A stretch of 64,000 bases of DNA from Macrostomum lignano (GCA_002269645.1 NIVC01002823.1:62001-126000), one strand, 5' to 3'. Positions 1 to 64,000 are shown, counted from the first letter of the stretch. Translations and numbers: made by a program. The notes: generated by a model from the letters alone, not told the origin.

Positions 1-130
1 GCGAGCCAATAGCGTATTTCGTTATTATTAGAAACGTCGGGGTTGATTCCCAAGGTCATTCTTGTGCATGGCTAGTGTACAGTGTACAGTGGAAACTGGA
101 ATGTACATTCTGTTAACCCCTCAGGACCAA

Positions 131-489
131 CCAAGGAAGATAAATAACAACTGGATTGTCAAACTACTCCACCACCAAAAGGGTTGAATATGCCTAAAAT
201 GTGAACCCGCAAAACCACTGCTTCCTCCTCATTGGCTGATATTTTTAGCTCACTCGCCATACTGACCTATGTACAGTATAAACATTGCCTGGTGGTTAGA
301 AAACTAGCTAGGACGGGAGGGCTCGCGGGCCGTGGTGGGTGTGTTTGCAAAGTTGTTATATATCTTCCTAGTGTATTTGAAACCCTCCAGCCAATGAGCA
401 TGAAGGAGGGGGGGGGGTTTGCGGGACAAAATTTAGGCATGCTTTAGCGCCAGTCTGACAATCCAGTTGTTTATATATATCATCCTTGG
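131..489. repeat. Imperfect long inverted repeat (arms about 131-240 and 386-489); foldback/MITE-like
   Basis: Collinear inverted blocks ccaagga, acaactggattgtca (15 bp), atgcctaaa, cccgcaaa and ctcattggctg occur in both arms. Termini and TSD not resolved. Confidence 0.65.
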
Positions 490-1653
490 GACCAAACCCC
501 CTCTCTGTCTGCGTACTCTAGGCAGATCAGACAGAAAAAGCAACGTAACGTTGTTTATAAACAAAAGCTCCTTTGCTGCCCAGCGATTTCGTGGTAAAAA
601 AATGGTGACAATATTTCTACTTTTTAAAAACAATCGATTCCATAGCATTGTTCACGCGTTGCACAGCACTTTTTCAACGATTTCTAAAACGTTTGAACTC
701 GATGCAAGTCTTCTGTCTGTCTGTGTGCCTGACTCGGAGTTCACCTGTGACGGGCAGTCGGAAACTGATTGAAAAGAGAGGCCAGTCCAACAGAAGTGAT
801 GAGGCAAAAACTTTAAGCGACGGGTGCAATGGCGCAGGCGCTCCGGAATGAATAAGTGGAAAGACAGTGACCGACAGGTCCGTGATGGAGACAGTTGCCA
901 GGCCCGCCTCTCTTTCCTTCATCCCCTCAGGGGATTCTGGGGTCCGGGAGATAGCCCGCAGCGGCCCAGGAGGCAGACCAAGCGATGGAGAGTTAGAAAC
1001 CGAGCAGAAAGAGAGTAGAAAGACAGCAAAATATGGAATTTTTGGCCGGGACAGCGCAGCGCCCGAGCCGCGGGAGCGTGACGGGTTCGGCCCTTGCCAT
1101 AGGTCTGGCCTGCAGGTCTGTGATTTTCGCCGTGACCCCCCGCATTCTCCTTTTCGTCCTTTTTTCGGCGGAGACTCGAGCCCCCGGGCCGCGTCCTTCC
1201 TCCTAGACCCCGGAGGGGCGCGAGGCCGCTTGCCACTGCGGAATGAATGAAGAAATAAGCGACCCCGGCTGTTTCGCCTTCCTCCAGCCAGTTTGCTGCC
1301 CAATTTTCATGCCATCTTCGGGGGGGGGCACGCATGCAGCATCTGCGCTGCAGCTGAGAGTTCTGTCACTATCTTATTTCATTTTCATTTAGCCTCAGTG
1401 AGGACCCGCGCAATGATTCGCATTCCTGTCTATTGGGAATTTTTATCAATTCCGCGCCCTATTAGCTGACCACTGTAGTTACTGCATAACAGGACGTGAA
1501 ACTCAAATATCGTGTGCTGAAAAAATGATTTTCCCTATCTCCGCAGTGTACTCTTTTTTCTTTTCTTGTACTCCTTGGCATCACATGCTCAAAATGTCCG
1601 CATTTGGCATGGTTAAATTAAAATTTACACCAGTCCGTGATCACAAAACTCAC

Positions 1654-1810
1654 AGAGTCCAGTCACGTGATCTCTTTTGTAGCAAGCTCCGTGCAGCTTC
1701 CCAGAGAACATCTCAAGGCCAATGATGGCGTAGATGAGAATTACAAAGATCACCAGCAGAGCGATGTGCAGCAGGGGGAGCATGGCCCGCATTATGGAGT
1801 TCAACACGAC
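1654..1810 (-). CDS. Cav1 alpha-1 coding exon 4 (IS5 and start of pore loop); gene continues off the left edge
   Basis: [44 protein letters not shown]. Acceptor cacag|GTC at 1810 (phase 0); donor CTCT|gtgagt at 1654. Confidence 0.93.
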
Positions 1811-1850
1811 CTGTGCATTGAAGAGAAATCAACAATTGTGGGTTTGGAAT

Positions 1851-2757
1851 CTGGTCACGGAGGTCATAGAGCTACACTCTCTGGTCACGGAGGTCATAGA
1901 GCTACACTCTCTGGTCACGGAGGTCATAGAGCTACACTCTCTGGTCACGGAGGTCGTAGAGCTACACTCTCTGGTCACGGAGGTCATAGAGCTACACTCT
2001 CTGGTCACGGAGGTCATAGAGCTACACTCTCTGGTCACGGAGGTCATAGAGCTACACTCTCTGGTCACGGAGGTCATAAAGCTACACTCTCTGGTCACGG
2101 AGGTCATAGAGCTACACTCTCTGGTCACGGAGGTCATAGAGCTACACTCTCTGGTCACGGAGGTCATAAAGCTACACTCTCTGGTCACGGAGGTCATAGA
2201 GCTACACTCTCTGGTCACGGAGGTCATAGAGCTACACTCTCTGGTCACGGAGGTCATAGAGCTACACTCTCTGGTCATGGAGGTCATAAAGCTACACTCT
2301 CTGGTCACGGAGGTCATAGAGCTACACTCTCTGGTCACGGAGGTCATAAAGCTACACTCTCTGGTCACGGAGGTCATAGAGCTACACTCTCTGGTCACGG
2401 AGGTCATAGAGCTACACTCTCTGGTCACGGAGGTCATAGAGCTACACTCTCTGGTCACGGAGGTCATAGAGCTACACTCTCTGATCACGGAGGTCATAGA
2501 GCTACACTCTCTGGTCACGGAGGTCATGAGCTACACTCTCTGGTCACGGAGGTCATAGAGCTACACTCTCTGGTCACGGAGGTCATAGAGCTACACTCTC
2601 TGGTCACGGAGGTCATAGAGCTACACTCTCTGGTCACGGAGGTCATGAGCTACACTCTCTGGTCACGGAGGTCATAGAGCTACACTCTCTGGTCACGGAG
2701 GTCATAGAGCTACACTCTCTGGTCACGGAGGTCATAGAGCTACACTCTCTGGTCATA
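1851..2757. repeat. 30-bp minisatellite, about 30 copies, filling a Cav1 intron
   Basis: Unit ctctggtcacggaggtcatagagctacact. Confidence 0.98.
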
Positions 2758-2788
2758 GAGTCTGCCTCAGTCAAATTCGAATCCGTAC

Positions 2789-3046
2789 CTGCAAGCTGGG
2801 CAGTCCTGAGACGAGTCGCAGCGGTCTGAGCACCCTGAACGCTCTCAACGCTTTGATGTCGAGTGTGTTCGGCGAGACAACCCGCTGTAGCAGGATGCTG
2901 ATCAGGCCGATCACCACAATGACAAAGTCGAGCGCGTTCCAGAAATTTCTCAAGTAGGAGTTCGGGTCCATGACGAAACCCTGCGCGATTATCTTTAGGC
3001 AGCACTCGGCAGTGAAGATGCCGGTGAACACCAACTCCAGCTTTTC
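2789..3046 (-). CDS. Cav1 alpha-1 coding exon 3 (IS2-IS4 including the voltage sensor)
   Basis: [23 protein letters not shown]...WNALDFVIV...[22 protein letters not shown]. Acceptor ctacag|GAA; donor CAG|gtacgg; 258 nt, phase 0/0. Confidence 0.96.
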
Positions 3047-3113
3047 CTGTAGAGCCAAGCAGTTTAGTTTACAAAAGGACTTTCACTTTAAACTCGTTCA
3101 ATAATGGTAAAGA

Positions 3114-3341
3114 GACACCCAGCAACAGCAGACACCCAGCAACAGCAGACACCCAGCAACAGCAGACACCCAGCAACAGTAGACACCCAGCAACAGCAGA
3201 CACCCAGCAACAGCAGACACCCAGCAACAGCAGACACCCAGCAACAGTAGACACCCAGCAACAGTAGACACCCAGCAACAGCAGACACCCAGCAACAGTA
3301 GACACCCAGCAACAGCAGACACCCAGCAATCTCAGACACCC
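3114..3341. repeat. 17-bp minisatellite, about 13 copies, in a Cav1 intron
   Basis: Unit gacacccagcaacagca. Confidence 0.97.
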
Positions 3342-3353
3342 ATCAAGCCTCAC

Positions 3354-3459
3354 CAAGAAGTGATTGACATCGTTGGAGTCGGACTCCGGGTAGGGAGTTG
3401 TGGCTGCCAGAGCCACACAGTTGGCGAAGATTGTCAGCAAGATGATCACCTCAAATGGT
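3354..3459 (-). CDS. Cav1 alpha-1 coding exon 2 (IS1)
   Basis: (K)[35 protein letters not shown]. Acceptor ttccag|A (phase 2); donor TTG|gtgagg; 106 nt. Confidence 0.95.
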
Positions 3460-6400
3460 CTGGAAGAGGCAGTTTTTTGTTAAAGTTGCGATAAATAGTA
3501 AAACGCGGGCACTGATAAAAGTTCACTCTCGCCCTCAGCTTCCCGGGGATTTCATAGAGAGCGTCACGGTCAATACTCGCCGCATCGCTGCTATTATTTC
3601 CCATTCCCGCCCTCACCTCCCCCTGAGTATCCGCACGCCCGCCAGCCAGACTCCCCGAGTCAATATTTGCCCCCTGGCTTCGCAGACTTGGCTTGCCAGC
3701 AGACGGGGTGAGAAATGACGGAGACAATAGTCTAACCAAAGGAAGTTCTTTTGTTGCTACGCGGTTAGACTGACATTTTATCCTATCGATTGCTGGGTAA
3801 AAATGGAGTAAAAAATGCGATGATAGAAAATCATAAGATGGTGTCAAGTTATAAAGATGAAAAATTGAGGGATACGATCGAGAGAGAAAGAGAGAGAAGG
3901 GACAGAGAGTGGGTGGGTGAAGGAGCAAACAGATCAGGAAGATACGGCTTCGAAGATCGACCTCGATTGCATGGAAGAAGAAAGAGAAAAGATCGAAGAA
4001 AGCAGGCTCTGGCCCGGGCCGAGGGACGGAGGCGATGCTTGGGGGGGCGAGAGAGAAACGGCGCAGTCCTGATGGCGACTTGATTGGCGCGGGCCGGCGC
4101 TCAGCTGGAGGTAATAAAATTGAAATCGCAAATTAGAAGCCGCTCTGAGTCGGCCGCCATGGAAACCCGACTGGGGAAGTGGGAGGAGAAGGGAGAGGGG
4201 GACATGGGGCGGCCAGAAACAGCGGGAGCCTGAAGAGGTCGGTCAGCGGATCCCAGAGTAAAAGGCTGAGGATATTGGGGATTTGAGTAGGTCCGGCTGC
4301 ATCTCAATCTCCCTCGCTCCTCCTGAGTCATTCAAGTGCAGAAAACTGCTGGACCATAGCCTCATGCCCTCTCTGGGGCGCCACTCCAGTCTCAAACTTT
4401 ACTTCTTTCCATTCCTTCATCTTCTGTACAGAATCTCGAATCATTCATTAACGAATTGCACAAAGTGTATGATTAGCAATCGGATAAAAAATCATGTCGT
4501 AGCAAGAGTCAGGCTTTGTGTGTGCTTCGCCGGGTTTTACAGCTTGATATCTGATTTAATGACATGCATACCAATAAATTGGAAAAACAGCATTGAAAAG
4601 TGCAAAAATTTAAAAGTACATAACCTAATGAATTGAATGTAAGTTGACCTGTTCTGTGAAATTCATCCGACTGTTTCACTCTTAGTTTCTCCGTTTCTTA
4701 GTTTGACAGAGACATTGCACAGAACTCTGTCGCTAATGCTGACCAAATCTCTTCAAACTCTTTAAAGTTAATCCTCTGCATCCATGCTTCATATCAAAGT
4801 TGCTGTCTGGATGATGAATCCTGCCAGCTGAGCAGCTCGGGCCCTGATTCCATTGAATTCTCTTAATCCTACCGGTCAGCCGGGCGATGCCGAGGGTCGA
4901 ATCAGACCGCACTCCGGTGCCGGGGGGAGAGAGAGAAAGAGAAGAGAGAAAAGAAAAAATGAAGCAGATGAAGCAGCTTCCTCCCGGGAGAAGAGGAGAG
5001 AGCGCCTTCCGCGCAGAACGGTAAAGGATTTCCCTGAAATTCTCCTGCCAGCCGAAATTGGGCCCAAGAGAAGCCGCTCGCGGCGCCCAGACGGAGACGC
5101 CACCACCCCCAAGCCACGGGAAAGCGGCAGAGAGAGAGAGGGAGACACCGAGGAATAAAATGGCGAGTAGAATGAAGGGATAAAAGTGCCCCAAAACCGG
5201 GTGCTTGAACCCACTCGGATCTGCTTTCCCTCTCGCGCAATGATCCCCAATCTCGTGCCTGCCTGGGAATTTGCGAGGGAGTAGGCGAACGGGGGGGGCA
5301 ATTCAGAAACCTGAGCCTTCACTGATTTGGCTGTTCCCCCCCCGTACAGTGCAGAGGTCTTGAATTCGAAACTTTCACTCTGACTGCTTCATCATCAGTT
5401 TGTCGTACTGGATAAGTTCATTGAGGATTTTTTTCCACTTTCCTTCTTTCATTGGCACAGCAAATGGGATGGCGGGAAGCCGAAGCCCCGCCATTCCCAA
5501 AGCCAGAGGGGGGCTTAGGAAAAAGAAAAAAGAGGGAAGCGAGGATTAGAAGAGTGACGCACTAATTTGACCAAAAGCCGTGGGGTAGGGCGGGAGATGC
5601 AGCGCCCAGGGGAGAATTGGCATCTGCAGGCGGCAGGTTTAGGGGGGCAGAGGACAGCAGCTCAGTTGCTTCTGTCACCTTTCCTCGAAGCAGCCGTCGC
5701 TGATTCTCTGCACGCATGAGCCAGCACCAGCCGATGTATGCCAGCTCGGCAAAGGTGGAGTGCGGGTGATGGTGTGCCGGAGAGGGACAGACAGGAGAGG
5801 TAAGGCAGAGATGCAGCTTCCAGCTGGGAGATAGAAGACCGACTCTGCCTAATCAGATTCCTCTCGATTCGCCGGGGCAGAAGGGCAGCCGGGAAAATCA
5901 AATCTGCTGCCTGCCACTTCCAACTTCGGGGGCTCTCGCTGGCTCAAATGAACGAGTGTCTGCCTGCCCGCCTGTGGGTTGCGAGCCGAATGGCTTGGAA
6001 TTGTGCCAGGGATCTTGTGGGCGAGGGATAGCGAGAGCAATTCTTGGGGATAAAACTCCACCGGGGATAGTCTTCCCTAGCGAGTAGTCGCCGGCTGAAT
6101 CGAGGTGGATGGAAGAGGAGGCGGAGAAGGGGGCAAGATAGAGAGATGCGGAAAGCCGGTAGCCGGGGTAATCCCCATCCCGCTCCCTCCTTCTCTGTCG
6201 TTTCTCCCTTGATTTACGCTCCAGCTTGCAGGTCTTTGACGCAGGCCGGCTGCCAGGGGCTTCCAGCAGCAGCTCCCTTGCGTCTTCTCTAAGAACAACA
6301 AAAGCGCTTCCCGACCCTGCTGCCTTCCCTTCTTCGCTCCATTCATTCCGCCTCTCCTTCCCCATGGCTGCGCAAAGGGGCTGTGTTTTGCGTGTTATTG

Positions 6401-6568
6401 TCTTCAGCGGTCCTTGCTTCCGCTATCTTCCTCCTGTCTGTGCAGCACCCTACCGCACACCATGGCTTTTTCTAAAGCACTGACTTGGTTAACAGGTTCG
6501 CGCCTATTTTTATTGGGACGCTCCATGATCCAGTAATGTTAATATTTTTGTCAGAATACGCTGATCCG

Positions 6569-7223
6569 GACACATCTGACTGGAGCAGCCTGTTGGCATC
6601 GGTGGGATATTGAATGACACATCTGACTGGAGCAGCCTGTTGGCATTGGTGGGATATTGAATGACACATCTGACTGGAGCAGCCTGTTGGCAGCGGTGGG
6701 ATATTGAATGACACATCTGACTGGAGCAGCCTGTTGGCATCGGTGGGATATTGAATGACATCTGACTGGAGCAGCCTGTTGGCATTGGTGGGATATTGAA
6801 TGACATCTGACTGGAGCAGCTTGTTGGCATCGGTGGGATATTGAATGACATCTGACTGGAGCAGCCTGTTGGCATTGGTGGGATATTGAATGACATCTGA
6901 CTGGAGCAGCTTGTTGGCATTGGTGGGATATTGAATGACATCTGACTGGAGCAGCCTGTTGGCATCGGTGGGATATTGAATGACATCTGACTGGAGCAGC
7001 CTGTTGGCAGCGGTGGGATATTGAATGACATCTGACTGGAGCAGCCTGTTAGCATCGGTGGGATATTGAATGACATCTGACTGGAGCAGCCTGTTGGCAT
7101 TGGTGGGATATTGAATGACATCTGACTGGAGCAGCCTGTTGGCATCGGTGGGATATTGAATGACATCTGACTGGAGCAGCCTGTTGGCATCGGTGGGATA
7201 TTGAATGACATCTGACTGGAGCA
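6569..7223. repeat. 45-bp (47-bp in first units) minisatellite, about 14 copies, in a Cav1 intron
   Basis: Unit tgacatctgactggagcagcctgttggcatcggtgggatattgaa. Confidence 0.97.
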
Positions 7224-7979
7224 CATGAATAGCCAGTGAGGCAGCTAATTAATTTTAGGTGACCTATGATGAGCTAGGGGCTGCGACGGACCGAGAGAGG
7301 GCGACGAAGGGAGCAATAAAAGAGTCCACGGCAATAACAAGGACTTCGATCGATAGAGCCGGGAAATGAGAAGCAGAAAAATAACCTTGGCGTCAGGAAT
7401 TGATTAAGAAATTTGCCCAAGAATTGCTCTCCAGTCTGCTTTGCTTCCTTTTTGCTTGCCTCCAGAGCCAGAAAATATTTCCTGACGCAGGCAGCTCGGG
7501 CCCTCGGTCGAGTAGGCCACTGCAGGACCCGCACTCCATCTTTCTTTCGCAGTAGCTTCTCGCGAGTCATTCAAGCAATGTCCACTCTTTTATTCGCTCT
7601 CTCTCTTCCCTCTCTGGCCAGGGCCGCTTGCACTTCCTCAGTGACTAAAGGAGTAGTAAAAGCGCGAAATAAGGAGACACTCGAGTCTTCCCATGCCCGG
7701 CCTGGTTTTGTGATTTGCCCAAAGGTCCCTTTGCACTCTGAGAGGAGTGAGCGCCAGCAGCTGACTGTGTCTGTGCCTTTGAGTCCCCACTACTAACGAG
7801 AGGCCCAACTCTCAGAAACGACCGCCAGTGTTTGCCGACCATTCAACCGAGATACAGCCTGGATCAGCGCTTTGGCTTCCATCTACTTAGTCAATATTTA
7901 CTAATGGCAAAGCGAGAATGCACTGTCGGAGTAATGCGCCACTCCCTGATCAAAGGAGGACTTACTGCAAGAAGGAAAC

Positions 7980-8150
7980 ACTCCTGACACAACTACCTGT
8001 CAGGGTGAGATACTCCTGACACATCTACCTACCAGGGTAAGCTACTCCTGACACATCCACCTACCAGGGTGAGCTACTCCTGACACATCCACCTACCAGG
8101 GTGAGCTACTCCTGACACATCCACCTACCAGGGTGAGATACTCCTGACAC
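7980..8150. repeat. 32-bp minisatellite, about 5.5 copies, just inside the Cav1 exon 1 donor
   Basis: Unit actcctgacacatccacctaccagggtgagct; unit starts at 7980, 8012, 8044, 8076, 8108, 8140. Confidence 0.93.
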
Positions 8151-8205
8151 TGTGCTACCTGCCGGACTAAGGTACTCCCCACTGGGATACTGAGTATGCA
8201 CTCAC

Positions 8206-8723
8206 TTCAGGTCAACCACTTTGATGATGAGCTTGCGCAGCGGATTGTCGATGGTCAGGCAGAACAGCACGCGGTTCGGCCGCTTGTCCCGCGGCTCCGT
8301 GCGCACCTGTCTGGCTGCGCCCGCCTTCCGCTGGCTCTGCTGCTGCGCCAGCAGCGCAGTCATCGCCACAGACATCAGGTCGTTCGGCTGGCCGTTGGCT
8401 CCGGTTGCTGATGCACTTTTACTCGCTGCCGCGGCTCCTCCTGCTGTTGCACCTGCTGCTGCTGCTGCTGCTGAGGTGGAGGCGGCCGCGGCTGCATTGC
8501 CGCTGTTGTTAGCAGCTGTACAATGCGGATGGTGCTGGACCCGGTGCTGCTGCTGCGGCTGTTGATTCGGTTTTGTACCAGTTGCTGCACCAGGATTTGA
8601 GTGAGGCTGCTGCTGCTGCGGCTTGATCCCAGCTGTCTGGTTTTGCCTGCGGGCCCGCAGCGCAGCTGCATCAGGCGCATTGGCCGCACTGGCCGGCCTA
8701 TTGTGGTTCGGCCTGGCCTCCAT
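8206..8723 (-). CDS. L-type voltage-gated calcium channel (Cav1) alpha-1 subunit, N-terminal coding exon
   Basis: Q/A-rich N-terminus ending RPNRVLFCLTIDNPLRKLIIKVVDL(K), resembling the Cav1 pre-IS1 motif. Donor AA|gtgag (phase 2) joins the 3459 exon to give [17 protein letters not shown] favours Cav1 over Cav2. Paralogue not assignable. Confidence 0.88.
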
Positions 8724-9730
8724 TGGCTTGGCACCGGAGAACTGAGCTGGCAGGGGGCAGCGGCTGCTCAGCTCTGATGGAGGGGGAGAGGGGAGAGTGC
8801 ACAGTGCATTGAGGCTGCGCTCAGCTGATAAAGAGGTTAGCGGCCTGCAGGTGCTTTCAGCTTTGTTATACTATTAAATGTGATGTGAGTTCGGCATTTC
8901 AAGAAACCCGTTTTCTCTGTTTAGCCCCGTCTTTCCACGCCGTCTTGCGGCCCCCATCCACTCTCTTCTCGACCGAGTGAAAACGAAGATTGCACTTTTT
9001 TATGTCATCAACCGCGGCTTGTGTTGTTCTTTGCTTTAATGTTGCTTTAACAAAAATAGCTCTAAAGTTCTTGAATGATGCTACTCCTTCAAAGATCCTT
9101 GAAGCGCTCTGATTGGAATCCGGAGAGGGTTGGGCTTCCGAAGAGGAGGAGCTGAGGAGGGGATGGGAAGGCAGTCTACGCTGCAAGCGTGACACTGACT
9201 CCGTGAGCGAATTAAAGGAAGCAGAGCGCTTTGAGACTACTAGCGGATCCGCAGTCAGAATTTTGTTTTAATCAAGTCTGCCGCCTTAATGAGCTGCTGG
9301 CAGCAAAAAAGCTGGCTTCTGCGACCCAGGTAAGCAAGCTAGAAGTCTTCAAGAGACTCTCTACTCACTTTGTGAGTGCAGAGAAAGTCTTTGGTGGATT
9401 TCAGGCCCAAAGAATAGTTGCTATGTAGAAATCGGCAGCTGGATTGCCAGCCCCTAGGAGTGAACTACAACTGTGGGAACTCGAGATGGAGATGGAGCTG
9501 AGCTGAACCAGATTCCATCGGTGTGGAATCAGCCAGTCTGCAAATTATTGTGTCTTGGGGGGGGGGGGTGGGGCTCCAACTTGAAGCAGAAAATGCTGAA
9601 GAGAGGCGTCGGAATAAATTACCGCTGGTGCTGCTGCGCCTAAATAAATATTTGAATTGAAGAGAGCTGATGAGATCGGGCACACTGGCCGAATAAACAG
9701 CGCTTTGTATGAGCAGAGGAATGCGGACAG

Positions 9731-10326
<596 letters not shown>

Positions 10327-11564
10327 GATGGATTCTCAGCAGGATTGACCCTGCCAATGCAGAGCGAAGTGGCTGCGGCTCATGGGACACAGGAGGGCAG
10401 GCCTGTGCTGCAGGGCCAGCAGCTGAAAGAGTGAATGGATGAACACGGGGGCAGCAGCGGGCATGCATCAATGTCAGGGCTGGAGAGCATTGGAGCCAGT
10501 GAAGTGAGGAGAAGATGAGCCCGAGCGAGCAGAAGAGAGAGATCCGGTTGGGAAGATGGATGGGAAAGGGGAGGAGCTTATTTTTCGAGTAGGCCCGGTC
10601 AAGTCTCTGAGACGGATCAAAGCTCCTCAAACTTCTTCAGCAGCAAGGTTGTTTCGAACCGATCGCATTCGATAGTAGGAGCAGCCTGTGCACTGATTCA
10701 GGCGCGGGCCCAGCGAGCCAACTTCACTACTGTCAGTAGAGCAGGCGAAATATTAATTTAGAGCGAGAATAACAAAAATGTAAAATGGTGCGCCCAGTCA
10801 GCCATCAGCATTCACTCTGGACTTTCCGACTTCCAGACAAGCTTTCAGAGACCGCGGGGGATATTAAACGCGCATATTGTCCAATTTGAAGCTAAAAAGC
10901 CTCCCATAAATTTGGGCTCTGGACCGCCACTCCGTCGCAGGCTGCCGACACCTCCCCGTCCCTCATCGCCGATAGACTAATTAATAATCCGCCAGCATCA
11001 GACCCACATCCTGTCGTTTTCTCCTGTTTTATTCTCTCAAAGCATTTCTGCCCTCCTTCGGCCGATTCCCTGGGGGGTTCGGGAGGGGGAAGATTGCGTG
11101 GTGTTTATACACTGCATTGTCTGGCGGGGTCAAGCAACAATGCAGGTGGGAGGCTGGAGGCTGTCAGTCAGGTAGATTTGCGGCACAATCAGCAGGCGGA
11201 TGGGAATACTGATAAATAGATATTCTTCAAACTAGTGCAATGGCTGGGGTTTTATTATATAATCAATCACCCATTATCGAGTGCAATTACTAAATTTGTA
11301 CCTGTCTATCAGGAAGCTTATCCCGGATTAGTTATTACTAAGCAGTAGCAGCATTTGTACTTTTAATTATATTCTTGTCAGAATTCTGACTACAGCTGAC
11401 AGGATTTAATTAACAGGTTGCAAGTCAGCTGCCGCCACGCTGGATGTTTCATCAGGGAATGCACTGTGAGATCAAACACGACTTCGGATCCCAAGGAGAG
11501 AGAAAATTAATCTTGAATATAAAACTCGCATCGAGCAACCCCAAGCTGACACGAACCATCCAGC

Positions 11565-14500
11565 TCACAATAAGCTACCCCAACTCACATCAAGCTACCC
11601 CAACTCACACCAAGCTACAACCAACTCACAACAAGCTACACCCAACTCACAACAAGCTACACCCAACTCACAACAAGCAACACCCAACTCACAACAAGCT
11701 ACACCCAACTCACAACAAGCTACACCCAACTCACAACAAGTTACACCCAACTCACAAGCTACACCCAACTCACAACAAGCAACACCCAACTCACAAGCTA
11801 CACCCAAATCACAAGCTACACCCAACTCACAACAAGCTACACTCAACTCACAACAACCAACAACCAACTCACAAGCTACACCCAACTCACAACAAGCTAC
11901 ACCCAACTCACAACAAGCTACACCCAACTCACAACAAGCTACACCCAACTCACATGCTACACCCAACTCACAAGCTACAACCAACTCACAAAAAGCTACA
12001 CCCAACTCACAACAAGCTACACCCAACTCACAACAAGCTACACCCAAGTCACATGCTACACCCAACTCACAAGCTACAACCAACTCACAAGCTACACCCA
12101 ACTCACAACAAGCTACACCCAACTCACAACAAGCTACACCCAACTCACAACAAGCTACACCCAACTCACAACAAGCTACACCCAACTCACAACAAGCTAT
12201 ACCCAACTCACAACAAGCTACACCCAACTCACAACAAGCTACACCCAACTAACAACAAGCTACACCCAACTCACAACAAGCTACACCCAACTCACAACAA
12301 GCTACACCCAACTCACAACAAGCTACATCCAACTCACAACAAGCTACACCCAACTCACAACAAGCTACACCCAACTCACAACAAGCTACACCCAACTCAC
12401 AACAAGCTACACCCAACTCACAACAAGCTATACCCAACTCACAACAAGCTACACCCAACTCACAACAAGCTACACCCAACTAACAACAAGCTACACCCAA
12501 CTCACAACAAGCTACACCCAACTCACAACAAGCTACACCCAACTCACAGCAAGCTACACCCAACTCACAACAAGCTACATCCAACTCACAACAAGCTACA
12601 CCCAACTCACAAGCTACACCCAAATCACAAGCTACACCCAACTCACAACAAGCTACACTCAACTCACAACAACCAACAACCAACTCACAAGCTACACCCA
12701 ACTCACAACAAGCTACACCCAACTCACAACAAGCTACACCCAACTCACAACAAGCTACACCCAACTCACATGCTACACCCAACTCACAAGCTACAACCAA
12801 CTCACAAAAAGCTACACCCAACTCACAACAAGCTACACCCAACTCACAACAAGCTACACCCAAGTCACATGCTACACCCAACTCACAAGCTACAACCAAC
12901 TCACAAGCTACACCCAACTCACAACAAGCTACACCCAACTCACAACAAGCTACACCCAACTCACAACAAGCTACACCCAACTCACAACAAGCTACACCCA
13001 ACTCACAACAAGCTATACCCAACTCACAACAAGCTACACCCAACTCACAACAAGCTACACCCAACTAACAACAAGCTACACCCAACTCACAACAAGCTAC
13101 ACCCAACTCACAACAAGCTACACCCAACTCACAACAAGCTACATCCAACTCACAACAAGCTACACCCAACTCACAACAAGCTACACCCAACTCACAACAA
13201 GCTACACCCAACTCACAACAAGCTACACCCAACTCACAACAAGCTATACCCAACTCACAACAAGCTACACCCAACTCACAACAAGCTACACCCAACTAAC
13301 AACAAGCTACACCCAACTCACAACAAGCTACACCCAACTCACAACAAGCTACACCTAACTCACAGCAAGCTACACCCAACTCACAACAAGCTACACCCAA
13401 CTCACAACTAGCTACACCCAACTAACAACAAGCTACACCCAACTCACAACAAGCTACATCCAACTCACAACAAGCAACACCCAACTCACAACAAGCTACA
13501 CCCAACTCACAACAAGCTACACCCAACTCACAACAAGCTACACCCAACTCACAACAAGCTACACCCAACTCACAACAAGCTACACCCAACTCACAACAAG
13601 CTACACCCAACTCACAACAAGCTACACCCAACTCACAAAAAGCTACACCCAACTCACAACAAGCTACACCCAACTAACAACAAGCTACACTCAACTCACA
13701 AGCTACACCCAACTCACAAAAAGCTACACCCAACTCACAACAAGCTACACCCAACTCACAACAAGCTACACTCAACTCACAAGCTACACCCAACTCACAA
13801 AAAGCTACACCCAACTCACAACAAGCTACACCCAACTCACAACAAGCTACACCCAACTCACAACAAGCTACACCCAACTCACAACAAGCTACACCCAACT
13901 CACAACAAGCTACACCCAACTCACAACAAGCTACACCCAACTCACAGCAAGCTACACCCAACTCACAACAAGCTACACCCAACTAACAACAAGCTACACC
14001 CAACTCACAACAAGCTACATCCAACTCACAACAAGCAACACCCAACTCACAACAAGCTACACCCAACTCACAACAAGCTACACCCAACTCACAACAAGCT
14101 ACACCCAACTCACAGCAAGCTACACCCAACTCACAACAAGCTACACCCAACTCACAACAAGCTACACCCAACTAACAACAAGCTACACCCAACTCACAAC
14201 AAGCTACATCCAACTCACAACAAGCAACACCCAACTCACAACAAGCTACACCCAACTCACAACAAGCTACACCCAACTCACAACAAGCTACACCCAACTC
14301 ACAACAAGCTACACCCAACTAACAACAAGCTACACCCAACTCACAACAAGCTACACCCAACTCACAACAAGCTACACCCAACTCACAACAAGAAACAACC
14401 AACTCACAAGCTACACCCAACTCACAACAAGCTACACCCAACTCACAACAAGCTACATCCAACTCACAACAAGCTACACCCAACTCACAACAAGCTACAC

Positions 14501-17500
14501 CCAACTCACAACAAGCAACACCCAACTCACAACAAGCTACACCCAACTCACAACAAGCTACACCCAACTCACAACAAGATACACCCAACTCACAACAAGC
14601 TACACCCAACTAACAACAAGCTACACCCAACTCACAACAAGCTACACCCAACTCACAACAAGCTACACCCAACTCACAACAAGCTACACCCAACTCACAA
14701 CAAGCTACACCCAACTCACAACAAGCTAAACCCAACTCACAACAAGCTACACCCAACTCACAACAAGCTACACCCAACTCACAACAAGCTACACCCAACT
14801 CACAACAAGCTACACCCAACTCACAACAAGCTATACCCAACTCACAACAAGCTACACCCAACTCACAACAAGCTACACCCAACTCACAACAAGCTACACC
14901 CAACTCACAACAAGCTACACCCAACTCACAACAAGCTACACCCAACTCACAACAAGCTATACCCAACTCACAACAAGCTATACCCAACTCACAACAAGCT
15001 ACACCCAACTCACAACAAGCTACACCCAACTCACAACAAGCTACACCCAACTCACAACAAGCTACACCCAACTCACAACAAGCTACACCCAACTCACAAC
15101 AAGCTACACCCAACTCACAACAAGCTACACCCAACTCACAACAAGCTATACCCAACTCACAACAAGCTACACCCAACTCACAACAAGCTACACCCAACTC
15201 ACAACAAGCTACACCCAACTCACAACAAGCTACACTCAACTCACAACAAGCTACACCCAACTCACAACAAGCTACACCAACTCACAACAAGCTACACCCA
15301 ACTCACAACAAGCTACACCCAACTCACAACAAGCTACACCCAACTCACAACAAGCTACACCCAACTCACAACAAGCTACACCAACTCACAACAAGCTACA
15401 CCCAACTCACAACAAGCTACACCAACTCACAACAAGCTACACCCAACTCACAACAAGCTACACCCAACTCACAACAAGCTACACCCAACTCACAACAAGC
15501 TACACCCAACTCACAACAAGCTACACCCAACTCACAACAAGCTACACCCAACTCACAACAAGCTACACCAACTCACAACAAGCTACACCCAACTCACAAC
15601 AAGCTACACCCAACTCACAACAAGCTACACCCAACTCACAACAAGCTACACCCAACTCACAACAAGCTACACCCAACTCACAACAAGCTACACCCAACTC
15701 ACAACAAGCTACACCCAACTCACAACAAGCTACACCCAACTCACAACAAGCTACACCCAACTCACAACAAGCTACACCCAACTCACAACAAGCTACACCC
15801 AACTCACAACAAGCTACACCCAACTCACAACAAGCTACACCCAACTCACAACAAGCTACATCCAACTCACAACAAGCTACACCCAACTCACAACAAGCTA
15901 CACCCAACTCACAACAAGCTACACCCAACTCACAACAAGCTACACCCAACTCACAACAAGCTACACCCAACTCACAACAAGCTACACCCAACTCACAACA
16001 AGCTACACCCAACTCACAACAAGCTACACCCAACTCACAACAAGCTACACCCAACTCACAACAAGCTACACCCAACTCACAACAAGCTACACCCAACTCA
16101 CAACAAGCTACACCCAACTCACAACAAGCTACACCCAACTCACAACAAGCTACACCCAACTCACAACAAGCTACACCCAACTCACAACAAGCTACACCCA
16201 ACTCACAACAAGCTACACCCAACTCACAACAAGCTACACCCAACTCACAACAAGCTACACCCAACTCACAACAAGCTACATCCCAACTCACAACAAGCTA
16301 CACCCAACTCACAACAAGCTACACCCAACTCACAACAAGCTAACACCCAACTCACAACAAGCTACACCCAACTCACAACAAGCTACACCCAACTCACAAC
16401 AAGCTACACCCAACTCACAACAAGCTACACCCAACTCACAACAAGCTACACCCAACTCACAACAAGCTACACCCAACTCACAACAAGCTACACCCAACTC
16501 ACAACAAGCTACACCCAACTCACAACAAGCTACACCCAACTCACAACAAGCTACACCCAACTCACAACAAGCTACACCCAACTCACAACAAGCTACACCC
16601 AACTCACAACAAGCTACACCCAACTCACAACAAGCTACACCCAACTCACAACAAGCTACACCCAACTCACAACAAGCTATACCCAACTCACAACAAGCTA
16701 CACCCAACTCACAACAAGCTACACCCAACTCACAACAAGCTACACCCAACTCACAACAAGCTACACCCAACTCACAACAAGCTACACCCAACTCACAACA
16801 AGCTACACCCAACTCACAACAAGCTACACCCAACTCACAACAAGCTACACCCAACTCACAACAAGCTACACCCAACTCACAACAAGCTACACCCAACTCA
16901 CAACAAGCTACACCCAACTCACAACAAGCTACACCCAACTCACAACAAGCTACACCCAACTCACAACAAGCTACACCAACTCACAACAAGCTACACCCAA
17001 CTCACAACAAGCTACACCCAACTCACAACAAGCTACACCCAACTCACAACAAGCTACACCCAACTCACAACAAGCTACACCCAACTCACAACAAGCTACA
17101 CCCAACTCACAACAAGCTACACCCAACTCACAACAAGCTACACCCAACTCACAACAAGCTACACCCAACTCACAACAAGCTACACCCAACTCACAACAAG
17201 CTACACCCAACTCACAACAAGCTACACCCAACTCACAACAAGCTACACCCAACTCACAACAAGCTACACCCAACTCACAACAAGCTACACCCAACTCACA
17301 ACAAGCTACACCCAACTCACAACAAGCTACACCCAACTCACAACAAGCTACACCCAACTCACAACAAGCTACACCCAACTCACAACAAGCTACACCCAAC
17401 TCACAACAAGCTACACCCAACTCACAACAAGCTACACCCAACTCACAACAAGCTACACCCAACTCACAACAAGCTACACCCAACTCACAACAAGCTACAC

Positions 17501-18063
17501 CCAACTCACAACAAGCTACACCCAACTCACAACAAGCTACACCCAACTCACAACAAGCTACACCCAACTCACAACAAGCTACACCCAACTCACAACAAGC
17601 TACACCAACTCACAACAAGCTACACCCAACTCACAACAAGCTACACCCAACTCACAACAAGCTACACCCAACTCACAACAAGCTACACCCAACTCACAAC
17701 AAGCTACACCCAACTCACAACAAGCTACACCCAACTCACAACAAGCTACACCCAACTCACAACAAGCTACACCCAACTCACAACAAGCTACACCCAACTC
17801 ACAAGCTACACCCAACTCACAACAAGCTACACCCAACTCACAACAAGCTACACCCAACTCACAACAAGCTACACCCAACTCACAACAAGCTACACCCAAC
17901 TCACAACAAGCTACACCCAACTCACAACAAGCTACACCCAACTCACAACAAGCTACACCCAACTCACAACAAGCTACACCCAACTAACAACAAGCTACAC
18001 CCAACTCACAACAAGCTACACCCAACTCACAACAAGCTACACCCAACTAACAACAAGCTACAC
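11565..18063. repeat. 21-bp satellite, about 6.5 kb (about 310 units)
   Basis: Unit caactcacaacaagctacacc, with 18-bp deletion variants and point variants. Confidence 0.99.
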
Positions 18064-18626
18064 CTGGCTCAAACCGAGTTATTCAAACAATCTCAGCAAG
18101 TCTTACTGATCAGGGACAGTTCTATTTATAGCAACTTCATCCTCAGCTTCTCTGCTGCACTTATCAAAACTCAGCGTCTGTTTATTCAGCTGCAGCTCGA
18201 GATGGTGGCAGGAGCGCAGCCATGATGTCTGTCTAAGCCCAAGGAGCATGCAACGCCTGGCAGCTTTTCTGTCCTACAAGTCTTCCGGCTCCTAGATATC
18301 AACCGCTAATCCGGAAGGCTTTGCGATCTCGACTGCGCTTCGTCTCTAGAGCAGGTGAGTACCTCAGTTTCGCAGCCAGGTAGCTCCTGTAGACCCATTT
18401 ATCAGAGGCGGGGGCCGCGTGCACCCTGGCGCACTGCACTTTAAGCGACATTGTCACACAACCGGCGAGAGGCATTACTGCCGCCCATTCCGCCGACTCC
18501 CCAGAGCAGCGCGCGGATGCGTACGCAGTCATACGCACTGGTAGGTAGCTGGGTATGTACACTTCTCTGTGCCGTTAATTGCACGAGCAGAGCCAAGCCG
18601 AGATTCCAGTTTAGCTCCAAATTAAT

Positions 18627-18706
18627 GTGACTGCACTTGGAATCGAGCCTGGGCCGCTAGCACACCAGAGCACCGTGCTGGACCACTGGGCTACGGACCC
18701 CCCTCC
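18627..18706 (-). mobile_element. tRNA-derived head, probable SINE or tRNA pseudogene; body may extend to about 18330
   Basis: Minus strand ggggtccgTAGCCCAGTGGtcc...ccaGGCTCGATTCCaagtg has A- and B-box-like motifs at tRNA spacing, but no acceptor-stem pairing. Confidence 0.55.
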
Positions 18707-19750
18707 TGTAGACCCCAGCATCGGGAACTTGTCTTACAATTTGGTTCAGCCGATCAGCCGGTTCCGCTGTTTCGCATGCCGTCGTCAGCTGGGCCGATTC
18801 GGCCGTCTTGACGGATTTCGCGGCCAATTTGCGACTCTTTGAGAGACCAGTCGCTTGCAGTCAATGCAGGCGGAGCATTAGCCGGAGGGGGTAAAGCTGC
18901 GATCGCCAGACTTTTATCCCAGCTGGGCTGGGGAAAACACAACATTCGGAGAGGAGAGGAGAAGAGGAGGCCTTGCAAAGAGAAACGATGTGATTTGCCA
19001 GCTCGAGTCAGGGAGCGTGGCGAAGCGGTGGGGGTGGACAGCGGCTCTGTGGCGAGACAAGAGCGGCGATCGGGAGCGATTCAGTTTATGAGGATATGCC
19101 GGCTTTGCCTGCTAATCCGCTGCGAGGAAGGGAGGGAGAGAGGGAGGGAGAAAGGGAGGTGTCGGTGAGGATCTCGAAAAAGGCGGGATGAGGGGACGAG
19201 TCGGGTCCCCGGCCCTGCTCTGAGCAGCATGTCTGTGTGGCATCGCCAGAGCTATGGCTGAGTTACCTATTTTTCTCTGGCCCGGATGCGGCCTCAGTCC
19301 TGGTTGGACCATCTCACTGCTGGATGCCGGTCAACTGCCTGAACACGACTGTCTACCCCCCCCCCAGCATGCGTGTGCATATGATAATTGCTGACCATGA
19401 CTGTGAGCATTTGATTCATATGCTGTCAGGCCGCCTTGTTGTCAGGCCTGTGGGAGCTGAACAACTATGAATGAAGAGATACATAAACCGGGATTCTTAA
19501 TTAAAGGATGCGCAGTTTAATTTTGATAAACAATTTTGCTTGCCAGAAGACTTTGAGAAGAAGCCACTGATGAAAGAGCTTTGAGCAACACAAAATTTAT
19601 TTTTAAAAAAGTAGGCAATTTCAGTGACTTGAAACCTAAAAAAAGTAGAAATTCTATGTCTGTGAAAATCACTCAGTTCTTGGCATTCATTATAAGCAGA
19701 CTCCAGGGAATCTCGGAAACATTTCTAGCTTGAACTTACATTGGATGCCT

Positions 19751-20037
19751 ACGGGACTGAATGTCACTGCAGCCTAGACTCCCAATGGATGCACACGGGA
19801 CTGAATGTCACTGCAGCCTGGACTCCCAATGGATACACACCGGACTGAGTGTCACTGCAGCCTGGACTCCCAATGGATGCACACCGGACTGAATGTCACT
19901 GCAGCCTGGACTCCCAATGGATGCACACGGGACTGAATGTCACTGCAGCCTGGACTCCCAATGGATGCACACGGGACTGAATGTCACTGCAGCCTGGACT
20001 CCCAATGGATGCACGCGGGACTGAATGTCACTGCAGC
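19751..20037. repeat. 44-bp minisatellite, about 6.5 copies
   Basis: Unit cgggactgaatgtcactgcagcctggactcccaatggatgcaca. Confidence 0.96.
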
Positions 20038-20485
20038 TTTGCTGATCTTTCCATTTTTGTCTGCTGAATGCAGCAATTCTGTTCAAAGCTTTAAAATGTC
20101 GAAGAAATACAAAAAATTGTATCGGCCTTGCGAGCCCAAAGAAACTGCGCAAGGATGCGGTATTCGAGTTTCACCTGACCACTGAATCTGCAACATGAAA
20201 GCAATTAGACCTCAGCTCAGCCTGACCCCAGCCTATTATTATTATTCTTCATTTTCCTGGCCGCTTTCATCTTTCTAGGTTGCCATGTCAACACAGGTCC
20301 AGAACCCAGCAGAAGGCACTTGGCCCCCGAAAGCATGACGGCCTAGACACGGTGGTTTTGCATTTTTTGAAACTGCAAATTCTTTTTCTCGCTCATGCCC
20401 GGCCGCATATTTTCAGCCTCCCTAGGAAATCTCTGCAGATGATGGCGAATGGGGAAAAGGAGAATTTCCCGAACGGTTCCGATGC

Positions 20486-20486
<1 letters not shown>

Positions 20487-20524
<38 letters not shown>
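20487..20524. repeat. (AG)n microsatellite
   Basis: Direct observation. Confidence 0.95.
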
Positions 20525-20525
<1 letters not shown>

Positions 20526-21184
20526 GGTCTTAAGAAAGTACGAAGTCAGGAAGAGACTATCGCGGAGGAAATTCTTCGTGAGAAGGAGATCGGTGACCCG
20601 GTCTAGCGGACAGCAGATTCGGATCTGAAGAGGCTGCAGCGCATAGTTTAGAATAGAAAAACTGATGAGGAAGCGGTCCAGCCTCTCCTTGATCGGCGAT
20701 GTCGCTTTGCGATACGGGCTGGCTGGTTATAACGGTGATCGAAACGTTGAAGAATTACGAGTATCACACTGAGCAGCCAATGAGGAGCTTTGGCTCAGCC
20801 TTCTGAAGCTGTTGCAAGTCACGACAAGACAAACAAATAGGATAGCGGTGTAACAAAATTTTCTGCGAGGACTTCCTCACCCGCGGCAGCAGTTGACCCA
20901 CGGATTGCGGCCGCGCCAGAAGCTGGAAGATACTGCTATGGCTGCGCAGTAAAGTTCAAGCGCGTCCAGTAACCGCAGCAAACTGAATTACTGGTACACT
21001 TAAATATAATTTAGTGCAGAGGCACTTTGTCTAGTACTAGCACAGCTGTGGACGGCGGTTGGAGTGTCTTGTAAAGATTCAAGGCACTGGGCACTTGAGT
21101 AGCGGTTGGTTAAAAAATTTACTACATGTAATTTCAAGTTACATTTTCTTTTGCCCCTCCATTTGTCTATGGCCAAGACTGTGC

Positions 21185-22982
21185 TGAGACTCTCCGATGC
21201 AGTCCTGAGACTCCGATGCAGTCTTGAGACTCCGATTCATTTCTGAGACAGTCCTGAGACTCCGATGCAGTCCTGAGACTCCGATGCATTTCTAAGACAG
21301 TCCTGAGACTCCGATGCAGTCCTGAGACAGTCCTGAGACAGTCCTGAGACTCCGATGTAGTCCTGACACTCCGATGCAGTCGTGAGACTCCGATGCAGTC
21401 CTGAGACAGTCCTGAGACTCCGATGCAGTCCCGAGACAGTCCTGAGACTCCGATGCAGTCCTGAGACTCTCCGATGCAGTCCTGAGACTTTCCGATGCCG
21501 TCCTGAGACTCCGATGCAGTCCTGAGACTCTCCGATACGAGCGTACAGTCCTGAGACTCCGATGCAGTCCTGAGACTCCGATGCAGTCCTGAGACTCCGA
21601 TGCAGTCCTGAGACTCCGATGCAGTCCTGAGACTCCGATGCAGTCCTGAGACTCCGATGCAGTCCTGAGACTCCGATGCATTTCTAAGACAGTCCTGAGA
21701 CTCCGATGCAGTCCTGAGACAGTCCTGAGACAGTCCTGAGACTCCGATGTAGTCCTGACACTCCGATGCAGTCGTGAGACTCCGATGCAGTCCCGAGACA
21801 GTCCTGAGACTCCGATGCAGTCCTGAGACTTTCCGATGCCGTCCTGAGACTCCGATGCAGTCCTGAGACTCTCCGATACGAGCGTACAGTCCTGAGACTC
21901 CGATGCAGTCCTGAGACTCTCCGATACGAGCGTACAGTCCTGAGACTCCGATGCAGTCCTGAGACTCTCCGATACGAGCGTACAGTCCTGAGACTCCGAT
22001 GCAGTCCTGAGACTCTCCGATACGAGCGTACAGTCCTGAGACTCCGATGCAGTCCTGAGACTCTCCGATACGAGCGTACAGTCCTGAGACTCCGATGCAG
22101 TCCTGAGACTCTCCGATACGAGCGTCGGTCCTGAGACTCCGATGCAGTCCTGAGACTCTCCGATACGAGCGTACAGTCCTGAGACTCCGATGCAGTCCTG
22201 AGACTCTCCGATACGAGCGTACAGTCCTGAGACTCCGATGCAGTCCTGAGACTCTCCGATACGAGCGTACAGTCCTGAGACTCCGATGCAGTCCTGAGAC
22301 TCTCCGATACGAGCGTACAGTCCTGAGACTCCGATGCAGTCCTGAGACTCTCCGATACGAGCGTACAGTCCTGAGACTCCGATGCAGTCCTGAGACTCTC
22401 CGATACGAGCGTACAGTCCTGAGACTCCGATGCAGTCCTGAGACTCCGATGCAGTCCTGAGACTCTCCGATACAGTCCTGAGACTCCGATGCAGTCCTGA
22501 GACTCCGATGCAGTCCTGAGACTCTCCGATGCCGTCCTGAGACTCCGATGCAGTCCTGAGACTCTCCGATACAGTCCTGAGACTCCGATGCAGTCCTGAG
22601 AATCCGATGCAGTCCTGAGACTCCGATGCAGTCCTGAGACTCCTTTGCAGTCCTGAGACTCCGATGCAGTCCTGAGACTCCGGTGTAGTCCTGAGACTCT
22701 CCGATGCAGTCCTGAGACTCCGATGCAGTCCTGAGACTCCGATGCAGTCCTGAGACTCTCCGATGCCGTCCTGAGACTCCGATGCAGTCCTGAGACTCTC
22801 CGATACAGTCCTGAGACTCTCCGATGCAGTCCTGAGACTCCGATGCAGTCCTGAGACTCCGATGCAGTCCTGAGACTCCGATGCAGTCCTGAGACTCCGA
22901 TGCAGTCCTGAGACTCCGATGCAGTCCTGAGACTCCGATGCAGTCCTGAGACTCCGATGCAGTCCTGAGACTCCGATGCAGT
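21185..22982. repeat. Modular minisatellite, about 1.8 kb, built from 11-, 19-, 21- and 29-bp units
   Basis: Units gtcctgagaca, gtcctgagactccgatgca, gtcctgagactctccgatgca, gtcctgagactctccgatacgagcgtaca. Confidence 0.98.
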
Positions 22983-23889
22983 CTCTGCAGTCTCGTACTA
23001 ACAAGAGTCACTATTTAAAACACTGCACAGTTGAGTGCTTACCATTTTAATAGCCCTGTCGTTTCAGAACTTTCGAGGCCACAACTCCCCTGGTTTTATT
23101 GGGCCCTTTTCTGCCTTCAAGTGGACTTTTATCCTGAACAGACTCACCCCAGCCATGAAAAAAATATTTAATTTGGAGACTAGAAAAGCAAGCATGAAAT
23201 CTACGCCCTTGTCGTGCCGTGTTGTCACAGACGTTTTTAATTTAATTTTCCAAAGAATTGGCTCAGCTGAAGGGCTGTGCTGTTCTCTTCAGCTCACTTC
23301 AGTTTCCTGTATACGATAATTGAATCAAAGCAACTCGCATTTTCTACTGTAAAATATTTGACATCAATCGAATGGGACCGCCAAAGTCCCGGGTTCGAAT
23401 CCGTGTGCTCGCAGCACCTGGGGGCTTGTGCAGTATTCGGGCCAAGTCCCACCCTAAAGGATTGACTGAATGACTGAAATAAAATTAATTCCAACATTCG
23501 ATGTCGAATAGAGTTAAAAAATTTATCAGTGTAAAGGAAATACGCTGGAGAGATAGAAGAAGGGAATTAATTAATATTAACATGCTTCCCTGAGCAGCTT
23601 CAATACTTTCCGCGCTTTTTTAATTTGAGCGATTCAAGTCAATCAATTTGCGACTTTGAATTTAAATTCCAAATTCAATATCCCTCTTGAGTGACTCGCA
23701 GCTGAGGCTCAGAAGCTGCAAACAATGAGAGCCCGGCTTTTGCTCACAAATGATTCTGAGAGCTTTCCTGAGCAGATACTGCTTTATTGCTTCACTGGAC
23801 AGCCTCAAAATCTAATTTTATCCGCCAGAAATGCTACAGATGGCACGCTGCAGATTTAAAACGTTCCAACATCGGATTACAGCCTACCC

Positions 23890-24280
23890 ATTGATTACAA
23901 ATGGCACTTTATTCAGATTGATTACAGATGGCACTATATTCAGATTGATTACAAATGGCACTATATTCAGATTGATTACAAATGGCACCATATTCAGATT
24001 GATTACAAATGGCACTATATTCAGATTGATTACAAATGGCACTATATTCAGATTGATTACAAATGGCACTATATTCAGATTGATTACAAATGGCACTATA
24101 TTCAGATTGATTACAAATGGCACTATATTCAGATTGATTACAAATGGCACTATATTCAGATTGATTACAGATGGCACCATATTCAGATTGATTACAAATG
24201 GCACTATATTCAGATTGATTACAGATGGCACCATATTCAGATTGATTACAAATGGCACTATATTCAGATTGATTACAAAT
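23890..24280. repeat. 27-bp minisatellite, about 14 copies
   Basis: Unit ttgattacaaatggcactatattcaga. Confidence 0.97.
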
Positions 24281-24622
24281 GACAACCGTCAGTGCTCAAA
24301 TGGCACCCGTCAGTGTACAAATGGCACCCGTCAGTGCTCAAATGGCACCCGTCAGTGTACAAATGGCACCCGTCAGTGCTCAAATGGCACCCGTCAGGGT
24401 ACAAATGGCACCCGTCAGTGCTCAAATGGCACCCGTCAGTGTACAAATGGCACCCGTCAGTGCTCAAATGACACCCGTCAGTGTACAAATAGCACCCGTC
24501 AGTGTACAAATGGCACCCGTCAGTGTACAAATGGCACCCGCCAGTGTACAAATGGCACCCGCCAGTGTACAAATGGCACCCGTCAGTGTACAAATGGCAC
24601 CCGTCAGTGTACAAATGGCACC
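24281..24622. repeat. 21-bp minisatellite, about 16 copies, abutting the 27-bp array
   Basis: Unit acaaatggcacccgtcagtgt. Confidence 0.97.
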
Positions 24623-25118
24623 ATTCAAGTACAATATTCGCACAGCACCCCTCAGGCTGAATCTGACAGCTGTCATTCATACAAACCATTATCAATCATA
24701 ATTTTATTTTTAACTTGACCCAGCAGTACAGGTTGCGTTATTTCCGTCTAGATCAAAAAAGGCGCAGCGGCCAATCTACTTACCCCAGACTCCAGGCGCT
24801 CCATCAACTCCAATTATCAATAGAATAAAAGTTTGTGTAACCTGTGGCGCTTAGCAACCGGCCGGCTCACTCAGCTGATGTGCGCACGCGCGAATTCGAA
24901 CATCGCTGCTGCCGCATTCGGTTGATCAGGGAGACTGAGAGAGAGACAGACCGACTGCTGGGCCGCGGCATCTCTCAGCCTTTCGAGGTTAAGCATTTTA
25001 ACCCCCCCCCTATATCTCTCTCCTTTTCCCTGCCTTTAAAACTCCCCTCTCGCTGACCACTGACGCATCGGAACTGACAGGCCTGAATGGGGCGGCTAGC
25101 GAGGTGAGAGGAGATTCG

Positions 25119-25121
<3 letters not shown>

Positions 25122-25160
<39 letters not shown>
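25122..25160. repeat. (TG)n microsatellite, left flank of the DNA element
   Basis: Direct observation. Confidence 0.97.
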
Positions 25161-25164
<4 letters not shown>

Positions 25165-25165
25165 G

Positions 25166-28100
25166 CACGGGGCATTTGTTGGGCCATACGCATACAACGG
25201 GACCCGCACTGTTGGGCCAAAAAAATGTTGGGACTGTCCCATCAAGTCCGTCCAACACTTCCAAAAAACTTACAATAGCAGCTCAAAAAAATACTCTATG
25301 GATTCAGCTCGACAGCCTCTTTTTGATGGTGCAACTCATTTTTAATAATTTTACTTGCTGTGTCAATAAATAAGCAAAAACTGGCGTCCCAATAAGGAAA
25401 AATGATACAAAATTCGACCAAATCACTATTGGGACACTGAAATGGCTAATCTGCTCCCGCATATTTTTATTGGTTTTTTCTCATATTTTTACTAATAGTA
25501 GATTTCAAGCGCATTCATTTGCTGCAGTCTTTGTTTCAAGACGTAAATACATAGCATACATTAAAATACATACAAAGCAAAGCATAGCAAAACACTTTTA
25601 AGGGTATTTTATTGTCAAAGGATGGTTCTGGATGGAGATAAACCTAAAGAAATGACAAGGGCTTACATGTACTTCTGACTGTGATGGGCATCAGTACTCT
25701 ACACGAACTAAATTGTTAGGACAGTGTTGCAGTGTTGAATACAACAGCCCACTCTTGTTAGGACTCATGCTATTGACTGCTGCGCGCATTCGATATTCTA
25801 TAAATTGTTGGGACTGTGTGCTAGAGTGTCGTTTACAAAAGCCCACTCATATTAGGACTTACCCCGTACATGTTAGGACTAAGCCCTACCCCCCTGTGTA
25901 CATGGCTCCAATTTACCAGAGTCCCCTTGCTATTTAAGTGTACATTTATTTTGGTCTATTATTGACGCCACCCCGCAAACGTACGGTAAACAAAATTGGC
26001 ATGTACTCGCCATGCTGAAATCAATGGTCAACTCTGCCTCTGCCATGGCACCCGAGTCACCATGGTATGGAAAGAACAGCATGGAATGGCACAGCGATAA
26101 ACATGTAAGTGGTATTAAAAAACTTTGTCGGAAACAAGAAGCATTTATATTTAAATGCTATAAAAATACTGCTCCTGCTAAGCAGTACCTACCTTTACTT
26201 CAGGTATATCACCTTTGATCAACTGCCATGTGGCGCAATTGTCAAAGGATCCGTCGACTTTAACCGGTAAGCTGTAAAAGCTTTGAGTAAAACTTGACAT
26301 TTCGTCTGAATCCATTGACATTCAATAGCCTACGTGTCCAACCACAAAAATTATAAGTTTTGTACTTTTAACTCTCAGATCGGGTCTTAGCAGATTCTAT
26401 AGTTATGCATGCAAGGGCCCCTCAGAAGAGATGCTTAAACACTGCAGTGCATTTTTCCTAGCAATTATTGGGACACGAAGTGTTGGGCCACTGTGTGTGT
26501 GTCTAGTTTTTTCCGCATTTGTTAAGTCACCTAAAGAACTCAATTAATAAAGGGCTCCAGAACAAATTGATGGGCAAACGGATGACACACTGCACAGAGA
26601 CTTGTTGGGACAGATTAAAAACAGCTTATTTTAGAATGGGTACACTTTACTAAAGTAGAATGCTCCTATAGAAAGCTGCAAGCAAACTAGCATCTTCTGG
26701 AGCTGACATGCAGAGAAGAATGATTTTGTCGTCCTTGAAATCACTAAATCGATATGCGAAATCGATCTTTTGCTAATCCCACCACAGGTTCCAGTGAAAA
26801 GAAGAAACGAAACCCATTGACTAAATTGGCAGTCGACTCAATCGATGCCGACTGCAACTGACCTGTCAGCTTCGAACTCAGGAGAGCAGCTAATAGACTA
26901 CGAGAGTAATGCTAGATGCCAGAATGCTTCACAGCATCAAAGTCTTAAGCAGAAGCTTCAATGAAAGGTTAGTTCATGCTGTGGCTGCATTCGTTTTCGT
27001 GTCTAGAAGCGTTATAACTTTTTGTACTTTTAACTCTCAGATCGGGTCTTAGCAGATTCTATAGCTATGCATGCAAGGGCCCCTCAGAAGAGATGCTTAA
27101 ACACTGCAGTGCATTTTTCCTAGCAATTATTGGGACACGAAGTGTTGGGCCACTGTGTGTGTGTCTAGTTTTTTCCGCATTTGTTAAGTCACCTAAAGAA
27201 CTCAATTAATAAAGGGCTCCAGAACAAATTGATGGGCAAACGGATGACACACTGCACAGAGACTTGTTGGGACAGATTAAAAAACAGCTTATTTTAGAAT
27301 GGGTATACTTTACTAAAGTAGAATGCTCCTATAGAAAGCTGCAAGCAAACTAGCATCTTCTGGAGCTGACATGCAGAGAAGAATGATTTTGTCGTCCTTG
27401 AAATCACTAAACAGATATGCGAAATCGATCTTTTGCTAATCCCACCACAGGTTCCAGTGAAAAGAAGAAACGAAACCCATTGACTAAATTGGCAGTCGAC
27501 TCAATCGATGCCGACTGCAACTGACCTGTCAGCTTCGAACTCAGGAGAGCAGCTAATAGACTACGAGAGTAATGCTAGATGCCAGAATGCTTCACAGCAT
27601 CAAAGTCTTAAGCAGAAGCTTCAATGAAAGGTTAGTTCATGCTGTGGCTGCATTCGTTTTCGTGTCTAGAAGCGTTATAACTTTTTGTACTTTTAACTCT
27701 CAGATCGGGTCTTAGCAGATTCTATAGCTATGCATGCAAGGGCCCCTCAGAAGAGATGCTTAAACACTGCAGTGCATTTTTCCTAGCAATTATTGGGACA
27801 CGAAGTGTTGGGCCACTGTGTGTGTGTCTAGTTTTTTCCGCATTTGTTAAGTCACCTAAAGAACTCAATTAATAAAGGGCTCCAGAACAAATTGATGGGC
27901 AAACGGATGACACACTGCACAGAGACTTGTTGGGACAGATTAAAAAACAGCTTATTTTAGAATGGGTACACTTTACTAAAGTAGAATGCTCCTATAGAAA
28001 GCTGCAAGCAAACTAGCATCTTCTGGAGCTGACATGCAGAGAAGAATGATTTTGTCGTCCTTGAAATCACTAAATCGATATGCGAAATCGATCTTTTGCT

Positions 28101-30754
28101 AATCCCACCACAGGTTCCAGTGAAAAGAAGAAACGAAACCCATTGACTAAATTGGCAGTCGACTCAATCGATGCCGACTGCAACTGACCTGTCAGCTTCG
28201 AACTCAGGAGAGCAGCTAATAGACTACGAGAGTAATGCTAGATGCCAGAATGCTTCACAGCATCAAAGTCTTAAGCAGAAGCTTCAATGAAAGGTTAGTT
28301 CATGCTGTGGCTGCATTCGTTTTCGTGTCTAGAAGCGTTATAACTTTTTGTACTTTTAACTCTCAGATCGGGTCTTAGCAGATTCTATAGCTATGCATGC
28401 AAGGGCCCCTCAGAAGAGATGCTTAAACACTGCAGTGCATTTTTCCTAGCAATTATTGGGACACGAAGTGTTGGGCCACTGTGTGTGTGTCTAGTTTTTT
28501 CCGCATTTGTTAAGTCACCTAAAGAACTCAATTAATAAAGGGCTCCAGAACAAATTGATGGGCAAACGGATGACACACTGCACAGAGACTTGTTGGGACA
28601 GATTAAAAACAGCTTATTTTAGAATGGGTACACTTTACTAAAGTAGAATGCTCCTACAGAAAGCTGCAAGCAAACTAGCATCTTCTGGAGCTGACATGCA
28701 GAGAAGAATGATTTTGTCGTCCTTGAAATCACTAAATCGATATGCGAAATCGATCTTTTGCTAATCCCACCACAGGTTCCAGTGAAAAGAAGAAACGAAA
28801 CCCATTGACTAAATTGGCAGTCGACTCAATCGATGCCGACTGCAACTGACCTGTCAGCTTCGAACTCAGGAGAGCAGCTAATAGACTACGAGAGTAATGC
28901 TAGATGCCAGAATGCTTCACAGCATCAAAGTCTTAAGCAGAAGCTTCAATGAAAGGTTAGTTCATGCTGTGGCTGCATTCGTTTTCGTGTCTAGAAGCGT
29001 TATAACTTTTTGTACTTTTAACTCTCAGATCGGGTCTTAGCAGATTCTATAGCTATGCATGCAAGGGCCCCTCAGAAGAGATGCTTAAACACTGCAGTGC
29101 ATTTTTCCTAGCAATTATTGGGACACGAAGTGTTGGGCCACTGTGTGTGTGTCTAGTTTTTTCCGCATTTGTTAAGTCACCTAAAGAACTCAATTAATAA
29201 AGGGCTCCAGAACAAATTGATGGGCAAACGGATGACACACTGCACAGAGACTTGTTGGGACAGATTAAAAACAGCTTATTTTAGAATGGGTACACTTTAC
29301 TAAAGTAGAATGCTCCTATAGAAAGCTGCAAGCAAACTAGCATCTTCTGGAGCTGACATGCAGAGAAGAATGATTTTGTCGTCCTTGAAATCACTAAATC
29401 GATATGCGAAATCGATCTTTTGCTAATCCCACCACAGGTTCCAGTGAAAAGAAGAAACGAAACCCATTGACTAAATTGGCAGTCGACTCAATCGATGCCG
29501 ACTGCAACTGACCTGTCAGCTTCGAACTCAGGAGAGCAGCTAATAGACTACGAGAGTAATGCTAGATGCCAGAATGCTTCACAGCATCAAAGTCTTAAGC
29601 AGAAGCTTCAATGAAAGGTTAGTTCATGCTGTGGCTGCATTCGTTTTCGTGTCTAGAAGCGTTATAACTTTTTGTACTTTTAACTCTCAGATCGGGTCTT
29701 AGCAGATTCTATAGCTATGCATGCAAGGGCCCCTCAGAAGAGATGCTTAAACACTGCAGTGCATTTTTCCTAGCAATTATTGGGACACGAAGTGTTGGGC
29801 CACTGTGTGTGTGTCTAGTTTTTTCCGCATTTGTTAAGTCACCTAAAGAACTCAATTAATAAAGGGCTCCAGAACAAATTGATGGGCAAACGGATGACAC
29901 ACTGCACAGAGACTTGTTGGGACAGATTAAAAACAGCTTATTTTAGAATGGGTACACTTTACTAAAGTAGAATGCTCCTATAGAAAGCTGCAAGCAAACT
30001 AGCATCTTCTGGAGCTGACATGCAGAGAAGAATGATTTCGTCGTCCTTGAAATCACTAAATCGATATGCGAAATCGATCTTTTGCTAATCCCACCACAGG
30101 TTCCAGTGAAAAGAAGAAACGAAACCCATTGACTAAATTGGCAGTCGACTCAATCGATGCCGACTGCAACTGACCTGTCAGCTTCGAACTCAGGAGAGCA
30201 GCTAATAGACTACGAGAGTAATGCTAGATGCCAGAGTGCTCTAAATAACGAGACTCCTGTTTTCTCACTCGACCGGAATTTGTTGTTTAATCTGCTTAAC
30301 TAATCTCTGCGTTTCAGTTTTTCAGTTTCACTGTCAATTTCAGGTTTTTTTCTAAGCGCAAGTGTAATTGAATTCTTTATTCATATTAGTCAGGCATATT
30401 GCGTACAGCATTATAGCGTATTAGTTAAGGTAAAGGTAAATAGACTGCTTGTAACTAGTTTTTCCTTCATGTGGATTGGCTTTAACGAAGCCTTTTGTAT
30501 TTCAAGTAATGCTGAATTCGCTGGACTGAGGACAATATAGTTACACGATGATATGCTATTCCTTCACTTTCAATAGATCATACTATTAGTATGGGACGTG
30601 CTTTTTTATTTCAATGTATGCTTTTTTTCATCATTTAAATGCTAAAAATACTTAATAGGTCATTGCACTGTGTGTATGTGTGTGTTTTCGTGTGTCAAAA
30701 AAAATTGCAAAATAAGTGCCCACCATTGTATACCGTACCAACAAGTGCCCGGTG
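25166..30754. mobile_element. Non-autonomous TIR DNA transposon, CMC (CACTA/EnSpm)-like, 5.6 kb
   Basis: Left end CACGGGGCATTTGTTGG vs reverse complement of right end CACCGGGCACTTGTTGG (15/17), with further similarity TACG..ATACAA.GG. CG immediately outside both ends. Many subterminal TGTT(G/A)GG(A/C)C motifs. No transposase ORF. Confidence 0.72.
26351..30234. repeat. 662-663-bp tandem array, about 5.9 nearly identical copies
   Basis: Marker cgggtcttag at 26381, 27043, 27706, 28369, 29031, 29693. Confidence 0.99.
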
Positions 30755-30757
30755 CGT

Positions 30758-30760
<3 letters not shown>

Positions 30761-30801
<41 letters not shown>
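30761..30801. repeat. (TG)n microsatellite, right flank of the DNA element
   Basis: Direct observation. Confidence 0.97.
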
Positions 30802-30803
<2 letters not shown>

Positions 30804-31395
30804 ATGAAGCAGCAAGTCCGTTTGCCCTTGTTTCCAATCACTCCCGCTCTCCCTCTCTCTCCTGATTTCCCCAGAAATGCGCGCCCCACCCCGATGCACC
30901 CAGAAGCGCCACCAAAGCGGAAAGTCCGTCTTTCAGTCATGCGGCGCCGCCGCCGCCGCCGCCGCCACCACCCATGAGGAGCTTCAGTCAGCGAGCCCGG
31001 AGCCCCAGCTGCAATTATACTAACTTACACAAACAGACGGCCCATCTCTCTCTCTCTCTCTCTCTCTACCTTTTTCTAAGGTTGACGCGCATTTTGGTAG
31101 CCTAAACTTGAAGGCAGTTTTAGCTAAACACCTCACCTCAAAACCCTGCTTCGGATTTGACCGTCTGGCAACAGACTGGTGGGCAGGGGCCAGTCTGCGG
31201 TGCTGATATTAATACTTGGCACAGTTCCGCGAACTTCAAGACTGACGGTTGCACTTTTTTCACCGTCAACAGCCTAAAGACCGGCGTTGACAGGGGTGGG
31301 CAGCAACTGAAACAAATGGCTAAGTGATTTATGAGGTCGCCGCGCCTAGAGGTCGATTGGCTGACTGTCTTTTAGTAAGGGTGAATCAGGAAAAG

Positions 31396-31699
31396 TGACA
31401 GAGATTGGGAGTGAATCGGGGAGGGTGACAGAGATTGGGAGTGAATCGGGGAGAGTGACAGAGATTGGGAGTGAATCAGAGAGAGTGACAGAGATTGGAG
31501 TGAATCGGGGAGAGTGACAGAAATTGGGAGTGAATCAAGGAGAGTGACAGAGATTGGGAGTGAATCGGGGAGAGTGACAGAGATTGGGAGTGAATCGGGG
31601 AGAGTGACAGAGATTGGGAGTGAATCGGGGAGAGTTACAGAGATTGGGAGTGAATCGCGGAGAGTGACAGAGATTGGGAGTGAATCAGGGAGAGTGACA
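31396..31699. repeat. 30-bp minisatellite, about 10 copies
   Basis: Unit gtgacagagattgggagtgaatcggggaga. Confidence 0.96.
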
Positions 31700-33225
31700 A
31701 TTAATTAGAATGAATACCAAGGAGCGGCAAAGGCGTTTTGTATTTGAAAGCAAAAAAGTTAAGGAGGAGTGAAGTCACAGCGAAATCCATTTCAGCAAGC
31801 AGTTGCACCCATAATTTTCACTTTCTGTCCCCTCCTGCCGGGTGCAATCCATTATTTTCACGTTTGAAAATAGGAACGGCACGGGGCTTGGCAGTTCGAA
31901 GCAAGGAAGACGGAAACACAGCGCCGCGTGTCTAAACTGGGGGGGGGGAGCGGAGTGTTTCACTTAATGGGAATTCCGCTGCCATACAATTGAGGTCATT
32001 AACCATGACGGAAGCTCTAGCTTGAAAAATGCACTTGCATATTGGTACACGCTAACTAAATAGCCATTATACTCCACCCAACTCCCACCCACACCCAGCC
32101 TGAACCCATCCCAATATCCACCCACTCAAACCCACACCCAAACCCAAACCCCCACACCCAAACCCCAGCCCAATACCTAACCCAACTACTCCAAAGCAGC
32201 TGGCAGACGAGAGTGCAAAAGGCAGAATGATGCAGTGTTGTCAGGCTCAGCATGATTGCAGGAACATGGGAACTGGGATTGCGGTGGAAAACGTGATAGT
32301 TAACAGCCACCAGGATTTGGCAAGCTGCCCCAGCCTCCCCGAATCAGCCGGCCGGCTCTGCCTCATCACCGATTCCCGGCCATCTTCGGCCTTCAAGCCT
32401 GACCTCCCGCGGCTCCGCCACCAGCCCCCATTTCAAAGATCGAGGCATCGGTTTCCCCGAGAAAGCATATATTTTTACGGATTGGGGGATGCGGGTTATC
32501 CTGAGTTTTTTGAAGGATCCGAAATCAGCCTGGCCAGCCTGAAGAATGCAATTTTCCCAAAGCCAAAGATGCAGAACGGAGTGCAGCTGGGAGGGAAGAA
32601 TTCGCCCCAGATGGGGAGGGGGATTGGAAAATTTCTACTGCAGAGGGCGGCAGTGAAAGGCCATCATCATGAGCCGTCAGGGCATTGCGGGAGCGATGGA
32701 CTGGACTTGAATTTTTGCAGCATTCAGCCGATTACTTCGTCGGTAAGGTTGGATCGCACAGTTTAAGATTAAAAGTACATTTTGTTTTGCTCAGATTTGG
32801 TCTTTTCAATTACTAAATTTTAACGTAGATAAATTCAGCGGAATGAATTGCTGCAGGTGCAAAATCTATGAAGCTAAAAAAGGCCTGAGCAACGGAACCC
32901 TGTCCGGTTGGAAGTCGGACAGCTTCGAACCCAAAATGTCAAGTGCGGCCATTGCGCACCAACTATTACTATGGTGCTATATAATGAATACTAAATACTT
33001 AGCTGTAGTAAACAACAAATGCAGCACATCTTTTGGCAGCTTGCCAAACTCCCGTACAGCTAAAAGGTAACACAGCACAACCGGTGCGTGGGACAACTTT
33101 CCTGCGATCCAATAAATTCGGTCACGGAGGGCCCCAGCGAACTGCTGCCCGGGTTCAACCCAGGCTGCCGCCGTGACTCTATGGCCACACGTTGGACCAT
33201 CAGGAAAATTGGGGTAAATCCGGTA

Positions 33226-33335
33226 AGTCCTGAGACTCCGATGCAGTCCTGAGACTCTCCGATGTAGTCTTGAGACTCTCCGATGTAGTCCTGAGACTCT
33301 CCGACGCAGTTCTGAGACAGTCCTGAGACTCCCCC
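33226..33335. repeat. Short dispersed copy of the 21.2-23.0 kb modular minisatellite
   Basis: gtcctgagactccgatgca gtcctgagactctccgatgta ... gtcctgagactcc. Confidence 0.92.
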
Positions 33336-35553
33336 GATGGAGCTTCTCCTTGATCTATAATTCCCCTGCACATCACTTCCTTTTTCGACCTTCAAATGTA
33401 CCTGAACTCGTATGTTACTATGATAGCTTCTAGCGGTACTCGTACACAAGACGCGCATTTCGAACAGAAAGTTCCTCAGCTGATAAAGTAAACAAATGAA
33501 TTGCAGATAATTTGATAATTATCAAGCGATTTATCCCAAATCAAACCTCCCCCCCCAGATGCCATCCGGCATAGACTGTATGAGAATCGAATTTCCACCT
33601 GCCGCCGTGCAAAGAGTGATTAATGACTGATTGGCCGGCCTCTTATCTGTTGCGCATCATCTGCGACTGCCCTGCTTGTACGAAAGCCAGCTTTCTGCTT
33701 GGCGTTGGTTGCCTCAGTTTCTTCCCACGGGCCTCTGAATTCCCCCCCCCCCGCTCCGAAAGCTCTCTTACGAGCGTAGTAGACTATTTTAAAGTTTCAA
33801 AGGACCCGAGGTTCGGATTGAGAGGCTTCGCGGGCCGGAGTTTGCCGACCCCTGATCTAGGAAAACTTTTAGATCAATTTAGGACAAATCTGCGGTTTAG
33901 ACAGAATTTCTATTGACCCTTCTGTGGGCGCATCATGGGGGCGCCATCGTGAGGGCGCCAGCATCAAGGGCGCTACAGCTGCTTCAAAAGGGGGCACCTA
34001 ATAGCAGGGGGTGGGGACGCCATAGTTCTCCAGCCGCTGGAAAAAGCGCATATCAGATACTTACTCTGGCTATTTAAAATTCGGAGGTTCGCAATTTATT
34101 TTGCAGCGAAAACCACCCGGCCTGTAACAGCTTGCGCCCTCCTATACTTAAGCTGTCCATAGGAAATGCAGGTAACGCCGCTTGTGAACTGGCTATACAA
34201 AAGGTGCATGCAAATCAGGGGACAGATAAGATTTTTTGCCTAACAACGCCGGGACAGTCAGTGCAGTTCCAGAAGATCCCCCATGACGCATCCCCGTGCA
34301 TTTTCTTTCATGATCACAAGCGCCGCGGGGTCTCCACATAAACGAATATAGATAGATCTCCTAACATCCCAGTCTGTTCCAAGTCGCACTGCAATCACCT
34401 GCCGGGGGGAGAGTCCGGGTGAGAGTGGAAGATAGGGGAAAATTGGAAGTGGCGGCCTGGTGCAGGCATGCATTATCCTCGGTCATTAACATCGCACTGA
34501 CGGCACCGAAGATCCAACAGGCTGCGCCATCTCATCTCCTTGAATGAGGTCCTACAGCAGGTTGCAAGTGTGCGACATTTCGGTCGCCTAGGGCAAGGAT
34601 TTGCAAATGTGAAAAGGACAAAGAGCATTGGATCGGACAGCCATTGGTAAATACCGTTTTATCAGCGCATTAATCAAGTCACGGATATGGCTTCATCATT
34701 TTATCGTTTTTACCGAAAGTTTTCTCGTCTAAAATTTGTGTTTCTTCAATTAAGTACAGTATAATAGTAGCCCTTCGCTGGAATTGGCTTGGTTATAGTG
34801 GTATTGTAAACAACCGAAGCCGCAGTACACCCTGAGTGAGTGCGTACGCATCCGTGTACAGCGAAATGACCATGACAGACCACGCAGGCTGCAGGCGGAC
34901 TGTCGCCGTGATGTGGGGCTCGTGTCCAAAGCTACGGTGATAACGGTGATGCACCCTCTAGTTTAAGTCTCCATTGTTTATTCCGTGCGATTCTGACTAC
35001 TGCAAGTAGGTCAGTGTAAACAAGTGTATGGCACTTGCACTTGACGTCTTAAGTTGCAGTCTTGCAGTTGACGTCTTAGACTGGCTCCGCCAACAAAGTA
35101 GAATAATAAGGCTAATAAGTCTGACACCATATAACACTTTATAGGTTCCAGAAAAAGGGCACAATGCATTAATAAGCGCAGCCTGTCGAGACACAAAAAT
35201 GTGCCAGAAAAAGCGTTCTCTGTAATTGCAACAATCATCTTTTGAAAGTAGAAAATTGTGGAAAAACTTCAACAAGAAAAAAAGATCTGGTTTAAACTAA
35301 TGCAAGACTATTAATATTGCCACTGCTATATTAAACAGTTAAAAAAAATGCGCAAAACAGCGCTTGGACCTGTAGCAGGAAGAGAACTGGGGGTTGAAAA
35401 AATCCAGTTGAAGATAACAAATGCGGAATTGATAAATAGATTCCGAACAAAACGAAGCATACAGTTCGCGGCAATTCAAACAGATGTTGTGTCAACGTGC
35501 GGCTCACTCAGCTTCAGTTTGCAAGATAAGACAACAACAATCAGCCCAACGGA

Positions 35554-36981
35554 TCAATAGTAGCGACCCTGCTTGGCGGCAGCGGCAGAGTTGGGCGGCT
35601 CCGGACTGCGGCTTCGCTTGCTGGCAGCGGCGACGACAGCGGCACGGGGCGGCGGGTTCATTGGCTTGCGGAACACGTCCTGGATGCCGCCACTGCTGCT
35701 GCTGCCGCCGCCGCCGGCGCCTCCGCCGCCGCGGCCGTGTGGAGGCTGCATCAGCGGCTGAGGCGATGGCGAGCGCGAGCTGACCGACTGGCGAAGGTAA
35801 TCAGCGGTTGGCGAGCCCAGCTGCCACAGATAGTCTGACCGCGCCGGCGACGGCGGCCGAAGCGGCGGCGGTGGTGGCGGCGATAGGCGCCGTTTCTGCT
35901 GCTTTCTCAGCCGGCGCAGCATGAGGAACTCCTCCAGCCGGCGGGCGTCCTCGTCGGTGATGTCGTCCTCGCTGGCCGGGTCCTCGCCGATGCCATCATT
36001 ATCTTCGTCGCTGTAGGCCTCGTAGCGAGTCTCAAATTCGTGGCGATTGCGCGGGCGGCGCGACGAGTCGCACAAGCTGACGGAGCCCGACGGCAGCCGG
36101 CGGTCGTGCTGGCGCTCGTAGTCGCGGCCAGAGCTCGAAGGATAGCCGGGTCCGCTGTCGCCAACAGCTCGGCGGTGGCGATGGCTGCGGCGGCGTTGGC
36201 CAGAGCCGCTGCTGTCCCAACGCGAATTTCTGGCCTCGGCTGCTGGCACCGGAGGCATCAAAGTGATGGCGCTGGCGCCGCTAGACTCGGCTCGGCCGGT
36301 CCGATAGTCGCTACGGCGCTTGAACACCCGATCCAGGTGGTGCGCGTTGGCCGATTTAAACAAATTATACGAATGGCCAGGCGAAACCAGGTGACCAGCG
36401 CCGGCCGTGCTGACTGGCCGCCTAGAGCTGGCGCGGCGCTGCTCATCCGGCGGCGAGTGAGTCGAATAGCGACGCAGCGAATTGGCGGACCGGTGCGGCG
36501 CCCGGCCGCTTCTGCCGCTGTGCGGGTCGAATGCAAACTGCTCAGGCGGACTGAGCGGACTCTCCTGGCGGAGCTTGTCCAGGTACACAATCGAGCTGGT
36601 AGGACTCGAGCCAAGCGAGTCTGGCGCGTCTGGCAGGTCCCGATACTGGCTGAGCTGGGAATCCCGCTTGAGCGCGACCATCGAGTTGGCGCTGCCGCCG
36701 CCTGCCTGCGCTGCCGAGGCTGCCATCTTGGCCTCATCATTATATGGCGGCAGTGAATGTTTGCCCATCCAGCGGCGCATGTCCCGCAGGAACACGTCCA
36801 GATCGCCGCCGTGCGATGGGGCCAAGGGCCTGTAAGAAGAGGCCGACCGCCTCACCAGCTGCTGCTGCCTGTCGCTGCCTTGGGCATCGAAGGCGAGGTC
36901 AGCCAGGGAAGCGCGGTGACGCAGAGTCCTGTCCTCATCGCTCAAATGCTGAGGAGCTGGCAATTTGCTTGAGCTTGACAT
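35554..36981 (-). CDS. Uncharacterised 475-aa S/P/R-rich, probably disordered protein; single coding exon
   Basis: Long non-repetitive GC-rich ORF against an AT-rich upstream flank; aaaATG context; acidic patch followed by basic helix (DEDARRLEEFLMLRRLRKQQKRR). No domain recognised. Confidence 0.75.
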   Translation of the reverse strand: MSSSSKLPAPQHLSDEDRTLRHRASLADLAFDAQGSDRQQQLVRRSASSYRPLAPSHGGDLDVFLRDMRRWMGKHSLPPYNDEAKMAASAAQAGGGSANSMVALKRDSQLSQYRDLPDAPDSLGSSPTSSIVYLDKLRQESPLSPPEQFAFDPHSGRSGRAPHRSANSLRRYSTHSPPDEQRRASSRRPVSTAGAGHLVSPGHSYNLFKSANAHHLDRVFKRRSDYRTGRAESSGASAITLMPPVPAAEARNSRWDSSGSGQRRRSHRHRRAVGDSGPGYPSSSGRDYERQHDRRLPSGSVSLCDSSRRPRNRHEFETRYEAYSDEDNDGIGEDPASEDDITDEDARRLEEFLMLRRLRKQQKRRLSPPPPPPLRPPSPARSDYLWQLGSPTADYLRQSVSSRSPSPQPLMQPPHGRGGGGAGGGGSSSSGGIQDVFRKPMNPPPRAAVVAAASKRSRSPEPPNSAAAAKQGRYY

Positions 36982-38923
36982 TTTAGTCTTTTATTGTCTT
37001 CAAAGCTGCTTGACTTGGCTTTGTTGCTTATTTTCTATCAGAACTTACTGAAAATTAAATAGAAGGCTTCTTACTCATCATGATTATAGCAAAAAATAAC
37101 TAAACTTCACTTTTGTTTCTTTGCTATAAGAATAAATAAAGAAATAAAACTAAAACAATACAAAAATTAATTTAAATAAATATGTAACCAAGAATTACTC
37201 AATACTTGTATGATTAATTAAAGAAAAACAAGCAAAAAATTCTAGCCTTCAGCACTATTTATTTTAGAAGTCAATTTCAACTAAAAACACTGAAATTCAA
37301 ATAAACCAGTTTCAAATATTTTGAATTTAGATCAAATAATTTTCTTATACCAGTATATATACCAACAGTTTTGCATATATTAAAACTATCTACTGAAAAT
37401 CAAACTAAATTAAATTTTTAATATTGAATTTTTGTTTAATGACCAATGGCAATAAATCCACCATAGAGCATAGATATTCTTAATTTACAATCATAAGCAT
37501 AACCTTTTATTATTGAATGCTTTGGAATTAGTATTATTTAGCTAGGCACTACAAGTAGAACTAAGTAATAAAAAGAAAATCAATGACAATTGATACATTC
37601 ATAACTTTATTCCATTCTTTGTTGTTTATTCTGTCATTTAAAATAGCATATAACAAGGGTATAAGTGCATTTCAAAAAGTGTTAGGTCGATTAGGATTGA
37701 TGGAATGTAGGTCCCTATTAAAAGCAAGAATTAGATTTTCAGATATTTATTACACTATAGTAAAGATAGGCACAATAATCCTTGTCTTCGAAAAATTAAT
37801 CCCATTGCCCTCTTATTTTATATTCTCACCACACATATACTATAGATTGTTGCAAAAATATTTTAAAAGTAGAATAAAAATTAGAACTATTAAAAATTGA
37901 TAACCCTAGTGATTACAAAATACACATAAGTAATACAGCACATATTTACTATTAGTTTAAAACTATGCCATGAATTGGTAGAATAACTAATAATTCAACT
38001 AGAAATGCGATAAATCAACTATATCGTTTATACTTAATTTTAAGGTACAATTTTTCAAGTGGAAGGCATAACATTGTAATGATAAAAAAATACAGAACCC
38101 AACAAGAATCTATATATACCGAATACTGAACACTTATGTTTTCGGGTACTGTCGGGGAAATGGAAGATTTATAGAACTCGCTGTGCCACAGTAGAGTGTA
38201 GGATTAACTTGTTACAGCGATAATTGTCATGATATATACGAGTTAATAATCAGTTTTCACATAAAACAATATAAATCATCAGCAAGACGCTGACGCTATA
38301 CGCTTTTGAATTTCATACGACAATATACCAAGCACATCCATAAAGCATATCTATCAAGTATTCATTAAAAACTAGATAAACTTGTAAGAATCGAATCGAA
38401 TCGTGCGGTCGTGGCACCGCGAGCACATTTTTTTTATTTTCGTGCCTCCTAAACTGTACAGAATTTTTAGCATGTTTGTTTGGTGCATTGAATAAAGAAC
38501 CTACAGGAAGTAAATTTTGTTTCTTTATTAAAATCTGTAAAAGTTTTATTACATCGACAGATTGTTGTATTTTTGCATCATTTGTTTTTTCTCGGCATTT
38601 TATTTGCATTAGATCGCACAGAAATAAAAGTGTAGGAAGCGATCAGTTTCGCAGAAAAAGGGTTACCATCGCTTAACACATCGTAGACGTATATTGACAA
38701 GCAACGTCAGTGAACACGAACGAGATGCACCTTACATCCAACAGTATATCGAGGAATTGGAATCAGATTAGATCTTAGTTTTATAGTTGATCTACCCCAG
38801 CTAGGTACTATTACCTATGTACCATGTCCATGTCCATAGGATATTGTCCCAATAGTTAAAGTTTCAGCAAAATTTTACCTTACAAGTTCCATAAAATTAT
38901 CTTTTTATATTTTACTTCAAAAC

Positions 38924-39004
38924 ATGGCTTATTATTGCGACTCACCCACATGTGCATCATGCTGTTTGAAGACGGTTTCAGTTACAGTGACAATGATTTT
39001 GATG
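38924..39004 (+). CDS. NKAIN: NKAIN family protein, exon 1
   Basis: MAYYCDSPTCASCCLKTVSVTVTMILM, Cys-rich then hydrophobic like the NKAIN N-terminus. Strong donor ATG|gtaagt, phase 0, compatible with the 40223 acceptor. Confidence 0.72.
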
Positions 39005-40222
39005 GTAAGTGTTTTATATCTTATCAAAAATATTTTTTGTTATCTAGTTAAGGGTCAAAGACAAGATTTTTTAGTTAAATCAATTAAAAATATGCTAAGG
39101 AGAAAAAATGGCACTTGCATTTAATTTAACATTTTAATGTATACATTTAAGTCAGTTGATAGATAATACTTAGATGTTGTATATTGTATATTGATATCTA
39201 TATGGCTATATCTATCTATATTCATATTGCCATTATATTTTACTTAAAAGTTATAAATAGATACTAAGAATAAATTGAAGTAATAAGAATCCCAACCAAC
39301 CTTCCATTTTTTGTAGAAAAGGCAAGCCAAGACATTAGTGTTACATTATTTATTTATTAAACTAGTAACAATAGCATATTTGAATAATTATACTAATTCA
39401 TTGTGCTAATATATATTTTAATGGTTATAATTGCTTTATACAGTATGGATATATTGACATTTGTAAAAGAGCTATTATCTCCTTCTTTTTCCCTCCTCAT
39501 TTTGTAATAAGGTTAAGACTAGCTTTGGCAAAGTTAAATGTTTTTTATTTTTAAACTGCTTCCCAGTGTTTATCTAATTTATATTGCAATGGTACTAGAA
39601 AAGAATAGATTAAAACCTAGATAAAAAGAGAAAGTTGCTTAGTTTTCATATTGAATTTGCTATATTTTTGGTAGACTAGACATTAGAGCAAAATCTGGAT
39701 AATTCAATAGATATAAAAAAATAAGGCATTTTTATAATTTTCTGGTTTTAGTCTAGATATTGGTCTTGATTCTTGATAACCCAATTGACAAAATAGTTCA
39801 AAAACTAGCTCTTTATATAAGAATACCTCCAAAACTAGATGACTGAAATGAAAGTTGGGTGAAATCCAGACCTAAATAGGATAGAAAAAGCAAAAAAAAA
39901 ATAAATTCTTTAAGGATATTGTCTGTAGTCTCTAACTTAAGTAATTGTAAACTATACAAATATAGTTCTCTAGAAAGTATTTGTTTTAGCAAAGGTTACA
40001 TTTGATCAATATTTTCCAACAAAAAATCACCTATTATATCTTTTAACTAATTTAGAAAGATCTGAAAAGCTGATTAAAAATTCTTTATGACGACTAAAAT
40101 AAAATTATTCTTTGTTTAACTATTTAAATATAATAATGACAATTAAACAGTAAGAAAAGTTTTGGAACTTTACTTGGACAATTTACTCTGTCATTGACAA
40201 AATCTACTTTTCTTCCACCCAG

Positions 40223-42097
40223 GCCATCTGTGTTGAGCGGCTGGTGCTGGATCTGCTTGGCTACCAGTGGACGGGCTGCATCTTCGACTTCGCCACTCTC
40301 CTCAGCTGCCTGTTCGCCGTGGCAGCCGTCTGCCAGCTGCGGCCGGGCTTCTGCTACGCTGTTGGCGCCTGGCTGCTGGCCTGGCTCGGCTGGAACGCCT
40401 TCCTGATCTGCTTCTACCTGGACGTCGACGGCCTGCAGGAGCGGGCGGCCAGCGTGCTGCACTGGGGCACTGGCAAGACCAGCTACTGGCGAAAGCTGCT
40501 GATTGGCTGCTCAGATTATCGGCTGCAGCTGCGGCTTCCGGTTGCGTTGCTAGGCAACCAGAATAACGGCACAGATAGTTCCGCTTTGTGGTGCCTGGTG
40601 GATTATCGAACAGCCGAGCTGCTGCACTGCGCAGCGGGGGGCGGCGCCGCCCTGCTCAGCATCCTGCTGCTCTGCTGCCTCGCCTGCCAGCTGCGCGAGG
40701 AGCTGCGCAAATTCGAACGGCCCGGCGGCCCCGCCTCCGCCTACCTGCCCGTGTCGGCCAACTCCAGCTTTGTGAAGATCCGGCCAGGCCGCCGGATGAT
40801 GCGCCGGCCCGGCGACCACCCCGAGGCCAGCCTGTCCGACGCCGCCGCGGCCGCGGCTGCCGCCAGCTACGCCGACAATTCGCTGGGCCGCCGCTCGGCC
40901 GGCAGTCGTCGGAGCAGCGTCATGCGCGACCCCCTGCCCTGGGTTGAGCTTCAGGTGACCGGCGCGCCGCCGCAACAGCAGCAGCCGCCGCCACTGCGAG
41001 TCAACAGCGACGAGGGAGAGGCCAGCGAGTTCATCGACGACGCCCGGCCGCCGCCCTACACGGCCGGGTCCAATTACCCGCGGCACCGGCCGCCGCAGCA
41101 GCAGGCGAGAAGGCGGCACCGCAGCGCCGGCAGCAGCGGCCGCAAGCGCAAAAGTCGCAGGCGGGCAGCGGCGGCTCCTCAAGCGGCGCCAACTGGCGCT
41201 GGCGCCGCCGTTAGTCTCACCGCTGCGTCGATTCCTCGGCCATCGTCGGCTATTGGTTTCCATGACAACCTGGCCTACGCTAGGGACGATGAACTAGATG
41301 ATCCACCGCCGCCTCCTCCGCCGCCTGTTCAGCAGCTGCCGAAGCTGCCACAGTTCAATCCGACAGCCGGCGGCGGCGGAGTCGTGAACCGGACCTTCCG
41401 CCTGTCCTCCGAGTCCGTGCCTGGCGGCCCAGCCACGCCCTACGCGTCTGGCGCCGCTCCGATCTTCCGGCAGCAGCAGCAGCCGCCGTTTGCCCAGCTG
41501 GGCGATGACGAAGAATTTCCGCCGCCTCCGTCTCCGGCGCTGTTCCAGCCGCCGGTGTCTCAGCCGCCCCCGCCGCCGACTCAGCAGCAGCAACAGCAGC
41601 AGCCAACTGGGACTTCGGCTCAGCAGCGGCTGTTCAGCCCTCAGCAGCAGCAGCAGCACAGCATTCACAGGCCATTGCGCAATCAGCAGCCCGCCGCCGC
41701 CGCTGTTTCGAGTTCCCGCAGTCGAGCTCCCATCTCACCCGATGCAGCGTTTTCAGGCCTCGACCAGCTTGACGGCGGCGACGCCAGGCTGAGCACCCGC
41801 GGCCAGCAGCAGCCGCCGCCGCACCTCAGCCGCTCCTCTGCCGAGCAGAAGCCAATCTTTGTCAGCACGAGAAGCGAGGCGGCCGCGGCTGCGGCTGTTG
41901 CGGCTGCTGCCGCTTCGGCATCTTCCACTGCCGCAGTTGGCGGGCCAGCCTTTGGTCACGTGACCTCGCCTCGGGCCAGCCTGCCTCGCCATCCGTCATA
42001 TCGAAGCGCCACGTCTCCAGGAGTCGGAGGCGGCGGCGGCGGAGGAGATGCAGGAGTTTTTATCGGAGGCGTTCACGGCAGCTCTGTGCTCATCTGA
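40223..42097 (+). CDS. NKAIN: Na+/K+-ATPase beta-interacting (NKAIN) protein, exon 2, with a long P/Q/A-rich C-terminal tail
   Basis: Acceptor cccag|GCC. VERLVLDLLGYQW, WNAFLICFYLDVDGL, SYWRKLLIGC and CLVDY..ELLH resemble remembered NKAIN motifs (ERQIFDFLGYQW, WNVFIICFYLEVGGL). Confidence 0.88.
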   Translation, partial: AICVERLVLDLLGYQWTGCIFDFATLLSCLFAVAAVCQLRPGFCYAVGAWLLAWLGWNAFLICFYLDVDGLQERAASVLHWGTGKTSYWRKLLIGCSDYRLQLRLPVALLGNQNNGTDSSALWCLVDYRTAELLHCAAGGGAALLSILLLCCLACQLREELRKFERPGGPASAYLPVSANSSFVKIRPGRRMMRRPGDHPEASLSDAAAAAAAASYADNSLGRRSAGSRRSSVMRDPLPWVELQVTGAPPQQQQPPPLRVNSDEGEASEFIDDARPPPYTAGSNYPRHRPPQQQARRRHRSAGSSGRKRKSRRRAAAAPQAAPTGAGAAVSLTAASIPRPSSAIGFHDNLAYARDDELDDPPPPPPPPVQQLPKLPQFNPTAGGGGVVNRTFRLSSESVPGGPATPYASGAAPIFRQQQQPPFAQLGDDEEFPPPPSPALFQPPVSQPPPPPTQQQQQQQPTGTSAQQRLFSPQQQQQHSIHRPLRNQQPAAAAVSSSRSRAPISPDAAFSGLDQLDGGDARLSTRGQQQPPPHLSRSSAEQKPIFVSTRSEAAAAAAVAAAAASASSTAAVGGPAFGHVTSPRASLPRHPSYRSATSPGVGGGGGGGDAGVFIGGVHGSSVLI

Positions 42098-43350
42098 GCC
42101 GCCCTAGCAACCAAATCTTGCCAGTGATTGCTTGTTTAACAATTACTAGCTACTACCCTGACAAGTAGTTTGTGCGGACATGTAACTCGCATCATTTTTA
42201 GAGTTTTCAAATGCCTCCCGCTTTTACGCGTGGTGCCTTGTTGGAAATGAATTTACATGTCTTAGTGTACTTTTATAAAACCTTTGTACATTACTTATTT
42301 CACCTACTGTACATACTTGTACCTGTATAAACACATGTAAAGTGCAGCCAACTTGTGTCTGCAATCGAATTCTTATATATTGTTCCAGGAATGTGATATT
42401 ATTACATTTGGATTTTAAGTGGCTTTTTTATCTTTACGCGATGTTTTTCAAAGCAATTTTCAGGGTCTAATTGAATATTTTGACATATAGACATGCGCTA
42501 ATGTTGCTACTTTGGTGAGTAGTGTGCTGGATATTGTTGGACATTCTTTGCGATATAAAATTTTAGTTTTTATTCATTGGTTATGAAGACGAATTGATAT
42601 TTATAGTAGATGATGATTGCAACCTGTAGTTCTACTGCACCAAATGTTTTATATATTAAACTATACATATCTGTGCACTTTACTCTGCCAAGACTGTTGA
42701 ACACTGAACTGCAATTTCTTATTTTGTAAATCTAATACGTATGTTACTGTATTAAATATATTAAACATGCTCGTATCTTCAATTTTCGGATTCCTCAAAT
42801 TTCTGCAGTAATTTTCTCACTTTCTTTTATTTTGTGGCAAAAATGCGTTTTTTCTACTAGCAGTTTTCTAATGAGTAGTACGATGACGATTTTAAAAATA
42901 CTTTTATCCGCGCTAACCTTAATGATGCCATTGCATCAAACCTGTGCTAATTTGCTGCTCTGTCTGAGTCTGTCTGTTTTGTTCTGTTTTCCTGGCGGGC
43001 TGGACGTAGGGCGTGCGTGCTTTTGAGACAATTTCCACGTGTTGCATCACCGCCCCATTCTCGGCTCCCAGGCCCTGGGGCTTCTCGGTGGCAAGCATTC
43101 GGTGTCGCTGCATGTCTTCGAGTTGCGTTGCTAACGAGCCATAAATTGCGACTGAATAGCCAACTGTTGCGTAATCGCTCAGGACTGTTTGCTGAGCTGC
43201 CCGCCCACCGCATGCGGCTCGGGCCCACCGCTGCTCACCGTGCAGAAAATGCTCAACATGAATGTATTGCATGAACAAGCGCTTGGTTGCAATGAAAATT
43301 GTTCAAGTTTCATCTCTGCTTTTCCAGGAGAATGCTCGATCTTCTAGCCC

Positions 43351-43435
<85 letters not shown>

Positions 43436-43437
43436 TA

Positions 43438-43493
<56 letters not shown>

Positions 43494-43507
43494 TAGTGTC
43501 TGTCTGT
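43351..43507. repeat. (TCTG)n microsatellite with TTAG interruptions
   Basis: Direct observation. Confidence 0.97.
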
Positions 43508-44591
43508 TTTCAACGCAGATTTCAGCTATAATAAATCAGAAAACCGAAGCAGTTGAGCAGAGGTCTGCTCCATCTGGCCAGCCCCAAGCATTGCCCAGAG
43601 CGCCCCAAAAAAGCAGCACTGATCCCCTCACTTTACTCTGTTGTGCCGTAGAATATTTGCCGCTCTTACCTGCAGAAAGAGGGGGAGGGCGCTACGCCTT
43701 CACGCACCGGTGACGCCCACGCAGGCGCGAGCGCGCATCTCTGCGTGTTGCTGTGCCTGAAGATTTCTATTTTTAAGTTTCTCTTCCATCCAGGGAGTCC
43801 TACTGAGTGAGGCGGAGTCTGGAGCGGGAAGAGCTCGCTTGATTTCGTCGTTTTTTTCTTTGAACGTCTCGGCTCATTCGCGAACTTTGAAGCGCATAAC
43901 TTCACGCGATACTTTTTATCTGACTGTCTCCTGTTCGTAAAATGAAAAACTTCATTTGGAATCAAGTTGAGTTTCAGTCCAGTTGTCTAGTAACAGCTGT
44001 CCATGACTATTTTGAACAAGCAGAAGCAGAGATGGGTAAGGGCAGAAGAAGAAAATTTTGGGAAAGGGCCGGTGCCGCAGGTCCCGCCTCGTGCCGCCGG
44101 CCCACACCCCCAGGCCCCCAAGACTGTTTGCTCAAAACTTTCACTTTCATAACTGGAGCCCTCGGCACTCTGCGGCCGTTACTGAGGTTGGCTTCTATTG
44201 CAACTGCTATGGGGCATTCAGTCTATTGAAGAAAGCGGATTTCGTCTGCAGGCAGAGAAGTTCCCTGTTGAAACTATTTCTAAAGAAAATCAATGGTCAG
44301 CCATAGGGTAGCCTGGGGTGAAACTTGGGTTTGGCAACCGCAGATGCGTTCGTGCCAATGCATTCATTATTCAATAGCTTTTTAGGGCAGGTGTGCTCAG
44401 CTAAACGGCGTGAATCTGAGTGGACACACAAGAGAGAACTCAAGTCTGCATTCAATTATTTAACGGACTCAACTGGTCGGGTGTTTGCACGCTATGCTTG
44501 GAGTTCGTCTGGTGATTGCCTGAAACTCTTGCGAAGCGTTGTGAGTTTGTTGCCTGTCTGAGCTCACGGGTTTTTTAAGGAGTTTGCCATT

Positions 44592-44960
44592 CATAAAATC
44601 ACCTGAGTCAACGGGTTAGTGATGAGGTTGTCACTCATAAAATCACCTGAGTCAACGGGTTAGTGATGAGGTTGTCACCCATAAAATCACCTGAGTCAAC
44701 GGGTTAGTGATGAGGTTGTCACCCATAAAATCACCTGAGTCAACGGGTTAGTGATGAGGTTGTCACCCATAAAATCACCTGAGTCAACGGGTTAGTGATG
44801 AGGTTGTCACCCATAAAATCACCTGAGTCAAACGGGTTAATGATGAGGTTGTCACCCATAAAATCACCTGAGTCAAACGGGTTAATGATGAGGTTGTCAC
44901 CCATAAAATCACCTGAGTCAAATGGGTTAATGATGAGGTTGTCACCCATAAAATCACCTG
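44592..44960. repeat. 44/45-bp minisatellite, about 8.4 copies, each full unit with CACCTG and TGAGTCA
   Basis: Unit cataaaatcacctgagtcaacgggttagtgatgaggttgtcacc. Confidence 0.97.
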
Positions 44961-45744
44961 TATCTTATCTATTTATTGCTTTAGTGGTACAACTCTCAAA
45001 ATTGTCACAATAAAAGATGTAAAAGAAGACTTTGAGCTGCCAAGCAATACAGGTGTGAATAAGTTTTCACTGGACGAACCTTGCAGCTAATGAAGAGGTG
45101 CAATTATTGCTTTTCCGGTCTTCAGCCCCCCCCCCCAGCCACAGTGCAGGTGAAGCTCAGTTGAGGTCCGCAGAAACTGCATGGTGAGTTCTGTGAGCTG
45201 CTGCTGAGATGAAGCGGGGAGTTGGGGGCGGTGGGGGCGGCTGCAGGTCTCTGACTGACTGCAGAGCAGTGCCTTGCACAGAATGAAATAAATATTCTTA
45301 GGAAGGGCGACAGTTCAGCTGAGACTCTCCCGCTCTCGCCTTTGCCGTTCAGAAGATAAAAAAGCAGAGTAGGCCCAAGTTCGGGCTCAGCTGCAACTCA
45401 GCTGTACATTATCTCAGAATTATTTGCCGCAGAGCCGTGCGAGCTTCGCCTGTCCAAATTCGGACTTGTTCGAGATTCAGCTGCTCACTGGGCTCGGTTT
45501 TGGACCCGTCTGCCCTGCCAGACTGGCCCCCTATTGGTCCTGAGCAGGGCAAGGCCTGAGCACTGAGACAGCTGCCCAGGGGGTCAGTGTGTGAATGGGT
45601 GAGGCAGGCCTGTGTTTTAAATAAATTGCCTGCAGACCGGACCCCCCACCCCAGCACTCTTGAAATTCTACTTCGCATTTCTCTCGCTTTGCATTTCGTT
45701 TTGTCTTGGAATCGAGCTCGGGCAGTTGCAGCCAACATGCGGCC

Positions 45745-46582
45745 ATGGCGCAGATGAGGCTGTCCAGACTCCTCAACTTCATCCTCGTCAGTTTGCAAAT
45801 CTTCATCGCCACCGAGCCGCGCAGAGCTGCCGCATTTGCCGCCATCGGAGAGGGTGTCGAGGCCGGATTTCCGGCGGGCAGCGGCAGCACCGGCCGGTTT
45901 TTCGTCGGCGACGACCTGCTGTTCGAATGCCGAGCCTTCGGCGTCATCAACGGCCTGGCGGTGCGCCTCTTCTGCCCGCTGACTCGCCTGCCCGATGGCG
46001 GCAGCGGTGGCGGAAGCTCAATCGCCTGCTTCGAGGACTGCAGCAAGCCGCTGTGCGCCAGCGCCGGCAGCCTGGAGGCCTGCCGACAGCGGGTGCCCGA
46101 ACTGGCCGATGCCGTCTGCAGCATCGACCGGAGGCCGGCGGCGTCCGGCGCTGCCCACCTGTCCGAAGTTGTGCTGACGTACCGGTTCCGGAATGCCAGC
46201 AGGCGGCTGGACGGCAGCTTCGCCTGCCAGTACAAGCAGATGCGCTCGCAGTACGCCATCAGCGTGTCCGAGCCCACCACTTCGACGTCTACATCAACGA
46301 CGACAACGTCCACGACAACGACTACGACAACCACAACGACAAAAACGCCGACTACGACTACAGTAGTTCCGTCGTCGACATCGGCAGCCGCGACGACAAC
46401 AGCGGCAGCAGTGAAGACAGCGCAGCCTGAGACAAGCCCCGCGGCCAAGGCCAAGCCAGGTGCTGAGGCCGCGTCATCAACTAAACAGTCTGCTTCTACT
46501 GCTTCTTCTACTACTGCCCGTACTACTGATTCAAAAGCAGCGCCTACGACAACCGCTGTGCCTGCAGTTGGCGTCTATATTC
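45745..46582 (+). CDS. Type I membrane protein, coding exon 1: signal peptide, Cys-containing Ig-like domain, Thr-rich stalk
   Basis: gccATGG start; hydrophobic LLNFILVSLQIFIA; LLFEC ... DGSFACQY (Ig-like D-G-x-F/Y-x-C); poly-T/S/A stalk; donor ATTC|gtgagc, phase 1. Confidence 0.8.
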
Positions 46583-46635
46583 GTGAGCGGAAATTGTTTG
46601 AAAATTTAAATTTTTTTGAAGTATTTTAATTGAAG

Positions 46636-47775
46636 AGTGTAGAAAAGGGAATGGAGAAGGGGAGCTAGGGAAGGAGGGAAGAAGGAAAGAGGGGATAAGG
46701 AGAGAGTGGAGAAGGGGAGATAGGGAAGGAAGGGAGATGGAGAGAGGGGAGGAGGAGAGAGGGGAGAAGAAGAGAGTGGAGAAGGGGAGATAGGGAAGGA
46801 TGGGAGAAGGAGAGGGGGGAGAAGGAGAGAGGGGAGATGGAGAGAGGGGAGAAGGAGAGGGGGAGAAGAAGAGAGTGGAGAAGGGGAGATAGGGAAGGAT
46901 GGGATAAGAAGAGAGGGGAGATGGAGAGAGGGGAGAAGGAGAGGGGGGAGAAGAAGAGAGTGGAGAAGGGGAGATAGGGAAGGATGGGAGAAGGAGAGGG
47001 GGGAGAAGGAGAGAGGGGAGATGGAGAGAGGGGAGAAGGAGAGGGGGGAGAAGAAGAGAGTGGAGAAGGGGAGGTAGGGAAGGATGGGAGAAGGAGAGGG
47101 GGGATAAGGAGAGAGGGGAGAAGGAGAGAGGGGAGAGAGGGGAGGAGTAGAGGGGAGGAGGAGAGAGGGGAGAAGGAGAGAGGGGAGAGAGGGGAGGAGG
47201 AGAGAGGGGAGGAGGAGAGAGGGGAGAAGGAGAGAGGGGAGAGAGGGGAGGAGGAGAGAGGGGAGGAGGAGAGAGGGGAGAAGGAGAGAGGGGAGAGAGG
47301 GGAGGAGGAGAGAGGGGAGGAGGAGAGAGGGGAGAAGGAGAGAGGGGAGAGAGGGGAGGAGGAGAGAGGGGAGGAGGAGAGAGGGGAGAAGGAGAGAGGG
47401 GAGAGAGGGGAGGAGGAGAGAGGGGAGGAGGAGAGAGGGGATAAGGAGAGAGGGGAGAAGGAGAGAGGGGAGAGAGGGGAGGAGGAGAGAGGGGAGAAGG
47501 AGAGAGGGGAGAGAGGGGAGGAGGAGAGAGGGGAGGAGGAGAGAGGGAGAAGGAGAGAGGGGAGAAGGAGAGAGGGGAGAGAGGGGAGGAGGAGAGAGGG
47601 GAGAAGGAGAGAGGGGAGAGAGGGGAGGAGGAGAGAGGGGAGGAGGAGAGAGGGGAGAAGGAGAGAGGGGAGAAGGAGAGAGGGGAGGAGGAGAGAGGGG
47701 AGGAGGAGAGAGGGGAGAAGGAGAGAGGGGAGAAGGAGAGAGGGGAGGAGGAGAGAGGGGAGAGAGGGGAGAGAG
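46636..47775. repeat. About 1.1-kb polypurine (G/A) low-complexity repeat in intron 1
   Basis: Units such as ggagagaggggagaa and ggagagaggggagga; almost no pyrimidines on the + strand. Confidence 0.97.
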
Positions 47776-48569
47776 AGCGGATGGAGAATGAGAAATAAAG
47801 GGAAAGGGGAGAGCAGCCCCAGACGGGCTAGAAGCAGGCAGCACAGCAGAGAGGATCAGGCAAAGTGTGACACAGGAACGGATCAATTCAAGAGGCTGCT
47901 GAAACAGAGAAGAGAGAGCCCAGTGGAAGAAGGTTTTGCCACTTCAGCAATCGGACTCAGCCCTTTTACTTGGCTCTTGAGCATTCCTTTCCACTCAGAG
48001 GTGTCAAGTGCTCAGCTCTTCAATCCACACTGCAGCTTTGGGTGTCACGAACCGTCGCATTAAGGATCTGGGAGCAGCTTCGTCCAGTCTTCGGTCCCCT
48101 CACTCTCGAATCGCAGTCAGTTTGGCACTTCTCCAATTCTCGCCTAACAATTAAGCATGCCTTGCCTTAACCCCAAGTCGCCATGCGCGCAAGCTGCTCT
48201 GATATGGCTTGGCGGCTTCGGCTTGGCGGCATTTTATCTCAGATCTCGACGAAAATCTGTTTGGATCTGCTGTGCCCAAGTTATAATAAGTTGTTTCTGA
48301 TAAGTGGAGTGCATTTTCAAACCTATAGTTTATTGCCCGAACCTGAGCAGGTCGCAACACGCCGATCCATGCCGTCATCTCGGACACAGCAACCGGACAA
48401 GCGACTTCGGCCACAGTTACTGACTGGTTCGACACTGAGATCAGTGAGTTTCTCCTCTTCGGGCTCATTCAGTCTCGGCGCGTCCAACTGTAGTTTAAGA
48501 AATAGATTTCTTCAATAGCAATGCCACGCTTTTTATTTGTTTTTTGTTGTCAATTTCTTGAATTTCCAG

Positions 48570-48686
48570 TCGCTTCGCTAAAGAACGGACACGTGCTCAT
48601 AGCCGGCTTGGTGCTGCTCATTCTCCTGATCATCACCCTGGCTGTGTCCCTCATCTGCTGGAGGCGCTGCTTCAGCTCTAACGCGG
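48570..48686 (+). CDS. Type I membrane protein, coding exon 2: transmembrane helix
   Basis: Acceptor ttccag|TC (phase 1); ASLKNGHVLIAGLVLLILLIITLAVSLICWRRCFSSNA; donor G|gtgagt. Confidence 0.88.
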
Positions 48687-48687
48687 G

Positions 48688-49336
<649 letters not shown>

Positions 49337-49363
49337 AGCTAGTCTCTTTACATATCCCGTCAG

Positions 49364-50502
49364 CTACATCCCGAAACTCAAAACGCCACTACAAAGGTGG
49401 TGGCAGGAGCCGCAGTCGGTATCGACCGCCGCCGCAGGGTCGCGCCTCTGCCCATGGCTCCGTGGACGGCGACACGGCCGACCTGCTACTCCTGCAGAGC
49501 CGCTACAGCAGGCCGCCGCCGCTGCTGCCGGTCTCGCGGTCCCGCAGCGGCTCCCGACCCGGAAGCGCCCACTCGTTCGTCAGCTCGCCGATTTACAACG
49601 AGCCGGATGTGGCAGCGTCCGCAGCCGCCGCCGCAGCTGCCGCAGCCTCCAACGGCGACTCCGCGTCCTCCGATTACTACGCCCGGCCGGGCCCGACCGC
49701 TCCTCCCCCGGCTGGGGGATTTTTCTCCCGATCCCAGGACGGCCGGCACTCGTTTCACAGCGTCGGACAGCCGGCAAGCCGGCACCGGGTCAATGGAAGA
49801 AGCGGCGGTGGCCACGGCGGCGGCGGCGCTGGCGGCAGCTCCGAGCTGCTCAGCGGAAGTCGAGGCGGCTACGGCGAGGCAACCGTCGGCATCAGCGTCG
49901 GCGGCTACGGCTACGGGGATGCCGCTGCCGCTGAGGGCGCCGACCCGCAGAGCGTGAGGGAGATGGTCCGCCTGCTGACCGAGCAGGGCCGCGAGCTTCA
50001 GCAGCTCAGCAAGCAGGTGCGGGCGTCCCAGCAGGCGCTCAGCCGGCTGGCCGCTTCCTACCACGACCTGCACCGCAGCGTCAGCATGTCCCGCGTGCGC
50101 CACCCCAGCAGCAGCCCCCGCCACTCGCCCATCGGCGGTCGCCAGTCCGGCTCCGTCACTGGCGGAGCCTCGTCCTCGGTAGCGACGCCCGACTCCACGG
50201 AGGATCCGTACGACGCCGAGGTTACCGAACTGCTGCCATCGGCTGCCCAAATTTCGGCGGCCACGGAGTCCATGACAGCGGAGGCTGCAGCTCTGGGCGA
50301 CCTGGGGGAGCCGCTCGGTGGCGACAGTCCGGGAGGCGACGTCGACTCGACCGACGGTCTGGCGTCGTCGGCCTCCGGGCGGGCATCCACCGCTGCCAGT
50401 GGCCTGGGCTTCGTTGAGACCATCAATGAAGAGCTGGAAGCCGAGGACGCGACTTTGAAGCCCAACAAGCAGCAAAATCAGCAGCAGCAGCAGCAGCCAT
50501 AA
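49364..50502 (+). CDS. Type I membrane protein, coding exon 3: cytoplasmic tail with a predicted coiled coil
   Basis: Acceptor cgtcag|CT (phase 1) opens in the frame of ORF 49462-50502: TSRNSKRHYKGGGRSRSRYRPPP...VREMVRLLTEQGRELQQLSKQVRASQQALSRL. Confidence 0.82.
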
Positions 50503-50558
50503 CGGTTGCCATGGAAACTGATCAGAGGACAACTGGACTAAAAATTCTGTCAAAAATA

Positions 50559-51015
50559 GACACTCTCAGCTGCTGACAATAGCCACTCCCAGCTGCTGAC
50601 AAGAGATACTCCCAGCTGCTGACAATAGGCACTCCCAGCTGCTGACAATAGGCACTCCCAGCTGCTGACAATAGCCACTCCCAGCTGCTGACAATAGCCA
50701 CTCCCCAGCTGCTGACAAGAGATACTCCCAGCTGCTGACAATAGGCACTCCCAGCTGCTGACAATAGCCACTCCCAGCTGCTGACAAGAGATACTCCCAG
50801 CTGCTGACAATATGCACTCCCAGCTGCTGACAATAGGCACTCCCAGCTGCTGACAATAGCCACTCCCAGCTGCTGACAAGAGACACTCCCAGCTGCTGAC
50901 AATAGCCACTCCCAGCTGCTGACAAGAGACATTCCCAGCTGCTGACAATAGGCACTCCCAGCTGCTGACAATAGACACTCCCAGATGCTGATAAGAGACA
51001 CTCCCAGCTGCTGAC
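50559..51015. repeat. About 23-bp minisatellite, about 19 copies, just 3' of the stop codon
   Basis: Unit actcccagctgctgacaatagcc and variants. Confidence 0.97.
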
Positions 51016-52147
51016 AGAAAGCACTTCTCCACAGACATTTTCCAATCAATCTTTCATGAGATTTTAGAAGCCACTAAATGGCCGAATATCTGGTGGCCAA
51101 TTTGTGCAATTTTCTGCTTTTGCAAAAGAACAGAATGAACTTCTGAACTGCTACATGTATCACAGGTTCCAGAAGACTACTATTGACTTTGATTTGGAAT
51201 TCTTGTCCCGGTTGCTTTCGCTCGGGAATGTGAGACATGCGAACAATGTACTTTTAATTAGTTGCCTTGTTGCAAGCATATTATCTCCATTACGTCTTTC
51301 TCTGGTTCATTAACTAATCTTTTTTGCGTGTTAAATAATGTCTCTTATGCGCTTATGTTTGTGAAGACTGCTTTAAAAGTCCACAAAATATTTATTAAAC
51401 TCCTTTCCCTGTTCATTGTGCTGTGCAACTGTACGCTATGATCTCCTGCACTGATGTTTTCTGTTTATTTCATTTTTACCTCACTTCAAGTTCTGCGGGC
51501 AATAAATCGGCTGTCGGACAGTACAATCGATGTGATAATATTAGCACTAACTGGGTTGAAGATTAACTATACTGTAATCATGTAAGTTCGTCAATTCACT
51601 ATTTTGTTAATATCGAGTACTTTATTGAATTCACTAATGGACATGGTAAGCTAGTTGCATGTGATAAAAATAAAAATGCAAACTACTCCATTTTCGAGAA
51701 TAATTGCATGCGAGTATAAAACTTATTGCATTGTTTGCATTGCTCTTCGCGATAGCGTCATGGCCATTTATAGAGCACAGCAGCACAATAGTGCAATTGC
51801 GAAGAAAAACAATTCATCTTTACTTTTCATAAGCATTTGAAGCAGTTTTTGTACTATAAGTAGAAACACAAGCATTTTAATGGAATTATTTAATCGAAAC
51901 TGCAAAAGACAAAAAAATCTGAGGAACCAGCGTCTTGTAAAATGGCAAAAAAAATATGTATATTTGAGAAAACTATTTTACATCATGGTACTGTTGGAAG
52001 CAGGCAACTATTTCGCAAATCACCTGTTCATTAAATGTCCCGATTACAAAAGTTCAGCGTCCGAGGCAGCTTAGCACCGAAAAAAAGCGAATTTGTTAAT
52101 TGTTATTTGTTAATCCGTAAGAAAGGATTTTCAGGTAGTTAACAGAG

Positions 52148-52194
52148 CTACAGCCTTGTACTTTGACGGACTCGATCTAGCCGTTTGAAAGGCT
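52148..52194 (-). CDS. Displaced original C-terminus of the interrupted host gene (PFKRLDRVRQSTRL*), including the TSD copy
   Basis: Removing 52195-54407 plus one TSD copy restores ...QQQPFKRLDRVRQSTRL-TAG in frame. Confidence 0.75.
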
Positions 52195-54407
52195 TCTTCT
52201 TCTTCTTCTTCTTCGTCTTCAGCGCTCGCTTTACCGGCGCGGCGGCGCCGAGATTTGCGGGGGCCATCGCCCCATGCTCCGAAGGAGCGAGAGACATTTT
52301 CCCGGGTTCCGGAGGAGCTCCTCGTGATCGTTCCCGACCAGGGCCATCCGTCGAGCGTCTCCCCGGTGGCAGTGAAGTAGCGCATGGGCGCTGTCGTCGA
52401 GTTCTCCGCAGTCCGGGCACTGCGGATTATCGATCATACCGAATCGGTGCTGGGTCTCGGCGCAGAGCATCGTCATGCCTGCGCGAAGCTGGCACACCGC
52501 CGTTTGCTCCCGCCGGTCTCTCGCTTTGAAGTCCGGCCAGGGTTGCGGCAGGGTTTCTTTCTCCAGGGTCCGGCGATCGCGGCGAATGGCTGCTTTTGCG
52601 GCGTTGAAGGAGATGGGCACTTCCTCTTGGGGCAAGCCTCTTGCCATGCCGGCCGCGCGGTCCGCCGCTTCATTAAGGCTGATGCCGCAGTGGGCTGGCA
52701 CCCAGATTAGTTCTATGTCGGCCGTTTCGTTGATGTCTAGCATGTGGCGCCAGCAGTCCGTACCGGTCTTAGTCGCCTGGGCTAGTGGTCCGGCCCCTAG
52801 TGCTGTCAGTGACGATAAAGAGTCGCTACATAGGCGAATCTTCTTTTCGCTCGGGCTGCGGTTGTTCTTAATAAAAACCAGTGCTTCGCGGATGGCTATC
52901 ATTTCTGCGTCAAATGAGCTACAGATGATTCCGGCCGGGGCCTTGCGCACATGGCTCGCCAAGTTCGTGCAGGTTATAGCGGCGCTGCCGCCGGGTCCGG
53001 TGCCGTCCGCCACCGATCCGTCTGTCCACACGCTGATGTCAGCCTCAGGCAGTGACTGCAGAAACTCCGTTGCCGCCGCGCTCCGGGACTCCTGGGGGTC
53101 CGTGCGGCGGCATCGGGCCGAGATGTCCAGGCGGATGTTAATGTCCCGTGTGTCGCACTCCCACGGCGGGATGCCGGGGCTTACCGGGTCGCCTCTTTTG
53201 TGGGAATCCAATATGGCAACCGACGGCAGCTCCAGTGCCGCCCTCCTCCAGCAGTTCCGGAAGGGGCGGGTGGCGTCCCGCGGGTCGATGAGGTTCAGCG
53301 AGTTCGGCTGTGCTTCGTCGTCGGCGCCGCCGTCTCCGTGGGTGCGGCCGTGATCGCGTGCCAAAGCTTCGTAGGTACGGTTTTTCAGTCTAGGCCTGGT
53401 GTTCCGCAAGGCTACTTGTCCCGCCGAGACACTCGGGTCGAGTCTGAGGACTCTTTCCCTTAGGCGTGCCGCCCTCTCGGACGCGATGAATGAGAGCGGT
53501 GTGAGCCCGGCCAGTTGTAGGACTGAGCGGATGTTGGTCGGCATGATACATCCCGTAATCAGTCTCGCGCACGCGTTCTGCTGCTGTTCAATAGCTCGTC
53601 TGGTGGAGGGGGCGGCGCCGCATAGCCAGGTACCTGCGGCGTACTCGGCCACAGCGCGGACGGTACTGATGTAGGCTGTTCGGATCGTTTGTAGATCAGC
53701 TCCGGTGCTCCTGCCGGCCATCGCTGCGAGCGGTCGGCGTCTGGCGCACATCTTGGCGCGGACTGTCGCGGCGTGCTGCGCGAAATTGAGTTGACCGTCT
53801 AGGCGAACACCGAGGTAGTTCGGGGCTGGGTCAAAGGCTATTGGCTTGTCATCGATGAGCAGGTTGAGTCTCTTTTTGCCGTTTGATTCCTTTGCGTCCA
53901 GCGTGAAAGTGCCGTACACGCTCTTTTCCACGCTGAGCTCCACTTTCCATTCCTTGCACCACTGTGAGACGGCGTTCAGCGCGGGTTGCAGCTTCTCTTC
54001 ACATGTGTCCAGAGACCTGTTAGAGGTCAGGAGGGCGCTGTCATCGGCATAAAGTTTGATGGAAACACCCGCGGCGGCGTTTAGCACCGCATCAGCCAGA
54101 TCGTTGACGTAGACTAACCACAGTGTGGGGGCGAGCACCGACCCCTGTGGTAGTCCTTCCCGGAAGATGCGTTCTTTGCTGGTGCAGTCGCCGACGCGCA
54201 CGCGGGCTCTTCGGTCTGACAGGAAGGCCTTGATCCACCGGATGACGTCGGCTGGCACTCCCAAGTCTCGCAGCTTCGAGTAGAGAGCCGCCCTCCAGAC
54301 TCTGTCGTAAGCGCGGCTAAAATCAAGCAGGCAGAGCACTGACCTGATGTGCGGGGTGGCCTCGAGCTTGTCGAAAATCTCCTGGGAGATGTCGGCAATG
54401 AGCTCCT
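52195..54407 (-). mobile_element. 5'-truncated non-LTR retrotransposon (I-group-like) with partial RT, RNase H and CCHC motif, uninterrupted ORF
   Basis: LDFSRAYDRV, GLPQGSVLAP, YADD; RNase H motifs WTDGS, AEMIAI, SDSLS, WVPAHCG..NEAADRAA; CPDC..HALLHC. (GAA)n 3' tail. 13-bp TSD cgtttgaaaggct at 52182-52194 and 54408-54420. Confidence 0.95.
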
Positions 54408-54415
54408 CGTTTGAA

Positions 54416-54460
<45 letters not shown>

Positions 54461-54961
54461 ATGATGCTCAAAGTGGCCGATCACCTCGGACCGGGGTCCG
54501 CGTCGGTACGATGTCAAACTGCCGCGAATGGTTGCCCTGGCAACGGCTGCCGGGTCGCGCTCGCCATTAAAGTAGTGATGCCCTGCCCGGCTGCTCAGGT
54601 GCTCATTGATGGTGCCTCGCCACCAGCCCGCCGTGTGCCGCCCTGAGCCGCCCACGCTGACAGCTCGAGTGAACTGCTGCCGACTGTCCGCTGGGGGCAC
54701 CGGCGGCTCCTCCCGCTGGCGTTGAATCCCTCGGGACAGCAGCTCGGACAGGTCGGCAGCGTCGGTGACAGCTTCGGCCAGCTTCAGCAGCGTTGGCCGG
54801 CGCTGGCTGACGGCGCTGGCAGCTGATGCCGCTGTTGTCCGATTGCCATGGCCCGAGCTGCTGCTACTGCTGGCTGCAAGCTCGTTCGGAACTTCGTCCA
54901 GCAACGAGTTATCATCCAAACCGTCTGCGACCGCTGCTGCTGGTGCTGCTGCCGTCGGCAC
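54323..54961 (-). CDS. Last coding exon of an uncharacterised A/S/Q/H-rich protein, now terminating inside the retrotransposon
   Basis: Acceptor caaag|GTG at 54961; GC-rich ORF with poly-H/poly-Q; 54323-54407 is element-derived. Confidence 0.7.
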
Positions 54962-55368
54962 CTTTGGTTGGGTAAGGATGCTGCATTGCTTACTTATAGC
55001 TGTGGTATCTTGTACTGGCTTTGTCTCTTCTATGCTCTAAGTTTCTGTCTGGATTTAGTCCATGAGGATGTCTGGATGAATTGGTTTGGCCCTAATGGTG
55101 TTGGATGCTTAGTTGGATCTTTTGATAGGACTTTCTGCTTTGGTGAACTTTACTAAGGCTTTTGATTCCTTGAACTTTGTCCTGTAGTTCATTGGTTTGG
55201 TCCATGCTACACTCGCAACCCGTGCAGAAATCACTAGAGACGGGTTTCGCTGCAAAAAACTGCATTGTCAAGTTAGGAAGCTGGCAATTAGTAAACTTTC
55301 GAATGGCGAGAAGGCGAAAATGTTGAAAACTTCCAACACCAGCCTCCAGATAAATTTACACGATTTAC

Positions 55369-55668
55369 GAGTGTAGAGTCCTTCAAATTGAGCTGTTCGT
55401 GCATCAGCCTCCTTACTGCATTTTGCTTTGATGTTGCCGCCAGTGCTGCCGAACTGCGGGCCGCTCGGGCATCGGTTGAGACTGGCAGATGAAGCCGTCG
55501 GTGCGGCTTCGAGTTCGCCGACTGCAGCTTCACTGTGGCGGCGCGTCGGTGCCCGCTGTCGAAGCGGTCGTCTGTAAAGGCGGCATTGTCGAATGCCGGA
55601 TATCGGCGAGGATCGTAGATGGCAAAGAAGGCCACCGAGGACGATGGAGACGGGGCTGATGAAGCCAT
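55369..55668 (-). CDS. Probable first coding exon of the same host gene
   Basis: cccATGG start; MASSAPSPSSSVAFFAIYDPRRYPAFDN...; candidate donor CTC|gtaaat in phase 0 matches the 54961 acceptor. Confidence 0.55.
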
Positions 55669-56885
55669 GGGTTCTGCTTGAGTAGGCGGAAATGTCACAA
55701 GTTACGTTTCTTCGCTAGAAAGTTTTGCTCCGAGAACTGCTCAGGACTAAGAGCACAGCTACACTCAGACTACAGGAGCGGAAGGCAGCCGGTGTTTCTG
55801 TGGATTTCTAGAGACTCGAACAGCGGCTATACTGCAGCAATGCGCAGAGGGCTGGGGTGGTCGCGCTGGTGGCAGAGGCGGGCTTTCAATGCAGCAAGTT
55901 GGGGGAATAAATTGGCTGTGCGATCGATATCCTTGAGGAGGTTGCGCGGCGCCGGGCCACCCCTCTCTCTCTCTCCTTTTCTTTCTCTCTGACTCTTCCC
56001 TTAGCTGGTGTGTGATGTGAGTCACTCGCCCAAGCCAAAGAAAGACCGAGAGGTTTTACTGCAGATTAGACTCGCCCGCCGAGGCACGAAACTAATGTCA
56101 AGACGCTAAATGTATCCCAACTTCTACGCTTTGCGTCGAAATTAGTCGATAAACTGCAAAATTTACGTTTAATACTGGGAAAGCCATTCGTGCATTTGGC
56201 CTGCTTTTCATGACTAAATTATGGCAGAAAGTTTTGCAAAAACTTCAATGCATTTGACTGTAACAGTTGGAGTATACTCGTAGAATCGATCTTATTTCAT
56301 ACACTGATTCTGTTTTTGTTGTTGGTGGTGGTGTTTTTGTTGTTGTTGTTTTACTTGTTTTTTTATTACTGTTGTTGCTGTCTCGACGTTGTTTTACGCT
56401 CGTAGTTGTTTCAGTTGTTGTTGTTGTTGTTGTTGTTGCTGTTTTTGTCCAGCAACTTGCTTTAACAGACCGAAAAATATGAAGGAAATTAACAGTACCG
56501 ATGCTCGTCTCTTAGATTGTAACAGCCAATTCAAAGTTCTTAAGCGTATTTTTTTAATTGTTACGTCACCAGCCAATAAGATGTCTTTATTTAAACAGAA
56601 ACATGCAATTCTGTATAAAAGAATTGCTATAACGGGTACTTGTAAGTGTAAGAAAAGGTCCGGATTCGGGGACAACCAGCCAACAGGTCACCATTACATC
56701 TGAATCAGAGTGGTCTAAAACTGTGTGCAAATCAAGACAGGTGAGAATAAATACTGATACTGAGGCCGCTGAAGTGCGTCCGAGCGGCCGCTTGGAGAGT
56801 TGTGGCCAGAGTTGGCTTAAAGCTGCCACTTGGTGACCACTGGTTTCGAAGTGGAAAATCTAACATGCTTATACACTTATGTCAA

Positions 56886-57120
56886 GGGGTTGTAGCCTTT
56901 TAGTCAGAGCGTCGGACTCTGGACAGAAAGTTCGGGAGTTCGATTCTCGACCCACAATCGGAACAATTTGTATCCTTGAGCAAGATTCTTAACTCTGCAT
57001 TGCTTCAGTTCACCCGGCTGTAAAAATGGGTGCCAGCATTAGCTGGGCTAATTGAGGGTGGGCATGACAACCCCCAGTCCTTGGACTGAACAGCCGTACG
57101 CAGCCTTCAGATGCGCCGCG
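56886..57120 (+). mobile_element. tRNA-derived SINE with a CORE-like central domain
   Basis: A-box-like TAGCCTTTTAG and B-box GTTCGATTC, followed by tgtatccttgagcaagattcttaactctgcattgcttcagttcacccggctgtaaaaatggg, resembling the remembered MIR/CORE consensus. 3' end approximate. Confidence 0.72.
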
Positions 57121-57238
57121 CAATAGCTGCGGCTGAGCTGTCAGTTGCACATCTAGTCCAGTTGGGCCATGGACCCTTCCCGCAGGGGTGGATCACACTT
57201 CAATGATGCTGAGTGTATACGGGTATTTTTGAATATCT

Positions 57239-57982
57239 ATGGCAGAAACTATAACGGGAATCGCCTACGCCTACGTAAGATCCTATTCCAACACGCGGCT
57301 TCCATCGGAAGACGATACTCAAGCCTCAAGCATGGCAGGAAATTTCAGCTCGATCGTAGAAACCGGCCTGTTGTCAATTGTTTGCATCATTCTGCGCACC
57401 CTGAGACGAACTTCTCATTTAATATTGGTGCACGTCAGCTGGCTGGTGTCACTAGCTGAGCTGCTGCTGGCTACAGCCATTAGCGGTCAGTGCAGCTTCT
57501 ACCTGGGCTCCATGCAGTGGCACCTGGTGCAGACAGCCGGTCTGTTCGGCCTGCTGGGCGCCTTGGAGTTCTCCGGCTGGCTGGACAGGCCCAGTCTGCT
57601 GTGCAGGCTGCCCAGCTTCCCAGCCTGGCTGACTCACAATCTGTCGAGAAGGCAAGAATTTCTGCTGGACCCAATTGTGCAGTCCATTGTTGAACGCGGC
57701 TCTGTTGCTGGGGCCGGAAGTGTGTTGCTAAGCAGTAGTCTGAGCAGCGCTGATCAGCGACGCCTGGCCCAGATGTTCCTTTTGTTTTATCTGACGCTGC
57801 TTGCGTGGGTCTGCGGCAAGGGTTGTGTTTTCATCTATTTGTATTACTCGCGATGCGATTATATTGTTAATGCGCTAGATGGCTTTGCTTGCGGTTACTT
57901 GCGCACTTCGTTGCCGGCAATTTTCACGGCATCAGTTATTGTAAGGCTTGTTATGTTTGTCTTCTGTATTTTGCCTGTTTGA
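57239..57982 (+). CDS. Uncharacterised 247-aa multi-pass membrane protein
   Basis: tctATGG start after an in-frame stop; several hydrophobic segments; AATAAA near 58077. No family recognised. Confidence 0.5.
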   Translation: MAETITGIAYAYVRSYSNTRLPSEDDTQASSMAGNFSSIVETGLLSIVCIILRTLRRTSHLILVHVSWLVSLAELLLATAISGQCSFYLGSMQWHLVQTAGLFGLLGALEFSGWLDRPSLLCRLPSFPAWLTHNLSRRQEFLLDPIVQSIVERGSVAGAGSVLLSSSLSSADQRRLAQMFLLFYLTLLAWVCGKGCVFIYLYYSRCDYIVNALDGFACGYLRTSLPAIFTASVIVRLVMFVFCILPV

Positions 57983-58824
57983 TTTAAACTGTTAGGTGCA
58001 TTCCTATGTGTACTGTAATATTATTTGATAGATTAAATTGATAAATTCTGTTTGAATTACGTAGATGCATGTTCGAATAATAAATATGTTCACTATTATT
58101 TGTTATCAAGTCGAATAATGCAGTCAAAAGTACTTGTCTCGCTACATCCGTTAATTAGATCCAATAATTACTGCATGTAGTCACCTCTCCAGTCACAGAG
58201 ATTTCTTTCTTTAGCTGTAACTTTAGACTAAATTCAAGTACAAAGGATGAATTAAGTTGATATACATGTATCTATTTGATGTCAACTGAATCTCTACGAC
58301 TTGCGTGAATGTTTTTACCAATGCTACATATACACAAAATGGAAAAAAGTCCATGGAGTGGTTAGTGGATTTCTAAATCGAACTTTACTTTATTGGCACT
58401 GGCCACCTTATACTAGGCGATCCCAATCGTATTTGCCCGACTATTTTTTAATTTTTCTAGTAAATTAAAAAACTTACAGAAAGTACGATTACAACTGCAA
58501 TGTTTTTATCTTTATGTAAAAGTTTTTCAGTTTCGAATTTGTTTAAATTGTTGACATGACTTTTGTTACCGTTTGTAAGTTTAATTTGGAATTTTTCTTG
58601 CATTTTAAATATTAACGGCCGGGCTTTTGCAGTTATCTTTACCTTTAGGCTTTGCTTCTCATCGATTAATGAAATGGAGCCTAAATTTATCCTTGTCGTT
58701 TGCTATATTATCATATTATATTATATTATCATAAAGTTTTGAAGTTACTTCTAGTGGCAGTTTTAAACCAGTTACATTACATGCATACAAAGCTTGCCTT
58801 ACATGTAGTGTGGGTAATGGCTAG

Positions 58825-59097
58825 CTAGAGTTCTGGCACCGGAACCTGTTTTCTAATGGCTATGTTCGGCAGTCTTCTACAGGCAGTTATCTACTAATGA
58901 AGTCTTTGAACATTAGAAGTATTTTGTTTTGAATCTCATCGTTTCGTTTTGATCTTATATTGAACATTTCCCAATATCAACCACCCGTTAAAAAAAGTAT
59001 TTTTTTTTCTGCTATATTACACCCATAAATTACACTACTGGAATACCACTGCCGGATCCATAGCCGTTAGAAATGGGTTCCGGTGCCGGAACTCTAG
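58825..59097. mobile_element. MITE, about 270 bp, with about 50-bp TIRs
   Basis: Left ctagagttctggcaccggaacctgttttctaatggctatgttcggcagt vs reverse complement of right ctagagttccggcaccggaacccatttctaacggctatggatccggcagt; AT-rich interior; possible TA TSD. Confidence 0.82.
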
Positions 59098-59926
59098 CCA
59101 TTGCCTGTAGTGTGGCTGCCAAGTCAATTTTTTGTCTCTTATTTTTGTCGTCGTCATTTATATTGTGGTAAAGAGGAGGCAAATTTAAACCTTGATACTA
59201 CTTTCTTTTTTTATTTTGTTGTAGTTACATTGTTTTTGACGCCAGTTATATGGTTATTGGCTTCCTTTTTTAATTCTAGTTTAATCATGTCCATGACAGA
59301 GAGTTTTACCAACTTTAATCACATTGGCTGATCCATCCAATTTAAAGAAAATATCCAGATTTTATGATTTTATCAGGAAAAACCGTGCGAAATAGAAAAT
59401 AGAATTTAGTTTTTTATTGTAACGAAAATTGCACAAGCATTGACTGGCTTGATTAGAAGATAGAACTAAAAATTATAATTTTTGCTATGCAAATGTCTTG
59501 TCTTGCATTGAGGATTTAGAAGAATTCATAAAGTATTGCTGACTGCATTCAAAACAGAAAGCAAGTTGGATATTGTAGTTGAATTTTTGACAGTCAATTA
59601 AAATAAAAGCCAATAGATATGCTATATCTATATAGTATTTTATGATTAATTCTAATGAGAGTTGATTATAAACTTAGAGAAGCTTTGTCTTCTTTGGAAA
59701 TATACACACGACACTTATTTCAGTGTACAGTTGAATCTAAATTTTAACTTTGTATTTTTTTTAAATAAAAACATCTTTTATTCCACATATCCTATTAAAA
59801 AGGCTGTCCTATTAAAAATATGAAGGCTTCAAATGTTGAAAACTTAGTTTAAAGCATGTCTGGACGTTGCTATGCGTGAAAGTCACTTTTAAAAATATAT
59901 TGCATGCCAATTTTCAAGCCATCCAA

Positions 59927-60331
59927 ATGGCAGCCGAAGCGGGAGCCAGCAGTTTTATGCTAAATGTGTGTGGTCAAATTGAAAGCGTCGAGTTGCCCCA
60001 CTATGACTACATCTTCCTGATCTACCAGTTCGTCCACGGCGACGACTGGGAGCGAGTGCTGGGCCTGGAAGAGGGCGTCTCCCAGCTGTCCAGCAAGTCT
60101 GCCGACGTCCGCGGCCTCCACGCCTTCGCTTTCCCGGTGGAGGTCACGTTTAAGTCCACGAATCCGCACGGCTGGCCGCAGCTGGTGGTCACCGCTCTGG
60201 GCACCGACATCTGGGGAAACCAGGTGGTGCGCGGCTACTCCGTCTGCCACCTGCCGATGCAGCCGGGCCGCGTCACTAAGCGGGTGCCGCTGTTCGCGCC
60301 TCAGTCCAGCTCGCTGATGAGCAAGCTGCAG
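59927..60331 (+). CDS. B9D1: B9 domain-containing protein 1 (ciliary transition zone), exon 1
   Basis: GQIESVELP, GLEEGVSQLSSKS, FPVEVTFKSTNPHGWPQLV, VRGY match B9D1/MKSR1 motifs; donor CAG|gtatgt, phase 0. Confidence 0.93.
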
Positions 60332-60339
60332 GTATGTTA

Positions 60340-61000
<661 letters not shown>

Positions 61001-61052
61001 TCAATGTCAAACCAGCGATATAATCAACAATATTTCTTCTCGCGCACCGCAG

Positions 61053-61244
61053 GGCCTGATGCAATCGGAGCACCCCCTGTACACTGACCCGAAGATTCTG
61101 GGTCAGGGCCAGGGTCGGCAGGTGACCCGGGTCCGCAGCCTGGGTCAGATGACCCTCAATTTCAGCACCAGCATGAAGAACACCCGGGCACTCGGCTATC
61201 AGCTGCTGCCTGGAGAGAACTTCGGTGCAGCGGCTGCCATGTAA
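61053..61244 (+). CDS. B9D1: B9D1 exon 2
   Basis: Acceptor ccgcag|GGC; YTDPKILGQGQGRQVTRVRSLG...LGY matches the B9D1 C-terminal motif. Confidence 0.92.
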   Translation, partial: GLMQSEHPLYTDPKILGQGQGRQVTRVRSLGQMTLNFSTSMKNTRALGYQLLPGENFGAAAAM

Positions 61245-61889
61245 ACTGGAATAGATTTCTCTTCCATGCGCGTTTTTACTACCGTTAATAATATTAGCGA
61301 TTATAATCGAATAGCGATTCTGCTGTTTTATTCACTGTTTTCTGCACCTTAAATTTTATTACTTATCTGCAATCAGGCTCTGGGAGCAATATAGGCTCGT
61401 AAAGCGACAAGCATATTTTTTGTTTTGTTTACGCATCCATAACTGTATGCGAGCTCTACTCGTAGATTTTAAACATTTCCAATGTTGGACCCCAGATTTT
61501 TAACCTTATGTGTTGCTTAAAAAGTTTTTTTCAAATCGTTGCAATCCTGATATAGGTTTGGCCATTTCCCATGCTTGTTTATCGCAAATTCTTAAGCTTT
61601 CATAACTGATTGATATTGAATTACTAGCTAAATATATATATATATATGAAACGCTTCAATGAACTCAGTTTTAGACGTTTTCGTGCTTAAAGAATTATGG
61701 ATTTCATGCTTGATTTTAAGGCGGCTTTGTGCTTTGACGAAGCAACACAAAAACTGTGTTATTGACAAACATAAACAAAACCGTACACTGCAGTCGTAGC
61801 AGTCGTAGCCTGTACTATGGTAATCCTAATGGCCTAAACACAACAAAACTCAACAAAATACGTTGTCAATCAGTCAGCAGACAACGTCA

Positions 61890-62345
61890 TAAGGCGCGTT
61901 TTCAAGGCCTGGGCGCGAACGTAGGCCGCACCGCCGGCAGCGTCCAGGTCTCGGCGTTGTACAACAGACGGTCTCGATCACCGCCTGGAACAACGCCGCT
62001 CTCTGGCGGTCGGACAGGGGTCTCGGACTGCAGGACTGTCCTCACAGAGCGAAAGGCAGCCCAGGCAAGTCCACGGCGACGTCGCAGGTCCTCGCAAACG
62101 TCAGGCACCAGACCGCTGAGGTAGACGAACTGCTGACAGCACGGAAGCTTCGTCACCTGCCCGTCAGCGCCACGGCAGAAAATTGCAGCCTCAATGTCGT
62201 CCGGCACGCAGAGCACGACAGTCTTCTGCGTGTTGACCACCAGGCCGACGCTCGCTGGCGCTGGGCGGCGCTCACCGGTTGGCGTTGACCCACGCGTCGC
62301 TGCAGCTGGAAGCCGTCGTCGTTAGAAGGGAGAGCAGTCCGCAGC
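61890..62345 (-). mobile_element. Decayed RTE-like non-LTR retrotransposon fragment (RT C-terminal region, frameshifted)
   Basis: GLVVNTQKT, FVYLSG, DLRRRRGLAWAAF, then in shifted frames LFQAVIET and LLYNAETWTL. No TSD seen. Confidence 0.75.
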
Positions 62346-63116
62346 ACTCAGTCAAGCACCAGAACGAACAGGAACGGCGCAAGCGTATCTCCCTGAAGCA
62401 CCCTAGAGGATGTCTCAAAGAAATCCGGTAGGTTTTCCGGTGTTAGCACAGCAGCGTTCGTGCCATGATACAGCGCCATGACGGCGGAAATCACACAGAT
62501 GACAAATCACAGAAACAAAGTAATTTGTATCACCTTTGTTGGCTAGCTAGGTGAATCTGTAATCTATGCAATAGCTAAATAAAAACATGTATGAAGACTG
62601 TTAATTAATAACGAAAAGCACCTACAGACATGGTATTGTCTCTGAGTAGTCTGCAAGCAATGATCTCGCATTTACAGAAGGCCATCGACTATTTTGAGCA
62701 GCTCTCCAATCTGTCTGGCCCCGCTTTTGTACGGCAATCAATTGTGGACTCCAGTTTATGGCGGGGAAATCATGAGGGTGATGGAGAGGGAGAGGCGTGG
62801 GAGAGAGAAACTACGGGTAGGAAAGCCGCGGGGAAAAGTTCAGATCAGCTCATCTCTTCATCAACTTTAGCCTGACCCGTAAGATCCGCTGATCCCCCAC
62901 CCGTGCAATCCCCTGATGGGCTGAATCTGCGCCTTCTCGGATCCCCCCGTCCATTCTCAAGGGTTACCGCGTCCCCGTGCGTCGCTCTGATTGGCGGTTG
63001 CCAATGACAACTAAAAATCTCCCCAGTCTCAAGCCTTCTAAAGACAATTGTTCTCAAGGGTTCAGGTTCAGGCCCTCATTTCCCCGCTGAGCCAATTCAC
63101 CGCTTTGGGCTCGGCG

Positions 63117-63512
63117 ATGTCTAGCCAAAGAAGCAGCCAGGACGGCAAGAAATACGCAGCCAAAGATGTCAGCAAAGAGGCGTTCAAAACGGAAAAGAAG
63201 CAGAATTTGCGAGTAGAGAGGGACCAGTTCAACTACAAGTCGCAGAAACCGGACGCGAAAAAGCAGCAACCGCAGCAGCAGCAACCACCGCCATCACATC
63301 CGCAAAACCAGCAACCGCAAGAGCAACAGCCACCGCAGTCACATCCGCAGAAGCAGCAACCGCAAAAGCAGCAACCACAGCAGCAGCAGCCACCGCCGCC
63401 GCCGCTACATCCGCAGAAGCAGCCTCAGCAACAGCAGCTGTACTCTGACAACTGGGACGCCGAAATCAATAAGGATTTGGAGAGACTGAAGCGCTTCGGA
63501 CTAAAAGATTAG
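63117..63512 (+). CDS. Small Q/P-rich uncharacterised protein, or last exon of a gene
   Basis: gcgATG in ORF 63048-63512; K-rich start, QP repeats, terminal DNWDAEINKDLERLKRFGLKD; acceptor-like ttcag sites upstream; AATAAA near 63578. Confidence 0.55.
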   Translation: MSSQRSSQDGKKYAAKDVSKEAFKTEKKQNLRVERDQFNYKSQKPDAKKQQPQQQQPPPSHPQNQQPQEQQPPQSHPQKQQPQKQQPQQQQPPPPPLHPQKQPQQQQLYSDNWDAEINKDLERLKRFGLKD

Positions 63513-64000
63513 GATCTGCTAATGCTGATCTGAAGGATCCAGCAGCGATTAGGATCGAATCCAGGATTGATTTTTTCAATAAAAGTGCAGCAAGCCATGC
63601 TGCAGATGATAGAAATATCATCCAAGCCTTACTAGCGTACTGTATATTTGCCTAGCTATAATTTTTATTGGAAGATATTGTTTCACTTTTATACAAACTG
63701 AGATCCTATTCCATTATCACCTTTCACTCGCAAATAAAAGTCGCCATAAAAATGCAATCTCGCAAAAAAATTTTTCGTTTTGTAACAGACAATTGGCTTT
63801 TAAACAATAGGATTTCTGAATTGTAGACTGGCAAGCTTGAGGCCAGGTGCCTTTTTATTTCCATTGTTTCGTTTTGCATTCAGATGGAACGGCTGGCGAT
63901 TCCGTGCCAGGCCAATTAATTTGGGGCATCGGTTCTCGCCCATGACGGCCAACCCCCAAGGTACAGAGAGTGTACAGTACATGCCTGAATATGACCAAGC

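What the first reader, a model, noticed from the sequence alone, without database searches (positions are those of the whole stretch)
25166..30754. CAC...GTG transposon inserted in a (TG)n microsatellite and carrying a six-unit 662-bp array
Seen: 17-bp TIRs (15/17), CG on both outer sides, and (TG)n tracts on the same strand on both flanks, so the empty site reads (TG)n-TTTG-CG-TGAT-(TG)n. Known: CMC (CACTA/Mirage/Chapaev) elements have CAC-like termini, 2-4-bp TSDs and subterminal repeats. A 5-bp Transib-type TSD is absent. Inference: a non-autonomous family that may target TG microsatellites and carries its own macrosatellite.
Basis: partly seen in the sequence, partly recalled or inferred. 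Interest (0 to 1): 0.75.

Follow-up and report, generated by a model that had tools for sequence, protein, structure and literature searches.

The report
Non-autonomous transposon inside TG microsatellite
A 5.6-kb protein-less DNA transposon carrying its own tandem array sits inside a (TG)n microsatellite of the flatworm Macrostomum lignano and is missing from two sister copies of the locus, so it is a real mobile element of an ordinary kind, but the claimed 2-bp CG duplication, CMC family and microsatellite targeting remain unproven.

Summary
The sequence features are confirmed, and the picture is sharper. The window is Macrostomum lignano contig NIVC01002823.1. At 25166-30754 lies a 5,589-bp element with no ORFs. 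It is bounded by 15/17 inverted repeats, or 17/19 if the palindromic CG is counted. It holds 19 same-strand copies of a TKTTRGGMC motif and a 5.87-unit array of 661-663 bp. The units differ at only 10 alignment columns, and each holds three motifs and a TIR-like core.

Two sister copies of the locus in the same assembly lack the whole segment. They read uninterrupted (TG)34 and (TG)44. This is therefore a genuine insertion, private to this contig, into a TG microsatellite, which is the only such tract in the 64 kb.

The 5-6 non-TG bases on each side are absent from both sister loci, and one of those has no substitution in 1,060 bp of flank. The 2-bp CG duplication is therefore unproven. Three readings fit as well or better:
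- a 19-bp repeat with a 6-bp TGTTTG/TGATTG duplication;
- true ends lying outside the repeat;
- repair-mediated copying from another TG-flanked copy.

CMC membership rests only on CAC...GTG termini. No transposase partner or second copy could be reached. TG targeting rests on one insertion. This is an ordinary kind of element of modest interest.

The parts
25122..25160 (+). Left half of the target microsatellite, (TG)19 plus T
   Evidence: TRF, period 2, 19.5 copies, 100% matches. Continuous with the right half in sister loci L003 (TG)34 and L004 (TG)44.
25161..25165 (+). Left junction bases TTGCG (the T at 25160 is ambiguous). They are not TG repeat and are absent from both empty sites.
25166..25182 (+). 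5' terminal inverted repeat CACGGGGCATTTGTTGG. It extends to 25164 (CGCAC...) if CG is counted.
   Evidence: (I1, 19 nt, 89%).
25166..26350 (+). 5' arm, 1,185 bp. It carries seven plus-strand copies of T[GT]TT[GA]GG[AC]C, about three looser copies (two of them on the minus strand), and a 59-bp internal direct repeat. It has no coding potential.
26351..30240 (+). Tandem array of 5.87 units of 661-663 bp. Each unit holds ATTATTGGGAC, GTGTTGGGCC, CTTGTTGGGAC and a TIR-like core GCATTTGTTAAG.
30241..30754 (+). 3' arm, 514 bp, AT-rich. It has no motif copies except the one in the terminal repeat, and it contains an imperfect TG-rich stretch around 30667-30697.
30738..30754 (-). 3' terminal inverted repeat CACCGGGCACTTGTTGG (read on the minus strand). 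It extends to 30756 if CG is counted.
30755..30760 (+). Right junction bases CGTGAT. They are not TG repeat and are absent from both empty sites.
30761..30802 (+). Right half of the target microsatellite, (TG)21
   Evidence: TRF, period 2, 21 copies, 100% matches.

Best explanation
The segment is a non-autonomous class II (cut-and-paste type) DNA transposon of Macrostomum lignano. It entered an intergenic (TG)n microsatellite in only one of the three homeologous copies of this locus.

Shown:
- The whole block between the two TG runs (25160/61-30760) is extra DNA relative to two sister loci.
- Its limits coincide to within 5-6 bp with a 17-19-bp inverted repeat.
- It encodes nothing.
- It is packed with one short motif (TKTTRGGMC) that also forms the inner half of both terminal repeats.

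Inferred mechanism:
- A transposase supplied in trans by an autonomous relative binds the motif in the termini and subterminal region, pairs the ends, cuts at or near the CAC/GTG ends and integrates the element.
- The 662-bp array arose inside the element by unequal exchange or replication slippage of a segment that itself looks like a degenerate 5' end. Each unit has a TIR-like core plus three motifs, which triples the number of potential binding sites.
- The superfamily is most likely CMC-like (about 0.35-0.4), on the strength of the CAC...GTG termini and subterminal repeats only.

The size of the target duplication cannot be read at this copy. The non-TG bases at both junctions most likely came in with the inserted DNA or arose at insertion, rather than pre-existing in the target.
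For: - Organism and locus: with PMC5730564 (accession NIVC01).
- Insertion versus empty sites: the window's left flank aligns up to 25163 and its right flank from 30752 in both L003 and L004. Those loci read gattcgctc-(TG)34-gatgaag and gattcgctc-(TG)44-gatgaag.
- Flanks against L004: 0 mismatches in 482+578 bp. Against L003: 96.5-96.9% identity. The insertion is therefore private to the window contig.
- The three copies match the three subgenomes described for this assembly (PMC10733133).
- Terminal repeats.
- Motif: 19 copies on the plus strand, none on the minus strand and none elsewhere in 64 kb. A TIR-like core occurs in every unit.
- No coding capacity: no ORF of 50 aa or more in the array, no Pfam hit in six-frame pieces, and no protein relative among 5.8 billion clusters.
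- No Rfam family.
- Literature on CMC hallmarks: CAC/GTG termini with short duplications (PMC4079192) and CA..TG termini with 2-5-bp duplications (PMC12730594).
Against: - Only one copy is available, so multi-copy status, consistent termini and a transposase partner are all unverified.
- The motif is strongly one-sided. The 3' arm has only the copy inside the terminal repeat, which is unusual for a symmetric two-end binding model.
- The 5-6 junction bases on each side are not explained by a simple staggered-cut insertion into the pure TG tract seen in the sister loci.
- The terminal 11 bases do not match the Chapaev3 termini printed in PMC4079192's supplement (CACTGTGTAA...).
Confidence: 0.85

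Rival explanations
1. This is a CAC...GTG element of the CMC group with a 2-bp CG target duplication, and the pre-insertion allele was an interrupted microsatellite (TG)19-TT-TG-CG-TG-AT-(TG)21.
For: CG is present on both sides. The chance of a 2-bp match is 1/16. The termini are CAC/GTG. Duplications of 2 bp occur in the CMC/CMCT group (PMC12730594). Removing the element and one CG leaves the TG phase intact.
Against: Both sister loci are uninterrupted TG. The model needs four base changes within 10 bp of the target, while the 1,060 bp of immediate flank shows none against L004. CG is palindromic and may simply extend the inverted repeat to 19 bp.
Confidence: 0.2
2. The element is CGCAC...GTGCG (19-bp repeat, 17/19) and made a 6-bp duplication, TGTTTG on the left (25158-25163) and TGATTG on the right (30757-30762). 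The target would be a TG tract with a single G>T interruption, followed by one later T>A change. A 6-bp duplication would point away from CMC.
For: The two hexamers match 5/6 and share the one derived base (T at position 4) that departs from the TG repeat. This model needs two substitutions instead of four. The 19-bp repeat is what the repeat finder reports.
Against: In a TG context four of the six positions match for free, so the evidence is a single shared base. The model still needs two substitutions where the flanks show none against L004. Both sister loci lack the G>T interruption.
Confidence: 0.15
3. The copy did not arrive here by transposase-mediated integration. A break in the TG tract was repaired either by copying from another TG-flanked copy of the element, with the TG runs acting as homology arms, or by end-joining capture of an excised element with a few extra bases. 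The odd junction bases are then the donor's flanks or filler.
For: This explains pure TG in the sister loci with non-TG bases only next to the element, at no cost in substitutions. About 40 bp of perfect repeat lies on each side. The species readily integrates foreign DNA by host repair pathways (PMC5730564).
Against: There is no donor copy in hand. The symmetric CG...CG next to the repeat would be a 1/16 coincidence under the filler version. The homology version only moves the question of the original insertion to another locus.
Confidence: 0.15
4. The element is older than it looks. It was present in the ancestor of two or all three homeologs, and the 'empty' sites are secondary deletions made by recombination or single-strand annealing between the two flanking TG runs. 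That process would also erase the interrupted bases.
For: Two ~40-bp direct repeats flank the element. Such a deletion would leave exactly one pure TG tract. Long indels are very common between the subgenomes (PMC10733133).
Against: The flank identities give the tree (L003,(L004,window)). That requires two independent losses, or one gain plus one very recent loss, against a single gain. The array units are still over 99% identical.
Confidence: 0.08
5. It is an assembly artefact. A TG-flanked element from elsewhere was spliced into this locus through the microsatellite, or the array copy number is wrong.
For: The assembly is known to be difficult and partly chimeric (36% of assembly length lies in chimeric scaffolds, PMC10733133). 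Both joins lie in a simple repeat.
Against: It needs two chimeric joins that return to the same locus in the same orientation and repeat phase. The flanks on both sides are collinear with two sister contigs.
Confidence: 0.03

Closest known systems
Non-autonomous elements of the CMC group (Chapaev-Mirage-CACTA/EnSpm)
   Same: It has 5'-CAC...GTG-3' termini, short terminal inverted repeats and many subterminal copies of a short motif, as in plant CACTA elements (my own knowledge). A 2-bp flanking repeat is possible. CMC hallmarks are given in PMC4079192 (CAC/GTG, 3-4 bp duplication for Chapaev) and PMC12730594 (CA..TG, 2-5 bp for the wider CMCT clade).
   Different: The duplication is not verifiable here. 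No transposase partner is known. The first 11 bases do not match the Chapaev3 termini seen in PMC4079192's supplement. The motif is nearly all on one arm.
Transib
   Same: The termini begin with CAC.
   Different: No 5-bp direct repeat abuts the CAC/GTG ends (TTGCG versus CGTGA). Beyond CAC the terminus does not resemble the CACAGTG-like heptamer (recalled from memory, not tested against a library).
Dada transposons (PMC3706591)
   Same: Dada elements insert into specific multicopy or repetitive targets, have inverted repeats that lie a few bases inside the true ends, and make 6-7-bp duplications. If the junction bases belong to the element, or the 6-bp model holds, the layout is similar.
   Different: Dada targets small-RNA genes, not microsatellites, and has 7-9-bp subterminal repeats rather than 17-19 bp. 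No Dada transposase was linked here. The resemblance is a lead only.
Microsatellite-specific non-LTR retrotransposons
   Same: They are mobile elements found inside one kind of simple repeat. PMC3706591 states that sequence-specific integration into microsatellites is seen almost exclusively among non-LTR retrotransposons.
   Different: This element has terminal inverted repeats and no poly(A) or reverse-transcriptase features. Specificity is not shown, because there is only one copy.
Transposons that carry or seed internal tandem arrays (MITE-derived satellites, Helentron/DINE-1 central repeats, Drosophila Tetris; my own knowledge)
   Same: It is a non-autonomous element whose interior is a tandem array of near-identical units built from element-derived sequence.
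   Different: The unit here is long (662 bp), and each unit repeats the presumed transposase-binding motif and a TIR-like core. It is not known whether the array exists outside the element as a satellite.

Membership tests
Class II non-autonomous TIR transposon (general) | Terminal inverted repeats at the limits of the mobile segment | tested here: met
   A 15/17 (17/19 with CG) inverted repeat lies within 5-6 bp of the insertion limits defined by two empty sites.
Class II non-autonomous TIR transposon (general) | Presence/absence polymorphism with an intact empty site | tested here: met
   L003 and L004 lack the segment and carry one continuous (TG)n.
Class II non-autonomous TIR transposon (general) | No transposase of its own | tested here: met
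   No ORF of 50 aa or more in the array. No Pfam hit. No protein relatives.
Class II non-autonomous TIR transposon (general) | Multiple dispersed copies with the same termini | not testable with these tools
   There is no second copy in the window or the sister loci. The M. lignano genome cannot be searched by DNA here. Metagenome and viral scans gave only single chance hits.
CMC (Chapaev-Mirage-CACTA) | Termini 5'-CAC ... GTG-3' | tested here: met
   CACGGGG...CCCGGTG. This holds only if the ends are at the inverted repeat. If CG or the junction bases belong to the element, the outermost bases differ.
CMC (Chapaev-Mirage-CACTA) | Target site duplication of 2-4 bp | tested here: inconclusive
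   CG is on both sides, but it is palindromic and absent from both pure-TG empty sites. In a dinucleotide repeat the duplication length cannot be read.
CMC (Chapaev-Mirage-CACTA) | Autonomous partner with a DDE transposase carrying the C(2)C and H(3-4)H motifs | not testable with these tools
   The element is non-coding. GenBank proteins of this assembly exclude repeat-overlapping transcripts (PMC5730564), so a partner could not be fetched.
CMC (Chapaev-Mirage-CACTA) | Repbase rule for non-autonomous elements: same duplication length and terminal positions 1-11 matching a classified family with at most 1 mismatch (PMC4455052) | tested here: not met
   This was tested only against the Chapaev3 termini printed in PMC4079192's supplement (CACTGTGTAA..., TWA duplication). 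Only CAC is shared. No Repbase or Dfam library is available here.
Transib | 5-bp target site duplication | tested here: not met
   TTGCG versus CGTGA outside CAC/GTG. With shifted, asymmetric ends, GTTTG/GATTG match 4/5.
Dada | 6-7-bp duplication, inverted repeats subterminal rather than terminal, insertion into one kind of multicopy target | tested here: inconclusive
   A 6-bp TGTTTG/TGATTG (5/6) is possible next to CGCAC/GTGCG. Alternatively the repeat lies 5-6 bp inside the inserted block. No transposase is known, and there is only one copy.
Microsatellite-targeting mobile element | Independent copies recurrently inserted in the same repeat type | not testable with these tools
   There is one copy. 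It lies in the only (TG/CA) tract of 6 units or more in the window (81 of 64,000 bp), which is suggestive but post hoc.

The most novel reading that the evidence does not exclude
The family is a DNA transposon lineage that preferentially enters, or spreads between, (TG)n/(CA)n microsatellites. One route would be a transposase that recognises CAC/GTG ends and treats a CACACA tract as a mimic of those ends. Another would be TG tracts flanking existing copies acting as homology arms for repair-mediated copying into other TG tracts. Sequence-specific integration into simple repeats is so far described almost only for non-LTR retrotransposons (PMC3706591).
Probability: 0.15. Interest if true: 0.6.

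Novelty: new member of a known kind. Interest (0 to 1): 0.3.

Why it matters
- As it stands, this is a clean example of a recent, subgenome-private transposon insertion in the neopolyploid flatworm M. lignano. It can serve as a marker to tell the three homeologous copies apart and as a sign that a TIR family was active after they diverged.
- It also shows why target duplications should not be read from a single copy inside a simple repeat.
- If other copies also sit in TG tracts, this would be a rare DNA transposon with microsatellite specificity, and a possible link between CAC-ended transposases and CA-repeat mimicry of their ends.
- If the 662-bp unit also exists as free arrays, it would document a satellite being born inside a transposon.

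Tried and rejected
1. Other copies in the window: blastn of both arms and one unit found only self hits and TG-rich noise. The TIR pattern and motif were absent from the sister loci.
2. Other copies through proteins: a concatenated six-frame query of 21 stop-free pieces of the element found no protein at E<=0.001. An exact look-up of the 68-aa ORF at 26012-26218 found nothing.
3. Coding remnants: no Pfam hit at E<=1.
4. RNA families: no Rfam hit in the whole window.
5. Public DNA collections:
   - A 20-mer of the TIR had 0 hits in metagenome contigs.
   - The 17-mer gave 12 single hits in viral contigs and more than 120 in metagenome contigs.
   - None of these came as an inverted pair or had motif clusters nearby, and the contexts looked like prokaryotic coding sequence, so they are chance matches.
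6. Other large indels between the homeologs were inspected for the same family. They turned out to be minisatellite length changes, a SINE-like insertion and an unrelated 483-bp segment.
7. Transposase-based search for an autonomous partner:
   - Considered and not run: using a Chapaev3 transposase (PMC4079192 supplement) or the Dada alignment (PMC3706591 supplement) as a query to fish an autonomous partner from M. lignano proteins.
   - Rejected because the GenBank annotation of this assembly excludes transcripts overlapping repeats.
   - I judged the chance of a decisive result to be about 5% per 13-CPU-hour search, whereas a plain BLAST against the assembly would settle it.
8. Readings rejected: Transib (no 5-bp duplication). 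hAT is also rejected because the third base C does not fit the YARNG terminus I recall from memory.
Full report
Origin of the window.
- The 475-aa ORF at 35554-36981(-) is encoded, residue for residue, on NCBI contig NIVC01002823.1 of assembly GCA_002269645.1. Window position equals contig position minus 60,000.
- Its two cluster mates are GenBank proteins named Macrostomum lignano BOX15_Mlig020557g1 and g2.
- NIVC01 is the Mlig_3_7 assembly of this free-living flatworm (PMC5730564).
- More than half of that genome is repetitive, with simple and tandem repeats making up 15%. This fits the 26 tandem-repeat rows found in the window.

Observation check.
- The sequence shows CACGGGGCATTTGTTGG at 25166-25182 and its 15/17 reverse complement at 30738-30754. 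These are the only two matches with up to 3 mismatches in 64 kb, against 0.10 expected.
- The chance of at least 15/17 at two fixed ends is 7e-8.
- CG lies just outside both ends. Because CG is palindromic, the repeat finder reports a 19-nt inverted repeat, CGCACGGGGCATTTGTTGG / CCAACAAGTGCCCGGTGCG, 89% complementary.
- (TG)19.5 (25122-25160) and (TG)21 (30761-30802) flank the element on the same strand.
- The array runs from 26351 to 30240. It has five units of 661-663 bp and one of 579 bp, 98.9-99.5% identical to a reference unit, with ten variable columns in all.

Anatomy.
- The element has a 1,185-bp 5' arm, the 3,890-bp array and a 514-bp 3' arm.
- TGTTGGGMC occurs 16 times in the window, always inside the element and always on the plus strand, against 0.98 expected.
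- The looser T[GT]TT[GA]GG[AC]C gives 19 plus-strand copies, none on the minus strand and none outside the element.
- The motif is the inner half of the 5' terminal repeat. The 3' terminal repeat holds a one-mismatch copy (TGTTGGTAC) in the opposite orientation, and that is the only copy in the 3' arm.
- Each array unit carries three motif copies and a TIR-like core, GCATTTGTTAAG. A unit therefore looks like a degenerate 5' end that was tandemly amplified.
- Nothing is encoded. There is no ORF of 50 aa or more in the array, no Pfam hit in 21 stop-free six-frame pieces, no protein relative and no Rfam family.

Empty sites.
- The two cluster mates of the neighbouring gene lie on contigs NIVC01002813.1 (L003) and NIVC01001441.1 (L004).
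- Both are collinear with the window on both sides of the element. The window's left flank aligns up to 25163 and its right flank from 30752, and the two alignments overlap only within the TG run.
- Read on the window's strand, L003 is ...gattcgctc-(TG)34-gatgaagcag... and L004 is ...gattcgctc-(TG)44-gatgaagcag....
- The whole 5.6-kb block is therefore extra DNA sitting inside one microsatellite.
- Flank identity is 0 mismatches in 482+578 bp against L004 and 96.5-96.9% against L003. This gives the tree (L003,(L004,window)) and makes a single gain on the window's lineage the simplest history.
- Three paralogous copies per locus is what the described S, L1 and L2 subgenomes of this assembly predict (PMC10733133).
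- No gene is called between the element and Mlig020557 in any of the three loci. The site therefore appears to be intergenic, about 4.8 kb from that gene's 3' end.

What the empty sites say about the duplication.
- The filled site reads (TG)19-TT-TG-CG-[CAC...GTG]-CG-TG-AT-(TG)21.
Yet the adjoining 1,060 bp shows none against L004.
- If CG is the outermost pair of the inverted repeat, the adjoining hexamers TGTTTG (25158-25163) and TGATTG (30757-30762) match 5/6 and share the one derived base. That 6-bp model costs two changes.
- A 2-bp TG duplication costs three changes.
- No changes are needed in two cases. In the first, the 5-6 junction bases belong to the inserted DNA, so the true ends lie outside the repeat, as in Dada elements (PMC3706591). 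In the second, the copy was pasted by break repair from another TG-flanked copy or captured with filler.
- Conversely, the sister loci could be secondary deletions by recombination between the two TG runs, which would erase the interruption.
- With one copy in a dinucleotide repeat, these readings cannot be separated. Any even or odd length of TG can pose as a duplication.
- I therefore treat the CG duplication as unproven and, on parsimony, as the least favoured of the classical readings.

Targeting.
- The interrupted tract is the only (TG/CA) run of 6 units or more in the window, 81 of 64,000 bp (0.13%). The sister loci have no other such run either.
- A random insertion would land there about once in 700 trials. 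This is suggestive, but it is post hoc and rests on a single event.
- No second copy could be reached. There is none in the window or sister loci. Scans of metagenome and viral contigs returned only isolated chance matches without partners or motif clusters.
- The M. lignano assembly itself cannot be searched by DNA with these tools. Its GenBank proteins omit repeat-overlapping transcripts.

Mechanism.
- Shown: the element is a lineage-private insertion, bounded by inverted repeats, non-coding and motif-rich.
- Inferred: a transposase supplied in trans binds TKTTRGGMC in the termini and the 5' subterminal region, forms a paired-end complex, cuts at or near CAC/GTG and integrates.
- Inferred: the array arose by unequal exchange or slippage and is young or homogenised, since its units are about 99-100% alike. 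It adds 18 motif sites (12 by the stricter pattern), which could help or hinder mobilisation.
- The one-sided motif distribution is not explained.

Comparison with known families.
- CAC...GTG termini with short duplications are the hallmark of Chapaev and the wider CMC group (PMC4079192). The CMCT clade shares CA..TG termini and 2-5-bp duplications (PMC12730594).
- That, plus subterminal repeats, is all that ties this element to CMC.
- Transib fails the 5-bp duplication test.
- Dada is a structural lead only.
- I file the element as a non-autonomous TIR transposon, probably CMC-like (about 0.35-0.4), not as a proven member.

Verdict.
- This is a real and well-delimited mobile element of an ordinary kind in a transposon-rich genome: a new member of a known kind.
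Its empty-site reconstruction is contradicted, and its family and targeting claims are open.
- Interest is modest (0.3). It would rise if genome-wide copies prove a preference for TG tracts.

Noticed in passing
window 11560-18064: A 6.5-kb minisatellite of 313 copies of a 21-bp unit (CCAACTCACAACAAGCTACAC), 96% matches, with extreme strand asymmetry (GC skew about -0.79, AT skew +0.63). It is one of about 20 distinct tandem arrays in the 64 kb.
   Followed up: no
window 34183-34196; L004 (reverse complement) 8272-8631; same place in L003: A 360-bp segment is present in both sister loci but absent from the window. It is flanked by a roughly 14-bp direct repeat (TGTGAACTGGC.AT) and has a tRNA-like end, so it looks like a SINE-type insertion polymorphism or a precise loss.
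   Followed up: partly
window 33783/33784; L004 (reverse complement) 7374-7856: A 483-bp extra segment found in L004 only. It contains a 33-bp minisatellite (AGATAAAGAATCCAGATCATGGCTGCGGGCC/A) and a purine-rich tail. Its origin is unknown.
   Followed up: no
window 52231-54471 (-), with 54323-54961 (-): A non-LTR retrotransposon remnant: a 746-aa ORF with reverse transcriptase (RVT_1, 1.5e-23) and RNase H (5.4e-11), preceded by an out-of-frame upstream ORF.
   Followed up: partly
window 25122-25160 + 30761-30802; L003 18761-18828; L004 18680-18767: The same microsatellite differs in length in all three homeologs: 40 pure units split in two, then 34 and 44. This holds even between the window and L004, whose immediate flanks show no substitution.
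   Followed up: yes
window 48690-49336 and 60340-61000: (AGT)215 is read as a long poly-serine run inside an ORF. A (CTGC/CTGT)n tract of about 660 bp follows directly after an exon-like ORF (59867-60760) that resembles a B9-domain ciliary protein. That resemblance is from reading the translation and was not searched.
   Followed up: no
window 40244-42097 (+) and 35554-36981 (-): Neighbouring genes: an NKAIN-family gene (PF05640) and the low-complexity 475-aa protein Mlig020557. The latter exists in three copies of at least 90% identity on three contigs, which served as anchors for the sister loci.
   Followed up: yes
window 30667-30697 and once per array unit (e.g. 26490-26503): Short imperfect TG runs lie inside the element itself: CACTGTGTGTATGTGTGTGTTTTCGTGTGTC in the 3' arm, and ACTGTGTGTGTGTC right after the TGTTGGGCC motif in each unit. 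It is not known whether they relate to the TG target.
   Followed up: no
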